Part shown: positions 1 to 64,000 of the stretch, in pieces | How the letters are laid out: each line of letters begins with the position of its first letter | Position numbering within the stretch: the stretch's first letter is position 1 | DNA from: a virus | IMG/VR virus record: IMGVR_UViG_3300031566_003932 | DNA length: 64,000 bases | Strand: one strand, 5' to 3' | Notes under the pieces: generated by a model | The model's database searches: none | What the model was told of the DNA's origin: nothing | What the model saw: only the letters and a program-made list of their open reading frames with translations | Program-made: the position numbers and the translations under genes

Positions 1-49
1 AGCCGGGCAGTAGGGGCATGTATTGTTACAGAGGCTTGAAACCTCGATG

Positions 50-706
50 CTATTTATGGTTGTTATCGGCTGCATATCTAACCAATTTCTCCCTCAATGG
101 ATGTGTCAATCTGTCCTCCGGTATCACGACTAAAATCGGGCCTGTAAGCAAAAGCTCATCAGGTGCCACAAAAACTAAATCATCCGTATATTTTTCAAAA
201 ACCTTGAGCCATTGTTCTGGGGTCTTCATGTTGATATGTGAGGGATCGGTCCCTTTGTCCAGGCATAGCGTGTGCGCCTGTATACGTCCGACTCGAAAGC
301 ATTCATTCAACACATCGTCAAGTATCGATTCATCGATGTGCTCAAGCAATGCCGAGGAGAACACCAGGTCGAATTCTTTATCCTTGTAGGGCATGTTCTG
401 AACGCTGCCCTGCCTGAGATTAGGCAATCCACTATGAAAGACTGCTATCTGGCTTATCTCGATTCCATGGACATTTTTAAAACCCCTGCTTTCCCATACC
501 CTCATGGCATGGCCCACGCCCGAGCCAAGGTCTAAGATCTTGGCCGAAAGAGGAAGGCCGGTATACATCAGAATGCGGTTGATATAATACGCCTTGGCTT
601 CGTTGGCCCATTCGGGCATGGGACTATTGATATACTGGTGCCGATACCAGCCCTTGAGATATTCCTGATCATACCAGGACCCGTCTATGAATTTTTGATT
701 ATCCAT
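50..706 (-). CDS. Class I SAM-dependent methyltransferase (Methyltransf_11-like)
   Basis: ILDLGSGVG motif I, FDLVFSSALLEHI; likely start MDNQKF at 706 overlaps the FkbM stop. Confidence 0.85.
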   Translation of the reverse strand: MDNQKFIDGSWYDQEYLKGWYRHQYINSPMPEWANEAKAYYINRILMYTGLPLSAKILDLGSGVGHAMRVWESRGFKNVHGIEISQIAVFHSGLPNLRQGSVQNMPYKDKEFDLVFSSALLEHIDESILDDVLNECFRVGRIQAHTLCLDKGTDPSHINMKTPEQWLKVFEKYTDDLVFVAPDELLLTGPILVVIPEDRLTHPLREKLVRYAADNNHK

Positions 707-1460
707 TAGCTGCCTTAAATATCTTCCACCCGGTGAAATTCCTATTATATCCCTGCATTCCGCCCTCTGTTTCACCCCGGAAAGTAAAATCGAATCCGCA
801 GTCTTTGAGAAAAGATTTCAGGATTACATTTGCCGTGTTTTGATCCGGATATCCGTATTGAGCAAATTGATCATCACTAAAAAAGCCGGGTGCGGGCGCG
901 TGTGTCTCCAGGTCCATAAACTTGACCCGCGTTAACGAATCTTTCAGGCTATCCCTCGGGCTGAAAATCTCGTATTCGCCACCCTCGATATCTACCTTGA
1001 GAACGTCAATAGTATCGAACAAAGATAGAAGATGCTCAAAGCCTATGGTCTGGGTAAAGCCTGCATTGATATGCTCATTAGGATCAAAGAAAGTTCCGTA
1101 TTGCCCGTGGTTGCTCCGGGAACTTGACCAGAATATGTTACGAGCCTCACCCGTTTTCAATGCCGCGGCCGCCCACATGGGCGTAATGACATGGCCAAAA
1201 TGATTATTATATGTGTTCTTTACCAAAGTTCTGAAATTCTCAAAGAAGGCCTCGATTGCCAGGATTCGGTTAAAGCCCTTTTCTGCTGCAAAATATAAGG
1301 TACTGCAACCGATATGAGCGCCTATTTCAAGCATAGTATCATGGGAACCGTTGAAATCTTCCATGTATCTCACACCCTCATCCAGAATCCACTGGTCGCA
1401 GTCTTGCAGTTCCATCGTGACATCACGGCTTTTGATGTGCGGGTGTGCTATGTTAAGCAT
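699..1460 (-). CDS. FkbM-family methyltransferase
   Basis: LEIGAHIG motif I and DVLKVDIEGGEYEIF signature; start overlaps the radical SAM stop. Confidence 0.85.
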   Translation of the reverse strand: MLNIAHPHIKSRDVTMELQDCDQWILDEGVRYMEDFNGSHDTMLEIGAHIGCSTLYFAAEKGFNRILAIEAFFENFRTLVKNTYNNHFGHVITPMWAAAALKTGEARNIFWSSSRSNHGQYGTFFDPNEHINAGFTQTIGFEHLLSLFDTIDVLKVDIEGGEYEIFSPRDSLKDSLTRVKFMDLETHAPAPGFFSDDQFAQYGYPDQNTANVILKSFLKDCGFDFTFRGETEGGMQGYNRNFTGWKIFKAANG

Positions 1461-2217
1461 ACATCCTCACGAGGTCCTGGTCAGTAGGTTGATTCTCCAT
1501 TTCAAACTGCGCCATAAGATCGGCGGATATCTCTTGATGACAAGTCCGACAAAGAGCATAAGGCCGGATAGGGCGACTAAGGATATCCCCATCAAACACA
1601 TTGCCAAAAACGCCGAGATTACGATAGTCAAAGCAGCAAGGCGTAATATTACCCTCAGTGAGTACATATCCTCTCCCCTCTATAAGTGGGTCGCATCGAC
1701 CCTTGAGCATGCAGTCAACCTGATTCTCAGGCTCAAGCTGCCCTGCCCAATTGTGCGTATAGATAATAGGGCCATTATTGAGCACCCCCGGAATTCCGAC
1801 CTTTAGCATGATCTGAGCTGCCTTACGCGCATGGGCGGGCGAATGCGGGGAAAGGTCAAGCTGATCCATGCCCGCATCCTTGAGGCCCTTGCAGACCTCA
1901 TAAGTCATATTTACGCCGTTAGTACACATGCAGACGCGCCGATCGCCCATGATTTCCTTGGTGCGCTTCACCCGTTTAACGAGTTGTGGATCGAGAAACG
2001 CTTCGCCATCCCCGTTCATATTGACTTCCATCTGTGTGCCACGGTTGCAAAGCTCCTGTAAAAGCTCAAGGGTCTTGTCAAATACCCGGTCTGACATGAT
2101 GCCGGGTTTCCTTGCAGGGTCTTTCACGAGCAGGCGGTTAATGCAATATTGACATTGCAAATTGCAAATGTTAGAAAGCTCAATAGTCGTTATGGTCTTG
2201 AGGGTAATCATCCCCAC
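1453..2217 (-). CDS. Radical SAM protein with C-terminal twitch/SPASM-type Fe-S domain (paralog 1)
   Basis: CNLQCQYC, GDGE, TNG, NWAGQ, C..CC..CxxC; likely start 2211 (ATGA overlap with upstream ORF). Confidence 0.9.
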   Translation of the reverse strand: MGMITLKTITTIELSNICNLQCQYCINRLLVKDPARKPGIMSDRVFDKTLELLQELCNRGTQMEVNMNGDGEAFLDPQLVKRVKRTKEIMGDRRVCMCTNGVNMTYEVCKGLKDAGMDQLDLSPHSPAHARKAAQIMLKVGIPGVLNNGPIIYTHNWAGQLEPENQVDCMLKGRCDPLIEGRGYVLTEGNITPCCFDYRNLGVFGNVFDGDILSRPIRPYALCRTCHQEISADLMAQFEMENQPTDQDLVRMYA

Positions 2218-2384
2218 CTCATAAGGCCCTTATCGTCTAAAATTTCATCGTTCAACAGATTGATGAAATGATGACAATCTGTGCAGTAAACATGATATAT
2301 GCTTTGCACCCGTAAATATTTTTTGCCATACATATTTTCAGGATATCCAGCCGTAACCCAATTTTTATGCTCACATTTTTCCAT
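2208..2384 (-). CDS. Small hypothetical Cys/His protein (58 aa, MEKCEHKNW...CTDCHH), not in ORF track
   Basis: Translated by hand; GGAGG upstream; stop overlaps radical SAM start. Confidence 0.6.
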   Translation of the reverse strand: MEKCEHKNWVTAGYPENMYGKKYLRVQSIYHVYCTDCHHFINLLNDEILDDKGLMRWG

Positions 2385-2520
2385 AAAGGAGACCTCCCAT
2401 GGGACACCTAATATTTTGCATCTTGCATATTATAGCGATTTTATTCGGTTTCATCCTGCTGTTCATAACCGTTCCACTTCATATCATTTACGCTTGCGTA
2501 CACAGAAAAAGAAAGTTAGC

Positions 2521-2835
2521 TTAAATATCGCTAGTAAGCCAATCATCGAGAAAAGGCTTCAATCCCTTTTGTATATCCAGATATAGACTTAAAGCGGAAT
2601 TCCGTTCTATTTCTAATTTATTCGGATCTGATGCAACTTTTTTAGCAAAAATCAAAGCTCGAAATTCTCCATTATCCTTTGTATCAAATTCAAACTGTCT
2701 TGTGCATTTATGGCAAAGTCGAGCAGGGTAAACGTCAAAAAGCATTCTATCTATTGCGTCCTCTGCCCCGCATTTCTCACAAGAAATGAAAACGCCATAT
2801 TTCTTAGTGATCGAAATATTGATAAAGGCCATCAC
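2521..2835 (-). CDS. Hypothetical Zn-finger-like protein (CxxC...CxxC), AT-rich
   Basis: CEKC and CHKC; GTG start overlaps portal stop. Confidence 0.6.
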   Translation of the reverse strand: MMAFINISITKKYGVFISCEKCGAEDAIDRMLFDVYPARLCHKCTRQFEFDTKDNGEFRALIFAKKVASDPNKLEIERNSALSLYLDIQKGLKPFLDDWLTSDI

Positions 2836-5054
2836 GCAAACCCCTTCTGAGGCTCAAGCCTCGGTTTTGCGCTCTCCTTGCCATTCCATTCATCAACTAT
2901 CGTGACCGGTATCAGGAGTGCGCGGCATTGAAAGTGATTCGGAGGCGTGTAACTGCCCCAGTCCTTCAAGATCCGCCCGTTGAGATGTTCGCAAATATCC
3001 GATGTCCGCTCATCCAATACCGCACTGTATTCATAGGCCAGCACAAAGCCTCTAAATTCCGGTTGCCCGAAAAGCGCCTGCCGTGCCTGGTTAAGCGCGT
3101 CAGACGTATTTGTTCGGGCAATATTCTCTAACCTGGCCGGGACGTTAATCGCCTTACCCCCCGCATCGACTTCCGGCAGCATCTGCAAGAGCGTTGTTTC
3201 CTCGCCTATGGCCTTGATGGTCTGAGGTAAGGTCTTGTCGTACTTGACGGCATTCTCAAGCACATTTTGAACGCCTTTCAAGGTATCTTGCTCCATCACG
3301 CCGGCAATCGTGAAAGCCTTGGATGCAAGAAATTTCTCAACCTGCGTCTTATCCATGCCGGGGCGAATGGTCTTGGCCTGCACCTTCTTAGGCAATTCAC
3401 GGCGGGCGAATTCATAACCATTCTCAAGCACGGTAGTCAGATTCTTTCGTATATTGCGCCTGAGATTGCCCATGATTGCCTTGCTTATTCCGATTCCGAG
3501 TAGTTCCTTGAGCTTTACATTACCGAGAGACCGCTGACCCACGATATTGATAATCTGCTTTTCTATGGATATCCGGACCTCTGCCATGCTCTGCTTGAGG
3601 TCGTCAACAAACTTGCCGTCTTGATCATCCAGGGTGCCTTTGATCGCGGTGAAATCTACTCGTTTGAGCCATGGCTTTTCGGCAAATTCCTTTCTGATAA
3701 GATCCTGCTTTTCCTTGGGTTGCGCGGAGATCCAGTTTTCTATTTCCTCATCTGAGGGTGGTTCCTCACCGGGCAGGCCCTCTACAGGTATTTCCTCCTC
3801 TGGTTCCTCTTCCTCTGCCTTCTCAGGAAATCCCATACTCTGCCTGATATGGGCCTCGTCAGTATCGCTCTTTGTTACTGCCCCTTTGCTGACGAGTTCA
3901 GCCCATTGTTTCGCTATCTCCGCTTTCTGCGTGTCGGAGATAGGCTCAAATCGAAACCAGGGGAAATCCTCTGTGCCAAAATTCCATATCGCAAGTTGTC
4001 TGAAAAGCTGCTCGTTCAAGGTTTCTTCAAGGCGCGTGGCGATGATATCCAGAATCCAGAAGAAAGATTCGAGTTGTGTCTGTGATTGGCTGTAACTGCC
4101 GGTCTTTCCTTCTTCCGATAATCCCAGGAGATTCGGGACTAGGATTGATCGCCCGATAGCACGGTTATGCAGCCCTATGGCCTTTTCAAAGGCATCGGTT
4201 CTGACAGGTTGGAAAAGATTGAGTTTTATATGATCAGGTACATGGGCAGCCATCTTTACTGAAATATTATTGATGAGATCTTCAAGATGTTCCTTGTCTC
4301 CTGGTTGCAATGATCCGTGTTGCGCCCAAATAAACCCGCTGGCATGCCGCTCAAGGAAGATATTGTAAAACCGGATCGTAATATCTTTCGACCACCAGGA
4401 GCGATAGCAGGCCCTCAGATCTGATTCGCCGTATATGCGATTGACGTCCGGTTGATGTACAAAATGAATGATCTTGGTAAGGGGTATCTCATTCCGGGCC
4501 CCCCCCACAACTTGGCTGATTTTCTCGATATTGCCATGCTCATCGAGTTGAAAGCCGCCGTTGAAAGTTTCGGCCGGCCTGAGCTTGAGATCCTTCAAGC
4601 CCCAGTATGTCTTGCTGTCATAGGTGATTGGTTGAAAGACTTTCTCGATTACAGAATAACCATTTTGGAAGGCAGAAAGTATCTCGATCAACTTGTCCGA
4701 GAAGCTGCCCCGGATCTGTTTGATTGCAAAGCCGAAGAAATCGGCCATCTCTTCATGCTCTTTGCGGGGCTCCCCATTATCATCCGTTTCAATATCGAAG
4801 TACCAGTCACGGCTTAGGACAGCATTCATTTTGAATTGCAGGGTGGGCTTGATCTGATCGTCTTTGACCATATTGCTGTAGATCTCATTCCCCTTGGTGA
4901 TCTTGAGCGTATCGGGATCATAGTCATGAAACGTACCGAGGCCATAAAGACTGGTTCTCGCTATACCAATTTCACCGGCTTTGGGGGTGCCTGCTTCTTT
5001 CTCAAGAAGATCGGGTTTCTTGAATGCTTGTAATGCTGCGCTAAGTCTGCTCAT
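2832..5054 (-). CDS. Portal protein (Mu gp29/DUF935-like) fused to Mu gpF-like minor head domain
   Basis: Follows terL; acidic linker EEEEPEEEIP; C-terminal SAVLDERTSDICEHLNG...PPNHFQCR is the MuF signature. Confidence 0.85.
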   Translation of the reverse strand: MSRLSAALQAFKKPDLLEKEAGTPKAGEIGIARTSLYGLGTFHDYDPDTLKITKGNEIYSNMVKDDQIKPTLQFKMNAVLSRDWYFDIETDDNGEPRKEHEEMADFFGFAIKQIRGSFSDKLIEILSAFQNGYSVIEKVFQPITYDSKTYWGLKDLKLRPAETFNGGFQLDEHGNIEKISQVVGGARNEIPLTKIIHFVHQPDVNRIYGESDLRACYRSWWSKDITIRFYNIFLERHASGFIWAQHGSLQPGDKEHLEDLINNISVKMAAHVPDHIKLNLFQPVRTDAFEKAIGLHNRAIGRSILVPNLLGLSEEGKTGSYSQSQTQLESFFWILDIIATRLEETLNEQLFRQLAIWNFGTEDFPWFRFEPISDTQKAEIAKQWAELVSKGAVTKSDTDEAHIRQSMGFPEKAEEEEPEEEIPVEGLPGEEPPSDEEIENWISAQPKEKQDLIRKEFAEKPWLKRVDFTAIKGTLDDQDGKFVDDLKQSMAEVRISIEKQIINIVGQRSLGNVKLKELLGIGISKAIMGNLRRNIRKNLTTVLENGYEFARRELPKKVQAKTIRPGMDKTQVEKFLASKAFTIAGVMEQDTLKGVQNVLENAVKYDKTLPQTIKAIGEETTLLQMLPEVDAGGKAINVPARLENIARTNTSDALNQARQALFGQPEFRGFVLAYEYSAVLDERTSDICEHLNGRILKDWGSYTPPNHFQCRALLIPVTIVDEWNGKESAKPRLEPQKGFA

Positions 5055-6545
5055 TTACCAATCCGCTCCGCTTGCTACAGTTTGGCCTACGCCGAAACCG
5101 CTTTCCCATTGAATGCCGACTTTCTCCCTGAGATACTTTAAGGCCATGCTCACCATATCGGCCTGATCCTTAGTTGCGGTATTCGGGAAATTCTGTAATT
5201 CAAGCTCAAACTCTGTCAACCAAGGGGCCTCTTCAGGCAAGAATACCATACCCGCTTCTATGGCCGGAGTTTCTGTGGCTAGGCGTGTGATCTTGTCGGA
5301 TTCAGGTTCAAAGGCTATCAAGGGCAGGCCCTGGACTTCCTGCAAAAGAGAAGATCCCGTTGACTTATCCTCGATTACTATGGCATTCGGCTGCTGGCCA
5401 AAGAGGGTTTGACATTTATTCACTTGCGTTGTTAGAGCCCGCTTCCCTGCCGGATAGTTAAGCCATTCCCGGAATACATCGACAAGATAGTATTGCGTAT
5501 AGGTTATAAGCCATGTACCACATACCCATGGCGAATTAGTGAGCTCATCGGCCTTTTGCGCGGTATCCCAGACCTGTAAAAACATGACCCATTGATCTTT
5601 GGAAGGTAAAATTTGATACTGCTTGAACCATCGCATTTCCACGATTGACCCCTCGAGAGGCGCCGGCCGTTGCTGTAACTGGCAGGCTACGCCATAACTG
5701 CCAAGGAAGCGCTGGGCCTCGTCATAAAAGGTTTCTCCAAAACGATCTCCCCAGTAAAACTCACCCTCTTCCTTCCGGGGATCTTCGGGCATTGCATCCT
5801 GCAGCTCGTATTTGAACGGTATCCGCACATGCACCCAATCACCGTTTCCCTTCTTAATCACATGACCGGTTAAATCGTCTTGATGTACCCGTTGCTGGAT
5901 TATGATAATGGCCGAATTATTAGGATCATTCAGGCGTGTGCTCAAGGAATTGTCAAAACTATCAAGGGCCGCCATGCGATCGGCTTCGGAGTACATGGCC
6001 TTTTTTGCATCGTGAGGGTCATCAATAATCATAATATCCGCGCCCTCGCCTGAGACTCCGCCAGACATGCCGAAGATAATTCGAGTACCGGTACCATTTA
6101 TCTCATAGCGCCGTTTTTGATTCTGGTCTGAGGTAAAGACAATCTCAGATCCCCATCTGACTTGAAACCATCGGCTTTGTACTAACCGGCGCATCTTGAC
6201 CGCATCCCTAACAGCGAGCTCTTCCTTGTGCGAGCCGGTAAGGAATTTCTTGGAAGGGTCATTGAGCCAGACCCAGGCCGGGAACATGACAGAGCAAAGG
6301 GTTGACTTCATAGAACGGTACGGGACGTTGATCACAAGCCGGGTAATCTCACCCCTATACACCCGCTCTAAGTAATCGCAGATAAGCTCGATATGCCAGT
6401 TGTGTTGATATTCCACGCCGGGCTCAATTATCGGCCAAGATTCCCGGACAAAACTGAGAAAATCCCGCCTGCACAGTTCGGAATCAACTATTTCCTGCTG
6501 TAGCAGCCTTAGTGGCAATGTCTTTAAGAATTCGGAGTTCATCAA
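5055..6545 (-). CDS. terL: Terminase large subunit
   Basis: INVPYRSMKS Walker A variant, IMIIDD Walker B, WDTA and DQADMVS nuclease motifs. Confidence 0.93.
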   Translation of the reverse strand: MMNSEFLKTLPLRLLQQEIVDSELCRRDFLSFVRESWPIIEPGVEYQHNWHIELICDYLERVYRGEITRLVINVPYRSMKSTLCSVMFPAWVWLNDPSKKFLTGSHKEELAVRDAVKMRRLVQSRWFQVRWGSEIVFTSDQNQKRRYEINGTGTRIIFGMSGGVSGEGADIMIIDDPHDAKKAMYSEADRMAALDSFDNSLSTRLNDPNNSAIIIIQQRVHQDDLTGHVIKKGNGDWVHVRIPFKYELQDAMPEDPRKEEGEFYWGDRFGETFYDEAQRFLGSYGVACQLQQRPAPLEGSIVEMRWFKQYQILPSKDQWVMFLQVWDTAQKADELTNSPWVCGTWLITYTQYYLVDVFREWLNYPAGKRALTTQVNKCQTLFGQQPNAIVIEDKSTGSSLLQEVQGLPLIAFEPESDKITRLATETPAIEAGMVFLPEEAPWLTEFELELQNFPNTATKDQADMVSMALKYLREKVGIQWESGFGVGQTVASGADW

Positions 6546-7086
6546 TGCTCAAATCTTTCAAGATTGGTTTCAAGTCAATCGGTATCGGCCCGCCATCGGG
6601 TCCGGAGGCCTCGACTGCCTTAATGTCTTTCCAGCGATCTCTACGCCGGTTCTTGAGCCAGAAGATTCCAGCGGTAGTTTCCGAAGGTATGTGCTTTGAA
6701 ACTTTTTTGGTTATTACATACTTGATTTTCTCTTTTTCCGTTTTCGGGTCAATTTGCGGGTTTTCTTCCTTGACAGCTCGCCGTGTAACTTCAGTGTAGT
6801 TATAGCCTTTGGCTCTCTTTTTCAGCGACTTCTCAATATCTCCCGTATCAAATTCATCCTTCCCCTCTTGAACCGCCTTCCCGAATTCGGGGTATTCCCT
6901 GCGCCATCGGACCAGACTATCCCTCGAAATATCTATGAGCTCACAGAACTTCACATCGGTAAAGCCCTCAGAAAAGGCAATCCGGGCTTGCCGGATATAC
7001 TCTTCTTTGAATTCGCGGGGTCTGCCTGCCTTATTGTTTTTCTGCTTGGGCGGCATATAATCCATCTCTGAAACTAGACAACACAA
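6484..7086 (-). CDS. terS: Terminase small subunit (true start probably 7056-7065)
   Basis: GRPREF N-terminal HTH, AGIFWLKNRRRDRWKD, EASGPDGGPI; directly upstream of terL. Confidence 0.85.
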   Translation of the reverse strand: MCCLVSEMDYMPPKQKNNKAGRPREFKEEYIRQARIAFSEGFTDVKFCELIDISRDSLVRWRREYPEFGKAVQEGKDEFDTGDIEKSLKKRAKGYNYTEVTRRAVKEENPQIDPKTEKEKIKYVITKKVSKHIPSETTAGIFWLKNRRRDRWKDIKAVEASGPDGGPIPIDLKPILKDLSIDELRILKDIATKAATAGNS

Positions 7087-7447
7087 TCTTTACCATTTCA
7101 AGATATTCCGCTTTTAGAAATGGCAAAGTAGGCGGTTGCAATTCTGGGAATTCCAGGAGACGAATGAGTTTGTTGAGCTGCATTTCGATAAAAGGCTTGT
7201 CAACCATGACGTTAAATCCCTCAGCAAGTGCCTTCTCGTAATTAACTGTAGAATCACCCGCCTTAAAAGCAAGTATCTTGTCAAGCCATCCATTCCAATC
7301 AGGAATCTTGGCCGGGTTGTTCTGGCCTATCAGATAACCCGCTGTCGCTGCGCTCATGTCCGCTGCTACTTCTATGGTATTGGACCCGGTTGCGCACGCG
7401 CTCAAGAAGAGTATCGCTAGGCTTAGTATCATAAGGTTTCTTTTCAT
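7031..7447 (-). CDS. Lipoprotein (possible lysis/spanin component)
   Basis: Signal peptide with lipobox LSAC. Confidence 0.65.
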   Translation of the reverse strand: MKRNLMILSLAILFLSACATGSNTIEVAADMSAATAGYLIGQNNPAKIPDWNGWLDKILAFKAGDSTVNYEKALAEGFNVMVDKPFIEMQLNKLIRLLEFPELQPPTLPFLKAEYLEMVKIVLSSFRDGLYAAQAEKQ

Positions 7448-7514
7448 TCTCCAATGCCTTATCTATAAGTTTGATTGCCGCGTATTCGGCTATTTTCCAA
7501 AAAAGACCGACCAT
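7299..7514 (-). CDS. Small hypothetical protein overlapping the lipoprotein 5' end
   Basis: GAGG SD and start coupled to the holin-like stop. Confidence 0.4.
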   Translation of the reverse strand: MVGLFWKIAEYAAIKLIDKALENEKKPYDTKPSDTLLERVRNRVQYHRSSSGHERSDSGLSDRPEQPGQDS

Positions 7515-7687
7515 TATTCCCTCGGTTGGTCTTTGCTGAAAATTAAGAGGAGGGCATAGAAAGCAGCCGCTAGGGTTGCTAACTTCTCGGGATCAATCTG
7601 AAAACCCCAATAGCCTACCACAACCACAATCGCCGGTATGACAGCGGCAATACTGGTTTTCCAGTTTTTGATAATTCGGTCTAACAT
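7514..7687 (-). CDS. Putative holin (57 aa, two hydrophobic segments), not in ORF track
   Basis: MLDRIIKNWKTSIAAVIPAIVVVVGYWGFQIDPEKLATLAAAFYALLLIFSKDQPRE; GGAG SD. Confidence 0.6.
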   Translation of the reverse strand: MLDRIIKNWKTSIAAVIPAIVVVVGYWGFQIDPEKLATLAAAFYALLLIFSKDQPRE

Positions 7688-7750
7688 TTTAAATCTCCTC
7701 TTGTTTAAGGTTATTCGATCCTATCCACCAAGCCCCGGGCCTTGATGTAA

Positions 7751-8611
7751 TCATTCGCCTCCGTTTTTATTCTTTTTCTTTGCCTCTATTTCCGATTCCC
7801 TCAACTCTAAGCACTTGCTCTCTGTCAACTTTGAATCGAAAAGAAAATCATAATGCTCAGTTTCCAACCATTCATAAATCCGACTTATGGGAATAAACAA
7901 ACCCATGTGAGTAATGACTGTGCCCCAACCGACAACAGGGACTAAAGAGGGAATGCCGATGAATTCTCCCTGTGCGTTAAACATGGCACCCCCTGAATTC
8001 CCATAAATAATCTGGCTTGAACTCATGTGGTAAGGGAGGGATTCAATCTGGAAATTCTTGCGAGTAATTACTCCCACGGTAGGTAAAGGGGGAAACCCCA
8101 AAGAACAGCCAACAGCGATGCTTTCATCCATAACAAGTACACTGTCTGTATCCTCTTTGTTGGGAAGTATTGCACGATGAATAACTGACTCCTCGGTTCT
8201 TAACTTCAAAAGGGCCAAATCGTTGTCTTTGCTGTAAAGAACAATATCGGCCTCAACCTTCAGGGTGCCAATAGGAGTGCTAATGTCACGATATTTGAAG
8301 ATTTCAACATAAACAATTGCCCGTTTCTCGCGTTTAACATTTTTCTGTACATCAGTATCCCATTCATCTGTAATGCTGATAGCACCTTCAATCACATGAT
8401 GATTAGTAAGTACATAAGTTGAATAGCCCATCTTGCCTGTTTGAAGATACGAATAAACCACAGTGCCGGAACCTCCGACATTACCCTCCGTTACCCTCAC
8501 GACAGGGTAGATGAATTTCTCGTGGGCCTGGATGGCCGTTAGCGCAAATGCTGAAACTGCAAATACGAGAATCACCCCCAGGACCAGAAATGCGGAAATG
8601 ATTCGTTTCAT
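7751..8611 (-). CDS. Secreted trypsin-like (S1) serine protease
   Basis: Signal peptide; triad motifs LTNHHV, DLALLK, GNSGG. Confidence 0.88.
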   Translation of the reverse strand: MKRIISAFLVLGVILVFAVSAFALTAIQAHEKFIYPVVRVTEGNVGGSGTVVYSYLQTGKMGYSTYVLTNHHVIEGAISITDEWDTDVQKNVKREKRAIVYVEIFKYRDISTPIGTLKVEADIVLYSKDNDLALLKLRTEESVIHRAILPNKEDTDSVLVMDESIAVGCSLGFPPLPTVGVITRKNFQIESLPYHMSSSQIIYGNSGGAMFNAQGEFIGIPSLVPVVGWGTVITHMGLFIPISRIYEWLETEHYDFLFDSKLTESKCLELRESEIEAKKKNKNGGE

Positions 8612-8619
8612 GTTAATCT

Positions 8620-9030
8620 CCTTGGTTAAGGGTTGTGGGGCGTGACAGGGTATCCCCTGCGTATTAGGCCCGTTCGCGAGCTACACGCCCCGTAAAATGG
8701 GCTACAATGGGCTGGGTTCCACCGACTTGCGTGTGCCCAATCATCCGCAAGCTCGTTTACCATTGGGTAAACTCATCATTGTAGTCCATATCTGGTTCAG
8801 AACTCAGGCTTCCACCCCTATTAAGGCCACCTACCACCAGAATCAAATATATGAGGCGTTATCTCTGGGCTTTCGCTTGCACTCCGTTCGATCCTTCGTC
8901 CGGGCTCCCCAAAATGGCCCGCGCCGCCTGATTCGATTAGCGGGTTGAGCAACCATAAGATTGACTCGCGCTGCCGTCCGGCTCCAATCAGTCCGTTGCC
9001 CAGTCTCACCCCAACTCGAAAACATGGGGG
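8620..9030 (-). ncRNA. Candidate structured ncRNA, about 410 nt, family unknown
   Basis: No credible ORF; multiple nested helices (see findings). Confidence 0.5.
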
Positions 9031-9033
9031 GAA

Positions 9034-9324
9034 TTATTCTCCAAAACTGTAATGGTTTCCGTCATCCCAGCGACCACCCCATGTACCACCAAGACTTTCC
9101 CAAAATTTACCTAATGGAAGATGATCCCCGGTTGTAGTCAAGTAGGTTCCATCCTTGAACAGGTTGAGGTCTATGGCGAGGCGCTGGTAGTGAAAACTCT
9201 TATTTTTATGGCCTGTGATTGCATAAGCATCGCCAAAGGTCACTTCATAGCCCTGCTCATAAGCAAACAGAAGCAGGAGGGCGATCATATGAGCAAATTT
9301 TGATTGTTTCTGGCGTAGGGTCAC
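9034..9324 (-). CDS. Peptidase M15-family endolysin
   Basis: SFHYQRLAIDL (SxHxxxxAxD) and WDDGNHYS Zn-ligand motifs. Confidence 0.85.
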   Translation of the reverse strand: MTLRQKQSKFAHMIALLLLFAYEQGYEVTFGDAYAITGHKNKSFHYQRLAIDLNLFKDGTYLTTTGDHLPLGKFWESLGGTWGGRWDDGNHYSFGE

Positions 9325-9563
9325 TTCTGTTCCTCCCGTTCTTGCTTTAAGAGCTCGTAAATGGGCTTCTTTTGCTCTTCGACTTCAGTAAGCATGGTCT
9401 GGACTTCCTTGAGTAAGTCTTGCGCCCTCACCTTGGCATTGTAGGGCATGAGGTTGGCCTGAATGATGCCGGATGTATCACGGATGCGCTTGTTGATCCT
9501 GCTATTTAGGGCATCAATGGCTGTGAGTTTATCGGAGATGATTTGACATTGCTCTAAATTCAT
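9321..9563 (-). CDS. Hypothetical coiled-coil protein (start MNLEQ)
   Basis: GAGG SD before 9563; the upstream ORF extension is promoter DNA. Confidence 0.55.
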   Translation of the reverse strand: MNLEQCQIISDKLTAIDALNSRINKRIRDTSGIIQANLMPYNAKVRAQDLLKEVQTMLTEVEEQKKPIYELLKQEREEQK

Positions 9564-9660
9564 ATCAACCTCTCTGAGGGTGGGGCCGAGGCCCTGGAAA
9601 AAGGAGGGAAACCATGAGCCTCGGCTTGGGTGGTTTGTAAGGGAGTCACCATGCAGAGAT

Positions 9661-9720
9661 AGGGTAAAACGGGGAAAGGGGAATGTCAAACGGGTGGAGG
9701 GTGTCGTTTGTATGTCGTTT
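9661..9720 (-). promoter_or_regulatory. Putative late promoter with upstream AAACGACA direct repeats
   Basis: TTGACA (9689-9684), 17 nt, TACCCT (9666-9661); AAACGACA at 9720-9713 and 9709-9702. Confidence 0.55.
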
Positions 9721-9904
9721 ATATGCCTTTTGTAGGTCTTTCTAGGTACTTTTGTAGTGTAAACGGGTACACGGCGATAATAGGCTTATAGGCGTCTATC
9801 AGAGGCACGTGAGCTTTGCGTAATAGACGCCTGGCCGTGCGTTCGTTGACCTTAAGGTAGCTGGCTATTTCCTTAAGGGTTACGAGTGGTTTTTCTTGGG
9901 TCAT
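9719..9904 (-). CDS. Small HTH DNA-binding protein (excisionase/MerR-like)
   Basis: VTLKEIASYLKVNERTARR. Confidence 0.7.
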   Translation of the reverse strand: MTQEKPLVTLKEIASYLKVNERTARRLLRKAHVPLIDAYKPIIAVYPFTLQKYLERPTKGI

Positions 9905-10212
9905 TCCCCTTCCATAACCATAGTTACCAAAGCCGCCGAATCGAGCATGTAATCAATCGCCCGTTTTGCCCGTTCCGCTTCCTTGGTCTTGATGTCGATC
10001 ACAATCTGCTTTGACTTGAGCTCGCGGTTGAGAATTTCCATTTCTTTTCGAAGGGTGATCACCATAGTTTCGAATTGAGCGCGAGTCATATTTTGGAATG
10101 GCTCAACCGTTGTGGCTTCGTAGTAGTCAAAGCGCTCGGCTTCATATGGAGGCTCAGGCCAAGCCCAATCTGAAGTCGTCCTAAAGTTTTCTGCTATATT
10201 ATCGCTGCCCAT
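9901..10212 (-). CDS. Hypothetical protein
   Basis: In-operon ORF with overlapping boundary. Confidence 0.5.
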   Translation of the reverse strand: MGSDNIAENFRTTSDWAWPEPPYEAERFDYYEATTVEPFQNMTRAQFETMVITLRKEMEILNRELKSKQIVIDIKTKEAERAKRAIDYMLDSAALVTMVMEGE

Positions 10213-10245
10213 TTCTTTCCCCTCATTTTTTATGGTGTACGAAAA

Positions 10246-10989
10246 TCATTCATCATCCTTTCGATAATGACAATCTATACACAGGCCTCCGAGATACTTT
10301 TGTCCTTTCCCACAATGCTCGCAGAGGCCTGAATCTTTTGCCGAGTTCTTCTTTATCTCCACATCCATTTTCATGCTCAATTGGTCAAACTGTTTCCGGA
10401 GTTTTTCAGTTGATAGAATATTATTCTGCCAGAACTCATCAGCTTGGCACCAATTGATAACTTGCTCAATCTCTTCCGGGTCCCGCTTATCTTTGTGAAC
10501 TATTAGAGCCATATGCTTTGCCCATTTTCCAATATCGGGTTGTTTGAATTTCGGTTTGCGTTTTTGAATGAGATTTAAGAGAAGTTGAGAAAGGCGAAAC
10601 TCGTCCGAAGTGGTTTCTGACTTCGGACACTCTTCTCTACTCTTCTCTACTCTACTCTGAAGGAGCACTTCGCTTGCATCTTGCTTGCATTGTGCTAGCA
10701 CTTCGCTAGCATTACCATTTACTGATATAAATCCAGCAGTTATCAAAGGCTCTAAATTTATATTTCCTTGCAACATGCCTTTTTGTTGTATCCATTGTGG
10801 ATCTGCCGGTGTATTGTTATTTGTGCGGCTTGCTAGCATATAAAGGGACATAAGTAGCAACTTGCTAGCATCTTGCAAGCATCCATACTCGTAATCATCA
10901 AGCAGGCTATGATAGAGTTTAATCCAGGGTGGATCACGGTGCTTGTAATGCTGGAATTGCTCCCAGTTTTTTATAACTATGTAGTTCAT
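10246..10989 (-). CDS. Phage replication initiator (O-like / replisome organizer)
   Basis: IKNWEQFQHYK...PPWIKLY N-terminus; FWQNNILSTEKLRKQFDQL C-terminal motif. Confidence 0.8.
   Translation of the reverse strand: MNYIVIKNWEQFQHYKHRDPPWIKLYHSLLDDYEYGCLQDASKLLLMSLYMLASRTNNNTPADPQWIQQKGMLQGNINLEPLITAGFISVNGNASEVLAQCKQDASEVLLQSRVEKSREECPKSETTSDEFRLSQLLLNLIQKRKPKFKQPDIGKWAKHMALIVHKDKRDPEEIEQVINWCQADEFWQNNILSTEKLRKQFDQLSMKMDVEIKKNSAKDSGLCEHCGKGQKYLGGLCIDCHYRKDDE
10628..10880. repeat. Short repeats inside the initiator gene; putative origin/iterons
   Basis: tcttctctac tandem, gcacttcgct x2, (t)gctagca x4, cttgcat x2. Confidence 0.45.
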
Positions 10990-11186
10990 CCCTCCCGTTT
11001 CTCCCTCGGCCTCAAAATCTCCCGAAACTCATTATACAAAGTCATCTTAAACCCCCTCTTCCCCTCACACTCTGGGTCCTGACACACATAATAGAAATAC
11101 TCCCCTTTGTAATGTGATGGCCTCATAGGGTGGAGGTTGCACACCGGGCACCAGTAATCAGGTTTAATTTGTGCCGGTGATTGCAT
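10986..11186 (-). CDS. Small Zn-ribbon protein
   Basis: CPVC and CQDPEC. Confidence 0.55.
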   Translation of the reverse strand: MQSPAQIKPDYWCPVCNLHPMRPSHYKGEYFYYVCQDPECEGKRGFKMTLYNEFREILRPREKREG

Positions 11187-11204
11187 TATTCATGCACCTC
11201 GCCC

Positions 11205-11805
11205 TTACCTATTTGCCTCAAAAAACGCTTCTGCAAAGCCGGGCGGAGTAATAGAGCGCAAAACAGATCGGTTTTTTGATGGTGGCAATCTGTGTACCCA
11301 GTCATGCGGCAAATACTCAGGATGATCAACAATACCCAACTTACCGGATGACGTACCTCCAGTCCATAAACCTACGGGCAATACTGGTTTCTCTTTTGGT
11401 TTAATGTGTTCTCCCCAGATACAAGTACGTTTTGTCCAAGGATCGCCATATTGATATGGTTGAAAAATATATTTCCACTTGCCAATATATCGTCTTAGTG
11501 TGCCGACAGGATTTTCTAAAGCCCACCATTGAGGTTTCGCAACAAATATAATTCTCATGCAAGCATCCACCACCGATAACCCCTCTCTCATTTCATCATC
11601 AGTTCTTTTCCATCGAACACCGGATATCGCAAAGACGGTACAGGGGGGGGGCAGCAAGGATGCCGTATACATTTTCTGGTGGTTTATAAAGGCGCACATC
11701 ATGCTCGGGTAGTGTGATATTCAGAACATTATATCCAGCCTCTTTGTAGGGTCTACTCCATGCCCCCGTGCCCCCACATAGATCAAGGATCATTCTTTTA
11801 ATCAT
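11205..11805 (-). pseudogene. C5-cytosine DNA methyltransferase-like gene split by one extra base in a C9 tract
   Basis: ILDLCGGTG in ORF 11599-11805; PPCT, ENP, KRTCIW in ORF 11205-11702; C8 would join them as AAPPCT (199 aa). Confidence 0.8.
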
Positions 11806-11950
11806 CTAACCCGCCTTTTCTTAAACCACCTATAAACACGGGCCCACGGCGAATCTATACGCCAGACTCCATATCTCTTGAGGTATTCCTTTTGCTCCCG
11901 GCGTAAAGACTTGCCGCCATCATAAGGTCGGGGTTTGTTGATTATGATGC

Positions 11951-12433
11951 TCACTCAAACTTCTCCACCCTCTGATCATAAAATGTTACAGCCAATGCGA
12001 ACGCCTGCCACAAATCCTTTTTAAGCCCATAGGTCAAACCAGGACTTTTTTTTGTTCCCGGGGGTCCGAAGCGATCTATAAGGGCTTGTCTGATATTGGA
12101 ATCTTTTGCTCGGGCTGAATTGCAAAGGTGAAGTTTGACTTGTCGGCGGGGTATAAATTCGACATTGTTGTCTAAATTTAAACGAGTCCAAACCTCATAA
12201 AAGCGACCACAGAAAAAAATTGTATCAAACACGCTTTTTCCTACCGGCATCCCATAGGATTCTATTTTTTCAATCGTTATGGTGTGCATATCTTCTAGCG
12301 AACCAAGGCCTGCTAGAATAAGTTCGTTTTCTGCAATATGAGCAAAACGGATTTTATATCCATCCCATCCGATATAGGCGCTTTGCTCAGATCCAGGATC
12401 TACGGCAAGGATAATTTCGGGTTTGTCGGTCAT
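11951..12433 (-). CDS. RuvC-like Holliday junction resolvase
   Basis: ILAVDPGS, IEKIESYGM, DLWQAFALA. Confidence 0.75.
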   Translation of the reverse strand: MTDKPEIILAVDPGSEQSAYIGWDGYKIRFAHIAENELILAGLGSLEDMHTITIEKIESYGMPVGKSVFDTIFFCGRFYEVWTRLNLDNNVEFIPRRQVKLHLCNSARAKDSNIRQALIDRFGPPGTKKSPGLTYGLKKDLWQAFALAVTFYDQRVEKFE

Positions 12434-12564
12434 TTCCCCTCCCTCTCTGCTTTGATATACCCATGAATCCATTCATTCCGGCGCATGTCCCATTCAGGGT
12501 AGAAATTGTCCTTCAAAGATTTGCGCTGAAGACGGGCCTGATAGCCCTGTTCATAAGCGGTCAC
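12430..12564 (-). CDS. Rmf/CrpP-like small protein (44 aa), not in ORF track
   Basis: MTAYEQGYQARLQRKSLKDNFYPEWDMRRNEWIHGYIKAEREGK; both ends overlap neighbours. Confidence 0.5.
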   Translation of the reverse strand: MTAYEQGYQARLQRKSLKDNFYPEWDMRRNEWIHGYIKAEREGK

Positions 12565-12845
12565 TTACCCTCCGGTGGTTTATAGATATGTGGGTTTGGC
12601 CTTATGCTGCGCCATAATTGGTAAAACATTTTGACAAACCAGAAGGGGAGACCATTTTGTACTCGGTGATAGGTTTCAAGTGCGCTTTCGCAATCCCAAC
12701 ATTCATGTCCCCAATCCCTTAATTTCCTTGGGTCGATATGCGGATTCTCTGCCTCATACCGTGCTCGATCGCCACCCCAGGCATGTATCCAATTCCAGCA
12801 AGCCCAGGGTGAACCGCAGTAAGGGCATTTTCGTATTAGAGTCAC
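12561..12845 (-). CDS. Hypothetical Zn-finger protein
   Basis: CPYC and CWDC; GGAGG plus GTG start. Confidence 0.55.
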   Translation of the reverse strand: MTLIRKCPYCGSPWACWNWIHAWGGDRARYEAENPHIDPRKLRDWGHECWDCESALETYHRVQNGLPFWFVKMFYQLWRSIRPNPHIYKPPEGK

Positions 12846-13046
12846 TTACCCTCCCACCCGAATCTCTTCTGATTCCTTCTTATCCAGTTCCCGCACTTCC
12901 CACTCTGACTTTCTCCATGCTTTCCACATCAATCGCTTTAATTCTTCAGCCTTCAGAGGAGGCTCTTCTGGTGCTCTGTCAATACGAAATATTTGATATG
13001 GCATGTTTAACCCCCTGTTGTACTTCATGGCCTTTCTCATAAGGGT

Positions 13047-13274
13047 TCATAGCTCTCCCCTATCATGTTCATTCCAATCTTCCGGCCCATATTCATCATC
13101 GTGCTTATCGCAAATCCCAGGCTCCGGGCTCCGCTTGAATCCACCGGGTGGGCCTTTGAACTTTCTACCGCAGACGGTGCAATATTTATCGACACGCCCT
13201 TTACCACGGGTATTCTTGTAACTGGCGATTTGCCTGGTGATTTGTTCGCGCCTGGCTTGCGTATCTTTAGCCAT
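13047..13274 (-). CDS. Hypothetical Cys-motif protein
   Basis: CTVC; GGGGG SD. Confidence 0.5.
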   Translation of the reverse strand: MAKDTQARREQITRQIASYKNTRGKGRVDKYCTVCGRKFKGPPGGFKRSPEPGICDKHDDEYGPEDWNEHDRGEL

Positions 13275-13293
13275 AACCCCCTGAAATGCTTTA

Positions 13294-13911
13294 TTATGAT
13301 AATCCTCTCATTCCTAATCCATATTGACCGCCTGCCAGGATATCCACAAACCACCACTTATCGACTTTGCGGATATCTATTTCATGTAGGTTATCTATGA
13401 TGTAATCACGCGCGTTTTTATCTCGGATATAATAGATATCACCGCCCTGTCTTTCTGTGCGCTGCATTCCTCTTTTTTGTGCCCTCAATCGTCCCTCGCG
13501 TATAGCTCTTGTGACCGCATGGACATCCACGCCCAAGCATTCCGCAAATGATCTGGCCGATTGTCCATCCAGACTTGATAGAAGTCTCATGCGTTTGCGT
13601 TTAAGCACTATTCCTGTGGTGGTGCGTGAATACCCGCGTTGTTTTAATCGGCGTTGAAGCACTTCGGGTGATAAATGGGCATTTCTTTCTAATATGGTGA
13701 GCTCATCCTCACACCAGTTCGGTTCCTTTTTCTGCCGGACTATCCATCCTTGTTGAATCGCGTAACGTGATACTTTCCATCGGGGAAGATGCAGATATTT
13801 TGCAAGAGCTTTAACTTGGCCATTGCCGGATGCAGTCTTATAGACTTTTTCAATGAGCTTATGGGCTTCCGGTGTGATGGGGTATTTAATTGTTTTGGTT
13901 TTTTTAGTCAT
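13294..13911 (-). CDS. Multi-HTH DNA-binding protein (start MTKKTK)
   Basis: WCEDELTILE Myb-like segment, SARSFAECLGVDVHAV HTH; CAGGGGG SD. Confidence 0.65.
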   Translation of the reverse strand: MTKKTKTIKYPITPEAHKLIEKVYKTASGNGQVKALAKYLHLPRWKVSRYAIQQGWIVRQKKEPNWCEDELTILERNAHLSPEVLQRRLKQRGYSRTTTGIVLKRKRMRLLSSLDGQSARSFAECLGVDVHAVTRAIREGRLRAQKRGMQRTERQGGDIYYIRDKNARDYIIDNLHEIDIRKVDKWWFVDILAGGQYGLGMRGLS

Positions 13912-13990
13912 AACCCCCTGAAATGCTTTTAGTATACGGTTTGTGTCTCTCTTTTCATCAAGGTATACTTTCCAAACAAAAAAAGAGCTG

Positions 13991-14236
13991 CTATCGTTTA
14001 AGCAACTCTGAAACCTTTTTATCACTGTGAGGTTCGGCCATGAAAATAGTCCCAAGGGTCCGTTGCATGCCTTCAAGCACAAATTGGAAAGCGAGTTCGC
14101 TTCGGGTGGTCCCGAGCATATCCGCTTCTTTCTGTAAGATGTTGCCGAATTCAGATGAGCAGGTGAAGGTAACGCGGTCGGTTTTCTTGCCGGTAGCAAT
14201 GGGGCTTGGATTGAAGTTAATTGAGATTTGTGGCAT
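13991..14236 (-). CDS. CII-like / ribbon-helix-helix-like regulator
   Basis: Directly after cro-like gene; RVTFTC...TTRSELA pattern. Confidence 0.5.
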   Translation of the reverse strand: MPQISINFNPSPIATGKKTDRVTFTCSSEFGNILQKEADMLGTTRSELAFQFVLEGMQRTLGTIFMAEPHSDKKVSELLKR

Positions 14237-14256
14237 GGCTCCCTCCGTAGGTAGTT

Positions 14257-14517
14257 TTATTCAGTTTTTGGGTGTGGTTTCCCCCTAGTAAAATATTGTG
14301 TGAGGCGATTTAGTATGGTATTAGGTTTAGATTTCTTAGTATGCTGTAAAGACAATTCAAATCCCTGGACTGCTAGAAAAAAGTCAGCAGTTGTCCGTGT
14401 ACGGCCAGTTTCATAATTGGCAATTTTTGAACGACTAGTTTGTAATGCTGTCCCAAAAGCCGCTTGAGAGAGTTCTGCTTTAAGCCGGACAGCTTTGATA
14501 TAGGCTGGTATATTCAT
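14257..14517 (-). CDS. Cro-like XRE HTH regulator
   Basis: IKAVRLKAELSQAAFGTALQTSRSKIANYETG. Confidence 0.8.
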   Translation of the reverse strand: MNIPAYIKAVRLKAELSQAAFGTALQTSRSKIANYETGRTRTTADFFLAVQGFELSLQHTKKSKPNTILNRLTQYFTRGKPHPKTE

Positions 14518-14521
14518 GAAT

Positions 14522-14556
14522 AGGCATATTGTGCCTTTTTCAAAAAGGAATGTCAA
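14522..14556 (-). promoter_or_regulatory. pR-like promoter overlapping an AGGCA-N5-TGCCT operator palindrome
   Basis: TTGACA (14556-14551), 17 nt, CACAAT (14533-14528); palindrome 14522-14536. Confidence 0.65.
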
Positions 14557-14588
14557 GCCTTATTTTTAACTTTGAGCAATGAGTACAC

Positions 14589-14819
14589 ATGGAAGGCAGA
14601 GCAAGACAATTAATGAAGCAAAAAAGGAAAGAGCTTGGTTGGACTCAGGAAGAAGTCGGCTCTTGGATTAATATGGATCAGTCCCTTTACTCAAAGAAAG
14701 AGCGAGGGGTAACTGAATTGTTTGCCGATGAATGGCTTGAGATAATGACGCAACTCGAAATTCACGGCAGAAAACCTAAACCCGTCAAACTTCCTTTCAA
14801 ACTAGAATTAGTTTCCTAA
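14589..14819 (+). CDS. CI-like XRE repressor, HTH only
   Basis: KQKRKELGWTQEEVGSWINMDQSLYSKKERG; divergent from cro-like gene. Confidence 0.8.
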   Translation: MEGRARQLMKQKRKELGWTQEEVGSWINMDQSLYSKKERGVTELFADEWLEIMTQLEIHGRKPKPVKLPFKLELVS

Positions 14820-14877
14820 TTATTCCCACGATTTACCAATAAAACACACCCCCCTCAAAAAATAATGTCGAATATGC

Positions 14878-14906
14878 TTGACATGCCTTTTTCCTTTGTG
14901 TAATAT
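14878..14906 (+). promoter_or_regulatory. pL-like sigma70 promoter
   Basis: TTGACA, 17 nt, TAATAT; shares CTTGACAT.CCTTTTT with the pR-like promoter. Confidence 0.7.
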
Positions 14907-14994
14907 AGGCACAAAAGGCATAAAACCATCCGGCGAATTCCTTAATGAAGATAGTCGGGATAAGAATTGGGGTTAAACACTCCAGGAGGGCATC

Positions 14995-15189
14995 ATGTCA
15001 GAACAAGTATTCCTAGACCTTTTTGAATTCAACCATAAAGGTTTCCCCATCTTTAAGAAATGCGCCGAGGTCGATATTACCAATTACACAGCAGAGCAGT
15101 TTGACCACCTCCGGGAAATTGAGGAAAGATACTACAGACGAACCTGGGAAATCAGGAGAATCCCATGTGCCATGACCGTGAACGCATAA
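14995..15189 (+). CDS. Hypothetical early protein
   Basis: AGGAGG SD; first ORF after pL. Confidence 0.55.
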   Translation: MSEQVFLDLFEFNHKGFPIFKKCAEVDITNYTAEQFDHLREIEERYYRRTWEIRRIPCAMTVNA

Positions 15190-15386
15190 ACCTCGATCAG
15201 TTCAAATCAGTGTCAATTCTTACGCGATCATTGGGGCCATTGACCATTATGGCCCGAGATTATGAAGGATTAGTTTGGCAAACAACCCCCTTCTTTCCGA
15301 GCTTCCGTGTACGTGACAAGTGTTTTCTCATTAATGAGACTAAACCAGATCACGGCATTATGAGGCAGGTAGCGGAAAGGGGATAG
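15165..15386 (+). CDS. Hypothetical early protein
   Basis: AGGAG SD; overlaps previous ORF. Confidence 0.45.
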   Translation: MCHDRERINLDQFKSVSILTRSLGPLTIMARDYEGLVWQTTPFFPSFRVRDKCFLINETKPDHGIMRQVAERG

Positions 15387-15389
15387 GCA

Positions 15390-15700
15390 AGGGGAGTCAA
15401 GAGGGCAACCCAAGGCGTAACGCTCATTATGCTGGCAATGCGGGGCACGGGGTGCCGCATATAAAGATTAACTAACTTGTGTGCCGTTAATCTGCCAGCA
15501 CCCAAAATGCCGATCGGAGTGGCCTCTGAGCGGCAAGGGGCTAGGGTAGGTAGCCAGCCAATAAAATTGCGGGATACCCGGCCTATCCTAGCGCCACCCC
15601 ACGACTTATAGCCTGATAAGGGCTTTAAGTAGCACAGTATTTTCGCATAACCTTTCCTTCGGGACCCCGGCCCGCCAGGAGGCATCTGGCGGGGAAAGGG
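15390..15700 (+). ncRNA. Candidate structured RNA in the early-left transcript
   Basis: Helices TGCTGGCA/TGCCAGCA, AGATTAAC/GTTAATCT, GCTAGGGTAGG/CCTATCCTAGC, CCCGCCAG/CTGGCGGG. Confidence 0.45.
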
Positions 15701-15707
15701 GTGAATC

Positions 15708-15872
15708 ATGGACCAGCCAATAAACATTATATTCGATGGTCCCCCATCGCATGAATCAGGGCGATTTGTTGAAGTTGAAACAGATGACGGTAAATCAATC
15801 AACGCAGGGGAATGGATAGAGAGGGAAGATGGTTTGTGGGCGCTACGGATAACAGCATTGCCTAAATCATAA
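15708..15872 (+). CDS. Small acidic hypothetical protein (54 aa, MDQPINIIFDGPP...), not in ORF track
   Basis: Translated by hand; purine-rich SD. Confidence 0.6.
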   Translation: MDQPINIIFDGPPSHESGRFVEVETDDGKSINAGEWIEREDGLWALRITALPKS

Positions 15873-15881
15873 GGAGTATGT

Positions 15882-16004
15882 GTGGCCCACATAATCATCC
15901 TCATCGACTTCGTAGGCTGGTGTTTGTGGATGTACCAAAAACCGGGGCCTTGGCCGTGTATTTCATTCCTGGGGGGAATTGTAATTGGAGGGTTGATGAT
16001 ATGA
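15882..16004 (+). CDS. Small two-TM membrane protein (40 aa), not in ORF track
   Basis: MAHIIILIDFVGWCLWMYQKPGPWPCISFLGGIVIGGLMI; AAGGAG SD; stop overlaps next start. Confidence 0.45.
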   Translation: MAHIIILIDFVGWCLWMYQKPGPWPCISFLGGIVIGGLMI

Positions 16005-16555
16005 CCGACCTTGACGAATCGAAATACATCCGAGTTTCAACTATCCTCGGTCAGTACGCCGATTTCTCCAAGGTAAAGCCTGATGTCCTCGATTTCGCCA
16101 CGGAGCGCGGAAGCAAAGTACACGCTCTTTGTTCCGGGTACGCTCAGGATATATGGATTCCCTCGATTCCCGAATATTGTAAGGGTTATTTTGACAGTTT
16201 CACCGGATGGTTCGATAAGCACGTTATCCGGGTAATCTATGTTGAAAAGCGGTTTTATAACCATACCTATTTCTACACCGGCCAGCCGGATATCATCCTT
16301 GAAATGAGAAGTGAGGGGGTTGTCCTCATTGACAACAAGACCCCCCAAGGAAAAGAATTCGAGAAAATATGGCGGGGGGCAATAGCAGCATATCAGAACC
16401 TTGAAATAGATGTTGCTATCAATAAAGGTGGTTCCCTGCAGTTCAACCCACACGGCAAGAGTGCCAGGATGAAATGGTATGAGGAAACGGGAGGGGATTT
16501 CGCGCAGTTTCTTCACGGCTTATCATCGTATAGATTTTTTAAAGAAAGGGGATAA
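16001..16555 (+). CDS. PD-(D/E)XK exonuclease-like recombination protein
   Basis: RVSTIL, ERGSKVH, GQPDII, LIDNKT. Confidence 0.75.
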   Translation: MTDLDESKYIRVSTILGQYADFSKVKPDVLDFATERGSKVHALCSGYAQDIWIPSIPEYCKGYFDSFTGWFDKHVIRVIYVEKRFYNHTYFYTGQPDIILEMRSEGVVLIDNKTPQGKEFEKIWRGAIAAYQNLEIDVAINKGGSLQFNPHGKSARMKWYEETGGDFAQFLHGLSSYRFFKERG

Positions 16556-16557
16556 TC

Positions 16558-17280
16558 ATGCCAATAGATTTCGCAAAACTCGCAGAAGGCAAAGACGATT
16601 CAAAACAGAAACCTAAAGCAGTCCCGCCCAAAACCGGGGAGATCATCACCCTTAACACGGCCCTGGTACACCAACTCAATGTCTTTATCGCTCAGGGTGA
16701 GCAGATCAGGGATGAGGCCTTTAAGATCAAAGTCACGGACGACAAAACAAAAGAAGCAGCTACAGACCTTGGCTCCAAGATTCACAAGGCCATGAAACGG
16801 ATTGATGCTGAAGTAGACGAAATCATAGAAGCCCCTAAAGGTTTTGTGACTTATGCCAAGAATATCGGTGCAAAGGTTCAGAAACCTTTTGAGGAAGGGA
16901 AGGAGTATCTAAGGGGTGAGATCAAACAACACAGGGCACGAGAAACACTAGCGGCAGAGCAACGAAAGGAAGCGGCTCGGAAAGCGACCGAGGCTCTGCA
17001 AAAGAAACTCAACGAGGAAGCCAAGGCCTCCGGTATCAAGGAAGAGATCAAGGTGGATGCCATAGCTGTTCCGGGGGTAGACAATATCACCCGAGCGGAA
17101 AGCGGTACTTCCTACGGCACGAAACGGCCAAAGGTTACAGTCGTGAATCTTGAGATCGTTCCCCGCGAATATCTCAAAATCGAGTTAAGGACAAAGGCGG
17201 TCCATGATGCTATGCGCCAGGGAGTGACGGAGATCCCCGGCTTAGAACTCGACTGGGAAGAGGACATAGCGTTTAAGTAA
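16558..17280 (+). CDS. Coiled-coil recombination-module protein (Gp157-like C-terminus)
   Basis: VPREYL...EIPG; lies between exo and bet. Confidence 0.5.
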   Translation: MPIDFAKLAEGKDDSKQKPKAVPPKTGEIITLNTALVHQLNVFIAQGEQIRDEAFKIKVTDDKTKEAATDLGSKIHKAMKRIDAEVDEIIEAPKGFVTYAKNIGAKVQKPFEEGKEYLRGEIKQHRARETLAAEQRKEAARKATEALQKKLNEEAKASGIKEEIKVDAIAVPGVDNITRAESGTSYGTKRPKVTVVNLEIVPREYLKIELRTKAVHDAMRQGVTEIPGLELDWEEDIAFK

Positions 17281-17304
17281 ACATTTTAATAAAGGAGGTT
17301 TAAC

Positions 17305-18630
17305 ATGAAGGAAGAAACGAAAAGTGCTGTCATCGAATATGATGCGAAGGACGGACAACGGATAGTCCTGACATTCGATCTTATTAGGCGTTATCTCGTC
17401 CAGGGACACCCTGAGTTTGTAACTGTTCAAGAGTTTATGTATTTCATGGGTGTATGTCAGAGTCAGGGCATGAATCCTTACAAACGGGATTGTTACCTTA
17501 TCAAATACACCCAAGGGGATTCAGCGGCGATCATCACCGCCATTGATTTTCTGCGAAGCCGAGCGAAAGCGCAACCGGATTGCAAGGGTTGGAAGGCAGG
17601 GATTATCTTGCAAGTAAACGGCAACGTAGAATACAGGGAAGGTACGTTTCTCCTTGATAACGAGAAGCTGGTTGGTGGTTGGTTCCAGGGCAAACCGGCA
17701 GGTTGGGATGAACCTATTAGGTGGACCGTACCACTAAAGACTTACATTAAACGCAAAAAGGATGGAAGTATTACGCGTTTTTGGCAAGCTGATAATCAAC
17801 CCGGCCAGATAGCCAAAGTCGCTGAATGCCAGGGCTTGAAAAAATGCTGGCCTCAAGAATTCCAGAATCTCTATACGGATGCAGAGATTGCACCAGATGA
17901 TGGCGTGAGAGGTTTGCCGGAGATCCCCGAGCAAACGGGCAAAGAAGTGGACGCTGAATTTGATGCCGATGCACACGAGGAGTTTGACAAGACAATAGGG
18001 CAACTCAAGGCCCTGAACCTCGATCACCTCAATGAGTATGTGACCTTTGCGGCACGAGTGAGCGATAAAACCGTCTATGAACTCAAGCAAGAGGCGATCC
18101 AGCAGTTTGATAACTTCCTTGCTTCTTTTCAGAAATGGGAGGCTAAGAAGTATCCTGGTGAGCAGAAACCCGACTCCTCCGACAAAGATCCGATCCGCGA
18201 GGAGTATATCAGACTAAAGACCGCTGGCTTCTCCACTTGGGTTCACAAGAATCTCGATGCTATCCGAAACATGGAGCAACAGTACCGCGTTGAAATCAAG
18301 GCCAAATGGATGATGCTTTACCCACAGGATACTTACCCCTTGGATAAGCAAGAAAACGCAGCCACGGGGCAGGATGCTCTTTCTGTGGGGGATTCTGAGG
18401 ATGAAACGGAGGGTGAAGAACCAGGAGAAGAGGATCAGGGACTTCCCCCCCCCTCACCGGAAGATGAAAAGGTTCTTTCACTCGTTACCGGCTCACATGC
18501 CGATGTTGCAAACAGGGCTTGCGTACCTTGCCCAGATGGTAATGGCCGATCCCGGTTAGCCAAGCATTGCAAGGAGGAGTGCCCATCGAGGATGGGTTGC
18601 CCGACCTGGAGTGAGTACGATAATCAATGA
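17305..18630 (+). CDS. bet: Bet/RecT-family ssDNA annealing protein with long acidic C-terminal extension
   Basis: CQSQGMNPYKRDCYLIKY, IAKVAECQGLKKCWP. Confidence 0.8.
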   Translation: MKEETKSAVIEYDAKDGQRIVLTFDLIRRYLVQGHPEFVTVQEFMYFMGVCQSQGMNPYKRDCYLIKYTQGDSAAIITAIDFLRSRAKAQPDCKGWKAGIILQVNGNVEYREGTFLLDNEKLVGGWFQGKPAGWDEPIRWTVPLKTYIKRKKDGSITRFWQADNQPGQIAKVAECQGLKKCWPQEFQNLYTDAEIAPDDGVRGLPEIPEQTGKEVDAEFDADAHEEFDKTIGQLKALNLDHLNEYVTFAARVSDKTVYELKQEAIQQFDNFLASFQKWEAKKYPGEQKPDSSDKDPIREEYIRLKTAGFSTWVHKNLDAIRNMEQQYRVEIKAKWMMLYPQDTYPLDKQENAATGQDALSVGDSEDETEGEEPGEEDQGLPPPSPEDEKVLSLVTGSHADVANRACVPCPDGNGRSRLAKHCKEECPSRMGCPTWSEYDNQ

Positions 18631-18791
18631 TCTATCCTGATGAAACCATGATCCAATGCCCCTGGTGCGGATACGAGGACAGCGAAAGCAAGTTTTTACC
18701 TCTACTTGATGATAGATATGAATGCCCTAATCCAAAATGCTACGAGGTATTCCGGCCAAGGGAGGAGATAGAGAAGGAAATAGAACAATAG
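18627..18791 (+). CDS. Small Zn-ribbon protein (54 aa), not in ORF track
   Basis: CPWC and CPNPKC; ATGA overlap with bet stop. Confidence 0.55.
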   Translation: MIYPDETMIQCPWCGYEDSESKFLPLLDDRYECPNPKCYEVFRPREEIEKEIEQ

Positions 18792-18846
18792 ATGGAAAAT
18801 TTTCCATGTATGCAGGCTGTTGGGTGATTTATGTTTAATGAAATAT

Positions 18847-18964
18847 GGGGGCACTGGATAATCCGTGTACAGGATGATACTTGCTGTAATCTAAGCATGA
18901 GTTATGGCGCCCTATGCCTCATGCCGGGGAGATCAGTAGAGGGGTTCAATTCCCTTCACCCCCA
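18847..18964 (+). other. Degenerate tRNA-like element, possible attP core
   Basis: T-arm AGGGG-TTCAATT-CCCTT then CACCCCC-A; CTGTAAT loop upstream; too long and imperfect for a real tRNA. Confidence 0.3.
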
Positions 18965-18973
18965 CCCCGTATC

Positions 18974-19032
18974 ACCCAACAAGGTCAATCCAGCCGACCC
19001 GATAAAACGGGCGGCTGATAACAGCGTTAGCC
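18974..19032 (+). other. Integron attC-like site (59 bp)
   Basis: ACCCAAC...GTTAGCC; inner stem ATC(C)AGCCG(A)CCCG / CGGG-CGGCT-GAT with two unpaired bases. Confidence 0.7.
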
Positions 19033-19050
19033 CAAGAAAGGAGGGAGAAG

Positions 19051-19320
19051 ATGTCTAAACCGAATTGTTATAAATGCAAATACCGAGGGATGATTTCTGG
19101 TGATGCCCATTCTCAATGTAAACACCCCAAAGTAAAGATGCATGAAAATCCTTTCGGGGCATTAGTTGATGTGCTGGAAGGCAAGACTGAAAGTGCTCGA
19201 ATAGAATTAGAAATTAAGGGACATCCCCAGGGTATTCGGTCAGGCTGGTTTATGTGGCCTGCCAATTTTGACCCGACATGGCTTGAAAATTGTAATGGAT
19301 TCGAGGCCAAAGAATCTTGA
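19051..19320 (+). CDS. Cys-rich hypothetical protein
   Basis: CYKC...C; GGAGG SD just after the attC GTT box. Confidence 0.6.
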   Translation: MSKPNCYKCKYRGMISGDAHSQCKHPKVKMHENPFGALVDVLEGKTESARIELEIKGHPQGIRSGWFMWPANFDPTWLENCNGFEAKES

Positions 19321-19345
19321 CCTCCGCCCCTGCAATATGTGATAT
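19317..19345 (+). promoter_or_regulatory. Putative integrase promoter
   Basis: TTGACC, 17 nt, TGATAT. Confidence 0.45.
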
Positions 19346-19376
19346 GCTTTCCCTTGAACAAAGAGGGAGGCTGACC

Positions 19377-20435
19377 ATGCCAGCGTACATCGATGGGAGG
19401 GGGTATATCCGCGTCACTGTACCGGGATTCGACAAGACATTGACTTCCTGGCGCGGGCAACGGCTCAAGGACTTATCATCTGAAGATATCCAAAAACTCT
19501 GCGATTATTTTAATCAGGCCATGATGCTAGGTAACTATGAAGCGGTAAAAACGTGGTTCCCCGGGGAACGCGCAAAGCACCTCGTCAAGAAACTAGCCTA
19601 TAAATGGCTTGAAGCTGAGAACAAGAAAGAATCCACCATTAAGATTGAGCAGCGGGATCTCGAAACGTATATCCTGCCACAGATCGGAGATATGGCAATC
19701 CAGGAAGTCACAAGACAAGACTTCTATTGGATTCGGGAAAGGTGGGGTGACATTCACATGGCTCGGAGAGTGAGGGCAGAGTGTCAAGCCCTTATGACCT
19801 GGGCATGGCGAGAAGGCATTACAGAGCGTCAGGTATTTGTTCCGACTATCAAGGTTGACAAGAAGCCTACCCCCTATATCGAGTTAAAGGATCGCTGGGG
19901 GATATGGGAGCTGGTAGATGATGAAAGGTGCCGGGCCCCCCTGGTCCTCTCTATTGAAATGGGGCTACGGATAGGTGAGATTGTGGCCCTGCAGCGTGAT
20001 TGCGTTGATATCGGAAGGGATCTGCTCAGGATCGTGCGCCATGTCTCCGGAACTCGAGTAATCCCAATGCGGAAAGCAGGGGATGAGTACCGGATACCCA
20101 TTGACATGCCGTACAGCCAGAGGGCAAAGGCCGTACTCATAGAGCGCAAGGCAGACATAGGATCCCCATGGTTATTCCACGGTGTCAAGGGGAACCACCT
20201 ACAGGTTGACCGGGTGAGCAAGGCATTTAAACGAGCTGCCCGGACCTATGGATTGCCTCAGGCGCATTTACACCAATGCAGACATAGCTTTGCTCAGGAT
20301 CGGGTAGCTGAGGGCTATCACCTCGAGGAAGTGCAAGCCTTGTTAGGGCATGGGAATAGGGGGACCACTGAGAAGTACAAGGGACATGGGGTACGACACA
20401 TGAGAAAATTAGAAGTTATGGGAGGTAGAGAGTGA
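19377..20435 (+). CDS. int: Tyrosine recombinase (integrase)
   Basis: GLRIGE, HQCRHSFA, LLGH, TEKY catalytic motifs; GGAGG SD. Confidence 0.9.
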   Translation: MPAYIDGRGYIRVTVPGFDKTLTSWRGQRLKDLSSEDIQKLCDYFNQAMMLGNYEAVKTWFPGERAKHLVKKLAYKWLEAENKKESTIKIEQRDLETYILPQIGDMAIQEVTRQDFYWIRERWGDIHMARRVRAECQALMTWAWREGITERQVFVPTIKVDKKPTPYIELKDRWGIWELVDDERCRAPLVLSIEMGLRIGEIVALQRDCVDIGRDLLRIVRHVSGTRVIPMRKAGDEYRIPIDMPYSQRAKAVLIERKADIGSPWLFHGVKGNHLQVDRVSKAFKRAARTYGLPQAHLHQCRHSFAQDRVAEGYHLEEVQALLGHGNRGTTEKYKGHGVRHMRKLEVMGGRE

Positions 20436-20635
20436 TGGAAATTGATTTTATTCCCGTAAAAGCGAATTTTGCTCAAGCTCCTGAATGGGAGGACGCGATA
20501 GAAGCCGCAATCAAAGTGTGGCTTGAGCCATCAAATCTTGGAGATAGGCGAAAGGTTATCAGACTATTTAATGCTATGTTAAATAAAGCACCTCTGGCAA
20601 GTTCTGAATCCAAGGGGGAAGGAGGTAGGGAGTGA
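20432..20635 (+). CDS. Hypothetical protein
   Basis: Coupled to int stop. Confidence 0.45.
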   Translation: MMEIDFIPVKANFAQAPEWEDAIEAAIKVWLEPSNLGDRRKVIRLFNAMLNKAPLASSESKGEGGRE

Positions 20636-20886
20636 TGACATATCCACAACGCGTTAGGATAATAGACGTTACAGGAATGGAACTTCTTCCAGGTATTGAG
20701 GGCAAAACACCAGAAGATAGTATTCCCCATATAGGTAAAGAAGGATTAGCTGAAAAGGTAGGTAGACTTGTTCGCATTACTTTAGATGATGGTAATATTA
20801 TTTGGGGGCATGAATGTTGGTGGAAGCCACTCGCCAACCCCCCGGAACAACCTGAATCCGTTGAGGGGGAAGGAGGTACGGAGTAA
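20632..20886 (+). CDS. Hypothetical protein
   Basis: GGAGG SD; overlapping boundaries. Confidence 0.55.
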   Translation: MMTYPQRVRIIDVTGMELLPGIEGKTPEDSIPHIGKEGLAEKVGRLVRITLDDGNIIWGHECWWKPLANPPEQPESVEGEGGTE

Positions 20887-21722
20887 TGGCAACCAAAATT
20901 GAATGGGCTGAAGAATCATGGAATCCCGTGACAGGCTGTACTCCTATTTCTGAGGGGTGTGTCCATTGTTATGCCAAAAGAATGGCCCAGCGCCTCAAGG
21001 GACGGTATGGGTATCCCGAGGATGAGCCCTTTAAGGTGACAGTCCATCCCGATCGACTTGACCAACCCTTGAAATGGAAGAAATCGAGGATGATCTTTGT
21101 TTGCAGCATGGGGGATTTGTTTCATTCTGCGGTGTTATTTGATTGGCTATTCAAAATTCTTTGCGTGATTGAAAATTCGCCTGAGCATATCTTTCTCATC
21201 CTAACAAAACGACCAGCCCACATGCTCGTTCAATTAGAAAAAATGTTGCACTACTGGGATAAAGCAGACCAACAGATATTTCCTAATCTCTGGCTCGGTG
21301 TCACCGCCGAAAACCAGCAACGGGCAGATGAGCGCATACCTATCCTCTTGCAGATCCCCGCAGCGAAACGGTTTGTGAGCATAGAGCCGATGCTGGGGCC
21401 GGTGGATATTTCATCCGCTTTACCTATTGAAACCATTGGCGGCGTTGAAATGGAAACCTGGTTAGACTGGGTAATCCTCGGCGGCGAATCGGGTCCCGGC
21501 GCACGGCCCCTGCATCCCGATTGGGCTCGATCTGTCAGGGATCAATGCCAAGCAGCAGGTGTGCCGTTTTTCTTTAAGCAGCATTCTGCGGCAGACAAGA
21601 TTATATATCATTTTCGTCGCCGTCTGCTCGATGGCCGGGAATGGAATGAGAGGCCAATCGGCAAACTCTCGGAACAACCGCTTGAATCCCGCGCCCAGCA
21701 TGGTCAACCTAAACAGGAGTAG
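20886..21722 (+). CDS. DUF5131 (Gp37/Gp68-like) protein
   Basis: TKIEW...WNPVTGCTPISEGCVHCYA, SMGDLFH, FVSIEPMLG, WVILGGESG. Confidence 0.9.
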   Translation: MATKIEWAEESWNPVTGCTPISEGCVHCYAKRMAQRLKGRYGYPEDEPFKVTVHPDRLDQPLKWKKSRMIFVCSMGDLFHSAVLFDWLFKILCVIENSPEHIFLILTKRPAHMLVQLEKMLHYWDKADQQIFPNLWLGVTAENQQRADERIPILLQIPAAKRFVSIEPMLGPVDISSALPIETIGGVEMETWLDWVILGGESGPGARPLHPDWARSVRDQCQAAGVPFFFKQHSAADKIIYHFRRRLLDGREWNERPIGKLSEQPLESRAQHGQPKQE

Positions 21723-21724
21723 AT

Positions 21725-22357
21725 GTGGAAAACATCAAAGATTATGAGATAACGAGAAAGTTTTTTCATCAAGGACGTTGGTTTGTCAACTTTCGTGGAA
21801 AATTCAATGGCAAGCAAAGAATGCCCTATGCCAATTATGTGTGGCTTCTCAACAATCAGCAATTTAAGGATATTCCACCGGGCTATGTGATTCATCATTT
21901 GGATGGCGATGAGGTAAATAATGATATAAGCAATCTCGCGCTGATGAAGAAGCAATATCATTTGGCATATCATTACAAATCTAAGAAGAATGAGGAAAGC
22001 GCTGAAAGAATTAGACTAAGACCAACGATTGGTCTCGGAAGAGACCTCACTGTCCCCAAAATAAGCCAATCTGTAATGCGCGATTCTTCTCCGATATGGA
22101 GATTTCGATGGCAGGAAACCGATATTGGCGGAAAAAGAATAAGTAGGGAAATCAGTAAAATTAAAGATAAGATATTCCGTACCAAAGAAGATGCCGAAAG
22201 AGGGATGACGTTGTTTATGAAAATTCATCCAAGTTTTAAATCTGAAGAGGATATGCCAAAGATATACAATTTGCTCCAGCAAATAAATCAGGAAATTGAA
22301 TCAGATGAAACGGAAGATATGTATTACCTTATCAAGAAAACATTCCCTCAAATTTAA
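21725..22357 (+). CDS. HNH endonuclease, AT-rich
   Basis: VIHHLDGDEVNNDISNLALM...H. Confidence 0.8.
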   Translation: MENIKDYEITRKFFHQGRWFVNFRGKFNGKQRMPYANYVWLLNNQQFKDIPPGYVIHHLDGDEVNNDISNLALMKKQYHLAYHYKSKKNEESAERIRLRPTIGLGRDLTVPKISQSVMRDSSPIWRFRWQETDIGGKRISREISKIKDKIFRTKEDAERGMTLFMKIHPSFKSEEDMPKIYNLLQQINQEIESDETEDMYYLIKKTFPQI

Positions 22358-22523
22358 GCGTCTAAGAGGTAAAGTTGCGGAACGCGCCTGTTATTTTTTG
22401 TTGTATCCCTTGCCCAGTATGGTCAACCTGGTATCGAAATAGCACCGGGTTTTGGAGTTAAACCGTTGAAATGATTGAATAAAGTTTCTGTAAACCCTCG
22501 GAACATTTAGGGGAAGGAGAATA

Positions 22524-22910
22524 ATGGATACCACAGAGAAATACATAAAGATGTGTGAGAAAGCAGGGGAGATACAAAAAAATCATCATTGGCAAGCGGG
22601 AGATTGGCATATGCTTGGCGGGAGTAACAATCGGGGAAATCCACGAATTTTAGGCGGATCCTTGTACACTATCATTCAGAATAGTTTCTATAACTGGGAG
22701 AGAGAATCTATCTGGCTTCCCCGCCAAGACCAGTTGCAGGAGATGGTAGGCATTACACCAAAAACTTTTACGGGTTTCATTAAGAAAGCCGTCACTCTGC
22801 CAACCACACCTGATTCCTTTGAGCAACTATGGTTGCATCTTGTCATGTCCGAGGAATATGGCAAGGTGTGGGATGAGGAAAAAGGGGAGTGGAACCCCAC
22901 CCCCGATTGA
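22524..22910 (+). CDS. Hypothetical protein
   Basis: GGAG SD; WLPRQDQLQEM motif. Confidence 0.6.
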   Translation: MDTTEKYIKMCEKAGEIQKNHHWQAGDWHMLGGSNNRGNPRILGGSLYTIIQNSFYNWERESIWLPRQDQLQEMVGITPKTFTGFIKKAVTLPTTPDSFEQLWLHLVMSEEYGKVWDEEKGEWNPTPD

Positions 22911-22936
22911 TTAACCTTTTGAAAGGAGTCGGGAAG

Positions 22937-23593
22937 ATGAGAGCCCTCATCATAGCCTGCCTGATCCTAACTAGCTGCGCCTCCTGGTCTACCCAGGAGA
23001 AAGTGGCCGGCGGGTTCTTCCTCACTGCTCATGCTCTTGACTTAACTGTCAATCAATACACGGTAGCGTCTAAAAACATCGAATATTTACGGGGCTTTCA
23101 ATTAGAGGTCGGTGATAAATTACGATTTGGAGTTTCACAGGAACAAGGGCTGATTTATTTTGCCGGTCAAGAGACAATTAATCTTAAGTTAACAGGGCTC
23201 TTGCTTATTAAGAATTGGGACTTAGATAATTTCAATTTTGCCATCGGTGCTGGGTATTACTTTCCTAAAGCTACCGAGACACAAGCCTTCAGGGAAGGCA
23301 TGTGGTTAGAGGTAAATCATATTTACCCGGAGGCAATACATTCGTGGAGCCGTCCCGATGTATACCGTTACGATATTCATGGAAACGCGGGCGGGTTTAT
23401 TAGGGCCGGGTACTTACAAGAAATAACAAAACATCTGGCTATCGGTTTTGACGCTGGCTATCGTTTTCTTAAATTACGGGAAACTCTCATACGAGATCAT
23501 AAAACATATGACCCAGGTTCATGGGTTGAATTTAATCGGTGTCAAAACTTATCAGGTGGCTTTATTGCTTTAAGGTTTCAGGTCAAATGGTAA
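22937..23593 (+). CDS. Outer-membrane beta-barrel-like protein with lipoprotein-type signal
   Basis: LTSC lipobox; strands IRAGYLQEITKHLAIGFDAGYRF; terminal aromatic residue (RFQVKW). Confidence 0.6.
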   Translation: MRALIIACLILTSCASWSTQEKVAGGFFLTAHALDLTVNQYTVASKNIEYLRGFQLEVGDKLRFGVSQEQGLIYFAGQETINLKLTGLLLIKNWDLDNFNFAIGAGYYFPKATETQAFREGMWLEVNHIYPEAIHSWSRPDVYRYDIHGNAGGFIRAGYLQEITKHLAIGFDAGYRFLKLRETLIRDHKTYDPGSWVEFNRCQNLSGGFIALRFQVKW

Positions 23594-23640
23594 ATAGAAA
23601 GTTAGATTAAACTTCTACCTCAAATTAATCCCTCCACAAG

Positions 23641-23844
23641 CTAAGGCACTTTAGCCAATAAAATAGCTAAGTTGACCACCACACCTGTCAATGTCAGGAT
23701 TATCCCAGTCAGAATTACAATCATTCGATTTTTCATGCTATTTATTTCCTTCCATTGCGAATCATCGGATTTGCAAAGTTGATTGATTTTGGTCTTTATG
23801 CCACTATGTTCGCTACAAAGCTTTTCCATTCTTCTCATTAACAA
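23641..23844 (-). CDS. Small C-terminally anchored membrane protein (XhlA/holin-like)
   Basis: Coiled coil then MIVILTGIILTLTGVVVNLAILL. Confidence 0.55.
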   Translation of the reverse strand: MLMRRMEKLCSEHSGIKTKINQLCKSDDSQWKEINSMKNRMIVILTGIILTLTGVVVNLAILLAKVP

Positions 23845-23892
23845 TCATGTGAGCGTTTGGCATTTTATTTTCATGCTTTCAATTTTAAGGAT

Positions 23893-24528
23893 TTATTTTA
23901 GTATTCCATACAATTTGAAAGTACCGGTTGATATATTTCCCGAACTCATCAGAAATCTAATCGCATCAACGTCCATACTTGCCATGTATATACCAGAAAC
24001 CAGGCTAGCGCCTTCCACGCTGCTCGAATTCATTTGATGGATAATGCCATATGTTTTCACATATTTGGTTGCATTGCTGGGGTCTACAAGATGAATTTCA
24101 CCGGACACGCCGCCAATTGCCGGTGTGCTACCCTCTATGTCCGATGCTATCGTTATTGATGTATAATAAGTCTCTACCTGCCAATAATCGTTTTCTCCCT
24201 CTTTAAATGTCGATCCATTGTCTGTTGAATATCTCAGGAGTAAATTAGCTCCATTGGTGATGGGAACCACGCCAGTCAACAAAACGATATATTCGTCATA
24301 CGTACTAGTGATTACCGAAGTAAAGTCAATCGCTGCATCATTAGAGGCGTCCTGATCAGATAACAAAATCCACGGCTTTATAGTGGCGGCAAATGCTGCT
24401 GTTTGAATTTCCGGATGCCCACTGTCCCCGGCAGCTAGAGCCGCGATATTATCGCGTAAATTCTGCTGTTGCGTACTGGTGAGTTTGGTTCCGTAGCCAA
24501 AGGCCGCTGATAGATCAACCCATGTCAT
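23893..24528 (-). CDS. Short tail-tip/fibre-type virion protein
   Basis: End of tail operon; beta-rich; ends SGNISTGTFKLYG. Confidence 0.5.
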   Translation of the reverse strand: MTWVDLSAAFGYGTKLTSTQQQNLRDNIAALAAGDSGHPEIQTAAFAATIKPWILLSDQDASNDAAIDFTSVITSTYDEYIVLLTGVVPITNGANLLLRYSTDNGSTFKEGENDYWQVETYYTSITIASDIEGSTPAIGGVSGEIHLVDPSNATKYVKTYGIIHQMNSSSVEGASLVSGIYMASMDVDAIRFLMSSGNISTGTFKLYGILK

Positions 24529-24727
24529 TGTTCAAATCCTTTCCGTTAAGAAACTCGGTGATCATTTTCATGTGCTCGGGACAGAGATGAGCCCGATCTG
24601 CGCCTGTCTTGTCATCATAAATGCCGGCGACATGTCCCCAGGCCGGATGCCCCTGATTGAAATGCTCTTCCAGGTGTTCGGTATCACATCCCTTCCGGTC
24701 ACATTTGATCTTGTTTAATTCGGTCAT
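24515..24727 (-). CDS. Hypothetical Cys/His protein
   Basis: CDRKGC, HLCPEH. Confidence 0.5.
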   Translation of the reverse strand: MTELNKIKCDRKGCDTEHLEEHFNQGHPAWGHVAGIYDDKTGADRAHLCPEHMKMITEFLNGKDLNNDMG

Positions 24728-25905
24728 AATAGATATTCATCTCCGTCGAGCAAAGAAAAATCAAGATAGAAACCGGCGAGAACTGCCGCCCCATCAAGTT
24801 CCATTTTGAGCTGACCATCATCCATATTGAGATCGGTTTCCACAAGTCGCCATCCGTCCGTTGAGGTGATATTATAGAAGCTATCAACGAGCCTGATGGT
24901 CTCACCTAGTTTTTGCCGCATGCCATAAAGATCCAGGTTGACCCCGAAACGCCGGGGTGGATCGCTATAAAGATTCACTTTTCGCGCCCCTAATCCGAGC
25001 GCATTGACGCTTGATGTGTGCCAGATCGTCTCGTTTTTGTAGATTTCTTCATGGATTCCATATAGATAAATCGATGCGCTGTTGATGGCAAAAACCGTGC
25101 TTTGAAAATAGTCGCTGTCAATCGAGAAATCGAAAGGCACATAAGCCTTATTGACAAGGCGCTGGCTTTCCACGTCGATCTCAAGATTCTGATAATGATT
25201 GTTCATGAATGTGATATCAAGCGAGCTGATTTCTTCATATTTCTTGAAATTGATCTTGCCATCCCCCTCAACCCAAATGGCGGAGTCGCTTATTTCAGCA
25301 AGACTTCTGAGTGCTTCAATAACTTTCACGCCGTCATATTGCGCCGCGCAGTCCAGGCTTTCCCCAGACATAACAGCGGCCCAGGTCAGAAAAGAGGAAT
25401 AATCAATATCAGGATTATTCGTGCTTACTACAGCGGATTTGCCCCCGTAGCAGGTGCAAAGTGTCCAGGCGATATCTGAGGGGATCTGAGCGGCAAAGCT
25501 CGCGGGTACATCGGAATCCCCGATTTTGCGCTTTTCGAAATCATAGAGATTATCGGCAAATTCAAGCTCGCAGATTTCCCGTTGATATTTGACATTTTTG
25601 AGAAAGCCGGTGTAGAGGGTGACGAGTTCGTTTCCACTCGTGGGATGTTCAAATCCCATCTGCAACGTGGCCGTGTTCGGAATCGTGTAGACGTTGGCAT
25701 AGAATCCATTGAAATGCCCGTCCGTATTATCAAGCGGAACAGCAATTTTGAGCGAGCGCAAATCATTGATCGTGCGCTTGATTCGTGGCCAGCGTGTCAC
25801 CCGGTCGGAATAATCCGAGGTCCCGATGCTGAATTTCCGTATAGGTTCAGAGGCGGTGTTCTCAAGCTGTACCTGAAACCAGGATGATACACTATAAGGC
25901 ATCAA
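24724..25905 (-). CDS. Tail hub/tip protein
   Basis: Second gene after tape measure; AIWVEGDGKINF pattern. Confidence 0.55.
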   Translation of the reverse strand: MMPYSVSSWFQVQLENTASEPIRKFSIGTSDYSDRVTRWPRIKRTINDLRSLKIAVPLDNTDGHFNGFYANVYTIPNTATLQMGFEHPTSGNELVTLYTGFLKNVKYQREICELEFADNLYDFEKRKIGDSDVPASFAAQIPSDIAWTLCTCYGGKSAVVSTNNPDIDYSSFLTWAAVMSGESLDCAAQYDGVKVIEALRSLAEISDSAIWVEGDGKINFKKYEEISSLDITFMNNHYQNLEIDVESQRLVNKAYVPFDFSIDSDYFQSTVFAINSASIYLYGIHEEIYKNETIWHTSSVNALGLGARKVNLYSDPPRRFGVNLDLYGMRQKLGETIRLVDSFYNITSTDGWRLVETDLNMDDGQLKMELDGAAVLAGFYLDFSLLDGDEYLL

Positions 25906-26780
25906 TACCCCTCAAGCTCGATCTTGCCTTTAAAATGGTCACTATAGGGTTTGTTGCACATAGCTAATGGTGTTTCTTCATTCATGATCATTACGCTATG
26001 AACTTCTGTTACGAAATCACTGGTCACAAAGAATAAGAGCTTTGTGTTTGTATCCCACCACGAATTGACAAGCGCCATATCGGAGGCAGTAACCCAGTTG
26101 TTTTGAAAAGAAATCTTTTCATAATCATACCATTTATAGACCCGGAACCTGCCCGACTTCGCGCGGGTTTCCGTCCGTACCTGTTTCTCGCCCTTGGAGT
26201 AATCCCATTCGGGATTAAGGGTTACGGTTTCGGACATCGCTATCCCGAGGTCATAAGCTACAGTTACATTAGGATCACGGACAAACATAAGTGAGTCCAG
26301 ATAAACCGAGAAATCGGTCGTATTATCCGTAATCTCATTGATAGTAAAACGAAGGAAGGATATGGCTGACCAATCTATTGTTCCTGTACTCCAATCAGGA
26401 TCATCAAGATCAAACTTTAAAAGATTCCATCCCACTGAAAGATCGGTTTTTGGCATCCCAACATAAGCCCGGTTATCAACATCACTTCCCCATTGCAAAA
26501 TCACACAATTCCCAGTAGCATTTAAATAATCCAGGATCGTAAAATAGACCCATAAATAAAGCCAGTCATGTTGATACTGAGTCAAATCACCCTGAGCTTG
26601 AGTATTAGTCCAATACGCATTATCTGTCTCCGATAAACTAGCATCAATCCCTAATTTTGCCGAATGAGACCCCTCCTTGACAATACTCGTTTCATCAATC
26701 GGGTTTAAACCATCATTAGCTTCCACCCAATCAGTTATCGTTGACGTATCACCGCAATCATCCAGCATTATTATATTCAT
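25902..26780 (-). CDS. Distal tail-like protein with N-terminal putative carbohydrate-binding domain
   Basis: Directly after TMP; Trp-rich beta N-terminus GWNLLKFDL...IDWSAI. Confidence 0.5.
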   Translation of the reverse strand: MNIIMLDDCGDTSTITDWVEANDGLNPIDETSIVKEGSHSAKLGIDASLSETDNAYWTNTQAQGDLTQYQHDWLYLWVYFTILDYLNATGNCVILQWGSDVDNRAYVGMPKTDLSVGWNLLKFDLDDPDWSTGTIDWSAISFLRFTINEITDNTTDFSVYLDSLMFVRDPNVTVAYDLGIAMSETVTLNPEWDYSKGEKQVRTETRAKSGRFRVYKWYDYEKISFQNNWVTASDMALVNSWWDTNTKLLFFVTSDFVTEVHSVMIMNEETPLAMCNKPYSDHFKGKIELEGY

Positions 26781-28942
26781 GGAGTGATACCTGCGAACTT
26801 TAGGTTACGGAGGGCTGGCACAATCTTATCTTCACAGATATTTTGCCAATCGCGTCGGCTCATTTGTAAGAGGCTTTCCACATTGCCGGCATTAGGAAGT
26901 ATCTCATTATGTACATTCAGATTTTCCACTGTTATGCCTTCCCGTTCTCTTGCCAGATATTGCGTCAAATCTCTGTTCTGAGGTTCCGAAATCACGCGCT
27001 CATTTCTTGCAAGGAAATAATATTGCTCCTTTGGTACCCGCTCAAGCCCCCCGTGAGCTGCCCCACCTATGGCCATACCTGCCATTTTTGCACCTGCGGA
27101 ACCGGCCAGCATTGCCGCTGTGCTTGCTGCCGCTATACCCGGAGCGAGGGCAGGGCCTATGATGGGGATCGCCGCCGTTGCTGCGAATGCAGAGGCATAG
27201 GTCTGTTGAGTCAATTGCCCCATGCGGGCGATTTGTTCTGTGACACCCGTTGATAGATTCAACATGGCCAGCACAACTCGCTTGACCCCGATCCCGACAA
27301 GAGTGGCAACCACCATTTCAGCAGTGCCTCTCAACAAATCCTTTAAGGCATCGGCAAGATTCTCACTCTCAAAGATAGCCTGGCCAACTGCATTCCCGAT
27401 GCCGGCTGTCACCTTATCAAAGACATTCGTTATCAGCTCGCCCGTTTGCTCGGCAAAAGTCTTTGTCTGCTCGGCCATTTGCTCTAGCCAAGTCCATTCA
27501 TCTTCAAGCTGCTTATCCTTGAGATCTTCCCGTTTGGCCTGATACACCATTTCAAGCTCATTCAAGAGTTTTTGGTTTCCTTCGAAAAGCTCACGTTGCT
27601 TGTCATACCAGATCGTGAGGCGTTGCTCCTCGGTCATATAATATCCGGCCCACATGTCATGAAGAGCCTTTATTGCGTTCTTTTGGGCATCGGTTAAATC
27701 GTTGATATTCTTTTTCGTGGTTTCGGTGTTCTCGGTGTCAAAGGGTGGTATGCCGTTTGTTTTGGCCAGGCCCCGTAATTCCTCAATGGCTTTCCTGATC
27801 TTGGCTGTGAAATCCGTTACCTGATGAATGGCAAGGGGCTCATCTATCAACTTACTCAGGGCATTCTTAGCACGATTCGATGACATTTCAAGGTTGGCCA
27901 TCGCCACTTCGCTCTGATTGCTGAAAGCGATAAGCCTCTCAATGATCGAATCAAATTGACCCTCAAAGTTGATCTTATCCATGAGGGTGGCCATGCTGTC
28001 AGTCAGTTTGGCAAAGCCCTTATGAAGAAGCTGCATAAATTCAAGAAAGGCTATTTTGAGAATTTGCCATATCATCTTGAGCCCGCGCCAGGAATCGATC
28101 ATTCCAGCTATTCCGTAAGCTGCGATAGTAGCCATTTTACCGATAGCAGAAACAAAGCTCTCGGCGTAATTCAGGATTTCGTCTTTGTTTTCCCGAATAT
28201 GTTTGATAATTCTCTTCCCGGCCTCTGCCGCTATGCCTGCCCACTCGCTGAAAAGTGGAATGATAGCCTGTCCGATCTGCGTCTTGATGCCTGTCAGAAC
28301 ACGGTGGACCCGGAGCATATTGTCTTTGAATTCTGCGGCTTGATCTGCACTTATCTTATCAAAGGTGATACCGAGGGCCTTGGCCTCATCGGTCATTTTG
28401 CGGAGACCTTCGGCACCTTGCTTCATAAGGGGCAAGAGCTGAGTCCCTGCCCGCCCGAAAAGGTCTTGAGCAAGGGCCACCCGCTTTGTGTTGTCCTCCA
28501 TGTTGGCAAGACCTTGCGAGGCCTCCATGACCATAGTGTCGAGGTCTTTCAGGCTGCCATCTGCATTCTTGACATTGATTCCGAGGTCTTCAAAAGATCG
28601 CTTAGCTTCGGCAAGACCGTCATCGGCATCGCTCATGCGTTTAGCCAGAGTTCTGACGCCCTTTTCCAGGCTTTCAATACTTGACCCGGAGAGTTCAATC
28701 GCATGCTTCATGCCGGAGAGTAGCTCGGTAGAGAGCCCTAAGCGGAGACTCATCTTCTGGAATTCATCCCCGGCCTTGGCCGTGCTATTGGCAATGGCAA
28801 AGAGACCGGTGCCGAGGCCCGCAACTGCCGCGCCCGCGCCTATGGCAAGGGTCTTGACACTCGGAAGCATCCCGCGCAAAGACTTCATTGTCTTTGAGAA
28901 CTGGTCTTTTGCGTGGATTATTATTTCAAGTTTTTCCGACAT
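26777..28942 (-). CDS. Tape measure protein
   Basis: 721 aa, Ala/Gly-rich helical; AQDLFGRAGTQLLPLM; follows chaperones. Confidence 0.9.
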   Translation of the reverse strand: MSEKLEIIIHAKDQFSKTMKSLRGMLPSVKTLAIGAGAAVAGLGTGLFAIANSTAKAGDEFQKMSLRLGLSTELLSGMKHAIELSGSSIESLEKGVRTLAKRMSDADDGLAEAKRSFEDLGINVKNADGSLKDLDTMVMEASQGLANMEDNTKRVALAQDLFGRAGTQLLPLMKQGAEGLRKMTDEAKALGITFDKISADQAAEFKDNMLRVHRVLTGIKTQIGQAIIPLFSEWAGIAAEAGKRIIKHIRENKDEILNYAESFVSAIGKMATIAAYGIAGMIDSWRGLKMIWQILKIAFLEFMQLLHKGFAKLTDSMATLMDKINFEGQFDSIIERLIAFSNQSEVAMANLEMSSNRAKNALSKLIDEPLAIHQVTDFTAKIRKAIEELRGLAKTNGIPPFDTENTETTKKNINDLTDAQKNAIKALHDMWAGYYMTEEQRLTIWYDKQRELFEGNQKLLNELEMVYQAKREDLKDKQLEDEWTWLEQMAEQTKTFAEQTGELITNVFDKVTAGIGNAVGQAIFESENLADALKDLLRGTAEMVVATLVGIGVKRVVLAMLNLSTGVTEQIARMGQLTQQTYASAFAATAAIPIIGPALAPGIAAASTAAMLAGSAGAKMAGMAIGGAAHGGLERVPKEQYYFLARNERVISEPQNRDLTQYLAREREGITVENLNVHNEILPNAGNVESLLQMSRRDWQNICEDKIVPALRNLKFAGITP

Positions 28943-29560
28943 TTTGTTGCCTTATCTTCACCCATTCATCCCGGCAAATATCGAATATCTGGACAATGAT
29001 GTTGAATTGCTCCAAAACCCCTCCGGGATCTGGCCATTCAGTTCGCCTGTAAACACCGTCACTGTGTAACTCATGGCAGTGATAAAAGAGATCCAGCCAA
29101 AGTGAGGCGGGCCATCCGGCTATCAGAGCCTCTATCGATCGGTCCCGGCCTGCTCTTCCATAGAACCAGATAGCCCGCCCGAGTTTTTTGCCTCTCCTGA
29201 ATCAAGTGCCGAGATCGAAGCAATTTGAGTAATAATTGCAAGGGTAAGAGGGAGCAATGCGGGTTCTTCTGACAAATCCTCAAACGTGGGCGGTTTGCCA
29301 TTGATCGTAATGCCCGTAATATTCCGCACATGATTAGGAAATAAATGTTCTGCCAAGCCCTGCAATTCAAATGCCTTATCTGCGAGTTTCCCGATTTCTT
29401 CCTTGTTCATGCTCTTCTTGATAGTGGGCATTTTCTCTGTCAGGAATGGTTGAATCGCCATCATAGCCTTTCTTTTAAAAGGCCGGATCTCCATTGAAAT
29501 CTTCTCACCTCGCAGCTCGGTCTCAAATGCCTGCCAGTCTATGATTAATTCCAGCGCCAT
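28926..29560 (-). CDS. Tail assembly chaperone G (29132-29560) and GT via -1 frameshift at A-AAA-AAC (29189-29183)
   Basis: X-XXY-YYZ heptamer; -1 frame open to 28926 and encodes WPDPGGVLEQ. Confidence 0.8.
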
Positions 29561-29567
29561 AATCCTC

Positions 29568-30539
29568 CTAATATGTTGATAAAGTGTTGACCAGAGTACA
29601 CAGCATCGCACCTAGCGATGTCACTTTATACTCTGCGTGAGCCGTGAATGCCGCTTCTATAATTCCGGGACCTCCGATATTCACCGGAAACGTGTCATAA
29701 ACAACCTGGGGCAGACTAATTTCTAGTTCCGTATCGTATCCCGAGCCGCACTTCTGCCCTGCCACCGTAATGACAAACGCTTGTGCAGTTGCGGAGGTAC
29801 AAATGTCAAATTGAGTATCATCAATAAAGAGCATTGTACCGGCTATTTCAATCCGTCTTTTGCCCTCCCGTAAGATCCGGCTCGCGGTTTTAACGCCATC
29901 GATCATGCCTCTAACAGCGAGATTATTGTTCATCGTAATTGTGATATTCGAAAGCTCATCAATCGCATTACCACCTATTTGTATGCTTACCTGATCCCAA
30001 GCCCATTCGGAGCCAACTTCATATGAGGCCCCTGTTTTCGCAACCTTTGCATACTTGCCGCCAAGTAAACCGGCGGTGGCTTTTATCATCGTGCCGCGAG
30101 CGATTTCTATGGTCAGCGTATTAAGCAGCATGTCATGGTATTGATGGGCGCTACCTGCAGCCCGGTATACCTCGACCGTCATCGGCGGGACTGCTGCAAA
30201 AACATCGAAGTCTCCGGGGTCTGGCCAAAAGACATGACTATAATGTGAGGCTACCGCGGTGGCTGCATAAGACGCTACACCGGTCCACGCCTTCAGGAAT
30301 TTACCGATCAATACCGGATGAACCGGCACCACGACATCGCCCGCAATTTCATGAACTCCCTCATACGTGGGAACTTCATCGATATGCCCCGCTGCCATAC
30401 CTTCATTGGGAAGTCTTTGAATATTTTCCGCTAGGGTCTCACTGATAAGCGGAAAATAATGAAATGAACTAATATTTGCCGTGCCAAAGGAAGTCTGCAT
30501 AGCAATTCCTATATGGCCTAGCATTCCGTATGCTGTCAT
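29568..30539 (-). CDS. Major tail tube protein
   Basis: Beta-rich 323 aa before chaperone and TMP; no sheath gene. Confidence 0.8.
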   Translation of the reverse strand: MTAYGMLGHIGIAMQTSFGTANISSFHYFPLISETLAENIQRLPNEGMAAGHIDEVPTYEGVHEIAGDVVVPVHPVLIGKFLKAWTGVASYAATAVASHYSHVFWPDPGDFDVFAAVPPMTVEVYRAAGSAHQYHDMLLNTLTIEIARGTMIKATAGLLGGKYAKVAKTGASYEVGSEWAWDQVSIQIGGNAIDELSNITITMNNNLAVRGMIDGVKTASRILREGKRRIEIAGTMLFIDDTQFDICTSATAQAFVITVAGQKCGSGYDTELEISLPQVVYDTFPVNIGGPGIIEAAFTAHAEYKVTSLGAMLCTLVNTLSTY

Positions 30540-30727
30540 TGTTCTTCACCTCCAGTCTCAGGTGGTTTGTCTTTTTGTGTTTCGGTTTTCTTTGGATGCA
30601 CTCGTTGGGCACGTCCTTGTCTGACATACTCCTCACCCAATTCCTTCTCAACGTCCTTAATCATTCCGCTGATCATCAGACCGAGCTTCGGGACGTATCT
30701 TTCCCCCTCAATCCATTCTATTTTCAT
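30536..30727 (-). CDS. Small hypothetical virion-module protein
   Basis: Coupled ORF. Confidence 0.5.
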   Translation of the reverse strand: MKIEWIEGERYVPKLGLMISGMIKDVEKELGEEYVRQGRAQRVHPKKTETQKDKPPETGGEEQ

Positions 30728-31158
30728 GCTCTCACCTCTGTTTTAATCGTTATGATTGCGGCATGGAAATATATCTGTGCCTCCTCATCTTCATTATATT
30801 CATACTTGACCTCATAGCCCATAGTCATGCTTACGGTGCCATTGAGGTTTTTATTGGCCGTGAGTACGTCCATGATCTCTTCTTCCGCATCCTGCAAGCG
30901 GTCCTCTGCATCGGCCCCGCTCAGAAGGCTCGCCGCCTGGATCTCCACCATGAGGGAAGGATGAGCCAGCCAGGGTGTTGAGCCTGTCGTATATGCATCA
31001 TAATCCAGACCCCCCCGATAAATGCCGATCCACCCTTTACCCCGGGCTGCAATGTTCGGATCCTCGTTGCGTTTCGGATTCCGCTCGATGATATAATCCG
31101 AGAGGTTATCATCCAGGATTGTCTTGACGGCCTTGGTTATATCCTTCATGTTGATCAT
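30724..31158 (-). CDS. Tail completion/terminator-like protein
   Basis: Position, size and acidic beta-rich sequence. Confidence 0.55.
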   Translation of the reverse strand: MINMKDITKAVKTILDDNLSDYIIERNPKRNEDPNIAARGKGWIGIYRGGLDYDAYTTGSTPWLAHPSLMVEIQAASLLSGADAEDRLQDAEEEIMDVLTANKNLNGTVSMTMGYEVKYEYNEDEEAQIYFHAAIITIKTEVRA

Positions 31159-31613
31159 TTCAGAATCTTCCTTACAAATTTTTCATAGAGTTTCTTTATC
31201 TCCGGGCCGATCTGTTTTTGAGTCGGAAGTATCCGGCGAACCGGTAGGTTATCCTTGCCGAAATGGTGCTTGTAGGCATAATCCACACCGGCTTGAATCT
31301 TGGCAACCCAGGGGTCCCAGAAGTGCTTCCACCTGCTCCGCATGGTTCCCGTATCTTGCAGGATCATTATCTTACCCGTTTTCTTCGGACCCTTGCGCCT
31401 CAACATAATTGTCATAGGTGAAAGTTCCTTCCACCCGGTGCCCGGGTGGGCGAGCTTGCCCTGTGACTGGAAATTCTTTTGAATCCACCTATCCGTCACG
31501 GCGATTGCCTGAGCATTTACGGCACGCCTATTATTTAACTGCTGTATTCTGGAATCCAGGTGGTGCTGTAATTGTTTAATTCCGATCATCGTAAACGATG
31601 CAAGTCTAGACAT
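31155..31613 (-). CDS. Mu gpG-like virion morphogenesis protein
   Basis: ILQDTGTMR, YAYKHHFG, LPVRRIL. Confidence 0.8.
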   Translation of the reverse strand: MSRLASFTMIGIKQLQHHLDSRIQQLNNRRAVNAQAIAVTDRWIQKNFQSQGKLAHPGTGWKELSPMTIMLRRKGPKKTGKIMILQDTGTMRSRWKHFWDPWVAKIQAGVDYAYKHHFGKDNLPVRRILPTQKQIGPEIKKLYEKFVRKILK

Positions 31614-32071
31614 TAAGTTCTCTCATCCTCCAAGGCTTCCAGGAGCCCGGAACTGACTCGCGTGAAAGCGTTTTCCGCTCCGAGCATAGTATGTACCGGG
31701 TGATAATCTTCCAGGTTTGACCAGATTTGTGCGGTCTGTGCCGATGGTGCGATTGTGGTTCCTGACCCAGTGTAAATGTATTCCTTGCCGCCCTTGATAT
31801 CGTCAATCCGGCCTATCACCACATTATGGATTTCTTTAGCGCTTTTCGGAATCCGTGTCTTGAGCGCATTGTAGTATGTCAGATCAATGGCCAGATCCTT
31901 AATCGTGGGGTGCGAGGCCGAGAAGGGAACGGAGAAATGCGAAGCAAGCCGGCCATTTAACTCCATCTCTGCATAGTATATCAAATCGCTGCTGACTTCA
32001 ATCTCAGTCTTGGCCCAGGTCTTGATTATGGGATATCTGATAATGACTTCTTCATAGTCGGTATAAGACAT
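31613..32071 (-). CDS. Head-tail adaptor (Mu gp36/DUF1320-like)
   Basis: AEMELNGRLASHFSVPF...IKDLAIDL. Confidence 0.7.
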   Translation of the reverse strand: MSYTDYEEVIIRYPIIKTWAKTEIEVSSDLIYYAEMELNGRLASHFSVPFSASHPTIKDLAIDLTYYNALKTRIPKSAKEIHNVVIGRIDDIKGGKEYIYTGSGTTIAPSAQTAQIWSNLEDYHPVHTMLGAENAFTRVSSGLLEALEDERT

Positions 32072-32080
32072 TTCGCACCT

Positions 32081-32434
32081 CTAACTTGTATCCAGGCTTT
32101 TGGTGATATGCACCTCTGCCTTGTCTTCCGGTTTTGCGGGTACGGTAAACTTGCCGCCTGATTCCGGGGAAATCTCGAATTCGATGTAATATTTGCCTAT
32201 GGTATCGGTATCTCCCGACTGCCAGGCATATTGAAATTTCCCGGTTGTGGCTGGCGTGATACTGATTCCCGTAGTTTGCCGGTTGATTTTGAGCGCCCCG
32301 GATTTGGCGTCTTTCATGGTACAATAGACGGTTGCTCCATCGATATCCACCACATCGCCTGCAGCATCCTTAACTTGACCGTAATAATAGGGCTGCAGGT
32401 CATTTTGTTTGATATAGACAGTTTCAATGCTCAT
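32081..32434 (-). CDS. BppU N-terminal-like Ig-fold virion protein
   Basis: IKQND...VDIDGATV...GKFQYAWQSGDTDTIGKYYIEFEI. Confidence 0.65.
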   Translation of the reverse strand: MSIETVYIKQNDLQPYYYGQVKDAAGDVVDIDGATVYCTMKDAKSGALKINRQTTGISITPATTGKFQYAWQSGDTDTIGKYYIEFEISPESGGKFTVPAKPEDKAEVHITKSLDTS

Positions 32435-32652
32435 GGCAGAAATTCTCTCCTATCAGTATCTTTCTCAAATATCCGCCGTGTTGTATCCTTATGAAATAGC
32501 CTGATATCTGTATCCTTTTCAAACACTCGCCTAGCTCCTTCAATCTCGATTGCCACGGCTGTATAGGTTCCATATTCCGGCCAAAAATCCTCGGCCCAGA
32601 AATTATCAGGCCAGAACTGCGAAGGCCAAAAGCCAGCGGGCAATAAGGCCAT
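32431..32652 (-). CDS. Small protein with FWP-like x4 and FxKDT x3 repeats
   Basis: Direct reading of translation. Confidence 0.55.
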   Translation of the reverse strand: MALLPAGFWPSQFWPDNFWAEDFWPEYGTYTAVAIEIEGARRVFEKDTDIRLFHKDTTRRIFEKDTDRREFLP

Positions 32653-34847
32653 TAGCTGCCATCCAATGTATTGACGGCGGTACGGTTGCCATCCGAATCC
32701 ACAGTTACAATTAACCGACTCTTTGTATCATCTATACTTCGGAAATGCAGAGTTGCGCTACCGCCCCCGCTCGTGATTCCGGTGAGCATGGCCATATCAA
32801 TCCGCTGTTTTTCAATAAACGGATATCCGCTTTCAATTTCCGTATAGAAAAGACTGCTTACCCGTACATCCGCCGAAGTTATGGCATTCATGACCGTTTG
32901 CGAAGTCGGAAGCGTAAGGATATGCGCGTTCAAATTTTGACTCGTCGGCAATGTAACAACATGAGCCTGTAACGTCAGACTTGACGGAAGTGTAGCGATC
33001 AGACTGGCCAATGCGCTGGAACTGGGTATAGATCCACTCGCCGGAAGTGTGCTGATTTGTGCTTCAAGTGTCTCGGACGTAGGCAAGGTAGCGATCAGAT
33101 CCGCTAAAGCACTGGAACTGGGCAAGCTGCCTGATAGCGGTAATGTCACAATATGAGCATTGAGCGTTTCAGACGTGGGCAAAGTCACCATGTGCGCTTT
33201 AAGTGTCAGACTTGTCGGTAAAGTAATGATATGAGCGTTCAAGGCCAAGCTTGTCGGCAAGGTACTGATTTGAGCCTGTAAGGTCAAAGAATTCGGAAGT
33301 GTGGCAATCAAGTCGGCAAGCGTGGAACTATTCGGCAATGAGCCGCTTATGGGTAATGTGACGATGTGCGCGTTTAGAGTTTCGCTAGTCGGAAGCGTGA
33401 CAGCATGTCCTTGCAACGTGAGACTAGTCGGGAGTGTCACAATGTGAGCATTCAAGGTCAAGCTCGTAGGCAGCGTATCAATATGCGCTTTCAAATTCTC
33501 TGAACTTGGTAGATAACCAAGGAACGCATCATAACAGGCCGATTGCACTTCACTTGCAGAGGCCCCGCCCCCGGCTACCCCCTCGCTGATACCTTGCAGG
33601 GAATCATCGGAACTGACGAAAGCCGACATATTGCCACCTGCCGCCATGAGTAAGGAAAGAACGCTGAAATCTGCTACTTCCGCCGTGAGATCCGAACTAT
33701 CCGCAACCACCGTTTTCATAAGGTGATTTAGATTGAAATCATCTACCACCTGAGCGCATGCGCTTTGTACTTCGGCTGTAGAGGCTCCCCCGCCTGCCGC
33801 ACCTTCAGCAATGGCTTGTAAAGCATCATCGCTGCTTACAAATGCGCTGACATCTCCCCCAGCCGCGATCATGAGGCCCAAAACGCTGAAATCCGCAACC
33901 TCAGTTGTCAAATCGCTACTGTCCGCCACAACCGTTTTCATTAGGTGATCGAGGTTGATATTAGAGAGGGCGACGCCTGCAATGATTCCGACCGCCTCAG
34001 AGTTGGGCAAGGTTATGATGTGAGCATTTACTGTTTCACTGGTTGGCAACGTGATAATATGTGCGTTTAGAGTCTCGCTGTTTGGCAAAAGTCCGATTTG
34101 CCCATTAAGCGTTTCAGAATTCGGAAGCGTATCGATCCATCCCTTGACAGTAAGGCTGTTCGGGAGATCGGCAACCATTCCGCTTGTAGGGCTTATCCCG
34201 AACCAGGCATCCACCTGCAGGCTGCTTGGCAAGTCAGCTACATGCCCAGAGAGCGGTAAAGTCAAAATGTGAGCATTTAGAACTTCACTACTTGGAAGCG
34301 TTAAGATATGAGCGTTGAGCGTTTCGCTATTCGGCAAATCTGCCACATGGCCCGAAAGTGGCAAAGTAACGATATGATCATTCAAGACGCTACTCGTGGG
34401 GAGCGTAATTATGTGCGCGTTGAGTGCTTCGGACGTTGCCAGGGTGAGAATATGAGCGTTGAGCGTTTCCGAATTTGGCAGAACACTGGCCAGAGCCCAG
34501 GGGTAATCATCATATTTGCTGTGCCAGAATGCCGAAGTGACCACCGCCACAGTGTCAAAATATGGGAGGCACTTACTGTCATCTTGAATAGCGATGCCCA
34601 TATCGCCATAAGTATCCATATTTGAGTTTGTGAGCGTGAGATTATAATGGCCATCCATGCTCTCGATTGCCGCCCAGCTATTCGCCGAGATACTTACAGG
34701 TGTCACATTTCCATATTTTCTAATGGCCTTTTCATCGGCCCCCGAAAGCGTCAAATCCGTTACCGGTGTCAGACCGTCTGAATTACTCACAATCGGCCCT
34801 ACTGGAAATGTAATTATAGTTTTGCCGATTAATTCTTTTTTGCTCAT
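32652..34847 (-). CDS. 731-aa Ser/Thr-rich repeat protein (putative virion fibre)
   Basis: About 30 units of LPxSxxLxAHIxT (with 6- and 9-aa variants) and two ~60-aa repeats. Confidence 0.8.
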   Translation of the reverse strand: MSKKELIGKTIITFPVGPIVSNSDGLTPVTDLTLSGADEKAIRKYGNVTPVSISANSWAAIESMDGHYNLTLTNSNMDTYGDMGIAIQDDSKCLPYFDTVAVVTSAFWHSKYDDYPWALASVLPNSETLNAHILTLATSEALNAHIITLPTSSVLNDHIVTLPLSGHVADLPNSETLNAHILTLPSSEVLNAHILTLPLSGHVADLPSSLQVDAWFGISPTSGMVADLPNSLTVKGWIDTLPNSETLNGQIGLLPNSETLNAHIITLPTSETVNAHIITLPNSEAVGIIAGVALSNINLDHLMKTVVADSSDLTTEVADFSVLGLMIAAGGDVSAFVSSDDALQAIAEGAAGGGASTAEVQSACAQVVDDFNLNHLMKTVVADSSDLTAEVADFSVLSLLMAAGGNMSAFVSSDDSLQGISEGVAGGGASASEVQSACYDAFLGYLPSSENLKAHIDTLPTSLTLNAHIVTLPTSLTLQGHAVTLPTSETLNAHIVTLPISGSLPNSSTLADLIATLPNSLTLQAQISTLPTSLALNAHIITLPTSLTLKAHMVTLPTSETLNAHIVTLPLSGSLPSSSALADLIATLPTSETLEAQISTLPASGSIPSSSALASLIATLPSSLTLQAHVVTLPTSQNLNAHILTLPTSQTVMNAITSADVRVSSLFYTEIESGYPFIEKQRIDMAMLTGITSGGGSATLHFRSIDDTKSRLIVTVDSDGNRTAVNTLDGS

Positions 34848-34848
34848 C

Positions 34849-36336
34849 TTAATTTCTCAATAATCTATTGTAATAAGCGATTCTAGGGAGTATGGAGATT
34901 TCTCCCCCCGCCGTCACAATCTCACTCGCCCCGATATACCAAGTTGAGCGTGTTTGCCCCTCTATATCATCCGTAAATGTACCGCTTAAATCCTCCCCAT
35001 CATCCACGATCGCCAAGTTTGTTACATCTCCATCAGAATCTAAGCGGTAATCGTCATTAGCATAATCCTTAAAAACTGAATTGGTATGGACGTCCTTGCT
35101 CTGATAGGCTTCATCGGGAGAAGTATCATCTTCAGAGATGTTGTAGGCATGAGTACCAAATCCTCCACCGGCATCGGAGTAATCCTCACCACCAGCGTCA
35201 GCTTGACAGAGGTTATTCTTGACTGTTAGTGTTCCAACAACCTCAGCCGTGAGTTCTCTAATATTATTATAATTGCCGATACAGGTATTGTTTAGAATAT
35301 ATTTATCTCCAGATGAATCGCCTGAAACTCCTAGTCCGTGGTAATTAGCGTTTGTAAATCCATAACAAATACAATTCCTTACATTTATATTCCTTGCTGC
35401 ACCGTGATGATCGATGCCCCAATTAGAACTAACATCCCCTTTGAGGAGGAGGCGATTCAAGGTCATTACGCCAGTATCAGCACCATCTCGCAACTGTACA
35501 CCAGAGTTATAGGATCCTGATATATCAAATGCTAGATTTGACACTTCAATATTGTCGAATTTTCCTGCAATGCTTTCTTTAAATTGGATTATATCCCAAG
35601 TACCCATATTTATTCTGGCTCCATTCCCATATGCCCCTCCATTATGTTCATCTCCACTCTGAGCTGTGAGTTTGAAAAGATAAGTAGCTGTATCAACATC
35701 AAAATATACTTCAGCGGTAGTACTTGTTTCTTCATTATTGTGTTCCCCTGTGAGATTGCCTGTCAATGGGCCGGTGCCTGGATCGATGATATCTGCTTCA
35801 AAGGCGTTGACTGTATCGTAGTTAAGACCAGAACCGATTGAGAATGTTCCTTCTGCAATCGTGCCCTTTGACAAAGTATAATCTGAAGGCAATCGTTGAC
35901 CTACATATTCATTCTTGATAATCTGATCAAAGGCTCGTTCTATATAAATTAAACCAGGATCTTTTTCCTTGTTGTAGATTGCATCAAACTGGCTTTTGGT
36001 AATAAGACCAAGATCAAGTAGTAACTTATAGTCAATGAACCAATCTCGCCGCCTGAGTCGTTTTTCATCAAGTCTTGCTGTGCGTTCCCAGGGATATTTC
36101 CCTTGAGAATCTACAGCCACAAGATATTTCTTGATGTTGTCATAGACCTTTTGACCAGGCCATTTCCAATTGGTAGAACCACGTAACTGCCAATAATCAC
36201 CTGGTAATGTGAGGACACAATGATGCTTCCTGGTGATACCACCATTATGAAATCCATCAGGGCGAATGTCGATTATCTGACCATCACGCCAATATCTGGG
36301 GTCTTGTGAACCACCAACTTTGAGTAGAAGTTCCAT
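34849..36336 (-). CDS. Virion protein with putative parallel beta-helix domain
   Basis: INVRNCICYG, ILNNTCIGN, VKNNLC stacks; DYRL and DDIEGQTR...IGASE tail. Confidence 0.6.
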   Translation of the reverse strand: MELLLKVGGSQDPRYWRDGQIIDIRPDGFHNGGITRKHHCVLTLPGDYWQLRGSTNWKWPGQKVYDNIKKYLVAVDSQGKYPWERTARLDEKRLRRRDWFIDYKLLLDLGLITKSQFDAIYNKEKDPGLIYIERAFDQIIKNEYVGQRLPSDYTLSKGTIAEGTFSIGSGLNYDTVNAFEADIIDPGTGPLTGNLTGEHNNEETSTTAEVYFDVDTATYLFKLTAQSGDEHNGGAYGNGARINMGTWDIIQFKESIAGKFDNIEVSNLAFDISGSYNSGVQLRDGADTGVMTLNRLLLKGDVSSNWGIDHHGAARNINVRNCICYGFTNANYHGLGVSGDSSGDKYILNNTCIGNYNNIRELTAEVVGTLTVKNNLCQADAGGEDYSDAGGGFGTHAYNISEDDTSPDEAYQSKDVHTNSVFKDYANDDYRLDSDGDVTNLAIVDDGEDLSGTFTDDIEGQTRSTWYIGASEIVTAGGEISILPRIAYYNRLLRN

Positions 36337-36359
36337 TTACTTCCTTATTGCATCAAGAA

Positions 36360-36689
36360 TCACTCCGAAGAAACACGGAGGCCGCTGTATGGGTCCGATT
36401 TTCCCTTGTACAAAGGGACGGCTAGATCAGACCAGACCTCCCCGTCGAAACTCGCCTTTGCGTTAAAGATTATTTTCGGCCCAGCTGGGTCAAATCCGGG
36501 TAAAGCGTGATAAACCGAACCATCAACAGCTGCATCTTCTACGGGTTGCTCTACCCCATTGATAATCACAATTACCTTTGTCACGCCAGGATTAGGGTCA
36601 CTGACCAGATAATATGTCTGGCCGAATGCCAGCACGGGCAGCAAAAGCGCCATGAGGCATATACCTATTAGAAAAGCTATTGTTTTCAT
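36360..36689 (-). CDS. Small secreted beta-rich protein
   Basis: MKTIAFLIGICLMALLLPVLAFG signal peptide. Confidence 0.6.
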   Translation of the reverse strand: MKTIAFLIGICLMALLLPVLAFGQTYYLVSDPNPGVTKVIVIINGVEQPVEDAAVDGSVYHALPGFDPAGPKIIFNAKASFDGEVWSDLAVPLYKGKSDPYSGLRVSSE

Positions 36690-36701
36690 ACTAGATACCT
36701 C

Positions 36702-39620
36702 CTAAAAGTATTTCTCCTGATAAATGTTTGTCTTGGCATCGATGAGTTTCGCTGTCAAAACCTTGATGTCTTCCTTATTCATAAACGTGCCGTCAAAGAT
36801 ATTCTCTACAATCCGGCCCTGATGCTCAAGGGAGGCCATGATACTCGAATTGACCCGGCCCCTTCCTGCCTCATCCAGATTCGGGGCAAGATTAGAGGCC
36901 AGATCCAGATAAGAAAACCTGATCCCCTGCCCGTTATTCAGAATCTTCACGGCCTCGCTGTAATACTGCATTCCGTCAATGCACATCCTGAGCTCATCCT
37001 TTACCAGTAGGTCGCGCCAGAGTTTCACGGCTTCTTGAGCGTATTGTTTGAGTTGTTCAGTGAATTGCCCGCCGTTGCCTTCCAGGGTGTATTTGATATG
37101 ATGGATAAGGTCACGCATCCAGAGAAAGCAACCGAGCCGCCGTTCTGGGTACTTCACCCGGTCCGCTTGCATAAGTGGCCAGTTGCGCTGAAACCGTGCC
37201 CGCCTGATCAGCTCCGTTGCATACCCCGTGTGCATAATAGCGATGTCATCCAGCACACAAATCTTGCTGATACCGCTATTCATTTTCTCTTCCGGATGCT
37301 CGTGAACCATGCCAAAGAACCGGATTCCCTTGTGATTGCGAAATATCCGGGCCGGGAGGTCCGTCTTGAACAGAGCTGCCGGTTCCGTTGCGTAATGATG
37401 CTGTCTGACCGAATATCCGTTATAACAATTCTGTCTCAAATGCTGTGGCAGGTTCCGGGCGTTTTCAAGAGTTTCGTCGCTATCAATCCATAAGATCCAA
37501 TCCATGACCGCTTTTTCGATTGTCCGGTTGCGGGCCTCGTCAAAACCTTGTTCAAGAGGCGACTTGATCTTGAAAGTCTGTGCTCCGAATTTCTTGGCCA
37601 CACGTTCGGTCTCATCGGTCGTGGTCTCATCAATGCCGATAATAATCTCATCGGCAATAGATTGAATCGTTTGCAGGGTCTTCCCGAGCGTATATTCAAC
37701 ATCCTTGGCAATCATACAGACTGAGAGTGTTTCCCGTGGTGCCTGGCTTATGAGTTTTCGCTTATAATTGATCTCGCCCGTGGGAAGACCCGAGCTCTGA
37801 AAGGTCAATAGCCAGTGACCGACATAGCCCTTAAAGGTGTAAAGGCTGGGTATGGCGATCAGCTTATAATCTCGCTGATTGCCCCATATCTCAAAAATGT
37901 CCTGCCGCTCGAAGTGGTGAATATGCGAACGCCATCCTTTTTCCTCTTCATATCCGAGAGCCTCCCATGCACCGGAGGGAACAGTAATAAGCATGTGACC
38001 GTTTGGCTCAAGATGCTGCATAAGCAAATCCGAAATCTCGGCCACATTTGGTATGTGTTCAAAAAGTTCTGAGGCAAGAATCATGTCGTATTTGCCTAAT
38101 TCCTGGTGCATTTCCTCAAGTTTTCCGCAAATGAATTTCACCCGACCTTGAGTATTGGCCTGTTTCTCCCAGGCGCGAGCCTTGTCAATATTCGACTGCA
38201 TGAAATCAAGGCCGGTGAATCTGGCTTCAGGCATCCTGCCGGCGAGATTCATCGTATAATGACCGTGAGCGCATCCGAAGTCGAGTACGTTTTTCGGCTT
38301 CAATTCCTGTATTTTCTGAAACATCTGCATAAATCGGCCATTACGTCCAAGATCCTCCGGGCCATAATGCACACCCTTTTTCTCTTCGTGGGCGTAATAC
38401 CGTGTGTAGTGGTCTTCATACTCACCGGAGAAATAGAAATAATAATTCTTTTTGAGATCGGGCCGGGTCTTTTCCGCTCCGTCCTTAACTGCCGCCACAA
38501 TATCGCTTTGCTCTTCAAGGTGCTTGTGTAAGCGATAGGTGTTTGCACTCCGTTCCCTGAGCATGTCTTCAAACTGCTTTTCCCATTCTGCCGCGATATC
38601 GGGCCACGCCTGCCGCTTTGCTTTGGCCTTTTTGTGTAGCCCTATCCATTTATGCAGGGCCGTTCTCACAGTCTTTGCAAAGAGCTTCTTATCGACCCCG
38701 CCGTCTTTGTCTAGATCAAGCAGGATCGCGCCCGCTTCATTCATCGTTTCCGGGAGGGCCGCCGTCTTGAAGGCAATAAACGGGGTCCCGCAGGCGTTAG
38801 CCTCAAGTGCTACCATGCAACTCGTATCTTCAAAGGTCGTGGGGTAGACATAAAGCATACACCGGGCCATGAGTTCGGCAAGTTGCCGTTTCCCGAGAGG
38901 CCCCACGTTTGTCACGTTCTTTCGGTCATCACAGCATTTCCAGAGATATTCATAATACTGCCTTAGCTGCGGGACTGTGTTATCATACCCGCAGACGTAT
39001 AAGTGACAATTAGGGAGCTCATCCATAATGCCTTTGTCGCCCACGAGATTTTCAAGACCCCGCTCCGGGCGCGAGGCATAGATGAGGGAATTCGGCTCAC
39101 GGTCGAAAAGTTCAAGTCCTTCATATTCCTGATAATCGATGCCGTTCTTTGTGGCCGTGATATATTCTTTTGGGATTCCATAAACATCCGAGACCTGCCG
39201 CTTGTGGAATTCCGAAACCGTGAAGACCTGATCAACATACATGAGTTGCGCTTGCACCATCATGCCATGGCGATGCAAAGCCAGATCATGCAACCACCAC
39301 ACATTGAGCTTACTGTTAATGATTTGCGTGAATGAATGCCAGTGACGCTGTGCAATCACTACATCATAGGGTGCTCTCATGACGTAATGGAAGCGATCAC
39401 CAAGAGGCATATTTTCTCTTGGAGTGCCTAAAAACTCGTAGGTCACGCCATCCCATTTGCCGCATTGCTGCTCATTTGTAAAAACGATTACACTATGGCC
39501 GCGCTTTACGAGTTCGCGGGCCATGTAATACCCGGCGCTTTCCGATCCTCCGAGACTTTTACCGTCTGGAATGGTTGCGCCGTTAAATGGCATGCCGGGA
39601 ATTGCCATTGCGATGTGCAT
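36702..39620 (-). CDS. Tri-domain GT4 + SAM methyltransferase + GT2 fusion
   Basis: GT-B: GGSESA, YASRPERGL, FEDTSCMVALEA; MTase: VLDFGCAHG, SELFEHI; GT-A: SVCMIAKD, WIDSDE, VHE, HTGY. Confidence 0.88.
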   Translation of the reverse strand: MHIAMAIPGMPFNGATIPDGKSLGGSESAGYYMARELVKRGHSVIVFTNEQQCGKWDGVTYEFLGTPRENMPLGDRFHYVMRAPYDVVIAQRHWHSFTQIINSKLNVWWLHDLALHRHGMMVQAQLMYVDQVFTVSEFHKRQVSDVYGIPKEYITATKNGIDYQEYEGLELFDREPNSLIYASRPERGLENLVGDKGIMDELPNCHLYVCGYDNTVPQLRQYYEYLWKCCDDRKNVTNVGPLGKRQLAELMARCMLYVYPTTFEDTSCMVALEANACGTPFIAFKTAALPETMNEAGAILLDLDKDGGVDKKLFAKTVRTALHKWIGLHKKAKAKRQAWPDIAAEWEKQFEDMLRERSANTYRLHKHLEEQSDIVAAVKDGAEKTRPDLKKNYYFYFSGEYEDHYTRYYAHEEKKGVHYGPEDLGRNGRFMQMFQKIQELKPKNVLDFGCAHGHYTMNLAGRMPEARFTGLDFMQSNIDKARAWEKQANTQGRVKFICGKLEEMHQELGKYDMILASELFEHIPNVAEISDLLMQHLEPNGHMLITVPSGAWEALGYEEEKGWRSHIHHFERQDIFEIWGNQRDYKLIAIPSLYTFKGYVGHWLLTFQSSGLPTGEINYKRKLISQAPRETLSVCMIAKDVEYTLGKTLQTIQSIADEIIIGIDETTTDETERVAKKFGAQTFKIKSPLEQGFDEARNRTIEKAVMDWILWIDSDETLENARNLPQHLRQNCYNGYSVRQHHYATEPAALFKTDLPARIFRNHKGIRFFGMVHEHPEEKMNSGISKICVLDDIAIMHTGYATELIRRARFQRNWPLMQADRVKYPERRLGCFLWMRDLIHHIKYTLEGNGGQFTEQLKQYAQEAVKLWRDLLVKDELRMCIDGMQYYSEAVKILNNGQGIRFSYLDLASNLAPNLDEAGRGRVNSSIMASLEHQGRIVENIFDGTFMNKEDIKVLTAKLIDAKTNIYQEKYF

Positions 39621-39634
39621 ACAGTCCTCCTCTC

Positions 39635-39913
39635 TTAGATGCTGTCGATTTGCAATTTGCTTCTTATCAATCCGATAAGGGCATCTTTGTTGATGTATTT
39701 GGGCGGTAATTCAATGCCCATTGCCTCTGCCTGTTTTTTCAATTCCTTGTAAGTTAAATCCTTAAGGTCAATCCTGGTCTCTACCCCTTCGCCCTCGTCC
39801 GCCGTATCAAAGACTTGATCGGGCCGGGGCAAGTCTGCTTCGGTCAAACCCCGTTTGAAATCGTCTTCCGTGGGCTTCATGAGACCTTGTCTGATTGCGT
39901 CATCTCGTAACAT
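39635..39913 (-). CDS. Small protein with Rho-N/HeH-like C-terminus
   Basis: DLTYKELKKQAEAMGI...KDALIGLI. Confidence 0.6.
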   Translation of the reverse strand: MLRDDAIRQGLMKPTEDDFKRGLTEADLPRPDQVFDTADEGEGVETRIDLKDLTYKELKKQAEAMGIELPPKYINKDALIGLIRSKLQIDSI

Positions 39914-39931
39914 GATTTTCCTCTTTTGGAA

Positions 39932-39949
39932 GGGGGCCCGGAGGCCCCC
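39932..39949 (-). terminator. GC hairpin after the capsid gene (weak terminator or stabiliser)
   Basis: GGGGCC-CGGA-GGCCCC; poor U tract. Confidence 0.35.
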
Positions 39950-39963
39950 GATCCGGTTAAAGG

Positions 39964-40944
39964 TTACACACTGGTTACATGAGTCATGAGAAAGGCGAGA
40001 TTCTTGGCCGTAATCTTCTCATCCTGGTAGTAACCAAGCTCGATTTCCTCGCTCTTGGTCTTCGGGTCAAACGGATGCCGTTCTGCGATCATGTTCGGCA
40101 AGCCCGGTTTGGTCCATCTGAAGGAGTACATAAAACTAGGTTCCTCAATGCTCGGGCTGGCCGGTGCATAATAAAACAAGACATGATCACCCCAGAGCGG
40201 GCTTAATGATGCGGTTTGACCTTCCTGCGTGGTGCTGTAGTAGGCCCTTCCGACATGGAACGCATCAAGCTCGAAAATTCGCTTGAACTGCTCCACACTG
40301 GCATATCTGACACCCACTTCACCAGGTGCCCCGGCATAACCGTATATGATTGAGATCACGTCGGCATGCTGCCTGAAATTCCGCCATGCCAGCTCGCTCA
40401 TAATGCAGCGGTTTGGCCTGTATCCTGTTGAATCCTGGACGTTAGCGACTGCCTGCCAGCAATCGGCCAACGGAGTGCTATAACCGGTTCTGTGCTCTAT
40501 CCAGTCAGACGTGATAGTGGCATAAGAGCCACAATTGCTTCCACTGGTGCACCTTAGAGCTACCCGTTGCTCCCAGGACAACATGAGTTTGCTTTTGATG
40601 AATTTTGTCCGGCCTTCCCGCATGTTACCGATGAAAACCGGGTCCATATTTTCGCGATCCTCAAGATTCAAGGGCATTTTGAGAGCGTAATTCTTCGCGT
40701 TATAGCTTTCAGATGAGACACTTCGCTCGATCTTGTTCGCTTCATCTCCTGGTGCCCTCTTGTCATCCTCAATCCTGAAAGCGTCCGCATGACTCCAAAT
40801 GATGTAAGTATCGCTTTGTTTTCCCACCGAAACGATGGGGGCAATAACATCGGCAATCATGCCTTTAGGTTCGTAATTGATCGCCACATTCGACAAATGC
40901 TGATCAATATGCAGGTCGTGACCTGTTGCTCCTCCTCCTGCCAT
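39964..40944 (-). CDS. Major capsid protein
   Basis: 326 aa after decoration genes; HIDQHLSNVAINY, IAPIVSVGKQSDTY. Confidence 0.85.
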   Translation of the reverse strand: MAGGGATGHDLHIDQHLSNVAINYEPKGMIADVIAPIVSVGKQSDTYIIWSHADAFRIEDDKRAPGDEANKIERSVSSESYNAKNYALKMPLNLEDRENMDPVFIGNMREGRTKFIKSKLMLSWEQRVALRCTSGSNCGSYATITSDWIEHRTGYSTPLADCWQAVANVQDSTGYRPNRCIMSELAWRNFRQHADVISIIYGYAGAPGEVGVRYASVEQFKRIFELDAFHVGRAYYSTTQEGQTASLSPLWGDHVLFYYAPASPSIEEPSFMYSFRWTKPGLPNMIAERHPFDPKTKSEEIELGYYQDEKITAKNLAFLMTHVTSV

Positions 40945-40962
40945 TTTCGTTCACCTCCTAGC

Positions 40963-41343
40963 TTATAATGAGTCCACGCTTTGATACATGGGCGCTGCAA
41001 AGTTAAAGAATCCTGTTCCGATACTGCCACTGGTTGCGGCTGTTGCCCCCCCCCGGCCTATCGTGTAATAACCGCTGGCAGCGGTTACGAAATACCCCGA
41101 GGTCGTGACCCTGAGCTTGTTACCGACACCGATCGCAAGCCCGGCACGATACTTGAATTCTCCGATTACCCCATAATCAACGTGCTCATTGTTTTTGGCT
41201 TTGTTAAGAATGATTCCACCGGCCTCATGAGAGCTATTCGCTATCTGGCCATCATCCAGGGCGATAGCGAAATACTGGTGAGTATCAAGAGCTTCACCGG
41301 CTTTGATTGTACTTGTAACTGCAAGTTGTCCTTGTACTGCCAT
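40963..41343 (-). CDS. Capsid decoration/cement protein (DUF2190-like)
   Basis: Gly/Ala-rich; VTTSGYF; between protease and capsid. Confidence 0.7.
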   Translation of the reverse strand: MAVQGQLAVTSTIKAGEALDTHQYFAIALDDGQIANSSHEAGGIILNKAKNNEHVDYGVIGEFKYRAGLAIGVGNKLRVTTSGYFVTAASGYYTIGRGGATAATSGSIGTGFFNFAAPMYQSVDSL

Positions 41344-41356
41344 AAAACTTCACCTC

Positions 41357-42076
41357 CTACATTGATGTAACAGCGCCTATGATCCCGCCGAGAAATATGG
41401 CTGCTCCGACGTCGGCACTTCCGATATTTTCCAATGCTCGGGCTACGCTATAATCACCGGAAGCGACTGGAGTGAAATAACCGGAAGTTGTCACAGTCAA
41501 ATTATCGCCATAGGTACACACTACTGCTGGACCCAGTCGCACCTCCATGACACCGGCTATGCCAAAATTCCGAGCAGTCCCGGCGACTGCCGCGCCTAAA
41601 GCCACGGCATTGGCCTCTATGCCAAGATCGGCCTGTTCGTGATCATTCAAAGCCATGGCCGTCCCTGCAATCATGGCAACACTTGACGTCATTGAATAGA
41701 TCCAAATATTTGACTTGTCTGATCCAGTCGGAATGTTAAAAAGCCCTGTTCCCAGTGACCCGGAGGTCACGGTGGCTTTGGCTTCTCCTAAAATCGGATC
41801 GTTGCTATCGGCGGTTGTAAACCAGCCGGAAGTTGTTACTGTTAGCTTTGCGCCCTTTGAGATTGCCAGCCCGGCGGCAAACTTCAATTCGCCTATATAC
41901 CCGAGCGACAGGAATTCCCCGCTCTTGGGTTTATTCAGCAAAATGCCGCTTGTTTCCTCGCCGTTATTGGCGAGCAATCCGTCAACTAGGGCGATAGCGT
42001 GATACTGAAAAGCAGACGTGTTCAAGTCTTCTTTGGCCTGTATTGTCGTGCTAAATCGCACATTCTGAGTGGCCAT
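41357..42076 (-). CDS. Tandem double DUF2190-like decoration protein
   Basis: Two internal copies, each with VTTSG[WY]F; similar to 40963-41343. Confidence 0.7.
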   Translation of the reverse strand: MATQNVRFSTTIQAKEDLNTSAFQYHAIALVDGLLANNGEETSGILLNKPKSGEFLSLGYIGELKFAAGLAISKGAKLTVTTSGWFTTADSNDPILGEAKATVTSGSLGTGLFNIPTGSDKSNIWIYSMTSSVAMIAGTAMALNDHEQADLGIEANAVALGAAVAGTARNFGIAGVMEVRLGPAVVCTYGDNLTVTTSGYFTPVASGDYSVARALENIGSADVGAAIFLGGIIGAVTSM

Positions 42077-42104
42077 GTACTATCACCTCCTATATATGAC
42101 CTTC

Positions 42105-43607
42105 TTACAGGTCTTCGTAAGCATATCGTTTGGCAAGATCCGCATCGCCTTCAAGCACGGCCTTGGAAGCCTCGGCGTAGTTCACGTCCTTATGATCGGC
42201 CATGTACTTCTTGGTCTTGGCCGTGAGTTCCTCGCCTACGGTCTTGTATTCCTTCTGCTCATCGCCAGTGCCTTCCTTGCCCTTTTCGGTGATATCAAAC
42301 ACCTTGGCATGAGTTTCAAAGCACTTCTTGAAGGCATCGAAGGTGATCGAGAAACCATGATCATCCGTATAAACGTGCTTCTCCAAGTCGTTGACCAGGA
42401 TATCGCGGGCCGCGGGTGTCATCTTGCCGTCTTTGACCATCTGCTCGCAGAACGTCTTGATTTCATCCGTCCGGGCCGTTTTCAGACCATCGGCTTTCTC
42501 TTTCTTCAAAGCCTCGGCCTCGGCCTTGTAGGTCTTGCTCTCGCCTTCCGATTTTGTTAAATCGGCTTTTGCCGCATTCAGCTCATCAGTGAGCTGCTTA
42601 ATCTTTTCATCAGACATTTCTTCAACCTCCTCGTCTGTTTTAATTTCCCCGCTTTCATTGACTTCAAAGCTATAACTGGCCATTTTCTCAAACGTCCCGA
42701 CTTCGGGAGTCATGGACAGATAGGCTTCCAGGTCTGCAAGATTACTGACGGCGGGGATATCTGCGCCTAGTAAACCGACGGCGGAAAGTACCCGTTTGAA
42801 TACCTTGCCGCTCTCTTTCAAATTCCAGTAAATCTCGGCGCTCACCCTCTTGTAACGTCCAGAGGTGATCGCCTTATAAAGTACGTCAGGCACCTGAGTC
42901 ACAGTGGCGATAAGTTTTTCACCGACTTTCTTGAGGCCCTTCACCCAGCCAAGGGCGGGCTGGCCATCTTCCAGGTGCATTTTATTGTCATGTGCAAGTT
43001 TCAGGGGCGGTTTGATTTTCTCCTGCAGCTCATAGAAAGCATGAACCATTTCGTTCAAGTCGCCCTCGGTGTATGCGTCTCCGTTCCAGATTCCGGTGCT
43101 GAAAACCTCGACATCGAACTCGTGGGTCTTTTCCTCAGTGGCATGGCTCCTGTTCCCTGCCTGCGTTTTCCTGTCTACCCACTGGCAATTTTTGGGTTCA
43201 TAATTGCCATCGTTATTTGTCCGGTCGATTGTGTAACCGTCCGGTCGCGGCCCCATATCTTTCATAAAATCGTCAAAACTATCCTGCCAGCGTTGGCATA
43301 CGGAAACCCCGCGGCCTCCGTATCTTGCATAATCCTTGTCATTGCTATTGACACAGCGTGACTTCATGGAAGTCCAGACCGAATAGTCTTGCTCTCTCGA
43401 CATGGCCGCCGTTTTGCTCCATTTACCCTCTGCGTCCTTGGTCCATCCCGCGTTTTTCACGGCTCCCCAGCCGATCTTCGCCGCCATCTCGTCATCTCCG
43501 GGGGTCTTGCCTAGAGAACTATTCGCAGCATTGCGCCAGATTTCTTGTGCGCTCGCGGGAAGCACTTTCACTCCATCGGGCAAACTTTCTAATGTTGGGT
43601 ACGGCAT
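42105..43607 (-). CDS. Head maturation protease/scaffold (Mu gpI-like) with N-terminal ChaB-like domain and in-frame HNH domain
   Basis: AAKIGWGAVK ChaB; YGGRGVSVCQRW...IDRTNNDGNYEPKNC HNH; LKLAHD, PALGW, YKRVSAE, LLGADIPAV protease; helical scaffold tail. Confidence 0.85.
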   Translation of the reverse strand: MPYPTLESLPDGVKVLPASAQEIWRNAANSSLGKTPGDDEMAAKIGWGAVKNAGWTKDAEGKWSKTAAMSREQDYSVWTSMKSRCVNSNDKDYARYGGRGVSVCQRWQDSFDDFMKDMGPRPDGYTIDRTNNDGNYEPKNCQWVDRKTQAGNRSHATEEKTHEFDVEVFSTGIWNGDAYTEGDLNEMVHAFYELQEKIKPPLKLAHDNKMHLEDGQPALGWVKGLKKVGEKLIATVTQVPDVLYKAITSGRYKRVSAEIYWNLKESGKVFKRVLSAVGLLGADIPAVSNLADLEAYLSMTPEVGTFEKMASYSFEVNESGEIKTDEEVEEMSDEKIKQLTDELNAAKADLTKSEGESKTYKAEAEALKKEKADGLKTARTDEIKTFCEQMVKDGKMTPAARDILVNDLEKHVYTDDHGFSITFDAFKKCFETHAKVFDITEKGKEGTGDEQKEYKTVGEELTAKTKKYMADHKDVNYAEASKAVLEGDADLAKRYAYEDL

Positions 43608-43631
43608 TTTCCTTGTCCTCCATCGGCCAAC

Positions 43632-43674
43632 AAAAAAGGGAGCAATCTAGTGGTTCTGGCACCAGACTGCCCCC
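43632..43674 (-). terminator. Intrinsic terminator-like hairpin before the protease gene
   Basis: GGGGGCAGTCTGGTG / CACTAGATTGCTCCC (15 bp with G-U pairs) then T6. Confidence 0.6.
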
Positions 43675-43734
43675 TAAAATGTTCTGCTCTAAGATTCGCG
43701 GGTCCTAGAGTGGCCTTACTTTATTTAACGTGAA

Positions 43735-44445
43735 TCATCCATTTATCACCTTGATTATCTGCATATTCTCAGGCACTATTTGATGACATTTATGGCAAAG
43801 TTCATAAGGCTCAAGTCTGAATTTCGTAATATCATCAAAGATATTCCCGAGCATGCCTTTCTTTGCTGCATCCAAGCAGCACGTAGTTATGTCACCATTG
43901 CTATAAACCATGACCTGGCCTCTCTCAAGCCAGGGGCAGGCGTATTTGACAGGACTTTCAAACCAATCGACTTGACCGGCCCAATTATTTGGGAGTGTCA
44001 CCGGGTCAATTGTAAGTCGCCCAGCGATACCGAGCTTTCGAAATATCTCAATCGTTCTTGCCGTTACGCGAGGGTCGCCATGATAGGTGATATCGATTGC
44101 GGTAATTCCTGCATTCTGCAAGTTCCGGGCAAGTTCCTCAGTCATCAACTTTCCATTAGTGTTTGCGTGTATGATCTGCCGTATAGGTAGCTTATTACGA
44201 GCATGCTTGACCATCTCTGCAAGATCGGGGTTTAACGTAGGCTCACCTATGCCAAATAGGTTTAACTCGCGCTGTGTGCCCTGTTTGCAGAAGTGGGCCA
44301 CCCATTCGATAGCCTTCTCAAAGACCTTCATGCTCATCAAGCCCACTTCCCGGAACTTCTTTTGAAAAGGAGCCGGGCAGTAGGGGCATGTATTGTTACA
44401 GAGGCTTGAAACCTCGATGCTATTTATGGTTGTTATCGGCTGCAT
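43735..44445 (-). CDS. Radical SAM protein with twitch/SPASM-type domain (paralog 2)
   Basis: CNNTCPYC, GIGE, TNG, NWAGQ, C..CC..CxxC. Confidence 0.9.
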   Translation of the reverse strand: MQPITTINSIEVSSLCNNTCPYCPAPFQKKFREVGLMSMKVFEKAIEWVAHFCKQGTQRELNLFGIGEPTLNPDLAEMVKHARNKLPIRQIIHANTNGKLMTEELARNLQNAGITAIDITYHGDPRVTARTIEIFRKLGIAGRLTIDPVTLPNNWAGQVDWFESPVKYACPWLERGQVMVYSNGDITTCCLDAAKKGMLGNIFDDITKFRLEPYELCHKCHQIVPENMQIIKVING

Positions 44446-45076
44446 ATCTAACCAATTTCTCCCTCAATGGATGTGTCAATCTGTCCTCCGGTATCACGAC
44501 TAAAATCGGGCCTGTAAGCAAAAGCTCATCAGGTGCCACAAAAACTAAATCATCCGTATATTTTTCAAAAACCTTGAGCCATTGTTCTGGGGTCTTCATG
44601 TTGATATGTGAGGGATCGGTCCCTTTGTCCAGGCATAGCGTGTGCGCCTGTATACGTCCGACTCGAAAGCATTCATTCAACACATCGTCAAGTATCGATT
44701 CATCGATGTGCTCAAGCAATGCCGAGGAGAACACCAGGTCGAATTCTTTATCCTTGTAGGGCATGTTCTGAACGCTGCCCTGCCTGAGATTAGGCAATCC
44801 ACTATGAAAGACTGCTATCTGGCTTATCTCGATTCCATGGACATTTTTAAAACCCCTGCTTTCCCATACCCTCATGGCATGGCCCACGCCCGAGCCAAGG
44901 TCTAAGATCTTGGCCGAAAGAGGAAGGCCGGTATACATCAGAATGCGGTTGATATAATACGCCTTGGCTTCGTTGGCCCATTCGGGCATGGGACTATTGA
45001 TATACTGGTGCCGATACCAGCCCTTGAGATATTCCTGATCATACCAGGACCCGTCTATGAATTTTTGATTATCCAT
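44420..45076 (-). CDS. Class I methyltransferase (copy 2)
   Basis: Same as 50-706. Confidence 0.85.
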   Translation of the reverse strand: MDNQKFIDGSWYDQEYLKGWYRHQYINSPMPEWANEAKAYYINRILMYTGLPLSAKILDLGSGVGHAMRVWESRGFKNVHGIEISQIAVFHSGLPNLRQGSVQNMPYKDKEFDLVFSSALLEHIDESILDDVLNECFRVGRIQAHTLCLDKGTDPSHINMKTPEQWLKVFEKYTDDLVFVAPDELLLTGPILVVIPEDRLTHPLREKLVRYAADNNHK

Positions 45077-45830
45077 TAGCTGCCTTAAATATCTTCCACC
45101 CGGTGAAATTCCTATTATATCCCTGCATTCCGCCCTCTGTTTCACCCCGGAAAGTAAAATCGAATCCGCAGTCTTTGAGAAAAGATTTCAGGATTACATT
45201 TGCCGTGTTTTGATCCGGATATCCGTATTGAGCAAATTGATCATCACTAAAAAAGCCGGGTGCGGGCGCGTGTGTCTCCAGGTCCATAAACTTGACCCGC
45301 GTTAACGAATCTTTCAGGCTATCCCTCGGGCTGAAAATCTCGTATTCGCCACCCTCGATATCTACCTTGAGAACGTCAATAGTATCGAACAAAGATAGAA
45401 GATGCTCAAAGCCTATGGTCTGGGTAAAGCCTGCATTGATATGCTCATTAGGATCAAAGAAAGTTCCGTATTGCCCGTGGTTGCTCCGGGAACTTGACCA
45501 GAATATGTTACGAGCCTCACCCGTTTTCAATGCCGCGGCCGCCCACATGGGCGTAATGACATGGCCAAAATGATTATTATATGTGTTCTTTACCAAAGTT
45601 CTGAAATTCTCAAAGAAGGCCTCGATTGCCAGGATTCGGTTAAAGCCCTTTTCTGCTGCAAAATATAAGGTACTGCAACCGATATGAGCGCCTATTTCAA
45701 GCATAGTATCATGGGAACCGTTGAAATCTTCCATGTATCTCACACCCTCATCCAGAATCCACTGGTCGCAGTCTTGCAGTTCCATCGTGACATCACGGCT
45801 TTTGATGTGCGGGTGTGCTATGTTAAGCAT
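45069..45830 (-). CDS. FkbM-family methyltransferase (copy 2)
   Basis: Same as 699-1460. Confidence 0.85.
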   Translation of the reverse strand: MLNIAHPHIKSRDVTMELQDCDQWILDEGVRYMEDFNGSHDTMLEIGAHIGCSTLYFAAEKGFNRILAIEAFFENFRTLVKNTYNNHFGHVITPMWAAAALKTGEARNIFWSSSRSNHGQYGTFFDPNEHINAGFTQTIGFEHLLSLFDTIDVLKVDIEGGEYEIFSPRDSLKDSLTRVKFMDLETHAPAPGFFSDDQFAQYGYPDQNTANVILKSFLKDCGFDFTFRGETEGGMQGYNRNFTGWKIFKAANG

Positions 45831-46587
45831 ACATCCTCACGAGGTCCTGGTCAGTAGGTTGATTCTCCATTTCAAACTGCGCCATAAGATCGGCGGATAT
45901 CTCTTGATGACAAGTCCGACAAAGAGCATAAGGCCGGATAGGGCGACTAAGGATATCCCCATCAAACACATTGCCAAAAACGCCGAGATTACGATAGTCA
46001 AAGCAGCAAGGCGTAATATTACCCTCAGTGAGTACATATCCTCTCCCCTCTATAAGTGGGTCGCATCGACCCTTGAGCATGCAGTCAACCTGATTCTCAG
46101 GCTCAAGCTGCCCTGCCCAATTGTGCGTATAGATAATAGGGCCATTATTGAGCACCCCCGGAATTCCGACCTTTAGCATGATCTGAGCTGCCTTACGCGC
46201 ATGGGCGGGCGAATGCGGGGAAAGGTCAAGCTGATCCATGCCCGCATCCTTGAGGCCCTTGCAGACCTCATAAGTCATATTTACGCCGTTAGTACACATG
46301 CAGACGCGCCGATCGCCCATGATTTCCTTGGTGCGCTTCACCCGTTTAACGAGTTGTGGATCGAGAAACGCTTCGCCATCCCCGTTCATATTGACTTCCA
46401 TCTGTGTGCCACGGTTGCAAAGCTCCTGTAAAAGCTCAAGGGTCTTGTCAAATACCCGGTCTGACATGATGCCGGGTTTCCTTGCAGGGTCTTTCACGAG
46501 CAGGCGGTTAATGCAATATTGACATTGCAAATTGCAAATGTTAGAAAGCTCAATAGTCGTTATGGTCTTGAGGGTAATCATCCCCAC
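45823..46587 (-). CDS. Radical SAM paralog 1 (copy 2)
   Basis: Same as 1453-2217. Confidence 0.9.
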   Translation of the reverse strand: MGMITLKTITTIELSNICNLQCQYCINRLLVKDPARKPGIMSDRVFDKTLELLQELCNRGTQMEVNMNGDGEAFLDPQLVKRVKRTKEIMGDRRVCMCTNGVNMTYEVCKGLKDAGMDQLDLSPHSPAHARKAAQIMLKVGIPGVLNNGPIIYTHNWAGQLEPENQVDCMLKGRCDPLIEGRGYVLTEGNITPCCFDYRNLGVFGNVFDGDILSRPIRPYALCRTCHQEISADLMAQFEMENQPTDQDLVRMYA

Positions 46588-47201
46588 CTCATAAGGCCCT
46601 TATCGTCTAAAATTTCATCGTTCAACAGATTGATGAAATGATGACAATCTGTGCAGTAAACATGATATATGCTTTGCACCCGTAAATATTTTTTGCCATA
46701 CATATTTTCAGGATATCCAGCCGTAACCCAATTTTTATGCTCACATTTTTCCATAAAGGAGACCTCCCATGGGACACCTAATATTTTGCATCTTGCATAT
46801 TATAGCGATTTTATTCGGTTTCATCCTGCTGTTCATAACCGTTCCACTTCATATCATTTACGCTTGCGTACACAGAAAAAGAAAGTTAGCTTAAATATCG
46901 CTAGTAAGCCAATCATCGAGAAAAGGCTTCAATCCCTTTTGTATATCCAGATATAGACTTAAAGCGGAATTCCGTTCTATTTCTAATTTATTCGGATCTG
47001 ATGCAACTTTTTTAGCAAAAATCAAAGCTCGAAATTCTCCATTATCCTTTGTATCAAATTCAAACTGTCTTGTGCATTTATGGCAAAGTCGAGCAGGGTA
47101 AACGTCAAAAAGCATTCTATCTATTGCGTCCTCTGCCCCGCATTTCTCACAAGAAATGAAAACGCCATATTTCTTAGTGATCGAAATATTGATAAAGGCC
47201 A

Positions 47202-49424
47202 TCACGCAAACCCCTTCTGAGGCTCAAGCCTCGGTTTTGCGCTCTCCTTGCCATTCCATTCATCAACTATCGTGACCGGTATCAGGAGTGCGCGGCATTG
47301 AAAGTGATTCGGAGGCGTGTAACTGCCCCAGTCCTTCAAGATCCGCCCGTTGAGATGTTCGCAAATATCCGATGTCCGCTCATCCAATACCGCACTGTAT
47401 TCATAGGCCAGCACAAAGCCTCTAAATTCCGGTTGCCCGAAAAGCGCCTGCCGTGCCTGGTTAAGCGCGTCAGACGTATTTGTTCGGGCAATATTCTCTA
47501 ACCTGGCCGGGACGTTAATCGCCTTACCCCCCGCATCGACTTCCGGCAGCATCTGCAAGAGCGTTGTTTCCTCGCCTATGGCCTTGATGGTCTGAGGTAA
47601 GGTCTTGTCGTACTTGACGGCATTCTCAAGCACATTTTGAACGCCTTTCAAGGTATCTTGCTCCATCACGCCGGCAATCGTGAAAGCCTTGGATGCAAGA
47701 AATTTCTCAACCTGCGTCTTATCCATGCCGGGGCGAATGGTCTTGGCCTGCACCTTCTTAGGCAATTCACGGCGGGCGAATTCATAACCATTCTCAAGCA
47801 CGGTAGTCAGATTCTTTCGTATATTGCGCCTGAGATTGCCCATGATTGCCTTGCTTATTCCGATTCCGAGTAGTTCCTTGAGCTTTACATTACCGAGAGA
47901 CCGCTGACCCACGATATTGATAATCTGCTTTTCTATGGATATCCGGACCTCTGCCATGCTCTGCTTGAGGTCGTCAACAAACTTGCCGTCTTGATCATCC
48001 AGGGTGCCTTTGATCGCGGTGAAATCTACTCGTTTGAGCCATGGCTTTTCGGCAAATTCCTTTCTGATAAGATCCTGCTTTTCCTTGGGTTGCGCGGAGA
48101 TCCAGTTTTCTATTTCCTCATCTGAGGGTGGTTCCTCACCGGGCAGGCCCTCTACAGGTATTTCCTCCTCTGGTTCCTCTTCCTCTGCCTTCTCAGGAAA
48201 TCCCATACTCTGCCTGATATGGGCCTCGTCAGTATCGCTCTTTGTTACTGCCCCTTTGCTGACGAGTTCAGCCCATTGTTTCGCTATCTCCGCTTTCTGC
48301 GTGTCGGAGATAGGCTCAAATCGAAACCAGGGGAAATCCTCTGTGCCAAAATTCCATATCGCAAGTTGTCTGAAAAGCTGCTCGTTCAAGGTTTCTTCAA
48401 GGCGCGTGGCGATGATATCCAGAATCCAGAAGAAAGATTCGAGTTGTGTCTGTGATTGGCTGTAACTGCCGGTCTTTCCTTCTTCCGATAATCCCAGGAG
48501 ATTCGGGACTAGGATTGATCGCCCGATAGCACGGTTATGCAGCCCTATGGCCTTTTCAAAGGCATCGGTTCTGACAGGTTGGAAAAGATTGAGTTTTATA
48601 TGATCAGGTACATGGGCAGCCATCTTTACTGAAATATTATTGATGAGATCTTCAAGATGTTCCTTGTCTCCTGGTTGCAATGATCCGTGTTGCGCCCAAA
48701 TAAACCCGCTGGCATGCCGCTCAAGGAAGATATTGTAAAACCGGATCGTAATATCTTTCGACCACCAGGAGCGATAGCAGGCCCTCAGATCTGATTCGCC
48801 GTATATGCGATTGACGTCCGGTTGATGTACAAAATGAATGATCTTGGTAAGGGGTATCTCATTCCGGGCCCCCCCCACAACTTGGCTGATTTTCTCGATA
48901 TTGCCATGCTCATCGAGTTGAAAGCCGCCGTTGAAAGTTTCGGCCGGCCTGAGCTTGAGATCCTTCAAGCCCCAGTATGTCTTGCTGTCATAGGTGATTG
49001 GTTGAAAGACTTTCTCGATTACAGAATAACCATTTTGGAAGGCAGAAAGTATCTCGATCAACTTGTCCGAGAAGCTGCCCCGGATCTGTTTGATTGCAAA
49101 GCCGAAGAAATCGGCCATCTCTTCATGCTCTTTGCGGGGCTCCCCATTATCATCCGTTTCAATATCGAAGTACCAGTCACGGCTTAGGACAGCATTCATT
49201 TTGAATTGCAGGGTGGGCTTGATCTGATCGTCTTTGACCATATTGCTGTAGATCTCATTCCCCTTGGTGATCTTGAGCGTATCGGGATCATAGTCATGAA
49301 ACGTACCGAGGCCATAAAGACTGGTTCTCGCTATACCAATTTCACCGGCTTTGGGGGTGCCTGCTTCTTTCTCAAGAAGATCGGGTTTCTTGAATGCTTG
49401 TAATGCTGCGCTAAGTCTGCTCAT
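47202..49424 (-). CDS. Portal-MuF fusion (copy 2)
   Basis: Same as 2832-5054. Confidence 0.85.
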   Translation of the reverse strand: MSRLSAALQAFKKPDLLEKEAGTPKAGEIGIARTSLYGLGTFHDYDPDTLKITKGNEIYSNMVKDDQIKPTLQFKMNAVLSRDWYFDIETDDNGEPRKEHEEMADFFGFAIKQIRGSFSDKLIEILSAFQNGYSVIEKVFQPITYDSKTYWGLKDLKLRPAETFNGGFQLDEHGNIEKISQVVGGARNEIPLTKIIHFVHQPDVNRIYGESDLRACYRSWWSKDITIRFYNIFLERHASGFIWAQHGSLQPGDKEHLEDLINNISVKMAAHVPDHIKLNLFQPVRTDAFEKAIGLHNRAIGRSILVPNLLGLSEEGKTGSYSQSQTQLESFFWILDIIATRLEETLNEQLFRQLAIWNFGTEDFPWFRFEPISDTQKAEIAKQWAELVSKGAVTKSDTDEAHIRQSMGFPEKAEEEEPEEEIPVEGLPGEEPPSDEEIENWISAQPKEKQDLIRKEFAEKPWLKRVDFTAIKGTLDDQDGKFVDDLKQSMAEVRISIEKQIINIVGQRSLGNVKLKELLGIGISKAIMGNLRRNIRKNLTTVLENGYEFARRELPKKVQAKTIRPGMDKTQVEKFLASKAFTIAGVMEQDTLKGVQNVLENAVKYDKTLPQTIKAIGEETTLLQMLPEVDAGGKAINVPARLENIARTNTSDALNQARQALFGQPEFRGFVLAYEYSAVLDERTSDICEHLNGRILKDWGSYTPPNHFQCRALLIPVTIVDEWNGKESAKPRLEPQKGFA

Positions 49425-50915
49425 TTACCAATCCGCTCCGCTTGCTACAGTTTGGCCTACGCCGAAACCGCTTTCCCATTGAATGCCGACTTTCTCCCTG
49501 AGATACTTTAAGGCCATGCTCACCATATCGGCCTGATCCTTAGTTGCGGTATTCGGGAAATTCTGTAATTCAAGCTCAAACTCTGTCAACCAAGGGGCCT
49601 CTTCAGGCAAGAATACCATACCCGCTTCTATGGCCGGAGTTTCTGTGGCTAGGCGTGTGATCTTGTCGGATTCAGGTTCAAAGGCTATCAAGGGCAGGCC
49701 CTGGACTTCCTGCAAAAGAGAAGATCCCGTTGACTTATCCTCGATTACTATGGCATTCGGCTGCTGGCCAAAGAGGGTTTGACATTTATTCACTTGCGTT
49801 GTTAGAGCCCGCTTCCCTGCCGGATAGTTAAGCCATTCCCGGAATACATCGACAAGATAGTATTGCGTATAGGTTATAAGCCATGTACCACATACCCATG
49901 GCGAATTAGTGAGCTCATCGGCCTTTTGCGCGGTATCCCAGACCTGTAAAAACATGACCCATTGATCTTTGGAAGGTAAAATTTGATACTGCTTGAACCA
50001 TCGCATTTCCACGATTGACCCCTCGAGAGGCGCCGGCCGTTGCTGTAACTGGCAGGCTACGCCATAACTGCCAAGGAAGCGCTGGGCCTCGTCATAAAAG
50101 GTTTCTCCAAAACGATCTCCCCAGTAAAACTCACCCTCTTCCTTCCGGGGATCTTCGGGCATTGCATCCTGCAGCTCGTATTTGAACGGTATCCGCACAT
50201 GCACCCAATCACCGTTTCCCTTCTTAATCACATGACCGGTTAAATCGTCTTGATGTACCCGTTGCTGGATTATGATAATGGCCGAATTATTAGGATCATT
50301 CAGGCGTGTGCTCAAGGAATTGTCAAAACTATCAAGGGCCGCCATGCGATCGGCTTCGGAGTACATGGCCTTTTTTGCATCGTGAGGGTCATCAATAATC
50401 ATAATATCCGCGCCCTCGCCTGAGACTCCGCCAGACATGCCGAAGATAATTCGAGTACCGGTACCATTTATCTCATAGCGCCGTTTTTGATTCTGGTCTG
50501 AGGTAAAGACAATCTCAGATCCCCATCTGACTTGAAACCATCGGCTTTGTACTAACCGGCGCATCTTGACCGCATCCCTAACAGCGAGCTCTTCCTTGTG
50601 CGAGCCGGTAAGGAATTTCTTGGAAGGGTCATTGAGCCAGACCCAGGCCGGGAACATGACAGAGCAAAGGGTTGACTTCATAGAACGGTACGGGACGTTG
50701 ATCACAAGCCGGGTAATCTCACCCCTATACACCCGCTCTAAGTAATCGCAGATAAGCTCGATATGCCAGTTGTGTTGATATTCCACGCCGGGCTCAATTA
50801 TCGGCCAAGATTCCCGGACAAAACTGAGAAAATCCCGCCTGCACAGTTCGGAATCAACTATTTCCTGCTGTAGCAGCCTTAGTGGCAATGTCTTTAAGAA
50901 TTCGGAGTTCATCAA
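49425..50915 (-). CDS. terL: Terminase large subunit (copy 2)
   Basis: Same as 5055-6545. Confidence 0.93.
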   Translation of the reverse strand: MMNSEFLKTLPLRLLQQEIVDSELCRRDFLSFVRESWPIIEPGVEYQHNWHIELICDYLERVYRGEITRLVINVPYRSMKSTLCSVMFPAWVWLNDPSKKFLTGSHKEELAVRDAVKMRRLVQSRWFQVRWGSEIVFTSDQNQKRRYEINGTGTRIIFGMSGGVSGEGADIMIIDDPHDAKKAMYSEADRMAALDSFDNSLSTRLNDPNNSAIIIIQQRVHQDDLTGHVIKKGNGDWVHVRIPFKYELQDAMPEDPRKEEGEFYWGDRFGETFYDEAQRFLGSYGVACQLQQRPAPLEGSIVEMRWFKQYQILPSKDQWVMFLQVWDTAQKADELTNSPWVCGTWLITYTQYYLVDVFREWLNYPAGKRALTTQVNKCQTLFGQQPNAIVIEDKSTGSSLLQEVQGLPLIAFEPESDKITRLATETPAIEAGMVFLPEEAPWLTEFELELQNFPNTATKDQADMVSMALKYLREKVGIQWESGFGVGQTVASGADW

Positions 50916-51456
50916 TGCTCAAATCTTTCAAGATTGGTTTCAAGTCAATCGGTATCGGCCCGCCATCGGGTCCGGAGGCCTCGACTGCCTTAATGTCTTT
51001 CCAGCGATCTCTACGCCGGTTCTTGAGCCAGAAGATTCCAGCGGTAGTTTCCGAAGGTATGTGCTTTGAAACTTTTTTGGTTATTACATACTTGATTTTC
51101 TCTTTTTCCGTTTTCGGGTCAATTTGCGGGTTTTCTTCCTTGACAGCTCGCCGTGTAACTTCAGTGTAGTTATAGCCTTTGGCTCTCTTTTTCAGCGACT
51201 TCTCAATATCTCCCGTATCAAATTCATCCTTCCCCTCTTGAACCGCCTTCCCGAATTCGGGGTATTCCCTGCGCCATCGGACCAGACTATCCCTCGAAAT
51301 ATCTATGAGCTCACAGAACTTCACATCGGTAAAGCCCTCAGAAAAGGCAATCCGGGCTTGCCGGATATACTCTTCTTTGAATTCGCGGGGTCTGCCTGCC
51401 TTATTGTTTTTCTGCTTGGGCGGCATATAATCCATCTCTGAAACTAGACAACACAA
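50854..51456 (-). CDS. terS: Terminase small subunit (copy 2)
   Basis: Same as 6484-7086. Confidence 0.85.
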   Translation of the reverse strand: MCCLVSEMDYMPPKQKNNKAGRPREFKEEYIRQARIAFSEGFTDVKFCELIDISRDSLVRWRREYPEFGKAVQEGKDEFDTGDIEKSLKKRAKGYNYTEVTRRAVKEENPQIDPKTEKEKIKYVITKKVSKHIPSETTAGIFWLKNRRRDRWKDIKAVEASGPDGGPIPIDLKPILKDLSIDELRILKDIATKAATAGNS

Positions 51457-52120
51457 TCTTTACCATTTCAAGATATTCCGCTTTTAGAAATGGCAAAGTA
51501 GGCGGTTGCAATTCTGGGAATTCCAGGAGACGAATGAGTTTGTTGAGCTGCATTTCGATAAAAGGCTTGTCAACCATGACGTTAAATCCCTCAGCAAGTG
51601 CCTTCTCGTAATTAACTGTAGAATCACCCGCCTTAAAAGCAAGTATCTTGTCAAGCCATCCATTCCAATCAGGAATCTTGGCCGGGTTGTTCTGGCCTAT
51701 CAGATAACCCGCTGTCGCTGCGCTCATGTCCGCTGCTACTTCTATGGTATTGGACCCGGTTGCGCACGCGCTCAAGAAGAGTATCGCTAGGCTTAGTATC
51801 ATAAGGTTTCTTTTCATTCTCCAATGCCTTATCTATAAGTTTGATTGCCGCGTATTCGGCTATTTTCCAAAAAAGACCGACCATTATTCCCTCGGTTGGT
51901 CTTTGCTGAAAATTAAGAGGAGGGCATAGAAAGCAGCCGCTAGGGTTGCTAACTTCTCGGGATCAATCTGAAAACCCCAATAGCCTACCACAACCACAAT
52001 CGCCGGTATGACAGCGGCAATACTGGTTTTCCAGTTTTTGATAATTCGGTCTAACATTTTAAATCTCCTCTTGTTTAAGGTTATTCGATCCTATCCACCA
52101 AGCCCCGGGCCTTGATGTAA

Positions 52121-52981
52121 TCATTCGCCTCCGTTTTTATTCTTTTTCTTTGCCTCTATTTCCGATTCCCTCAACTCTAAGCACTTGCTCTCTGTCAACT
52201 TTGAATCGAAAAGAAAATCATAATGCTCAGTTTCCAACCATTCATAAATCCGACTTATGGGAATAAACAAACCCATGTGAGTAATGACTGTGCCCCAACC
52301 GACAACAGGGACTAAAGAGGGAATGCCGATGAATTCTCCCTGTGCGTTAAACATGGCACCCCCTGAATTCCCATAAATAATCTGGCTTGAACTCATGTGG
52401 TAAGGGAGGGATTCAATCTGGAAATTCTTGCGAGTAATTACTCCCACGGTAGGTAAAGGGGGAAACCCCAAAGAACAGCCAACAGCGATGCTTTCATCCA
52501 TAACAAGTACACTGTCTGTATCCTCTTTGTTGGGAAGTATTGCACGATGAATAACTGACTCCTCGGTTCTTAACTTCAAAAGGGCCAAATCGTTGTCTTT
52601 GCTGTAAAGAACAATATCGGCCTCAACCTTCAGGGTGCCAATAGGAGTGCTAATGTCACGATATTTGAAGATTTCAACATAAACAATTGCCCGTTTCTCG
52701 CGTTTAACATTTTTCTGTACATCAGTATCCCATTCATCTGTAATGCTGATAGCACCTTCAATCACATGATGATTAGTAAGTACATAAGTTGAATAGCCCA
52801 TCTTGCCTGTTTGAAGATACGAATAAACCACAGTGCCGGAACCTCCGACATTACCCTCCGTTACCCTCACGACAGGGTAGATGAATTTCTCGTGGGCCTG
52901 GATGGCCGTTAGCGCAAATGCTGAAACTGCAAATACGAGAATCACCCCCAGGACCAGAAATGCGGAAATGATTCGTTTCAT
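52121..52981 (-). CDS. Secreted trypsin-like protease (copy 2)
   Basis: Same as 7751-8611. Confidence 0.88.
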   Translation of the reverse strand: MKRIISAFLVLGVILVFAVSAFALTAIQAHEKFIYPVVRVTEGNVGGSGTVVYSYLQTGKMGYSTYVLTNHHVIEGAISITDEWDTDVQKNVKREKRAIVYVEIFKYRDISTPIGTLKVEADIVLYSKDNDLALLKLRTEESVIHRAILPNKEDTDSVLVMDESIAVGCSLGFPPLPTVGVITRKNFQIESLPYHMSSSQIIYGNSGGAMFNAQGEFIGIPSLVPVVGWGTVITHMGLFIPISRIYEWLETEHYDFLFDSKLTESKCLELRESEIEAKKKNKNGGE

Positions 52982-52989
52982 GTTAATCT

Positions 52990-53400
52990 CCTTGGTTAAG
53001 GGTTGTGGGGCGTGACAGGGTATCCCCTGCGTATTAGGCCCGTTCGCGAGCTACACGCCCCGTAAAATGGGCTACAATGGGCTGGGTTCCACCGACTTGC
53101 GTGTGCCCAATCATCCGCAAGCTCGTTTACCATTGGGTAAACTCATCATTGTAGTCCATATCTGGTTCAGAACTCAGGCTTCCACCCCTATTAAGGCCAC
53201 CTACCACCAGAATCAAATATATGAGGCGTTATCTCTGGGCTTTCGCTTGCACTCCGTTCGATCCTTCGTCCGGGCTCCCCAAAATGGCCCGCGCCGCCTG
53301 ATTCGATTAGCGGGTTGAGCAACCATAAGATTGACTCGCGCTGCCGTCCGGCTCCAATCAGTCCGTTGCCCAGTCTCACCCCAACTCGAAAACATGGGGG
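52990..53400 (-). ncRNA. Candidate structured ncRNA (copy 2)
   Basis: Same as 8620-9030. Confidence 0.5.
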
Positions 53401-53403
53401 GAA

Positions 53404-53694
53404 TTATTCTCCAAAACTGTAATGGTTTCCGTCATCCCAGCGACCACCCCATGTACCACCAAGACTTTCCCAAAATTTACCTAATGGAAGATGATCCCCG
53501 GTTGTAGTCAAGTAGGTTCCATCCTTGAACAGGTTGAGGTCTATGGCGAGGCGCTGGTAGTGAAAACTCTTATTTTTATGGCCTGTGATTGCATAAGCAT
53601 CGCCAAAGGTCACTTCATAGCCCTGCTCATAAGCAAACAGAAGCAGGAGGGCGATCATATGAGCAAATTTTGATTGTTTCTGGCGTAGGGTCAC
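53404..53694 (-). CDS. M15 endolysin (copy 2)
   Basis: Same as 9034-9324. Confidence 0.85.
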   Translation of the reverse strand: MTLRQKQSKFAHMIALLLLFAYEQGYEVTFGDAYAITGHKNKSFHYQRLAIDLNLFKDGTYLTTTGDHLPLGKFWESLGGTWGGRWDDGNHYSFGE

Positions 53695-54615
53695 TTCTGT
53701 TCCTCCCGTTCTTGCTTTAAGAGCTCGTAAATGGGCTTCTTTTGCTCTTCGACTTCAGTAAGCATGGTCTGGACTTCCTTGAGTAAGTCTTGCGCCCTCA
53801 CCTTGGCATTGTAGGGCATGAGGTTGGCCTGAATGATGCCGGATGTATCACGGATGCGCTTGTTGATCCTGCTATTTAGGGCATCAATGGCTGTGAGTTT
53901 ATCGGAGATGATTTGACATTGCTCTAAATTCATATCAACCTCTCTGAGGGTGGGGCCGAGGCCCTGGAAAAAGGAGGGAAACCATGAGCCTCGGCTTGGG
54001 TGGTTTGTAAGGGAGTCACCATGCAGAGATAGGGTAAAACGGGGAAAGGGGAATGTCAAACGGGTGGAGGGTGTCGTTTGTATGTCGTTTATATGCCTTT
54101 TGTAGGTCTTTCTAGGTACTTTTGTAGTGTAAACGGGTACACGGCGATAATAGGCTTATAGGCGTCTATCAGAGGCACGTGAGCTTTGCGTAATAGACGC
54201 CTGGCCGTGCGTTCGTTGACCTTAAGGTAGCTGGCTATTTCCTTAAGGGTTACGAGTGGTTTTTCTTGGGTCATTCCCCTTCCATAACCATAGTTACCAA
54301 AGCCGCCGAATCGAGCATGTAATCAATCGCCCGTTTTGCCCGTTCCGCTTCCTTGGTCTTGATGTCGATCACAATCTGCTTTGACTTGAGCTCGCGGTTG
54401 AGAATTTCCATTTCTTTTCGAAGGGTGATCACCATAGTTTCGAATTGAGCGCGAGTCATATTTTGGAATGGCTCAACCGTTGTGGCTTCGTAGTAGTCAA
54501 AGCGCTCGGCTTCATATGGAGGCTCAGGCCAAGCCCAATCTGAAGTCGTCCTAAAGTTTTCTGCTATATTATCGCTGCCCATTTCTTTCCCCTCATTTTT
54601 TATGGTGTACGAAAA

Positions 54616-55359
54616 TCATTCATCATCCTTTCGATAATGACAATCTATACACAGGCCTCCGAGATACTTTTGTCCTTTCCCACAATGCTCGCAGAGGCCT
54701 GAATCTTTTGCCGAGTTCTTCTTTATCTCCACATCCATTTTCATGCTCAATTGGTCAAACTGTTTCCGGAGTTTTTCAGTTGATAGAATATTATTCTGCC
54801 AGAACTCATCAGCTTGGCACCAATTGATAACTTGCTCAATCTCTTCCGGGTCCCGCTTATCTTTGTGAACTATTAGAGCCATATGCTTTGCCCATTTTCC
54901 AATATCGGGTTGTTTGAATTTCGGTTTGCGTTTTTGAATGAGATTTAAGAGAAGTTGAGAAAGGCGAAACTCGTCCGAAGTGGTTTCTGACTTCGGACAC
55001 TCTTCTCTACTCTTCTCTACTCTACTCTGAAGGAGCACTTCGCTTGCATCTTGCTTGCATTGTGCTAGCACTTCGCTAGCATTACCATTTACTGATATAA
55101 ATCCAGCAGTTATCAAAGGCTCTAAATTTATATTTCCTTGCAACATGCCTTTTTGTTGTATCCATTGTGGATCTGCCGGTGTATTGTTATTTGTGCGGCT
55201 TGCTAGCATATAAAGGGACATAAGTAGCAACTTGCTAGCATCTTGCAAGCATCCATACTCGTAATCATCAAGCAGGCTATGATAGAGTTTAATCCAGGGT
55301 GGATCACGGTGCTTGTAATGCTGGAATTGCTCCCAGTTTTTTATAACTATGTAGTTCAT
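54616..55359 (-). CDS. Replication initiator (copy 2)
   Basis: Same as 10246-10989. Confidence 0.8.
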   Translation of the reverse strand: MNYIVIKNWEQFQHYKHRDPPWIKLYHSLLDDYEYGCLQDASKLLLMSLYMLASRTNNNTPADPQWIQQKGMLQGNINLEPLITAGFISVNGNASEVLAQCKQDASEVLLQSRVEKSREECPKSETTSDEFRLSQLLLNLIQKRKPKFKQPDIGKWAKHMALIVHKDKRDPEEIEQVINWCQADEFWQNNILSTEKLRKQFDQLSMKMDVEIKKNSAKDSGLCEHCGKGQKYLGGLCIDCHYRKDDE

Positions 55360-55574
55360 CCCTCCCGTTTCTCCCTCGGCCTCAAAATCTCCCGAAACTC
55401 ATTATACAAAGTCATCTTAAACCCCCTCTTCCCCTCACACTCTGGGTCCTGACACACATAATAGAAATACTCCCCTTTGTAATGTGATGGCCTCATAGGG
55501 TGGAGGTTGCACACCGGGCACCAGTAATCAGGTTTAATTTGTGCCGGTGATTGCATTATTCATGCACCTCGCCC

Positions 55575-56175
55575 TTACCTATTTGCCTCAAAAAACGCTT
55601 CTGCAAAGCCGGGCGGAGTAATAGAGCGCAAAACAGATCGGTTTTTTGATGGTGGCAATCTGTGTACCCAGTCATGCGGCAAATACTCAGGATGATCAAC
55701 AATACCCAACTTACCGGATGACGTACCTCCAGTCCATAAACCTACGGGCAATACTGGTTTCTCTTTTGGTTTAATGTGTTCTCCCCAGATACAAGTACGT
55801 TTTGTCCAAGGATCGCCATATTGATATGGTTGAAAAATATATTTCCACTTGCCAATATATCGTCTTAGTGTGCCGACAGGATTTTCTAAAGCCCACCATT
55901 GAGGTTTCGCAACAAATATAATTCTCATGCAAGCATCCACCACCGATAACCCCTCTCTCATTTCATCATCAGTTCTTTTCCATCGAACACCGGATATCGC
56001 AAAGACGGTACAGGGGGGGGGCAGCAAGGATGCCGTATACATTTTCTGGTGGTTTATAAAGGCGCACATCATGCTCGGGTAGTGTGATATTCAGAACATT
56101 ATATCCAGCCTCTTTGTAGGGTCTACTCCATGCCCCCGTGCCCCCACATAGATCAAGGATCATTCTTTTAATCAT
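55575..56175 (-). pseudogene. Frameshifted C5 methyltransferase (copy 2)
   Basis: Same C9 tract as 11205-11805. Confidence 0.8.
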
Positions 56176-56320
56176 CTAACCCGCCTTTTCTTAAACCACC
56201 TATAAACACGGGCCCACGGCGAATCTATACGCCAGACTCCATATCTCTTGAGGTATTCCTTTTGCTCCCGGCGTAAAGACTTGCCGCCATCATAAGGTCG
56301 GGGTTTGTTGATTATGATGC

Positions 56321-56803
56321 TCACTCAAACTTCTCCACCCTCTGATCATAAAATGTTACAGCCAATGCGAACGCCTGCCACAAATCCTTTTTAAGCCCAT
56401 AGGTCAAACCAGGACTTTTTTTTGTTCCCGGGGGTCCGAAGCGATCTATAAGGGCTTGTCTGATATTGGAATCTTTTGCTCGGGCTGAATTGCAAAGGTG
56501 AAGTTTGACTTGTCGGCGGGGTATAAATTCGACATTGTTGTCTAAATTTAAACGAGTCCAAACCTCATAAAAGCGACCACAGAAAAAAATTGTATCAAAC
56601 ACGCTTTTTCCTACCGGCATCCCATAGGATTCTATTTTTTCAATCGTTATGGTGTGCATATCTTCTAGCGAACCAAGGCCTGCTAGAATAAGTTCGTTTT
56701 CTGCAATATGAGCAAAACGGATTTTATATCCATCCCATCCGATATAGGCGCTTTGCTCAGATCCAGGATCTACGGCAAGGATAATTTCGGGTTTGTCGGT
56801 CAT
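56321..56803 (-). CDS. RuvC-like resolvase (copy 2)
   Basis: Same as 11951-12433. Confidence 0.75.
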   Translation of the reverse strand: MTDKPEIILAVDPGSEQSAYIGWDGYKIRFAHIAENELILAGLGSLEDMHTITIEKIESYGMPVGKSVFDTIFFCGRFYEVWTRLNLDNNVEFIPRRQVKLHLCNSARAKDSNIRQALIDRFGPPGTKKSPGLTYGLKKDLWQAFALAVTFYDQRVEKFE

Positions 56804-58626
56804 TTCCCCTCCCTCTCTGCTTTGATATACCCATGAATCCATTCATTCCGGCGCATGTCCCATTCAGGGTAGAAATTGTCCTTCAAAGATTTGCGCTGAA
56901 GACGGGCCTGATAGCCCTGTTCATAAGCGGTCACTTACCCTCCGGTGGTTTATAGATATGTGGGTTTGGCCTTATGCTGCGCCATAATTGGTAAAACATT
57001 TTGACAAACCAGAAGGGGAGACCATTTTGTACTCGGTGATAGGTTTCAAGTGCGCTTTCGCAATCCCAACATTCATGTCCCCAATCCCTTAATTTCCTTG
57101 GGTCGATATGCGGATTCTCTGCCTCATACCGTGCTCGATCGCCACCCCAGGCATGTATCCAATTCCAGCAAGCCCAGGGTGAACCGCAGTAAGGGCATTT
57201 TCGTATTAGAGTCACTTACCCTCCCACCCGAATCTCTTCTGATTCCTTCTTATCCAGTTCCCGCACTTCCCACTCTGACTTTCTCCATGCTTTCCACATC
57301 AATCGCTTTAATTCTTCAGCCTTCAGAGGAGGCTCTTCTGGTGCTCTGTCAATACGAAATATTTGATATGGCATGTTTAACCCCCTGTTGTACTTCATGG
57401 CCTTTCTCATAAGGGTTCATAGCTCTCCCCTATCATGTTCATTCCAATCTTCCGGCCCATATTCATCATCGTGCTTATCGCAAATCCCAGGCTCCGGGCT
57501 CCGCTTGAATCCACCGGGTGGGCCTTTGAACTTTCTACCGCAGACGGTGCAATATTTATCGACACGCCCTTTACCACGGGTATTCTTGTAACTGGCGATT
57601 TGCCTGGTGATTTGTTCGCGCCTGGCTTGCGTATCTTTAGCCATAACCCCCTGAAATGCTTTATTATGATAATCCTCTCATTCCTAATCCATATTGACCG
57701 CCTGCCAGGATATCCACAAACCACCACTTATCGACTTTGCGGATATCTATTTCATGTAGGTTATCTATGATGTAATCACGCGCGTTTTTATCTCGGATAT
57801 AATAGATATCACCGCCCTGTCTTTCTGTGCGCTGCATTCCTCTTTTTTGTGCCCTCAATCGTCCCTCGCGTATAGCTCTTGTGACCGCATGGACATCCAC
57901 GCCCAAGCATTCCGCAAATGATCTGGCCGATTGTCCATCCAGACTTGATAGAAGTCTCATGCGTTTGCGTTTAAGCACTATTCCTGTGGTGGTGCGTGAA
58001 TACCCGCGTTGTTTTAATCGGCGTTGAAGCACTTCGGGTGATAAATGGGCATTTCTTTCTAATATGGTGAGCTCATCCTCACACCAGTTCGGTTCCTTTT
58101 TCTGCCGGACTATCCATCCTTGTTGAATCGCGTAACGTGATACTTTCCATCGGGGAAGATGCAGATATTTTGCAAGAGCTTTAACTTGGCCATTGCCGGA
58201 TGCAGTCTTATAGACTTTTTCAATGAGCTTATGGGCTTCCGGTGTGATGGGGTATTTAATTGTTTTGGTTTTTTTAGTCATAACCCCCTGAAATGCTTTT
58301 AGTATACGGTTTGTGTCTCTCTTTTCATCAAGGTATACTTTCCAAACAAAAAAAGAGCTGCTATCGTTTAAGCAACTCTGAAACCTTTTTATCACTGTGA
58401 GGTTCGGCCATGAAAATAGTCCCAAGGGTCCGTTGCATGCCTTCAAGCACAAATTGGAAAGCGAGTTCGCTTCGGGTGGTCCCGAGCATATCCGCTTCTT
58501 TCTGTAAGATGTTGCCGAATTCAGATGAGCAGGTGAAGGTAACGCGGTCGGTTTTCTTGCCGGTAGCAATGGGGCTTGGATTGAAGTTAATTGAGATTTG
58601 TGGCATGGCTCCCTCCGTAGGTAGTT

Positions 58627-58887
58627 TTATTCAGTTTTTGGGTGTGGTTTCCCCCTAGTAAAATATTGTGTGAGGCGATTTAGTATGGTATTAGGTTTAG
58701 ATTTCTTAGTATGCTGTAAAGACAATTCAAATCCCTGGACTGCTAGAAAAAAGTCAGCAGTTGTCCGTGTACGGCCAGTTTCATAATTGGCAATTTTTGA
58801 ACGACTAGTTTGTAATGCTGTCCCAAAAGCCGCTTGAGAGAGTTCTGCTTTAAGCCGGACAGCTTTGATATAGGCTGGTATATTCAT
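58627..58887 (-). CDS. Cro-like regulator (copy 2)
   Basis: Same as 14257-14517. Confidence 0.8.
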   Translation of the reverse strand: MNIPAYIKAVRLKAELSQAAFGTALQTSRSKIANYETGRTRTTADFFLAVQGFELSLQHTKKSKPNTILNRLTQYFTRGKPHPKTE

Positions 58888-58958
58888 GAATAGGCATATT
58901 GTGCCTTTTTCAAAAAGGAATGTCAAGCCTTATTTTTAACTTTGAGCAATGAGTACAC

Positions 58959-59189
58959 ATGGAAGGCAGAGCAAGACAATTAATGAAGCAAAAAAGGAAA
59001 GAGCTTGGTTGGACTCAGGAAGAAGTCGGCTCTTGGATTAATATGGATCAGTCCCTTTACTCAAAGAAAGAGCGAGGGGTAACTGAATTGTTTGCCGATG
59101 AATGGCTTGAGATAATGACGCAACTCGAAATTCACGGCAGAAAACCTAAACCCGTCAAACTTCCTTTCAAACTAGAATTAGTTTCCTAA
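58959..59189 (+). CDS. CI-like repressor (copy 2)
   Basis: Same as 14589-14819. Confidence 0.8.
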   Translation: MEGRARQLMKQKRKELGWTQEEVGSWINMDQSLYSKKERGVTELFADEWLEIMTQLEIHGRKPKPVKLPFKLELVS

Positions 59190-60370
59190 TTATTCCCACG
59201 ATTTACCAATAAAACACACCCCCCTCAAAAAATAATGTCGAATATGCTTGACATGCCTTTTTCCTTTGTGTAATATAGGCACAAAAGGCATAAAACCATC
59301 CGGCGAATTCCTTAATGAAGATAGTCGGGATAAGAATTGGGGTTAAACACTCCAGGAGGGCATCATGTCAGAACAAGTATTCCTAGACCTTTTTGAATTC
59401 AACCATAAAGGTTTCCCCATCTTTAAGAAATGCGCCGAGGTCGATATTACCAATTACACAGCAGAGCAGTTTGACCACCTCCGGGAAATTGAGGAAAGAT
59501 ACTACAGACGAACCTGGGAAATCAGGAGAATCCCATGTGCCATGACCGTGAACGCATAAACCTCGATCAGTTCAAATCAGTGTCAATTCTTACGCGATCA
59601 TTGGGGCCATTGACCATTATGGCCCGAGATTATGAAGGATTAGTTTGGCAAACAACCCCCTTCTTTCCGAGCTTCCGTGTACGTGACAAGTGTTTTCTCA
59701 TTAATGAGACTAAACCAGATCACGGCATTATGAGGCAGGTAGCGGAAAGGGGATAGGCAAGGGGAGTCAAGAGGGCAACCCAAGGCGTAACGCTCATTAT
59801 GCTGGCAATGCGGGGCACGGGGTGCCGCATATAAAGATTAACTAACTTGTGTGCCGTTAATCTGCCAGCACCCAAAATGCCGATCGGAGTGGCCTCTGAG
59901 CGGCAAGGGGCTAGGGTAGGTAGCCAGCCAATAAAATTGCGGGATACCCGGCCTATCCTAGCGCCACCCCACGACTTATAGCCTGATAAGGGCTTTAAGT
60001 AGCACAGTATTTTCGCATAACCTTTCCTTCGGGACCCCGGCCCGCCAGGAGGCATCTGGCGGGGAAAGGGGTGAATCATGGACCAGCCAATAAACATTAT
60101 ATTCGATGGTCCCCCATCGCATGAATCAGGGCGATTTGTTGAAGTTGAAACAGATGACGGTAAATCAATCAACGCAGGGGAATGGATAGAGAGGGAAGAT
60201 GGTTTGTGGGCGCTACGGATAACAGCATTGCCTAAATCATAAGGAGTATGTGTGGCCCACATAATCATCCTCATCGACTTCGTAGGCTGGTGTTTGTGGA
60301 TGTACCAAAAACCGGGGCCTTGGCCGTGTATTTCATTCCTGGGGGGAATTGTAATTGGAGGGTTGATGAT

Positions 60371-60925
60371 ATGACCGACCTTGACGAATCGAAATACATC
60401 CGAGTTTCAACTATCCTCGGTCAGTACGCCGATTTCTCCAAGGTAAAGCCTGATGTCCTCGATTTCGCCACGGAGCGCGGAAGCAAAGTACACGCTCTTT
60501 GTTCCGGGTACGCTCAGGATATATGGATTCCCTCGATTCCCGAATATTGTAAGGGTTATTTTGACAGTTTCACCGGATGGTTCGATAAGCACGTTATCCG
60601 GGTAATCTATGTTGAAAAGCGGTTTTATAACCATACCTATTTCTACACCGGCCAGCCGGATATCATCCTTGAAATGAGAAGTGAGGGGGTTGTCCTCATT
60701 GACAACAAGACCCCCCAAGGAAAAGAATTCGAGAAAATATGGCGGGGGGCAATAGCAGCATATCAGAACCTTGAAATAGATGTTGCTATCAATAAAGGTG
60801 GTTCCCTGCAGTTCAACCCACACGGCAAGAGTGCCAGGATGAAATGGTATGAGGAAACGGGAGGGGATTTCGCGCAGTTTCTTCACGGCTTATCATCGTA
60901 TAGATTTTTTAAAGAAAGGGGATAA
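60371..60925 (+). CDS. PD-(D/E)XK exonuclease (copy 2)
   Basis: Same as 16001-16555. Confidence 0.75.
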   Translation: MTDLDESKYIRVSTILGQYADFSKVKPDVLDFATERGSKVHALCSGYAQDIWIPSIPEYCKGYFDSFTGWFDKHVIRVIYVEKRFYNHTYFYTGQPDIILEMRSEGVVLIDNKTPQGKEFEKIWRGAIAAYQNLEIDVAINKGGSLQFNPHGKSARMKWYEETGGDFAQFLHGLSSYRFFKERG

Positions 60926-61674
60926 TCATGCCAATAGATTTCGCAAAACTCGCAGAAGGCAAAGACGATTCAAAACAGAAACCTAAAGCAGTCCCGCCCA
61001 AAACCGGGGAGATCATCACCCTTAACACGGCCCTGGTACACCAACTCAATGTCTTTATCGCTCAGGGTGAGCAGATCAGGGATGAGGCCTTTAAGATCAA
61101 AGTCACGGACGACAAAACAAAAGAAGCAGCTACAGACCTTGGCTCCAAGATTCACAAGGCCATGAAACGGATTGATGCTGAAGTAGACGAAATCATAGAA
61201 GCCCCTAAAGGTTTTGTGACTTATGCCAAGAATATCGGTGCAAAGGTTCAGAAACCTTTTGAGGAAGGGAAGGAGTATCTAAGGGGTGAGATCAAACAAC
61301 ACAGGGCACGAGAAACACTAGCGGCAGAGCAACGAAAGGAAGCGGCTCGGAAAGCGACCGAGGCTCTGCAAAAGAAACTCAACGAGGAAGCCAAGGCCTC
61401 CGGTATCAAGGAAGAGATCAAGGTGGATGCCATAGCTGTTCCGGGGGTAGACAATATCACCCGAGCGGAAAGCGGTACTTCCTACGGCACGAAACGGCCA
61501 AAGGTTACAGTCGTGAATCTTGAGATCGTTCCCCGCGAATATCTCAAAATCGAGTTAAGGACAAAGGCGGTCCATGATGCTATGCGCCAGGGAGTGACGG
61601 AGATCCCCGGCTTAGAACTCGACTGGGAAGAGGACATAGCGTTTAAGTAAACATTTTAATAAAGGAGGTTTAAC

Positions 61675-63000
61675 ATGAAGGAAGAAACGAAAAGTGCTGT
61701 CATCGAATATGATGCGAAGGACGGACAACGGATAGTCCTGACATTCGATCTTATTAGGCGTTATCTCGTCCAGGGACACCCTGAGTTTGTAACTGTTCAA
61801 GAGTTTATGTATTTCATGGGTGTATGTCAGAGTCAGGGCATGAATCCTTACAAACGGGATTGTTACCTTATCAAATACACCCAAGGGGATTCAGCGGCGA
61901 TCATCACCGCCATTGATTTTCTGCGAAGCCGAGCGAAAGCGCAACCGGATTGCAAGGGTTGGAAGGCAGGGATTATCTTGCAAGTAAACGGCAACGTAGA
62001 ATACAGGGAAGGTACGTTTCTCCTTGATAACGAGAAGCTGGTTGGTGGTTGGTTCCAGGGCAAACCGGCAGGTTGGGATGAACCTATTAGGTGGACCGTA
62101 CCACTAAAGACTTACATTAAACGCAAAAAGGATGGAAGTATTACGCGTTTTTGGCAAGCTGATAATCAACCCGGCCAGATAGCCAAAGTCGCTGAATGCC
62201 AGGGCTTGAAAAAATGCTGGCCTCAAGAATTCCAGAATCTCTATACGGATGCAGAGATTGCACCAGATGATGGCGTGAGAGGTTTGCCGGAGATCCCCGA
62301 GCAAACGGGCAAAGAAGTGGACGCTGAATTTGATGCCGATGCACACGAGGAGTTTGACAAGACAATAGGGCAACTCAAGGCCCTGAACCTCGATCACCTC
62401 AATGAGTATGTGACCTTTGCGGCACGAGTGAGCGATAAAACCGTCTATGAACTCAAGCAAGAGGCGATCCAGCAGTTTGATAACTTCCTTGCTTCTTTTC
62501 AGAAATGGGAGGCTAAGAAGTATCCTGGTGAGCAGAAACCCGACTCCTCCGACAAAGATCCGATCCGCGAGGAGTATATCAGACTAAAGACCGCTGGCTT
62601 CTCCACTTGGGTTCACAAGAATCTCGATGCTATCCGAAACATGGAGCAACAGTACCGCGTTGAAATCAAGGCCAAATGGATGATGCTTTACCCACAGGAT
62701 ACTTACCCCTTGGATAAGCAAGAAAACGCAGCCACGGGGCAGGATGCTCTTTCTGTGGGGGATTCTGAGGATGAAACGGAGGGTGAAGAACCAGGAGAAG
62801 AGGATCAGGGACTTCCCCCCCCCTCACCGGAAGATGAAAAGGTTCTTTCACTCGTTACCGGCTCACATGCCGATGTTGCAAACAGGGCTTGCGTACCTTG
62901 CCCAGATGGTAATGGCCGATCCCGGTTAGCCAAGCATTGCAAGGAGGAGTGCCCATCGAGGATGGGTTGCCCGACCTGGAGTGAGTACGATAATCAATGA
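61675..63000 (+). CDS. bet: Bet/RecT recombinase (copy 2)
   Basis: Same as 17305-18630. Confidence 0.8.
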   Translation: MKEETKSAVIEYDAKDGQRIVLTFDLIRRYLVQGHPEFVTVQEFMYFMGVCQSQGMNPYKRDCYLIKYTQGDSAAIITAIDFLRSRAKAQPDCKGWKAGIILQVNGNVEYREGTFLLDNEKLVGGWFQGKPAGWDEPIRWTVPLKTYIKRKKDGSITRFWQADNQPGQIAKVAECQGLKKCWPQEFQNLYTDAEIAPDDGVRGLPEIPEQTGKEVDAEFDADAHEEFDKTIGQLKALNLDHLNEYVTFAARVSDKTVYELKQEAIQQFDNFLASFQKWEAKKYPGEQKPDSSDKDPIREEYIRLKTAGFSTWVHKNLDAIRNMEQQYRVEIKAKWMMLYPQDTYPLDKQENAATGQDALSVGDSEDETEGEEPGEEDQGLPPPSPEDEKVLSLVTGSHADVANRACVPCPDGNGRSRLAKHCKEECPSRMGCPTWSEYDNQ

Positions 63001-63343
63001 TCTATCCTGATGAAACCATGATCCAATGCCCCTGGTGCGGATACGAGGACAGCGAAAGCAAGTTTTTACCTCTACTTGATGATAGATATGAATGCCCTAA
63101 TCCAAAATGCTACGAGGTATTCCGGCCAAGGGAGGAGATAGAGAAGGAAATAGAACAATAGATGGAAAATTTTCCATGTATGCAGGCTGTTGGGTGATTT
63201 ATGTTTAATGAAATATGGGGGCACTGGATAATCCGTGTACAGGATGATACTTGCTGTAATCTAAGCATGAGTTATGGCGCCCTATGCCTCATGCCGGGGA
63301 GATCAGTAGAGGGGTTCAATTCCCTTCACCCCCACCCCGTATC

Positions 63344-63402
63344 ACCCAACAAGGTCAATCCAGCCGACCCGATAAAACGGGCGGCTGATAACAGCGTTAG
63401 CC
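63344..63402 (+). other. attC-like site (copy 2)
   Basis: Same as 18974-19032. Confidence 0.7.
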
Positions 63403-63746
63403 CAAGAAAGGAGGGAGAAGATGTCTAAACCGAATTGTTATAAATGCAAATACCGAGGGATGATTTCTGGTGATGCCCATTCTCAATGTAAACACCCCAA
63501 AGTAAAGATGCATGAAAATCCTTTCGGGGCATTAGTTGATGTGCTGGAAGGCAAGACTGAAAGTGCTCGAATAGAATTAGAAATTAAGGGACATCCCCAG
63601 GGTATTCGGTCAGGCTGGTTTATGTGGCCTGCCAATTTTGACCCGACATGGCTTGAAAATTGTAATGGATTCGAGGCCAAAGAATCTTGACCTCCGCCCC
63701 TGCAATATGTGATATGCTTTCCCTTGAACAAAGAGGGAGGCTGACC

Positions 63747-64000
63747 ATGCCAGCGTACATCGATGGGAGGGGGTATATCCGCGTCACTGTACCGGGATTC
63801 GACAAGACATTGACTTCCTGGCGCGGGCAACGGCTCAAGGACTTATCATCTGAAGATATCCAAAAACTCTGCGATTATTTTAATCAGGCCATGATGCTAG
63901 GTAACTATGAAGCGGTAAAAACGTGGTTCCCCGGGGAACGCGCAAAGCACCTCGTCAAGAAACTAGCCTATAAATGGCTTGAAGCTGAGAACAAGAAAGA
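63747..64000 (+). CDS. int: Integrase, 5' part truncated by window end (copy 2)
   Basis: Same as 19377-19630. Confidence 0.85.
   Translation, partial: MPAYIDGRGYIRVTVPGFDKTLTSWRGQRLKDLSSEDIQKLCDYFNQAMMLGNYEAVKTWFPGERAKHLVKKLAYKWLEAENKK

Follow-up and report, generated by a model that had tools for sequence, protein, structure and literature searches.

A phage-borne attC site that probably closes a gene cassette in an attI-like landing site

How does a temperate phage come to carry a single integron-type attC site in its early operon, and what is this site a part of? In the window (the whole stretch of 64,000 nucleotides that was analysed), one 44,370-bp circular tailed-phage genome is followed by a second, exact copy of its first 19.6 kb; the genome has genes for portal, terminase, capsid, tape measure and replication. 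The phage is temperate. Its early operon comprises, in this order, an exonuclease, RecT (best matches ~35%), a 54-aa zinc-ribbon ORF, the attC/cassette site, an 89-aa ORF and a tyrosine integrase (Table 1). Two independent assemblies (L142 and L143) carry an identical cassette. A sequence-only reading of the locus had recognised the attC and missed both the landing site and the left boundary of the cassette. We consider it likely that the attC is the end of one gene cassette, that this cassette occupies an attI-like landing site between the recombination genes and the integrase, and that the phage borrows IntI.

Table 1 Features of the early region around the attC site (window coordinates)
Feature	Position	Strand	Remarks
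RecT/Bet-like ssDNA annealing protein	17305..18630	+	Pfam RecT E 4e-26; PHROGs
54-aa zinc-ribbon-like ORF	18627..18791	+	last resident gene before landing site; called in ENA contig
14-bp palindrome of attI-like landing site	18793..18806		conserved, fixed distance from crossover
Left half of attI-like simple site	18806..18819	+	candidate degenerate L box (18806-18812), 6-bp spacer, crossover G
Integrated gene cassette, 207 bp	18820..19026	+	canonical orientation
75-aa ORF reading through attC	18831..19058	+	doubtful gene; uncalled in ENA annotation
tRNA/tmRNA-like 3' end	18940..18966	+	T arm, acceptor strand, ACC; inside cassette
attC site	18974..19032	+	bottom strand predicted recombinogenic; crossover after 19026
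attC R'' box	18974-18980		ends AAC
attC L'' box	18987-18994		6-nt spacer from R''; unpaired C at 18990
attC second unpaired base	18997		A
attC loop			6 nt
attC L' box	19014-19020
attC R' box	19026-19032		5-nt spacer from L'; starts GTT
89-aa resident phage ORF	19051..19320	+	SD; directly after attC; ATG at 19051
Phage tyrosine integrase, not IntI	19377..20435	+	Pfam Phage_integrase and Phage_int_M

The attC site and the cassette it closes

The hairpin at 18974-19032 is a genuine attC, and the boxes, inner stem and extrahelical bases that the sequence-only reading had described hold in both coordinates and anatomy. Its two extrahelical bases are G and T on the bottom strand, which agrees with the rule of a G in L'' and a T 6–8 nt away; the extrahelical-base feature of attC sites was defined in PMC2727003. 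The fold is better than that of 200/200 shuffled sequences on both strands (z −3.56 and −3.66). The covariance-model check proposed in the sequence-only reading was carried out with a purpose-built model (R1) from 43 attC sites that a generic scan found outside the window-derived search pattern, the independence of which is partial because they come from loci near pattern matches, and gave 32.4 bits (E 7.9e-6). This is the only significant match in the 44,370-bp genome, the runner-up reaching 11.2 bits. Over the 43 phage attCs the stem pairs covary (0.411 vs 0.126 shuffled, in an alignment fitted to the model). A second hairpin at 43625-43687, with AAC/GTT flanks in a late intergenic gap, passed the heuristic, failed the covariance model and is perhaps a terminator; the remaining AAC...GTT matches in the phage genome are due to chance. 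No full-length match to the attC was found in the plasmids or annotated phages searched.

The deviations from consensus noted earlier, in the spacers and in R', can both be accounted for. The 6/5 spacer geometry is uncommon (3/112 sites), the usual spacing being 5 nt between R'' and L'' and 5–6 nt between L' and R'. The same geometry occurs in a 51/53-identical attC within the shuffled array of a sister phage (L115). The window attC also has one mismatch in the L stem and, given this and the 6-nt R''–L'' spacer, may recombine poorly. R' mismatches R'' because R' beyond the G is downstream DNA, and R'' pairs instead with 18818-18828, its true partner: the R'' region (18971-18981) is complementary in 11/11 positions to this core site 155 bp upstream. 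Such complementarity implies that the attC closes an integrated cassette whose own core was split on insertion. When the cassette circle is rejoined in silico, a complete attC stem of −20.6 kcal/mol is obtained, vs −12.6 kcal/mol at the integrated junction. The orientation of the cassette is canonical, with the extra C of L'' on the strand of the transcribed direction.

We compared R'' with cassette starts for 23 cassettes, from the window and six related arrays. R'' agrees with the start of its own cassette at 85/92 variable positions (16 cassettes perfect) and with the start of the next cassette at 45/84 (2 perfect), a comparison in which some selection bias is possible as the 23 boundaries were hand-picked from a candidate list. 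The largest own-start match in 100,000 permutations was 69, vs the observed 85/92. Judged from these sequence matches, the attC is the closing site of one integrated 207-bp cassette, not the free attC of a giant phage cassette.

The cassette contains no gene called in the ENA annotation. Its 75-aa ORF has no homologue and no Pfam, PHROG or NCBIfam match, and a search for homologues of the cassette body found none. The T-arm motif is the only canonical one on either strand of the genome, and the segment around it resembles the 3' ends of one tmRNA and one tRNA-Leu. Rfam tmRNA scores the cassette at 14.3 bits (E 0.005), far under the gathering score of 47, and ARAGORN at default settings finds no complete tRNA or tmRNA gene; just the 3' end is convincing. 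A tRNA-Ser called on the minus strand under relaxed ARAGORN settings was rejected as poorly paired. From its sequence, the cargo is possibly non-coding. In the related locus L127 (5616-5820), a cassette carries a tRNA-like gene of 71 nt, the anticodon loop of which has 8 nt, and behind it a long attC; this cassette scores 32.9 bits against Rfam tRNA, over the gathering score.

Downstream of the attC, the SD and the ORF reported earlier are indeed present. We do not count this 89-aa ORF as a cassette gene, as it has no attC behind it and eight homologues in other phages lack a nearby attC. Just 5' of the integrase (19314-19376) lie a promoter-like sequence and a small hairpin with an SD, similar in relatives, which suggests that the integrase may be under separate control. 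Further downstream, a 28-nt purine-rich repeat occurs three times at successive gene junctions (20413-20440, 20613-20640 and 20864-20891).

A conserved landing site and different cassettes in related phages

The 27 bp preceding the crossover are conserved and comprise the palindrome, a 7-bp box whose bottom strand resembles a degenerate core site, and a spacer of 6 bp. The crossover lies at G|TT, and homology between sisters stops exactly after 18819. The palindrome occurs at fixed spacing in the window, L115, L134, L125, L133, L160, L145, L147, L158 and L148; variants are found in L289, L293 and L208. It is absent in L126 and L127, which have a different upstream sequence at the landing region; in L127 (5300-5375) tandem 25-bp repeats replace it, with a copy number unlike that of L126. 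The landing site as a whole is absent in the relatives L120, L132 and L294. An AT dinucleotide within the site is invariant, though the search pattern did not demand one. The palindrome is a possible accessory site for IntI or a host factor, and the box at 18806-18812 would act as the L box, 6 bp from the crossover vs 5 bp in attI1 by our reading of the attI1 L box in PMC4792948. attI sites are recognised by their cognate integrases (PMC4792948), and we infer that the landing motif could be a true cognate attI. We found no description of it in the literature.

A search for the palindrome plus crossover returned 20 viral loci, eight of which have attC arrays directly downstream (six identified by the covariance model, L063 separately and L158 by eye); at a ninth the sequence ends three bases past the landing site. 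With a looser pattern lacking the left half of the palindrome, attC sites were found in 1/78 loci, and that one has a near-palindrome. The motif stands at the head of attC arrays also in phages whose flanking genes are unrelated, and the cassette genes can lie on either strand. In L145, L147/L158 and L148 the flanks are unrelated to those of the window phage, and the cassette genes are inverted and follow the local operon; L147 and L158 share a flank and differ in the first cassette. Occurring in unrelated flanks and in either orientation, the landing site thus behaves as a portable module.

Relatives of the window phage carry different cassettes at the same slot. The closest sister, L115, with an integrase N-terminus 97% identical, is homologous to the window as far as the crossover at 18819, beyond which it has six cassettes. 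L134, with the same flank as the window phage, has an array at the same position, and in both L115 and L134 a relative of the 54-aa zinc-ribbon ORF precedes the landing site. Arrays at this position are also present in L125, L126, L127, L133, L289 and L293, with integrase homologues at 48–70% identity. In total, seven related loci sharing the integrase family and one more hold 1–7 different cassettes at the slot, and the first cassette differs in every array. The rank of a cassette also varies: identical or related ones reappear elsewhere in the order, as with rank 5 of L115 and rank 2 of L134 (124/124 identical). As to cargo, one array has a DNA methylase-like gene in its first cassette; in another array, a Lar restriction-alleviation gene comes after the final attC. 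The earlier suggestion that the phage captures cassettes is borne out by the 207-bp cassette and by these differing arrays. Its companion proposal of a relic of a captured cassette is too modest, as the cassette is intact and the conserved landing site is refilled differently in each relative.

Several observations from the related contigs are recorded here in their own right. L291 joins an attC to an L289 cassette exactly at the crossover, with ~5 shared bases and a possible origin in assembly. The ends of this 5,892-bp contig overlap by 192 bp, with a new junction at the attC crossover; L291 is possibly a 5.7-kb attC × attC excision circle with the phage integrase gene. L290 (5100-5200) and L291 (5030-5190) share a cassette gene and differ in the attC stem behind it, with the switch inside the L'' box. 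Cassettes in L289 (at 3117), L290 and L291 have a GAT core with matching ATC in R'', not GTT/AAC. Second attC clusters lie in the early regions of L126 (10504-10831), L133 (4206 and 12385-12698) and L289 (8473), and a phage contig (L028:409-3299) carries at least seven small cassettes bounded by attCs of the same family. L127 (9980-12519) and L129 (3875-4864) contain a reverse transcriptase and an Avd-like gene, that is, a diversity-generating retroelement in a sister phage.

Source of the integrase and competing explanations

The phage integrase scores 28.5 bits against TIGR02249 (cut-off 265), and its alignment lacks the IntI insertion, as the sequence-only reading had remarked. It is the sole tyrosine recombinase of the genome, and no IntI-like gene was found elsewhere in it. 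IntI must therefore act in trans, and we infer that it is supplied from elsewhere. Bacterial genomes with similar attCs, which are not identified as hosts, encode IntI. In the mechanism that we propose, IntI would be provided by the host chromosome or by a co-resident IntI-carrying element, would fold the bottom strand of the attC of a circular cassette and would join it to the landing site, itself double-stranded, by recombination at G|TT. Position 1 would receive each new cassette, and older ones would shift down or leave by attC × attC recombination, so that the window phage would now hold one cassette and relatives up to seven. No dedicated Pc promoter was found, promoter-like matches being at chance level, and the slot lies inside the early operon; transcription of this operon from the RecT side would read into the slot and its cassettes, the cargo of which may benefit the phage. 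In its working, the element resembles the cassette-receiving half of an integron and is not a complete one, as an intI gene with the IntI insertion is absent.

Alternatively, a single insertion event at a secondary (attG) site could have left a SALIN, by now a passive relic, with the sister arrays grown solely by attC × attC recombination. Minimal GWT sites do serve as insertion targets of IntI and SALINs are frequent (10.1101/2022.09.11.507474), the geometry of the window attC is slightly off-consensus, and no cognate intI was found beside the landing motif in five viral contigs, in the plasmids searched or in the literature; the motif is also absent from 301 Planctomycetota genomes and from four IntI-adjacent regions read by eye. 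A minimal attG, however, predicts no 27-bp motif in phages with non-homologous flanks and in opposite orientation, and the relatives, each with a different first cassette, keep the 27 bp ahead of the crossover at constant spacing. We regard this explanation as unlikely. That the adjacent phage tyrosine integrase itself moves the cassettes, as a non-IntI integron, is highly improbable: the array lies directly upstream of the integrase in eight loci, but the enzyme lacks the insertion that folded attC sites require, the sites have both extrahelical bases and are of the canonical IntI type, the integrase-bearing relatives L120 and L132 have no arrays, and five landing-motif contigs, which are fragments, show no such integrase.

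The tRNA-like 3' end could also be an attP core, the hairpin serving as terminator or stabiliser for a restored host tRNA or tmRNA. A T-arm motif upstream of a co-oriented integrase is the usual layout of tRNA-targeting elements, and here the only such motif of the genome lies 410 bp upstream of the co-oriented integrase. It sits, however, within a removable cassette, no U-tract follows the hairpin, and L127 carries its near-complete tRNA-like gene as an ordinary cassette. An attP role is also made improbable by the closest sister, L115, which has no T arm in 27.6 kb. We rate it as very unlikely, and as it concerns the cargo, the evidence for the cassette is unaffected. We could not locate an attP in the phage genome; in L126 (8269-8344) and L127 (7816-7891) a complete tRNA-Gly(TCC) lies 10 bp after the integrase, and this region is a candidate attP of their lineage. 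The sequence-only reading had favoured yet another role, in which IntI of the host could use the attC to place the entire circular phage in an integron like a giant cassette; this would open a path to lysogeny. Passages of PMC9892861 indicate that any attC-bearing replicon, phage attCs included, can cointegrate at attI1 in a suicide assay, and such insertion is possible as a side reaction. As a function of this site we give it scarcely any credence, because in a circular cassette R'' and R' of a single site should match each other, whereas here R'' matches the upstream core and the attC is the recombined junction of the 207-bp cassette. Relatives moreover vary from 0 to 7 in the number of their attCs, as well as in attC identity, with up to seven in tandem in sisters, and the phage encodes its own lysogeny integrase.

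Comparison with known systems

We return to the reading in which a borrowed IntI fills a landing site with cassettes. Phage attC sites and CALINs have been published, and phage attCs are substrates of IntI1 in vivo according to the passages covered of PMC9892861 (Qi 2023). Like the window phage, the phage CALINs described there have IntI-type attCs and cassettes without intI, and host IntI is presumed. That survey is described as requiring at least two attCs in NCBI complete genomes, and a single site like that of the window would be missed; two-site screens overlook single-attC phages in general. With one attC the window phage falls outside the CALIN class (at least two attCs without intI), to which its sisters L115, L133, L126, L127 and L289 belong. 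The passages covered of PMC9892861 name no conserved phage landing site and contain no comparison of cassette turnover between relatives.

SALINs are single attC sites that by definition have no other att site nearby (Loot et al., 10.1101/2022.09.11.507474). The window phage shares with SALIN/attG insertions a single attC without intI and insertion at a GWT triplet (GAT in one sister), and differs in the attI-like site present 155 bp upstream and in the reuse, within its family, of the 27-bp conserved site across lineages. Clusters of attC sites in phages are commonly taken for remnants acquired from hosts. If the conserved landing site with turnover at position 1 and reordering of cassettes holds true, phages would keep a working cassette platform and borrow the enzyme alone, which would let them swap accessory early genes site-specifically; the landing site would be a short, concrete attI candidate. 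More tentatively, and with less than even confidence, we suggest that sediment phages may carry a portable integrase-free integron platform, in which one attI-type module sits in either orientation, the local operon reads the cargo, host or helper-phage IntI acts, and a phage-specific pool supplies small cassettes, some of them non-coding tRNA/tmRNA mimics like that of the window.

Compared with canonical integrons (class 1 and sedentary chromosomal), the phage slot has in common the G|TT crossover, a candidate degenerate inverted L-like box, predicted insertion at position 1, the canonical gene orientation and an extended R-stem pairing of 9–11 nt (PMC2727003). It differs from them in having no intI and no dedicated Pc found, a 6-bp spacer, an upstream 14-bp palindrome, and a cargo of small phage-type ORFs and tRNA-like sequences. 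Phage-borne attC arrays having already been published (Qi 2023), what is new here is the conserved, portable landing site together with the evidence of turnover.

Follow-up and report, generated by a model that had tools for sequence, protein, structure and literature searches.

The head operon of this phage most likely provides for a chemically tailored sugar on a protein of the virus particle, a reading drawn from a capsid-adjacent fusion of two glycosyltransferases (GT4, GT2) and a methyltransferase (MT), together with two radical SAM (rSAM) and two further MT genes. We give a probability of about 0.55 to a head-module system that glycosylates a conserved virion protein in the cytoplasm and has one invariable core, with methyl and radical tailoring as options encoded by exchangeable genes. 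An earlier note on this DNA had placed a glycosylation system within the head operon, and this is the best reading here too. What is observed are the domain identities, folds, closest solved relatives, synteny and co-occurrence; from these we infer acceptor and sugar, the sequence of reactions and the rSAM chemistry as follows. The soluble 972-aa fusion would be made late, alongside the capsid proteins. In the cytoplasm, its GT2 domain would attach the first sugar directly to a conserved virion protein, at Ser, Thr or Cys; the retaining GT4 would then extend this by another sugar, and methylation of the glycan would fall to the internal class I MT. In this phage the tailoring would come from a second slot, the portal-protease interval, with two BtrN-like rSAMs, an FkbM MT and a further class I MT. 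For the rSAMs, the probable reaction is oxidation or another rearrangement of a sugar hydroxyl, with either the nucleotide-sugar donor or the glycan already in place as substrate. The donor sugars would be supplied by the host.

The window, the whole 64,000-nt stretch analysed, is a circular genome of ~44,370 bp repeated to 1.44 genome lengths; its bases 44371-64000 are an exact copy of bases 1-19630. The phage is temperate, encoding a tyrosine integrase, and its host is probably a Desulfobacterales-type bacterium. All the evidence is uncultured sequence. On the minus strand, portal, protease, cement and capsid genes are interspersed with genes for glycan-type enzymes (Table 1). The operon is tightly packed, and its genes adjoin or overlap in a manner that suggests translational coupling. 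The gene order that the note had read, from portal-MuF through the repeat protein, is real by the ORF list and by Pfam and PHROG matches, and its count of two radical SAM, three methyltransferase and two glycosyltransferase domains is correct. It was also right that nucleotide-sugar synthesis genes are missing; none occurs among the scanned window ORFs, nor do flippase, polymerase or lipid-carrier genes. By hydropathy, TM segments are absent from all glycan-type enzymes of the operon.

Table 1. Head-operon features, upstream to downstream, in window coordinates
Feature	Coordinates	Strand	Evidence
Portal with MuF-like head morphogenesis domain	47202..49424	-	PF06074 3e-46, PF04233 2e-10
104-aa ORF	46891..47205	-	CxxC...CxxC zinc-ribbon-like pattern
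58-aa Cys/His-rich ORF	46578..46754	-	
rSAM1, BtrN-like twitch radical SAM, ~250 aa	45823..46587	-	PF04055 2e-14
FkbM-family SAM methyltransferase	45069..45830	-	PF05050 4e-11, TIGR01444 2e-12 (above cut-off)
Class I SAM methyltransferase, accessory	44420..45145	-	PF08241 1e-13
rSAM2, BtrN-like twitch radical SAM	43735..44445	-	PF04055 2e-13, SPASM 3e-4
Stem-loop, 16 bp, then T run	43637..43675	-	in 127-nt gap between rSAM2 and protease gene
ChaB / HNH-like segment / Mu gpI-like head protease-scaffold	42105..43607	-	PF06150, phrog_976 8e-37, phrog_3377 2e-36
Tandem cement-like (decoration) protein, 239 aa	41357..42076	-	phrog_673 4e-11, PF09956 weak
Cement-like paralogue, 126 aa	40963..41343	-	phrog_673 1e-7
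Major capsid protein (MCP), Mu gpT / lambda E-like family	39964..40944	-	phrog_1005 3e-56
Acidic protein, 92 aa	39635..39913	-	helix-extension-helix-like C-terminus
GT4-MT-GT2 fusion, 972 aa	36702..39620	-	Pfam GT4, class I MT, GT2, 1e-10 to 8e-17
109-aa protein	36360..36689	-	N-terminal signal or TM segment, hydropathy 2.84 at residues 4-22
Right-handed beta-helix protein, 495 aa	34849..36336	-	Atlas structure matches
LPxS-repeat protein, 731 aa	32652..34847	-	29 LPxS motifs, mostly 13-residue period

The fusion begins with a retaining GT4 of the GT-B fold (residues 1-358) and a helical linker. A class I methyltransferase (residues ~428-610), a SunS/ThuS/GmaR-like GT2 (residues ~625-800) and a C-terminal helical domain (residues 803-972) follow. 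The AF2 model has a pLDDT of 88.8 and a pTM of 0.86. With a family profile searched against the PDB, the GT2 matches GmaR at 4e-26, SunS at 7e-21 and ThuS at 4e-19, the next GT2 following at 9e-8; in Foldseek, ThuS and SunS are the best matches of the model, with 280-400 aligned columns. As judged from sequence and predicted fold, the GT2 is of the protein/peptide glycosyltransferase type, nearest to these three enzymes. This priming type fits the proposal of the note that GT2 primes and GT4 extends. SunS and ThuS are glycocin S-glycosyltransferases and Listeria GmaR is a flagellin O-GlcNAc transferase; all add sugar directly to a polypeptide, and all share with the phage domain a GT-A fold with DxD and then a helical domain, at 17-21% identity in structural alignments. 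Here, however, the GT2 forms the C-terminal portion of a three-domain enzyme and has no leader-peptide or MogR-binding context. Catalytic motifs are kept in all three domains across 31 homologues of 43-82% identity, including GGSE, D/E-x7-E, the MT motif I glycines and DxD (D713/D715). In more than 400 homologues, the domains are still joined and, by their sequences, appear catalytically intact. In architecture the fusion is likened to A064R of chlorovirus PBCV-1, also a viral three-domain enzyme with two GTs and one MT, which extends the major capsid protein glycan and methylates its terminal sugar (PMC7826918). The domain order there is GT-GT-MT; PBCV-1 infects eukaryotes, its glycans are N-linked, and A064R has no radical SAM partner.

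The position of the fusion is highly conserved. Among IMG/VR loci anchored on the MCP (identity 45-85%), 50 extend for 3.5 kb or more downstream, and every one of these has the fusion 0.1-2.2 kb past the MCP gene. Hundreds of relatives likewise carry it directly 3' of the capsid gene, and the linkage persists to 31% MCP identity and in MAG contigs. In many relatives, a small ORF is retained in the gap between the two genes, where this phage has the 92-aa protein; the label "Rho-N-like" given to it earlier has no Pfam support and only a weak PHROG match. The linkage to head genes in relatives thus holds for the fusion, while the rSAM, FkbM and class I MT genes are accessory. It is unlikely that the enzymes instead add sugar to the host, whether to a protein or to part of the envelope (flagellin, pilin, an S-layer protein and a receptor are examples); the effect would then be lysogenic conversion, superinfection exclusion or receptor masking on cell debris. 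A temperate life style would suit such a target, GmaR itself glycosylates flagellin (PMC9638930, PMC3150276), and the neighbouring cargo comprises a secreted protein and glycan-binding folds. Two contexts also count against virion glycosylation: a lone fusion gene adjoins a CI-like S24 repressor gene with no head genes close by (L035), and one lineage (L159-L163, including a 97%-complete 90-kb phage) has the fusion and an rSAM among SSB, UvsX-like and SbcCD genes, without an MCP of this clade's family. Set against a host target are the invariant place of the fusion behind the MCP gene within a tightly packed late operon, the lack of enrichment of promoter-like sites in the head-operon region, and the solubility of the enzymes, for which no export functions are encoded.

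Both rSAM proteins are of the BtrN-like twitch type, as the note had suggested, by sequence and profile, and rSAM2 also by fold. rSAM1, whose likely start is the ATG at 46581, aligns with BtrN over its full length and has the CxxxCxxC motif and four conserved auxiliary cysteines. Its paralogue rSAM2 (35% identity) matches BtrN at 4.5e-8 by sequence and at 1.3e-15, full length, by profile; the AF2 model (pLDDT 92) matches it in Foldseek with E 3e-14 and TM 0.70. BtrN is the sole full-length match by profile and fold, the runner-up in fold being seven orders of magnitude weaker. This 2-deoxy-scyllo-inosamine dehydrogenase of butirosin biosynthesis (PDB 4M7T) shares with the phage proteins a length of ~240-250 aa and the CxxxCxxC plus four-Cys twitch auxiliary cluster, at 24% identity. 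Unlike BtrN, the phage rSAMs are two paralogues encoded in one head operon, and they share an invariant motif of their own, NNWAGQV(D)W.

The weak NCBIfam matches of the rSAMs include many radical SAM/SPASM RiPP maturases, SunS and ThuS are RiPP enzymes, and two small Cys-rich ORFs stand immediately upstream of rSAM1. The rSAMs might cross-link, epimerise or oxidise a protein, the capsid protein or one of the small ORFs, before the SunS-like GT2 glycosylates the modified peptide. We consider this improbable. The NCBIfam matches are all far under cut-offs and cover the N-terminal core only, whereas BtrN is matched full length; at ~240 aa, the rSAMs have no space for a peptide-recognition domain. 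The MCP alignment has no conserved Cys. The small ORFs are not kept together with the rSAM pair either: the zinc-ribbon-like protein is variable and seen in just a few close relatives, and the 58-aa ORF has no homologue on the relatives' maps. A radical SAM/SPASM domain of the same short type (7e-23) is moreover fused to a GT2 in a 600-aa protein (P0381) encoded within a polysaccharide gene cluster.

The tailoring genes are not a fixed part of the system. The rSAMs are present in 15 of 37 assessable relatives, nearly always alongside the fusion, and the FkbM MT, an accessory tailoring enzyme, is found in only part of the relatives. The class I MT is optional too; its likely start is the ATG at 45076, directly past the FkbM stop codon, and its matches in relatives begin at about residue 20-30. 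Of the set that the earlier note had read as one system, only the fusion is core. In the relatives, rSAM genes occupy three different slots around the fusion, and the same slots hold other glycan-type enzymes in some of them, a sulfotransferase, or an SDR with an acyl carrier protein. The portal-protease junction, bordered upstream by the portal-MuF gene, gathers unrelated inserts, namely an HNH-like segment, a Dam-like fragment (L013) and an HTH protein, so position by itself does not link the rSAMs to the head. Independent morons with separate targets at two insertion hot spots of the head operon would account for such inserts, for lectin-like and beta-helix proteins in the same slots, and for the dispensability of the rSAMs, FkbM and class I MT in some relatives. 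That the genes have no joint function is nevertheless doubtful. The rSAM genes almost never occur without the fusion (40 of 69 distinct viral loci with an rSAM carry it, the remaining 29 being nearly all contigs that end too early), and both move jointly to other contexts. The apparent translational coupling and the enduring union of the fusion domains also speak against separate targets.

Thymidine hypermodification pathways include radical SAM enzymes, and the system might act on phage DNA, glycosylating or methylating bases before or during packaging. The lineage with the rSAM and fusion among SSB, UvsX-like and SbcCD genes would agree with this, as would the Dam-like fragment in the tailoring slot and an rSAM gene adjoining a DNA polymerase gene in L175. 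In G003, an rSAM gene also adjoins a DNA polymerase gene while the fusion remains adjacent to the MCP gene, and this too is counted against virion glycosylation. However, a thymidylate-synthase-like hydroxymethylase is absent from the scanned window ORFs and from the 97%-complete 90-kb phage, so the usual sugar acceptor in DNA is missing. A GT2 of the protein/peptide type also speaks against DNA as the target, as does the place of the genes in the main clade, amid head genes and distant from the RecT/integrase early region. The DNA alternative is thereby weakened, and we regard it as very unlikely.

For glycosylation of the virion, the most likely acceptors are the MCP and both cement-like proteins. 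The note had spoken of one decoration gene; the cement-like identity is borne out, with two paralogues present instead of one, and the 239-aa protein is kept across the clade. The MCP has a conserved Ser/Thr loop, VTSGSN(V/C)GS, at residues 132-140. This loop ranks only fourth in segment conservation among 68 MCPs, which is counted against the reading. The N-terminal 140-160 residues of the protease/scaffold protein are absent in many relatives.

The closest known outcome is in actinobacteriophages. Two reports (PMC11600133, PMC11256854) connect mycobacteriophage GT and O-methyltransferase genes with capsid and tail-tube glycosylation, and cite Freeman et al. 2023 for virion glycosylation in Che8 and Rita (cluster F1) and cluster O phages. 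In these accounts, phage GTs, joined in cluster O by an O-methyltransferase, act in the cytoplasm on capsid and tail-tube proteins, and a virion glycan coat results; the likeness is to the outcome proposed here. No mycobacteriophage record holds a sequence relative of the fusion or the rSAMs. The present system differs in having three domains in one protein directly after the MCP in a Mu-like head module, in its additional rSAMs and in its probable Desulfobacterales-type host. Uncultured Caudovirales commonly encode multi-domain GT/MT proteins, and the uncultured podovirus MW202524 has several GTs and MTs directly past the major capsid gene. Such clusters are all uncharacterised and consist of separate genes in another capsid lineage, without BtrN-like rSAMs. 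The note knew of no described phage system of this kind, and indeed neither the fusion nor the rSAM genes occur in any cultured phage of the collection searched.

Downstream of the fusion, the secreted, beta-helix and LPxS-repeat proteins are missing from most relatives. The Ser/Thr repeat protein of the note is indeed repetitive, with LPxS as the motif, and is probably a fibre or whisker-like appendage; its Atlas matches are viral hypothetical proteins only. The co-occurrence proposed for it does not hold, since it is variable cargo, and its absence from most relatives rules it out as the conserved acceptor. In three minimal relatives (L021, L008, L020), MCP, fusion and Mu gp36 homologue follow each other with no intervening gene. 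At most, the repeat protein could be a lineage-specific acceptor. The 109-aa protein shares only its N-terminus with relatives and is likewise variable cargo. The beta-helix protein has no match in a Pfam search; its Atlas structure matches Pel9A/PL6/NosD-like helices with TM 0.5-0.58, and it is probably glycan-binding or glycan-cleaving. Relatives have other beta-helix, Lcl_C or LamG proteins in its slot. Across the head-operon region, terminator-like sites do not exceed their frequency in shuffled sequence, and the stem-loop between rSAM2 and the protease gene is possibly an attenuator or RNA-processing site.

The gene for the protein that joins a GT4, a methyltransferase and a GT2 domain (the fusion) is tightly linked to the gene for the major capsid protein (MCP). 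A search anchored on the MCP gave 80 IMG/VR loci with MCP identities of 45-85%, and in all 50 of these that extend 3.5 kb or more beyond the MCP gene on its downstream side, the fusion gene follows it at a distance of 0.1-2.2 kb. The order of these two genes is kept down to 31% MCP identity and is also found in MAG contigs binned as Desulfobacterales, Desulfocapsa, Zixibacteria, Flavobacteriaceae and Pseudomonadota. A wider protein search detects more than 400 full-length homologues of the fusion, many on contigs of 36-48 kb. This linkage, the same order in distant and MAG loci and the number of homologues together place the fusion among the core head-module genes of a large clade of uncultured phages. 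The linkage of a glycosyltransferase gene to head modules in related phages, implied by the earlier note when it proposed a virion glycosylation system in the head operon, is thus found for the fusion. We consider it most likely, with a probability of about 0.55, that the fusion glycosylates a conserved virion protein and that optional methyl and radical SAM tailoring is added in this phage; the proposal stands in this form, without the cargo genes downstream of the fusion.

The window holds 1.44 copies of a circular phage genome of about 44,370 bp. Bases 1-19630 are identical to 44371-64000, so each feature below 19630 is present twice. The phage is temperate and siphovirus-like, with a tyrosine integrase, RecT, a tape-measure protein and a Mu-type head module, and a near-identity DNA search of the window against phages gave no match. 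The gene order read earlier from the sequence for the late minus-strand operon is borne out gene by gene (see table), and head-tail joining genes, including Mu gp36-like and tail-S-like genes, come next after the LPxS-repeat gene. The operon genes abut or overlap, and the sole sizeable gap separates rSAM2 from the protease gene; the stem-loop in this gap may serve as an attenuator or mark a site of processing. A promoter and terminator scan of the operon showed no enrichment. In the protease/scaffold protein, residues 1-160 hold a ChaB domain and an HNH-nuclease-like segment joined in frame to the head protease/scaffold, and the first 140-160 residues are missing in many relatives. A small ORF of 45-120 aa holds the position between the MCP and fusion genes in many loci. 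By sequence they group into two main families; the window copy has a helix-extension-helix-like C-terminus. In the early region, a gene for a DUF5131 (phage Gp37/Gp68 family) protein (9e-87) is followed by an HNH endonuclease gene.

Features of the late operon in order of transcription, with other features of the window and of compared loci
Feature	Coordinates	Strand	Description
Portal-MuF		-	
Two small ORFs		-	Cys-rich
rSAM1	45823-46587	-	radical SAM enzyme
FkbM methyltransferase		-	
Class I methyltransferase		-	
rSAM2	43735-44445	-	radical SAM enzyme
Stem-loop	43637-43675	-	16 bp, 8 GC pairs, then T run
Protease/scaffold	42105-43607	-	ChaB/HNH-like/protease-scaffold fusion
Cement-like paralogues		-	239 and 126 aa
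MCP	39964-40944	-	major capsid protein
Small ORF	39635-39913	-	92-aa acidic protein
Fusion	36702-39620	-	972-aa GT4-methyltransferase-GT2
Secreted protein		-	109 aa, signal or TM segment
Beta-helix protein		-	495 aa
LPxS-repeat protein		-	731 aa, 29 LPxS motifs, mostly 13-residue period
DUF5131 protein	20886-21722	+	early region
Sulfotransferase (PF13469)	L011:3181-3780		between portal gene and rSAM1
SDR/acyl carrier cassette	L018:12838-15629		directly after fusion
Radical SAM and fusion pair	L159-L163, ~10000-14200		within recombination/repair block
Podovirus capsid region	L044, MW202524.1 1-12222		unrelated, uncultured

The catalytic motifs of all three domains of the fusion are invariant across its family, whose profile was built from 31 homologues of 43-82% identity. 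Against solved proteins, the GT2 domain matches GmaR (4e-26), SunS (7e-21) and ThuS (4e-19), and the next GT2 follows at 9e-8. GmaR is the flagellin O-GlcNAc transferase of Listeria, and SunS and ThuS are the S-glycosyltransferases of glycocins. Both aspartates of the DxD motif, D713 and D715, are invariant. The AF2 model of the fusion (pLDDT 88.8, pTM 0.86) has ThuS and SunS as its top Foldseek matches over 280-400 aligned columns; with the full-length proteins, 339-400 columns align, at an rmsd of 8.5-17 Å. Residues 803-972 of the model are helical and lie downstream of the GT-A domain. Profile and model alike predict a GT2 domain of the SunS/ThuS/GmaR (polypeptide) type rather than of another GT2 type, with a putative polypeptide acceptor. 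Residues 1-358 form a canonical retaining GT4 of GT-B fold with Z scores of about 31 to MshA, GlgM, sucrose-phosphate synthase and methylmannose-polysaccharide mannosyltransferase, among others. Its Gly-rich N-terminal motif and its acidic C-terminal D/E-x7-E motif show no variation at G24, G25, S26, E27, E264 and E273 and almost none at D265. Between the GT4 and GT2 domains lies a class I SAM methyltransferase of generic type.

The fusion is not confined to the capsid context, and the exceptions keep two rival explanations alive. In the lineage of L159-L163, which covers the genomes G001 and G002 and includes a 90-kb phage that is 97% complete, a radical SAM gene and the fusion gene lie as a pair among SSB, UvsX-like, SbcD and SbcC genes, and no MCP of the window's family is found. 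This arrangement speaks for the rivals to a virion target. One of them is glycosylation directed at the host, which would also suit locus L035, with a solitary fusion next to a CI-like repressor. Work on host-surface polysaccharide fits less well with enzymes that are soluble (the fusion has no TM segment) and with a gene set that encodes no carrier-lipid, flippase or polymerase functions. The other is modification of phage DNA. In genome G003 the radical SAM gene adjoins the DNA polymerase gene, and the fusion remains beside the MCP gene. The GT2 domain of polypeptide type argues against DNA as the acceptor, and so does the lack of a thymidylate-synthase-like hydroxymethylase, which would supply the acceptor, among the scanned ORFs of the window; PF00303 is also absent from G001-G003, including the 97%-complete phage.

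The two radical SAM enzymes are paralogues of about 240-250 aa with 35% identity. Across 26 sequences of both paralogues, C16, C20 and C23 of the CxxxCxxC motif for the SAM-binding [4Fe-4S] cluster are invariant, and so are the auxiliary-cluster cysteines of the twitch domain, C170, C189/C190, C217 and C220. The first two of these, C170 and C189/C190, align with Cys positions of BtrN. Both paralogues share a family-specific NNWAGQV(D)W motif. BtrN is the sole full-length match among solved proteins, with single-sequence values of 4.5e-8 and 1e-4 and a profile value of 1.3e-15 over positions 5-208. The AF2 model of rSAM2 (pLDDT 92.3) matches BtrN in Foldseek, abridged barrel and twitch domain included, with an E-value of 3e-14 and TM scores of 0.70/0.67 over 213 columns, while the runners-up, viperin-like enzymes and MoaA, are seven orders weaker (8e-7) and align in the core alone. 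Pfam matches SPASM in part, and the NCBIfam RiPP-maturase matches are all far under their cut-offs and limited to the N-terminal core. By these comparisons rSAM1 and rSAM2 are predicted BtrN-like twitch radical SAM enzymes, and dehydrogenation of a sugar or cyclitol hydroxyl is their putative activity. Searched against 1.8 billion representative proteins, the radical SAM profile finds about 100 close clusters; the contexts of intermediate homologues are mostly short contigs. In the 600-aa protein P0381, a GT2 domain is joined to a radical SAM/SPASM domain of the short BtrN-like type (7e-23), and its gene (L120-L123) lies within a polysaccharide cluster with acetyltransferase, GT2, GT1, three GT8 and ABC-2 exporter genes. 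P0381 lends independent support to the view that the short radical SAM type works with glycosyltransferases, and suggests that it may act on glycans in bacteria too. Another homologue, the 630-aa P0259, is split by a LAGLIDADG domain and matches in two stretches; this resembles an intein or the insertion of a homing endonuclease.

Radical SAM genes occur in 15 of the 37 loci assessable on both sides, and in 12 they are paired. Among 69 distinct viral loci that carry them, 40 show the fusion, and nearly all of the other 29 are on contigs that break off before it could appear. In the 40 fusion-bearing loci the radical SAM genes lie between portal and protease genes (22), between MCP and fusion genes (4), downstream of the fusion (9) or next to the fusion in a locus without MCP (5). 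Being accessory but nearly always accompanied by the fusion, the radical SAM enzymes behave as optional add-ons that depend on it. The portal-protease junction also holds unrelated inserts (an HNH-like segment, a Dam fragment, an HTH protein), so that position alone is weak evidence for these enzymes, and the case for them rests more on their dependence on the fusion. The FkbM and class I methyltransferases are likewise optional among relatives. The radical SAM and methyltransferase genes are indeed among the head genes, as was proposed, but they do not make up one fixed set. The slots of these genes hold other enzymes in some relatives. The L011 sulfotransferase has a homologous ORF in L018, likewise between the portal gene and rSAM1. 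The L018 cassette encodes two proteins of unknown function alongside a FabG-like SDR and an acyl carrier protein, which suggests acylation of the same product. Sulfotransferases, SDR/acyl carrier proteins, FkbM and class I methyltransferases are typical glycan-tailoring functions. Pfam gave almost no matches for the accessory ORFs of the distant relatives L035, L036, L039, L041 and L043.

If a virion protein is the target, the acceptor must be clade-wide: the MCP, one or more cement proteins, the portal or protease, or a tail protein. The MCP has a Ser/Thr-rich loop, VTSGSN(V/C)GS at residues 132-140, that is kept in the fusion-linked clade even at 31% identity, and three cultured relatives without the fusion (RDJL Phi 1, Bise and Ottawa) have an indel-rich loop at this place. 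The segment is only the fourth most conserved among 68 MCPs, and we regard it as a candidate acceptor, a weak lead and not a finding. Thioether-type cross-linking of the MCP was rejected since the protein has no conserved Cys. Small Cys-rich ORFs were dismissed as radical SAM substrates because they are not conserved with the radical SAM pair.

Neither the fusion nor the radical SAM enzymes are found in any cultured phage record searched, and the nearest cultured MCP relatives, at no more than 28% identity, all lack the fusion. A tblastn search with the fusion in 50,697 phage records gave no mycobacteriophage match at 1e-5. By this search the fusion shows no homology to the glycosyltransferases of actinobacteriophage virion glycosylation, and the system is an analogue, not a member. 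To our knowledge, phage virion glycosylation has been shown in a few actinobacteriophages only, where it alters antibody recognition. Mycobacteriophages glycosylate capsid and tail tube by glycosyltransferase and O-methyltransferase genes, as described in two reports (PMC11256854, PMC11600133); this is a functional analogue. A second functional analogue of the fusion is A064R of PBCV-1, a GT-GT-MT enzyme that builds a capsid glycan (PMC7826918). Predicted viral structures commonly include multi-domain GT/MT proteins. Independent GT/MT clusters next to capsid genes occur in other uncultured phages, one being the unrelated podovirus MW202524, whose major capsid gene is followed immediately by several genes for glycosyltransferases and methyltransferases.

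Virion glycosylation as such is known. Here, one conserved enzyme matches the protease or scaffold genes in the tightness of its linkage to the capsid gene. This is so across hundreds of phages from the environment, with contigs binned to several bacterial phyla, which suggests that glycan-coated capsids are far commoner than assumed. We know of no virus with BtrN-like sugar chemistry; the optional radical SAM pair would bring it to virion glycans, and such tailoring would be new chemistry. A more demanding reading is tentative and to us somewhat less likely than not: that a large uncultured clade with Mu-like heads obligatorily glycosylates its capsid during head assembly by the one GT4-MT-GT2 enzyme, and that in a sub-clade the paired BtrN-like enzymes and their partners (FkbM, class I methyltransferase or sulfotransferase) modify the glycan of the virion, or the donor of that glycan, by radical chemistry. 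If true, the sugar would be one that the host does not make, and the coat the first virus coat tailored by radical SAM enzymes. With a single core gene and only a few tailoring genes, the system is compact and self-contained, and thus directly testable by co-expression.

The earlier note had listed the genes for the secreted protein, the beta-helix protein and a Ser/Thr repeat protein (here the LPxS-repeat protein) in the same operon. These genes fall outside the conserved set. The minimal relatives L021, L008 and L020 have portal, rSAM1, rSAM2, protease, cement, MCP, fusion and a Mu gp36 homologue, with nothing between the last two. Most relatives with both the fusion and the radical SAM pair lack the LPxS-repeat protein, which was therefore rejected as the conserved acceptor; most of them likewise lack the beta-helix and secreted proteins. 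The LPxS-repeat protein, for which an Atlas search gives only viral hypothetical proteins as matches, could serve as an additional acceptor in its own lineage, but cannot explain why the system exists. Atlas structure comparison shows the 495-aa protein to be a right-handed beta-helix. In other relatives the slot after the fusion holds Lcl_C, other beta-helix or LamG lectin-like proteins, and it looks like a variable adhesin or appendage cassette.

Follow-up and report, generated by a model that had tools for sequence, protein, structure and literature searches.

Architecture of the locus and of the repeat protein

The window, the whole 64,000-nucleotide stretch of viral DNA that was analysed, carries on its minus strand an open reading frame for a modular protein of 731 amino acids (32652..34847, the whole CDS including the stop codon), which we read as a fibre. 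The gene lies between the capsid and glycosyltransferase (GT) genes on one side and the head-tail adaptor gene on the other, and not at the tail tip, in agreement with a reading of the sequence alone. Immediately upstream on the same strand is the gene for a right-handed β-helix protein of 495 amino acids (34849..36336), a candidate glycan-binding or depolymerase spike. This protein had no Pfam hit, and its structural neighbours in the Atlas belong to the Beta_helix, Pel9A-like and PL6 families, with TM scores of 0.5–0.58. A 109-residue protein whose N-terminus reads, by eye, like a signal peptide (36360..36689, minus strand) is encoded between the β-helix gene and the GT gene. The latter specifies, by its Pfam domains, a GT4-methyltransferase-GT2 enzyme (36702..39620, minus strand), which forms the context outside the cassette of fibre and β-helix genes. 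The nearest solved relatives of its GT2 part are GmaR (3.8e-15), 7msk (5e-9) and SunS (5e-8), and that of the methyltransferase (MT) part is WbdD.

The 731-residue protein contains 32 L-P-x-S units, of which 26 are 13 amino acids long, three are 9 and three are 6, with unit starts following the pattern L/I/S-P/A-x-S. They form two arrays around a duplicated helical domain. Array 1 (aa 123–292, 33972..34481, minus strand) has 14 units, 11 of 13 and three of 9 amino acids, and array 2 (aa 446–658, 32874..33512, minus strand) has 18, namely 15 of 13 and three of 6; the 9-residue form occurs only in array 1 and the 6-residue form only in array 2. Both copies of the central domain are 74 amino acids long (copy 1, NLDHLMKT...EVQSAC, aa 298–371, 33735..33956; copy 2, aa 372–445, 33513..33734; both minus strand), and they share 73% of their residues and 63% of their nucleotides. 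The consensus of the 13-mers is LPTSETLNAHIVT. Within the protein Ser4 is kept in 32/32 units, Pro2 in 31/32 (the exception reads LATS) and Leu1 in 30/32. Across eight homologues Ser4 is present in 161/161 units, never replaced by Thr, Asp or Asn.

In 5000 shuffles of the protein, the motif [LIVMF]PxS occurred 1.5 times on average and 8 times at most, compared with 30 observed, and motif pairs at a spacing of 6, 9 or 13 occurred 0.01 times on average, compared with 26. Tandem Repeats Finder detected no repeat in the gene at the DNA level. Units are on average 55% identical to one another as protein and 52% as DNA, identical residues share the same codon in only 29% of cases, and the Ser4 codons come from both serine families (18 AGY and 14 TCN). 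The LPxS repeats are genuine and strongly conserved at the level of the protein. The sequence-only reading had described some 30 serine-bearing repeats with an invariant serine and a proline kept in nearly every unit, arranged in two arrays of 13-residue units with 9- and 6-residue variants and conserved in protein despite differing codons, and the counts bear this description out. The duplicated segment that the arrays flank, which that reading had put at about 60 residues, measures 74.

Terminal domains and the fibre family

AlphaFold predicts an Ig-like β-sandwich at the N-terminus (aa 1–118, 34494..34847, minus strand; pLDDT 91–98), presumably the virion anchor, and an α/β domain at the C-terminus (aa 660–731, 32655..32870, minus strand; pLDDT 85–96), the conserved end-cap or knob of the family. 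The N-terminal domain is common to ~5900 metagenomic proteins of 118–1415 amino acids, and is N-terminal in every case. Among the 154 top-scoring family hits, 64 have a D..GNR motif at their C-terminal end, the shortest such members being 169–190 amino acids long. Full-length homologues of the fibre share 36–62% identity, and the 74-residue central domain is also found in otherwise unrelated fibre-like proteins (P0009, P0010, P0020 and P0022; 436–1111 amino acids). The protein is modular: the anchor is shared, the shaft varies and the C-terminal knob is conserved. The earlier proposal that it is a fibre is supported by the anchor domain, by the repetitive shaft, which is swapped for a heptad coiled coil in homologues, and by the conserved end domain.

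Searches of Pfam, PHROGs and PDB sequences (the last with phmmer, all chains) gave no match for the fibre. Pfam at E≤0.01 returned nothing, BppU_N included, except a spurious BON-like hit; the N- and C-terminal domains of ten family members had no Pfam or PHROGs match, and array 2 alone and the C-terminal domain alone gave nothing meaningful against PDB sequences. In the ESM Atlas the fibre query retrieved only unnamed viral clusters, with TM scores below 0.25 by query. A tblastn search of 50,697 GenBank phages gave no match to the fibre, and 185,579 prokaryote genomes yielded no relative and hence no host assignment. For a typical family member, P0026, the only matches among GenBank phages were one uncultured virus and a hypothetical protein of a Microcystis phage, encoded at the end of that phage's tail module. 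PHROG annotation of the genes around the family member at locus L060 was uninformative, and the diversity of the broad family alignment (A2) made it unsuitable for scanning loci. Kinship of the family with the neighbouring 117-aa protein was considered and rejected (hhalign probability 4%).

Fold matches to the N-terminal domain are weak: 3uh8 (Z 6.3), 4v96_AA (Z 6.5) and the 80alpha baseplate protein 6v8i_BN (Z 6.7) lie in a range (Z 6.3–6.7) where generic Ig domains score like the BppU and baseplate matches. Against BFVD, the domain matched BppU_N or tail-fibre proteins at E values of about 1e-4, those annotated as BppU N-terminal domain falling at 1.8e-4 to 1e-3. BppU-type anchors (TP901-1 ORF48, 3uh8/4v96), the best phage-related fold matches, likewise have a ~110-aa N-terminal β-sandwich, which in BppU-type proteins opens a peripheral trimer whose distal parts vary. 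However, the fibre differs from them in having no Pfam BppU_N match, a gene outside the baseplate module and Z scores in the generic Ig-like range. Another protein with some resemblance is phi29 gp8.5 (3QC7, 6QYY), which has an accessory adhesion role and is dispensable (PMC6542822, PMC7602432). Like the fibre as predicted, gp8.5 has a ~110-aa N-terminal β domain followed by a stalk of many short helices and turns, and its gene is near the capsid gene. In contrast to these likenesses, gp8.5 has no sequence similarity to the fibre, its entries are absent from the fold-search matches of the N-terminal domain, and its base is a β-tulip or double barrel, whereas the fibre has an Ig-like sandwich. 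The gene order differs as well, since a GT gene separates capsid and fibre here and relatives have the fibre before terS.

Spacing and register of the shaft

In 13 homologues, the spacing from one LPxS to the next is 6+7n residues (6, 13, 20, 27, 34 or 41) in 161 of 179 cases and 9+7n (9, 16, 30 or 44) in 14; the remaining 4/179 fit neither. The 20 long spacings fit the rule with P=2.7e-6 against chance. Among 13 distinct long units, strongly hydrophobic residues make up 80% at positions 0 mod 7 and 76% at 4 mod 7, compared with 4–39% elsewhere. In this register Ser4 is an 'a' position and the following Leu1 a 'd' position. Positions 1, 7 and 11 of the 13-mers are each hydrophobic in 98%. Where the window protein has LPxS units, homologues have a canonical heptad coiled coil (SSLDVRV...). 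Because of the spacing rule and the register, we read the array as a heptad coiled coil from which one residue is deleted at each L-P-x-S.

AlphaFold, run on the monomer with an alignment of 139 sequences, draws a helix in 23 of the 26 13-mers; 16 of these helices begin at Ser4 and four at position 5. The short helices of array 1 span Ser4 to position 12 or 13, and in the final unit of array 2 the helix extends through residues 649–668. The sequence-only reading had counted on Ser4 being exposed. The register instead puts it in the core and the model at a helix start, a predicted outcome that the same reading had listed as speaking against it.

Insertions of 6 or 2 residues in trimeric heptad coiled coils lead to β-layer breaks (Hartmann et al., 2016; PMC4786415). 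A β-layer is formed by a parallel homotrimer in which three residues per chain adopt β conformation and the chain is turned by 120 degrees, and most known cases are phage fibres (PMC4786415). Examples are the tail-fibre hyaluronidase of prophage SF370.1 (2C3F), for which the first core position beyond the break is described as a Ser, and Tcar0761 (5APZ) (PMC4786415). The fibre shares with these α/β coiled coils a heptad background, insertions equivalent to 6 (13=7+6) or 2 (9=7+2) along with bare hexads, and a hydroxyl residue where the helix restarts; the periodicity of the class is seen in 175/179 motif spacings and in the 80% and 76% of core positions that are hydrophobic. It differs in its motif, L-P-(T/N/S)-S-(E/Q)-T, as Pro is undescribed in β-layer motifs, and in its length, as few internal layers are known compared with the 14 and 18 consecutive units here. 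Hartmann et al. (2016) reported having detected no coiled-coil protein with β-layers in regular hexad spacing, and 2C3F has only two β-layers so spaced (PMC4786415).

β-Layers prefer hydrophobic residues at β1 and β2, D/N/T/S as N-cap at β3, K/R at e and D/E/Q at g (PMC4786415). Under either register β3 of the fibre is a hydroxyl residue or Asn (x3 is T/N/S in 138/161, or Ser4 in 161/161). Some observations nevertheless count against a coiled coil with Ser4 as its core or cap residue: the motif lacks both K/R at e and D/E/Q at g, which departs from canonical β-layers; pLDDT in the repeat region of the monomer model is only 45–77; and the strictness of the serine (161/161) exceeds that of ordinary helix caps and would also suit a site recognised by an enzyme.

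The fibre cassette and the glycosyltransferase are inherited separately

The GT gene directly follows the capsid gene in 25/25 related loci, with or without a fibre gene. At least eight GT-bearing loci have no fibre (L029, L030, L033, L034, L035, L039, L040 and L041), and in L033, L034, L035, L039, L040 and L041 the adaptor gene begins 6–27 nt after the GT. L029 is a natural deletion variant, 73.6% identical to the window in DNA over the 4.3-kb capsid-to-GT stretch and 82.5% in the protein sequence of the major capsid protein. It is without the stretch from 36698 to 32690 of the window and keeps the GT; the fibre remnant is the last 12 codons only, and a counterpart of the 109-aa protein is present although the β-helix and fibre genes are lost. 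Two genomes that are complete, G003 and G004, carry the GT yet lack any fibre-family member, in searches where the positive controls matched. In three loci (L007, L055 and L058) the cassette is upstream of terS, and in L001–L004 and L007 the C-terminal ~100 residues of the β-helix protein are conserved directly upstream of the fibre gene. The loci compared leave out the contigs of P0012, P0014, P0016 and P0018, and the contig of P0013, a compact homologue of 291 residues, is L055. The fibre and the β-helix protein form an optional cassette.

Since the GT is present in all 25 loci, including two complete fibre-less genomes, the fibre is not its dedicated acceptor, and fibre and enzyme are not inherited together. 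Given that G003 and G004 carry the GT without a family member, the enzyme must have another conserved substrate. No LPxS was found in the capsid, decoration and tube proteins, so the motif is not the general sequon of the GT. As cited in PMC11256854, Freeman et al. (2023) place glycans on the major capsid protein of mycobacteriophages Che8 and Rita. Going by that citation, those phages resemble the window in encoding glycosyltransferases beside virion structural proteins and differ in that the glycan is on the major capsid protein there, whereas here the GT is inherited independently of the fibre.

Alternative explanations for the invariant serine

The sequence-only reading had proposed a regular row of O-glycosylation sites for the adjacent GT. 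In this scheme the Ser of each inter-helix L-P-x-S linker would be O-glycosylated by the GT4-MT-GT2 enzyme, perhaps with tailoring by the MT and radical-SAM (rSAM) enzymes, to give a sugar-coated fibre. The gene order is suggestive, as in this phage and in four sublineages (L001, L003, L005 and L010/L019) the GT is found two genes upstream, and every LPxS fibre seen belongs to this GT-bearing phage lineage, with a serine that is absolutely invariant, beyond Pro2. The nearest solved relatives of the GT2 part are protein or peptide glycosyltransferases: GmaR is a flagellin GlcNAc transferase (PMC9638930), SunS acts on a loop residue that follows a helix which the enzyme recognises, and ThuS performs both O- and S-glycosylation (PMC6405829). 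The locus comparison points the other way, with the GT kept in fibre-less loci and genomes, the cassette lying upstream of terS and away from the capsid-proximal site of the GT in three loci, and no LPxS in the head and tube proteins listed above; moreover, the register puts Ser4 in the core, and Thr never takes its place. A fibre serving as poly-acceptor is in our view rather unlikely, although modification and a structural role of Ser4 could coexist. Given the likeness of the GT2 domain to GmaR and SunS, which are protein glycosyltransferases, glycosylation of Ser4 is possible, though we would not expect it. The same doubt applies to a combined form, a long α/β-type coiled coil with a new Pro-Ser break, in which a Ser exposed in the linker, be it before or after assembly, would be O-glycosylated 32 times per chain by the capsid-adjacent GT4-MT-GT2 enzyme and the fibre would be an optional second client.

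The shaft might instead be β-structured, each 13-mer contributing a strand and a tight turn to a triple β-helix or β-spiral, with L-P-x-S at the corner and the Ser making a turn hydrogen bond. T, I and V are abundant in the units, LNAHIVT alternates hydrophobic and polar residues, and the Fourier spectrum of array hydrophobicity peaks at a β-like period of 2.17 and not at 3.5, being weak at 3.25–3.6, which counts against a coiled coil. Single-sequence AlphaFold draws strands at NAHIVT, but with a pLDDT of 35 that model is unusable, and with an alignment AlphaFold gives helices. Units of 6 and 9 residues would break a regular β-prism, and the 6+7n and 9+7n spacing and the a/d register run on into an undoubted heptad coiled coil, which makes a β shaft quite improbable. 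It is harder still to see in the units repeated core peptides, crosslinked or otherwise modified at HxT positions by the pair of small radical-SAM enzymes encoded in the head operon, as the earlier reading had offered as its second option. The late operon that holds the fibre gene does include two rSAM genes, of which one has a SPASM-like end, but only 16/26 of the units in this protein carry His10, as do 72/161 family-wide, a folded multidomain structural protein of 731 residues has no leader/core layout, and both rSAMs occur in fibre-less genomes (L034, and L035, which is complete genome G003). We give this explanation almost no weight. Of the earlier interpretation the fibre is supported; the dedicated row of glycan acceptors, judged by comparison of the loci, and the rSAM crosslinks are not.

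A proposed segmented coiled-coil shaft

Most likely the LPxS repeats build the shaft of a fibre that is optional to the phage and serves adhesion, and the serine lies in its core. The fuller picture, which we consider probable, is a modular virion fibre whose LPxS shaft is a segmented coiled coil with Ser4 as core or cap residue, encoded together with the β-helix protein in an optional adhesion cassette. The fibre would most likely be trimeric, composed of an Ig-like anchor by which it would attach to the virion, two shaft arrays, two 74-residue helical domains and a C-terminal end-cap. Each 13-residue unit would comprise one heptad and one hexad, with Ser4 (a), Leu7 (d), Ile11 (a) and Leu1 of the next unit (d) buried in the core at a spacing of 3-4-3-3. 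Leu1-Pro2-x3 would interrupt the helix at the point where the heptad pattern is short by one residue, and the 9- and 6-residue units would be nonad and hexad forms of the same break. We propose that the invariance of Ser4 reflects its place as the small hydrogen-bonding residue of the first core layer, or as the N-cap, of each short helix. The cassette would serve host adhesion, and its gain, loss and relocation among related phages do not follow the GT and rSAM genes.

What the gene order presented as a single system is parted here into two: a capsid-linked protein-glycosylation enzyme, conserved across the phage lineage, and an optional cassette of fibre and β-helix protein. The fibre belongs to an uncharacterised family of ~5900 metagenomic proteins, in which the N-terminal anchor is common and the C-terminal cap frequent among the top-scoring hits, and which is represented in none of Pfam, PHROGs and PDB. 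For structural biology the fibre of the window is a naturally occurring long array of strict 13-residue periodicity, heptad plus hexad, with an invariant Pro-x-Ser break. If the LPxS serines were O-glycosylated after all, this would be a phage fibre coated with methylated glycans, and the main client of the virion glycosylation system would be a conserved head protein. For phage glycobiology, the fibre and the GT together make a cheap and decisive test case.

The phage genome and its late operon

The window is a single 44,370-bp genome read 1.44 times (1-19630 equals 44371-64000, with zero mismatches); features at positions below 19631 are present twice because of this repeat read. The genome is that of a temperate siphovirus-like phage. 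Its late operon lies on the minus strand and opens with terS, terL and a Mu-type portal fused to MuF, followed by a radical-SAM (rSAM) protein, an FkbM methyltransferase, a further methyltransferase and an rSAM-SPASM protein. Next come ChaB/HNH/protease, two scaffold- or cement-like proteins, the capsid gene (39964-40944, -) and a 92-aa ORF (39635-39913, -), and then a 972-aa GT4-methyltransferase-GT2 enzyme (GT; 36702-39620, -), a 109-aa protein whose N-terminus, read from sequence, looks signal-peptide-like, a 495-aa protein and the 731-aa repeat protein (32652-34847, -). Downstream are a 73-aa and a 117-aa protein, a Mu gp36-like adaptor, Neck1, terminator, tube and tape measure, with three distal tail proteins at the end.

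The 73-aa protein (32431-32652, -) carries Trp-rich FWP repeats (FWPSQFWPDNFWAEDFWPEY) as well as KDTxRRxF repeats. It is conserved 3' of the fibre gene and is retained in the related locus L029 despite loss of the fibre. The 117-aa protein (32081-32434, -) is phrog_1084; its pattern DG.T...G.Y...DT.G.Y is loosely like the fibre N-domain, to which hhalign gave a probability of only 4%. It is present in some relatives that have no fibre (L030) and missing from others (L034, L035 and L040).

An invariant serine in divergent repeats

The 731-aa protein contains 32 units starting L-P-x-S, of which 26 have 13 residues and the others 9 or 6 residues (three each); they form two arrays, at residues 123-292 and 446-658, which flank two copies of a 74-aa segment. 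Counting from Leu1, Ser4 is present in 32/32 units and Pro2 in 31/32, while Leu1, Leu7 and Ile11 are almost invariant. Shuffled versions of the protein hold a mean of 1.5 LPxS-type motifs, versus the 30 observed. The sequence-only reading had described xPxS repeats with an invariant serine, conserved as protein while their codons differ, and both descriptions hold. Tandem Repeats Finder detected no DNA-level repeat; units are 55% identical as protein and 52% as DNA, share a codon at just 29% of identical residues, and encode Ser4 by AGY in 18 cases and TCN in 14. Across eight homologues, with identity down to 36%, 161 [LIVMF]P units have Ser two residues on and none has Thr, the lone exception to [LIVMF]PxS in the repeat regions being AMPAI in homologue P0005. 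Because codons diverge while Ser4 stays fixed in the homologues, the repeat is old and maintained by selection at the protein level. Two plus-strand ORFs, 34051-34272 (73 aa) and 34308-34625 (105 aa), lie antisense to the arrays; the repetitive coding strand most likely gives rise to them as by-products.

A probable segmented coiled-coil shaft

At the exact place of the LPxS units, homologues have ordinary heptad coiled coil (e.g. SSLDTRVSSIGVEVDSIQAQV), and they also have longer units of 20, 27, 34 and 41 aa. Motif-to-motif spacings in 13 homologues follow 6+7n in 161 of 179 cases, 9+7n in 14 and take other values in four (for the 20 long spacings, P=2.7e-6). The 13 distinct long units are strongly hydrophobic at 0 mod 7 (80%) and 4 mod 7 (76%), versus 4-39% elsewhere. 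Tracing this register to the unit start places Ser4 at 'a', Leu7 at 'd', Ile11 at 'a' and the next Leu1 at 'd', the sole irregularity being a Leu1-to-Ser4 step of three residues instead of four, spanning Pro2. Positions 1, 7 and 11 of the 13-mers are hydrophobic in 98% each. Given the spacing rule and the a/d register, the three unit lengths resolve into one heptad and one hexad (13 aa), a nonad (9 aa) and a hexad on its own (6 aa).

At these hexad and nonad periodicities, Hartmann et al. (2016, PMC4786415) found trimeric coiled coils to break into beta-layers. An MSA-based AlphaFold model, with per-residue confidence of just 45-77, has a short helix in 23 of the 26 13-mers; 16 of these helices begin at Ser4 and four at position 5, they end at 12 or 13, and L-P-x links one helix to the next. 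In outline, this prediction matches the heptad/hexad reading. The evidence best fits a coiled-coil shaft, segmented and probably trimeric, that has a new Pro-x-Ser hexad motif and in which Ser4 would be a structural residue of the core or a helix cap. Two observations argue against it: the residue preferences of LPxS units differ from those of canonical beta-layers, and the one-heptad stretch LNAHIVT alternates in a beta-like manner. A beta-structured shaft is therefore retained as a minor rival.

The fibre and the neighbouring modification enzymes

The 495-aa protein encoded upstream of the fibre has right-handed beta-helix structural neighbours at TM 0.5-0.58 (Beta_helix, Pel9A-like and PL6 families), and its C-terminal ~100 aa are conserved beside the fibre gene in several loci. 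A beta-helix protein and a fibre are the usual composition of a host-recognition module. In a Microcystis phage the homologue, preceded by a protein of 849 aa, lies at the tail module's end. In locus L007 (8138-10109) the homologue is in two ORFs (437 and 232 aa), and in the similar L058 it is one 637-aa ORF; the split reflects a frameshift or else an error of assembly.

The repeats had been read as a regular row of O-glycosylation sites on a fibre. The GT2 domain of the neighbouring enzyme does resemble protein glycosyltransferases: its closest relatives of solved structure are GmaR (E 3.8e-15), 7msk (a Glyco_trans_2-like protein) and SunS. The methyltransferase portion is similar to WbdD. 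GmaR is the Listeria flagellin GlcNAc transferase (PMC9638930), and the residue that SunS modifies lies in the loop after the helix that it recognises (PMC6405829), a geometry similar to the helix-LPxS-helix of the fibre. The distribution of the GT, however, argues against Ser4 as its acceptor. GT homologues (33-82% identical) occur in 25 viral loci (L023-L047), always directly 3' of the capsid gene, a position that is a lineage-wide feature. The adaptor gene begins 6-27 nt past the GT in L033, L034, L035, L039, L040 and L041, and in L030 the 117-aa gene alone lies between them. Just five of the 25 GT loci, drawn from four contigs, have a fibre-family member. Two complete genomes with terminal repeats and a GT, G003 and G004, gave no fibre-family match, while three positive controls matched. 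L029 shares 73.6% DNA identity with the window across the 4.3-kb capsid-to-GT stretch (82.5% protein identity for the MCP), and at 9073-9533 it lacks window positions 36698-32690, save for the 12 final fibre codons (GNRTAVNTLDGS) and an equivalent of the 109-aa gene; it is a natural deletion of the beta-helix and fibre genes that retained the GT. L007, L055 and L058 have the upstream protein and LPxS fibre as a pair immediately upstream of terS. No LPxS is present in the capsid, decoration or tube proteins. Since the GT is kept in loci and genomes that have no fibre, it must have another conserved client, for which a head protein is a likelier candidate than the fibre; the fibre would be an additional client at most. 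The fibre part of the earlier proposal thus stands, and its acceptor part is weakened: glycosylation of Ser4 by the neighbouring GT is unlikely.

Crosslinking of the repeats by the rSAM enzymes at HxT positions, the other role suggested from sequence, was rejected, as both rSAM genes occur in genomes without the fibre and His10 is present in just 16 of 26 units. G004 (locus L040) has the GT but, from portal to protease, no rSAM genes; the GT can thus be separated from the rSAM pair too.

A rare shaft in a large fibre family

About a dozen close homologues share a modular layout, with a conserved ~118-aa N-domain, a variable shaft, sometimes a 74-aa central domain and a conserved ~70-aa C-domain. 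A profile run against 1.84 billion representatives returned 5931 proteins at E<=0.001. Most of the 150 best matches have the N-domain alone in common, always N-terminal, in proteins of 118-1415 aa; the C-domain ends 64 of the 154 top matches, the shortest such members being 169-190 aa. Neither domain matched Pfam or PHROGs, and sequence searches found no solved relative of either. From a 139-sequence alignment, AlphaFold predicted a beta-sandwich for the N-domain (pLDDT 91-98) and a small alpha/beta fold for the C-domain (pLDDT 85-96). Fold matches to the N-domain are generic Ig domains and, among phage proteins, the TP901-1 BppU N-domain and baseplate chains (Z 6.3-6.7); BFVD returned entries named 'BppU N-terminal domain', 'tail fiber' and 'tail protein' (E about 1e-4). 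These matches to BppU and tail fibre proteins suggest that the modelled N-domain is a virion anchor, and an anchor-like N-domain, variable shaft and conserved C-domain support the view of the protein as a fibre.

The 74-aa domain (33513-33956, -; NLDHLMKT...SEGAAGGGAS), absent from Pfam, also occurs singly or doubled in P0009, P0010, P0020 and P0022, otherwise unrelated fibre-like or beta-helix-like proteins of 436-1111 aa; it behaves as a mobile fibre module. Since only 13 of the 156 proteins collected carry LPxS repeats, LPxS is a rare shaft type inside a large fibre family.

Follow-up and report, generated by a model that had tools for sequence, protein, structure and literature searches.

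The protein described here shares the assemblin fold, a C-terminal coiled-coil scaffold and a gene position between portal and major capsid gene with the capsid maturation proteases Mu gpI/gpZ, T4 gp21 and herpesvirus assemblin. To our knowledge, the known proteases of the Mu gpI, gp21 and assemblin kind have not been described with N-terminal nuclease-fold or ChaB domains, and the polyprotein studied here combines both. Head-internal passenger effectors have precedent in T4 Alt and the T4 internal proteins and in MuF- or portal-fused effectors ('polyvalent proteins'; PMC5512222), where an enzymatic domain is likewise coupled to a head component and where a modular and fast-changing repertoire is found at one attachment point, as in the protein family of this study. 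However, the carrier differs in our case, being a protease-scaffold and not a MuF protein, a portal or a cleavable targeting peptide, and the presence of the module in the virion is putative. Inteins with homing endonucleases offer another comparison, being likewise in-frame nuclease-related inserts in essential phage genes with a sporadic occurrence among relatives. In contrast to inteins, which have the HINT fold, the insert described below has a predicted HNH-like fold, is too short (88 aa) and is tolerated as an extra domain for which splicing is not needed. PacI, finally, is a stand-alone homodimeric restriction enzyme in which a loop Tyr replaces the catalytic His and an Asp and an Asn hold the metal (PMC4081073, PMC5714182); our module lies as a domain within a protein of capsid assembly, and it is by fold and motif that the two are likened.

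Domain organization and genomic setting of the polyprotein

The window, i.e. the whole stretch of 64,000 nucleotides that was analysed, corresponds to a circular genome of 44,370 bp that is run through 1.44 times, with positions 1-19630 repeated identically as 44371-64000. On its minus strand, 500 codons are open at 42105..43607 and the ORF list and the translation give a single uninterrupted 500-aa protein with the following features.

42105..43607, minus strand: whole gene, ChaB / HNH-like module / prohead protease / scaffold polyprotein of 500 aa (continuous ORF; stop codon 42105-42107)
43410..43607, minus strand: ChaB domain, residues 1-66 (Pfam PF06150, NCBIfam, fold match to 1sg7)
43137..43403, minus strand: in-frame insert, residues 69-157, predicted PacI-type, His-less HNH / beta-beta-alpha-metal module (indel, PHROG, AF2)
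43149..43226, minus strand: putative active-site stretch D128-R129-x6-Y136-x-P138-x-N140 ... Q149 ... N152-R153 (PacI spacing, conservation)
42708..43130, minus strand: predicted prohead (capsid maturation) protease, residues 160-300, assemblin / T4 gp21-like fold (PHROG, Foldseek)
42612..42707, minus strand: low-confidence protease-scaffold linker, residues 301-332 (pLDDT 46-56 in the full-length model)
42108..42611, minus strand: scaffold part, predicted long helix 333-392 and C-terminal helical domain 398-500 (AF2 secondary structure)

The initial annotation had placed ChaB, HNH-like, protease and scaffold parts in one frame with no stop between them, and this is borne out by the 500-codon ORF and by the Pfam and PHROG matches, with neither stop nor frameshift in the window. 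Its coordinates for the nuclease part, 43140-43400, correspond to residues 70-156, i.e. to the insert, and the motifs WTSMKSRC, YGGRGVSVCQRW and IDRTNNDGNYEPKNCQW were found as quoted.

The ChaB domain was recognized by Pfam PF06150 over residues 9-65 with 28.7 bits (gathering cut-off 27) and by NCBIfam (E=4e-6), and its fold agrees with the NMR structure of E. coli ChaB (1sg7; TM(target) 0.75, 36% identity). For the protease, the PHROG 'head maturation protease' phrog_976 matched residues 140-495 (E=8e-37), a second family, phrog_3894, matched with E=4e-22, and Foldseek returned the HCMV protease (prob 0.99) and T4 gp21 (prob 0.98), as well as the KSHV, PRV and EBV proteases. Among 86 protease homologs, S256, E258 and R254 are invariant and H206 is nearly so (>=90%), and Pfam PF10123 (Mu-like prophage I protein) is present in some relatives of the host protein. 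Sequence matches and model agree in presenting the host protein as a capsid maturation protease of the assemblin / gp21 / Mu gpI type, with putative activity. The scaffold part is acidic (pI 4.8) and conserves the motif FCE..VK.GKMTPA.RD. According to the full-length AF2 model (pLDDT 81, pTM 0.38), the polyprotein is predicted to consist of independent domains joined by flexible linkers. Its gene sits in the head module between the portal-MuF gene and the major capsid gene (39967-40944), and TerS, TerL and portal-MuF are encoded at 47205-51456. A portal-MuF fusion is encoded in the same genome as the protease-embedded module, of which no second copy was found elsewhere in this genome.

A mis-assembly, or a read-through that joins separate genes, could also produce such a reading frame. 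A short metagenomic relative (L034, 1.8 kb) points in this direction, as its upstream ChaB-ChaB ORF is out of frame with the module and ends in a stop that overlaps the module's internal ATG (ATGA); the link between module and protease, however, is intact even there. Moreover, the window assembly self-closes with 0 mismatches over 19,630 bases, and the same in-frame fusion was encountered in 20 or more independent protein clusters of metagenomic origin, from four sources (JGI, ENA, Logan and NCBI) and in five IMG/VR contigs. Because the fusion is seen in so many independent clusters, an artefact is extremely improbable. The initial annotation had allowed for the case that the fusion is widespread and already described; it is indeed fairly common in metagenomes, whereas in the literature we found no description of a fusion of ChaB, PacI-type module and protease. 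In a collection of 50,697 cultured phages, no record covers 80% or more of the polyprotein and the fusion is absent.

Fold, motif and family of the insert

Residues 65-155 match PHROG 'HNH endonuclease' families (phrog_3377, E=2e-36; phrog_374, E=6e-33). The AF2 model of the insert domain (pLDDT 92) has strands at 60-64 and 76-80 followed by a helix at 81-94 (model numbering) and thereby presents the beta-hairpin and alpha-helix of the HNH / His-Me finger superfamily. The closest solved structure was PacI (3m7k_A; 77 of 95 residues aligned, spanning model residues 1-94, rmsd 3.2) with a Z of 6.0, which is moderate and below the level where fold matches are safe, so that the superfamily assignment rests on fold and motif together. 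Weak Foldseek matches comprised I-HmuI, PacI, Cas8-HNH and Gme HNH, and in BFVD there were 94 viral matches to the insert at E<=1e-3, many of them labelled HNH or homing endonuclease. At the sequence level, phmmer and profile searches of the PDB gave no match to PacI at E<=10, and the structural alignment has 14% identity. Pfam HNH families did not match the polyprotein at E<=1, neither Pfam nor NCBIfam has a model that covers the module, and hhalign gave no match between the module and a canonical HNH protein of phages.

The module shares the spacing D-R-x6-Y-x-P-x-N with PacI residues 92-104 (LGVDRSDSFEGYSPQN; the PDB copy was the source of PacI residues 89-118). In the pairwise comparison, D92 R93 ... 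Y100 S P Q N104 ... N113 R114 of PacI stand against D128 R129 ... Y136 E P K N140 ... N152 R153 of the module, and both lack a catalytic His. D/E128, R129, Y136, P138, N140, Q149 and N152 are kept in 22/22 protease-embedded copies. In 301 other copies, the Arg is present in 97% (291/301), the Tyr in 93%, N140 in 99.7% (300/301) and N152 in 240/301, the remainder at the latter position being mostly gaps. The positions of the structural Asn after the loop and of the metal-ligand Asn/His in the helix (N140 and N152) are therefore both kept, and the position of the general-base His that characterizes HNH enzymes is occupied by Arg129 in every embedded copy. PacI carries a pair of Cys4 zinc sites plus an additional N-terminal part; in the module, by contrast, just three Cys residues are conserved (C85, C104 and C141). 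Taking sequence and model together, residues 69-157 are predicted to be a compact nuclease-fold module of the PacI type within the HNH (beta-beta-alpha-metal) superfamily, and the motif spacing and the moderate structural match would be compatible with PacI-like catalysis via Tyr136, the omega-loop residue.

The same module is found in free-standing phage 'HNH endonuclease / HTH homing endonuclease' genes (PHROGs 3377, 374, 8790, 2081 and 953) at 40-53% identity. Carriers of such genes include the Staphylococcus phages SEP9 and Twort, Vibrio phage 277E43-1 and Ralstonia phage FLC1-1B. Each of these genes forms an ORF of its own, usually with a preceding zinc ribbon, a following HTH or 2-4 tandem modules, whereas the window has one module without such additions, translated within another protein; versions of 79-100 aa that stand alone do exist, and stand-alone viral 'HNH endonuclease' clusters of 90-100 aa carry the module. 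In total, the insert matched 111,510 representative clusters at E<=1e-3, often with 2-4 tandem copies of the module. By sequence, the module belongs to a very large phage family of free-standing 'HNH/homing endonuclease-like' genes, but is devoid of their accessory zinc ribbon and HTH. We know of no free-standing member of the five PHROGs with a characterised activity. The claim that the insert carries the motif set of HNH homing endonucleases holds as far as kinship with free-standing phage genes is concerned; the motif itself, however, is not canonical HNH but of the PacI type, with Arg in place of the catalytic His. A ChaB-HNH pair recurring in cultured phages was considered and rejected, as the tblastn matches (query residues 1-204; Ralstonia phage FLC1-1B and two Vibrio phages) consist of zinc ribbon and module, with or without HTH, and have no ChaB. 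Arthrobacter phage gene 9, a candidate for a module gene that stands apart, upstream of the protease, proved to be unrelated.

With Arg replacing His in 97-100% of the copies, the module might instead be a catalytically dead, HNH-derived domain that binds nucleic acid or a partner and serves assembly, for example by tethering the protease-scaffold to DNA or to the portal, or gene regulation, a role that domesticated homing endonucleases have taken on elsewhere. His-Me fingers that are inactive and yet bind DNA have been described (SMAD MH1, Enpp; PMC5714182), and in one precedent a domesticated endonuclease regulates capsid genes as a DNA-binding protein (PMC8096241). Also, family members with 2-4 tandem copies and an HTH have the look of a typical DNA-binding array, and a change of Cys104 to Trp is tolerated in three relatives (P0003, L001 and L002). 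However, the full PacI-type set (acidic residue, Tyr, Pro and two Asn) is retained throughout the embedded copies, and PacI with the same set is active (PMC4081073). The near-neutral pI of the module (7.7) does not fit a basic DNA-condensing protein either, and we regard a dead domain as quite unlikely.

The initial annotation had also pointed to HK97 gp74 as a possible analogue; this HNH protein enhances the cleavage of concatemers by terminase. Although an HNH-superfamily module is indeed encoded in the head/packaging block, no canonical HNH motif with its His, as in gp74, is present, and the gene does not adjoin the terminase, as six ORFs (two small ones, two radical-SAM and two methyltransferase ORFs) lie between the polyprotein gene and TerS/TerL/portal. 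Close relatives with the same terminase-portal-protease backbone do without the module, and as N-terminal part of a scaffold-targeted protein it would sit inside the prohead, away from the terminase. A packaging cofactor of this kind is therefore very improbable, and the analogy was given up.

Insertion site and history of the module

Relatives that are 73-92% identical lack exactly the insert, and the alignment with these homologous proteases defines the insertion site as a clean indel with the same junctions; in empty alleles of the L007 or P0272 type the junction reads WKKSQT(A/H)(P/A)KTHEFD. Together with the full-length model, it confirms the earlier proposal that the module lies in an interdomain linker. 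Intein termini, already reported as absent, were not seen: the insert begins with AAMSREQ and ends with NRSHATEEK in front of a T, and there is neither an N-terminal Cys/Ser nor a C-terminal His-Asn plus nucleophile. A 5-nt in-frame direct repeat, GGAGC, is present at both insert junctions here; neither L001 nor L003 conserves this repeat, which is probably due to chance. The GGAG noted before MSREQ does exist (from TGG AGC, 13 nt before the ATG) but is absent in L001 and L003. An internal start at MSREQ, which it might have allowed, is contradicted by the lack of conservation of this Shine-Dalgarno sequence and by the replacement of the Met in P0009, P0011, P0013, P0026, P0027 and P0042. Only in ChaB-less forms is this Met a true start, as in L012, which begins at MSREQ with its own TAGGAGG Shine-Dalgarno sequence.

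The protease-embedded copies form one clade (support 99/97) with P0263 as sister, and within polyproteins the module occurs at three positions, namely at the ChaB-protease junction, at the extreme N-terminus and at the protease-scaffold junction. The last case is represented by P0105 and P0222, where the module follows the protease domain at the site of the low-confidence linker (residues 301-332 here). On the protease tree, presence and absence require at least 12 parsimony changes, and five well-supported tight clades are mixed. Within a single 90% cluster, P0272 and P0274 (92% identical) have ChaB only, and P0273 has the same backbone with a different N-terminal domain; P0056 and P0099 carry other inserts, and L034 has tandem ChaB. 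As the module is repeatedly absent in close relatives, it must be dispensable. We infer that the protease-scaffold's N-terminal part is a modular slot for passenger domains, which would include ChaB, tandem ChaB, the PacI-type module and at least two unrelated others.

Divergence at four-fold sites in the insert was about equal to or higher than in the flanks in 10/10 pairs (e.g. 0.50 vs 0.43, 0.77 vs 0.55 and 0.83 vs 0.72); this synonymous-site analysis covered the pairs with DNA sequence, the P0026/P0027 group and P0272/P0274 being represented by protein. Insert identity exceeded core identity in 189/231 pairs, and in the nearer pairs (L001-L003) the insert dN was 0.083-0.110 and thus lower than in the ChaB, protease and scaffold parts, dS being saturated. 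Since the synonymous sites of the insert are as diverged as those of the host gene or more so, the conservation of its protein sequence reflects purifying selection and not recent transfer. This selection is the strongest in the gene, and there is no sign of a recent lateral arrival of the embedded copies. Recent lateral transfer had been considered for the high insert identities (e.g. 86% vs 44% with P0027) and is not supported by the pairs with DNA. In some pairs the insert is older than its flanks (p 0.008-0.02), which hints at recombination and not at a recent invasion. No co-conversion signature grouping the insert-bearing alleles was seen, the flanks beside the insert in this genome are closest to empty alleles, and in AU tests the insert tree did not reject host clades (p-AU 0.31 and 0.41).

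These data bear on the possibility that the insert is a selfish in-frame homing endonuclease which, in mixed infections, cuts insert-less protease alleles close to the junction of ChaB and protease and is copied into them during repair, the flexible linker making it tolerable without intron or intein. Such an element would be expected to be akin to free-standing phage homing-endonuclease-like genes, as the module is, and to be scattered over the host tree in a conserved essential gene. Its presence or absence among backbones that are up to 92% identical, with exact junctions, and the intact putative catalytic residues of all copies would fit as well, and flanks closest to empty alleles are in agreement with gain and loss by very short exchange tracts. 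A sporadic presence at a fixed site in a conserved gene is observed, but a history independent of the host is not: insert synonymous divergence never falls below that of the host gene, insert-bearing alleles are not grouped by co-conversion, and the host clades are not rejected by the insert tree. In addition, the module is devoid of the zinc ribbon, HTH and tandem copies found in its free-standing kin. Most phage homing genes are free-standing and located between genes, and the in-frame linkage found every time would need another reason. Neither would a site-specific enzyme explain how one module lineage came to lie in frame at three polyprotein positions. We therefore consider homing unlikely, though a serious candidate. 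Of the two candidates offered by the initial annotation, a selfish element and a domesticated packaging cofactor, the evidence leans away from a selfish element parked recently and towards a domain that was retained or domesticated, because insert synonymous divergence equals or exceeds that of the flanks, co-conversion is absent and purifying selection is strongest in the insert.

A proposed passenger domain in the protease-scaffold

The explanation that we favour, with a probability of roughly 0.45, is that the insert is a passenger domain which has long resided, under selection, in a modular slot at the N-terminus, that it is probably encapsidated, and that it is a putative nuclease or DNA-binding factor. 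The data suggest that phages use the front end of the protease-scaffold as a slot by which small passenger domains are loaded into the capsid. The module is covalently linked to a scaffold-targeted protein, as seen from the ORF and the full-length model. Because the C-terminal scaffold part would carry the polyprotein into the procapsid, the module would be co-assembled inside the prohead, and maturation proteolysis would then release it from the protease. Once freed, the module could act, whether carried in the virion or expressed late, as a site-specific DNA endonuclease or as a DNA-binding factor to the advantage of the phage, e.g. against the DNA of host or competitor after ejection.

Some points speak against cargo. 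Scaffold and protease fragments usually exit or are degraded at maturation, and for this reason the head might not retain a fragment of 10 kDa. Also, a nuclease enclosed with the genome would have to spare it, and the patchy distribution fits a homing element too. When site avoidance in the genome was used as a clue to specificity, 6-bp palindromes were found to be avoided in general, with nothing attributable to the module.

A more far-reaching version of the passenger domain reading is speculative, and we think it improbable as a whole. It would make the N-terminus of Mu gpI-like proteins a general, fast-evolving cargo slot that in some phages encapsidates a PacI-type, Tyr-dependent site-specific nuclease, which would be released by maturation proteolysis and ejected against host or rival DNA. 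The un-modelled 'HNH endonuclease' family (>100,000 representative clusters) would then consist of PacI-like His-less nucleases.

If the module is active and encapsidated, fusion to a protease-scaffold would represent a new way of bringing an enzyme into the phage head and would offer a natural template for filling engineered capsids with cargo. Should it be a homing element, it would show that a nuclease gene is able to survive in frame within an essential gene that has neither intron nor intein. In either case, the link to the PacI motif provides a testable catalytic hypothesis, involving Tyr136, D/E128 and N152, for one of the most abundant un-modelled phage 'HNH endonuclease' families.

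Genomic context and domain architecture

Comparison of the window with itself revealed a 44,370-bp circular phage-like genome that had been read 1.44 times. Positions 1-19630 and 44371-64000 are identical (0 mismatches over the 19,630-base overlap), and therefore features below 19,630 are copies of those above 44,370. According to ORF and PHROG annotation, the protease-scaffold gene is situated in a normal head block:

50857-51456, TerS
49428-50915, TerL
47205-49424, minus strand, portal-MuF (740 aa; phrog_113 plus phrog_3517/115)
43735-46587, two radical-SAM-like genes and two methyltransferase-like ones, in the interval from portal-MuF to the protease gene
between portal-MuF and the protease-scaffold gene, two small ORFs
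42105-43607, minus strand, ChaB/module/protease-scaffold gene (500 codons, open)
between the protease-scaffold and major capsid genes, two phrog_673 genes
39967-40944, major capsid gene

A radical-SAM gene is also the upstream neighbour in relatives, for example at locus L012. In portal-MuF, a MuF-like head-morphogenesis domain is fused at the portal C-terminus, making it the genome's second head protein with a fused extra part. Genome-wide (window 1-44370), 6-bp palindromes are strongly avoided, most being well under expectation and AACGTT, GCGCGC, CCTAGG, CGTACG and GTCGAC having zero occurrences; such broad avoidance is typical of restriction-system pressure.

The initial annotation had described ChaB, an HNH nuclease domain and the head protease as fused in frame, and this was accurate: the ORF is uninterrupted over 500 codons and is matched, in order, by Pfam ChaB (residues 9-65; 28.7 bits, cut-off 27), by 'HNH endonuclease' families of PHROGs (residues 65-155; phrog_3377, E=2e-36) and by 'head maturation protease' phrog_976 (residues 140-495; E=8e-37). 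The segment noted at 43140-43400 corresponds to residues 70-156, that is, to the insert. A full-length AlphaFold model built on an 86-sequence alignment (pLDDT 81, pTM 0.38) showed distinct domains joined by flexible linkers:

residues 1-66, ChaB
residues 70-157, insert
residues 161-300, beta-rich protease domain
residues 300-332, low-confidence stretch
residues 333-392, single long helix
residues 398-500, helical end domain

In Foldseek searches, the first domain matched E. coli ChaB 1sg7 (TM 0.75) and the protease domain resembled herpesvirus assemblins and T4 gp21 (prob 0.96-0.99).

Fold and family of the module

No model for the module was found in Pfam or NCBIfam. Scanning all 1.84 billion representatives yielded a phage and bacterial family of 111,510 clusters at E≤1e-3 (81,282 at E≤1e-10), many with 2-4 tandem copies that are often preceded by a zinc ribbon or trailed by an HTH; the family's label is 'HNH endonuclease', yet the HNH histidine is missing from every copy. 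Stand-alone viral versions of 79-100 aa exist, and in a viral structure library 94 entries matched at E≤1e-3, under the names HNH endonuclease, HTH homing endonuclease or AP2-domain protein. Residues invariant across the family include R129, Y136, N140, W143, N152 and three Cys, with no His among them, and an Arg is found where HNH enzymes place their general-base His. D/E128, R129, Y136, P138, N140, Q149 and N152 are retained in all 22 protease-embedded copies.

A confident domain model of the module (pLDDT 92) ends in a strand-loop-strand-helix. Foldseek against the PDB returned weak matches alone, several of them HNH enzymes, and the top hit of an exhaustive structural aligner was PacI (3m7k_A; 77/95 residues, rmsd 3.2) with Z 6.0, a score that is unsafe evidence alone. 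PacI is the known HNH enzyme without the general-base His, in which an omega-loop Tyr takes over the role of the His and the metal is held by Asp and Asn (PMC5714182; PMC4081073). In the PDB copy of PacI 3ldy_A, residues 89-118 read LGVDRSDSFEGYSPQNARLACFICNRIKSN, and the spacing of D92-R93-x6-Y100-x-P-x-N104...N113-R114 is the same as that of D128-R129-x6-Y136-x-P138-x-N140...N152-R153 in the module. However, PacI has two Cys4 sites whereas the module has three conserved Cys only, no sequence-level match between the two was found, and Cys104, near-invariant elsewhere, is Trp in one module lineage, all of which count against full PacI membership. This lineage (P0003 and loci L001, 4214-4471, and L002; VWQGW vs VCQRW) still has the D-R...Y...N...N residues. 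We therefore class the module as a His-less HNH-superfamily protein of the PacI type, which could be catalytically active; as Arg replaces the His, it may alternatively be catalytically dead and have a DNA-binding role. The PacI-like D-R-x6-Y-x-P-x-N motif may account for the whole family labelled 'HNH endonuclease'.

Exchange and age of the insert

Among 229 homologs four architectures occur (ChaB-insert-protease, insert-protease, ChaB-protease and protease alone), ChaB-protease being the commonest. The alignment with homologous proteases proposed by the initial annotation defined the insertion site as a clean in-frame indel: in P0005-P0010 (loci L007-L011; 73-84% identical) exactly residues ~69-157 are missing and a 2-4-residue linker stands instead, with W-K-K-x at one junction and (HA)KTHEFD at the other. 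In the window protein's own 90% cluster, P0272 and P0274 (411 aa, 92% identical) have ChaB only, and in P0273 an unrelated N-terminal domain replaces ChaB on the same backbone. P0056 and P0099 carry still other sequences at the insert position, and L034 has a tandem ChaB. Since ChaB-only, tandem-ChaB and unrelated-domain forms share the backbone, the N-terminal region is modular, and the slot ahead of KTHEFD is a domain-exchange hot spot. Alternative N-terminal modules on the same or near-identical backbones (P0273, P0083, P0056, P0099, L034:225-662) include a domain without a Pfam match that starts MPYPNEH(S/A)ARIKDP, a helical insert of ~45 aa behind ChaB and an unrelated N-terminus of 160 aa.

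P0105 and P0222 carry the same module elsewhere, after the protease domain and ahead of the scaffold part. In the close relative L034 (Ga0315547_1041228, 590-720) the ChaB-ChaB ORF and the module are in different frames, and the TGA of that ORF overlaps the ATG inside the module (CCATGAAA); the module-protease would therefore start at the Met corresponding to M81. Either the gene is truly split, with translational coupling of its parts, or the 1.8-kb contig contains a sequencing error. The internal start suggested at MSREQ was not supported, as the GGAG sits 13 nt ahead of the ATG and neither it nor the Met is conserved; the L012 protein, which lacks ChaB, begins at MSREQ behind its own TAGGAGG. 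The module was rejected as an intein. A GGAGC direct repeat of 5 nt occurs at both insert ends (43146-43150 and 43416-43420, minus strand) in the same codon phase (W-S and R-S codons), and deletion between the copies would keep the frame; the repeat is not shared by L001 or L003 and is probably due to chance.

A selfish homing nuclease inserted in frame is a serious rival explanation, because the insert occurs sporadically, its junctions are exact and its motif is intact. A tree built from the protease-scaffold part of 106 sequences requires at least 12 gains or losses of the insert, presence and absence being mixed in five tight, well-supported clades. In the module tree, protease-embedded copies form one clade, sister to the free-standing two-module protein P0263, and the P0105 and P0222 copies nest within it. 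Insert identity exceeded host identity in 189/231 pairs (86% vs 44% for P0027). Within the ten DNA-compared pairs, which do not include P0272, P0274, P0026, P0027 and P0105, this higher conservation does not stem from recent transfer: at four-fold-degenerate sites the insert differed as much as, or more than, the remainder of the gene in essentially every pair (e.g. 0.50 vs 0.43, 0.77 vs 0.55, 0.83 vs 0.72, 0.65 vs 0.67). In the nearer pairs (L001-L003), insert dN was the lowest of the gene parts (0.083-0.110; Nei-Gojobori, dS saturated). In three pairs the insert significantly predated its flanks (p 0.008-0.02), suggesting that the flanks had recombined. No co-conversion signature was seen: over the 400 nt after the insert, the window's nucleotide identity was higher to the empty alleles L007 and L009 (0.83-0.90) than to the insert-bearing L001 and L003 (0.70-0.82). 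The insert tree recovered local host clades and did not reject the remaining ones (p-AU 0.31 and 0.41). Taken together, these results do not fit a recently invading element, and we describe the insert as an old, strongly constrained domain that was precisely lost or swapped by recombination.

Occurrence and proposed function

None of 50,697 phage genomes has a record covering ≥80% of the protein, and only insert-less or partial relatives were found in GTDB genomes. L021, a Desulfobacterales MAG contig (JAUWMM010000092.1) that stops before the N-terminal region, matches residues 168-500 at 82% identity and hints at Desulfobacterales as a possible host group. The initial annotation had considered that the fusion might be widespread and already described; it is common in metagenomes (about 22 of ~120 best family matches), and our literature search found no paper on an HNH-type module within a prohead protease.

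A terminase-assisting role like that of gp74 is disfavoured, as the module has no canonical motif, terminase is not adjacent and close relatives dispense with the module. One constant across all variants is the covalent link between module and protease-scaffold polypeptide: three different linkers house the module, whether or not ChaB is present, and the protease link is intact even in L034. Because its free-standing kin are ordinary separate genes, the repeated in-frame joining of the embedded module suggests that it has been selected to travel along with the protease-scaffold, i.e., into the procapsid. The same slot also houses other unrelated small domains, and head-internal passenger enzymes are known from T4 Alt and internal proteins and from MuF fusions (PMC5512222). 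Given the constant linkage, the shared slot and these known passengers, we favour a passenger or cargo function for the module, which may be a nuclease or DNA-binding factor; it would enter the prohead by co-assembly with the protease-scaffold, and maturation would then release it.
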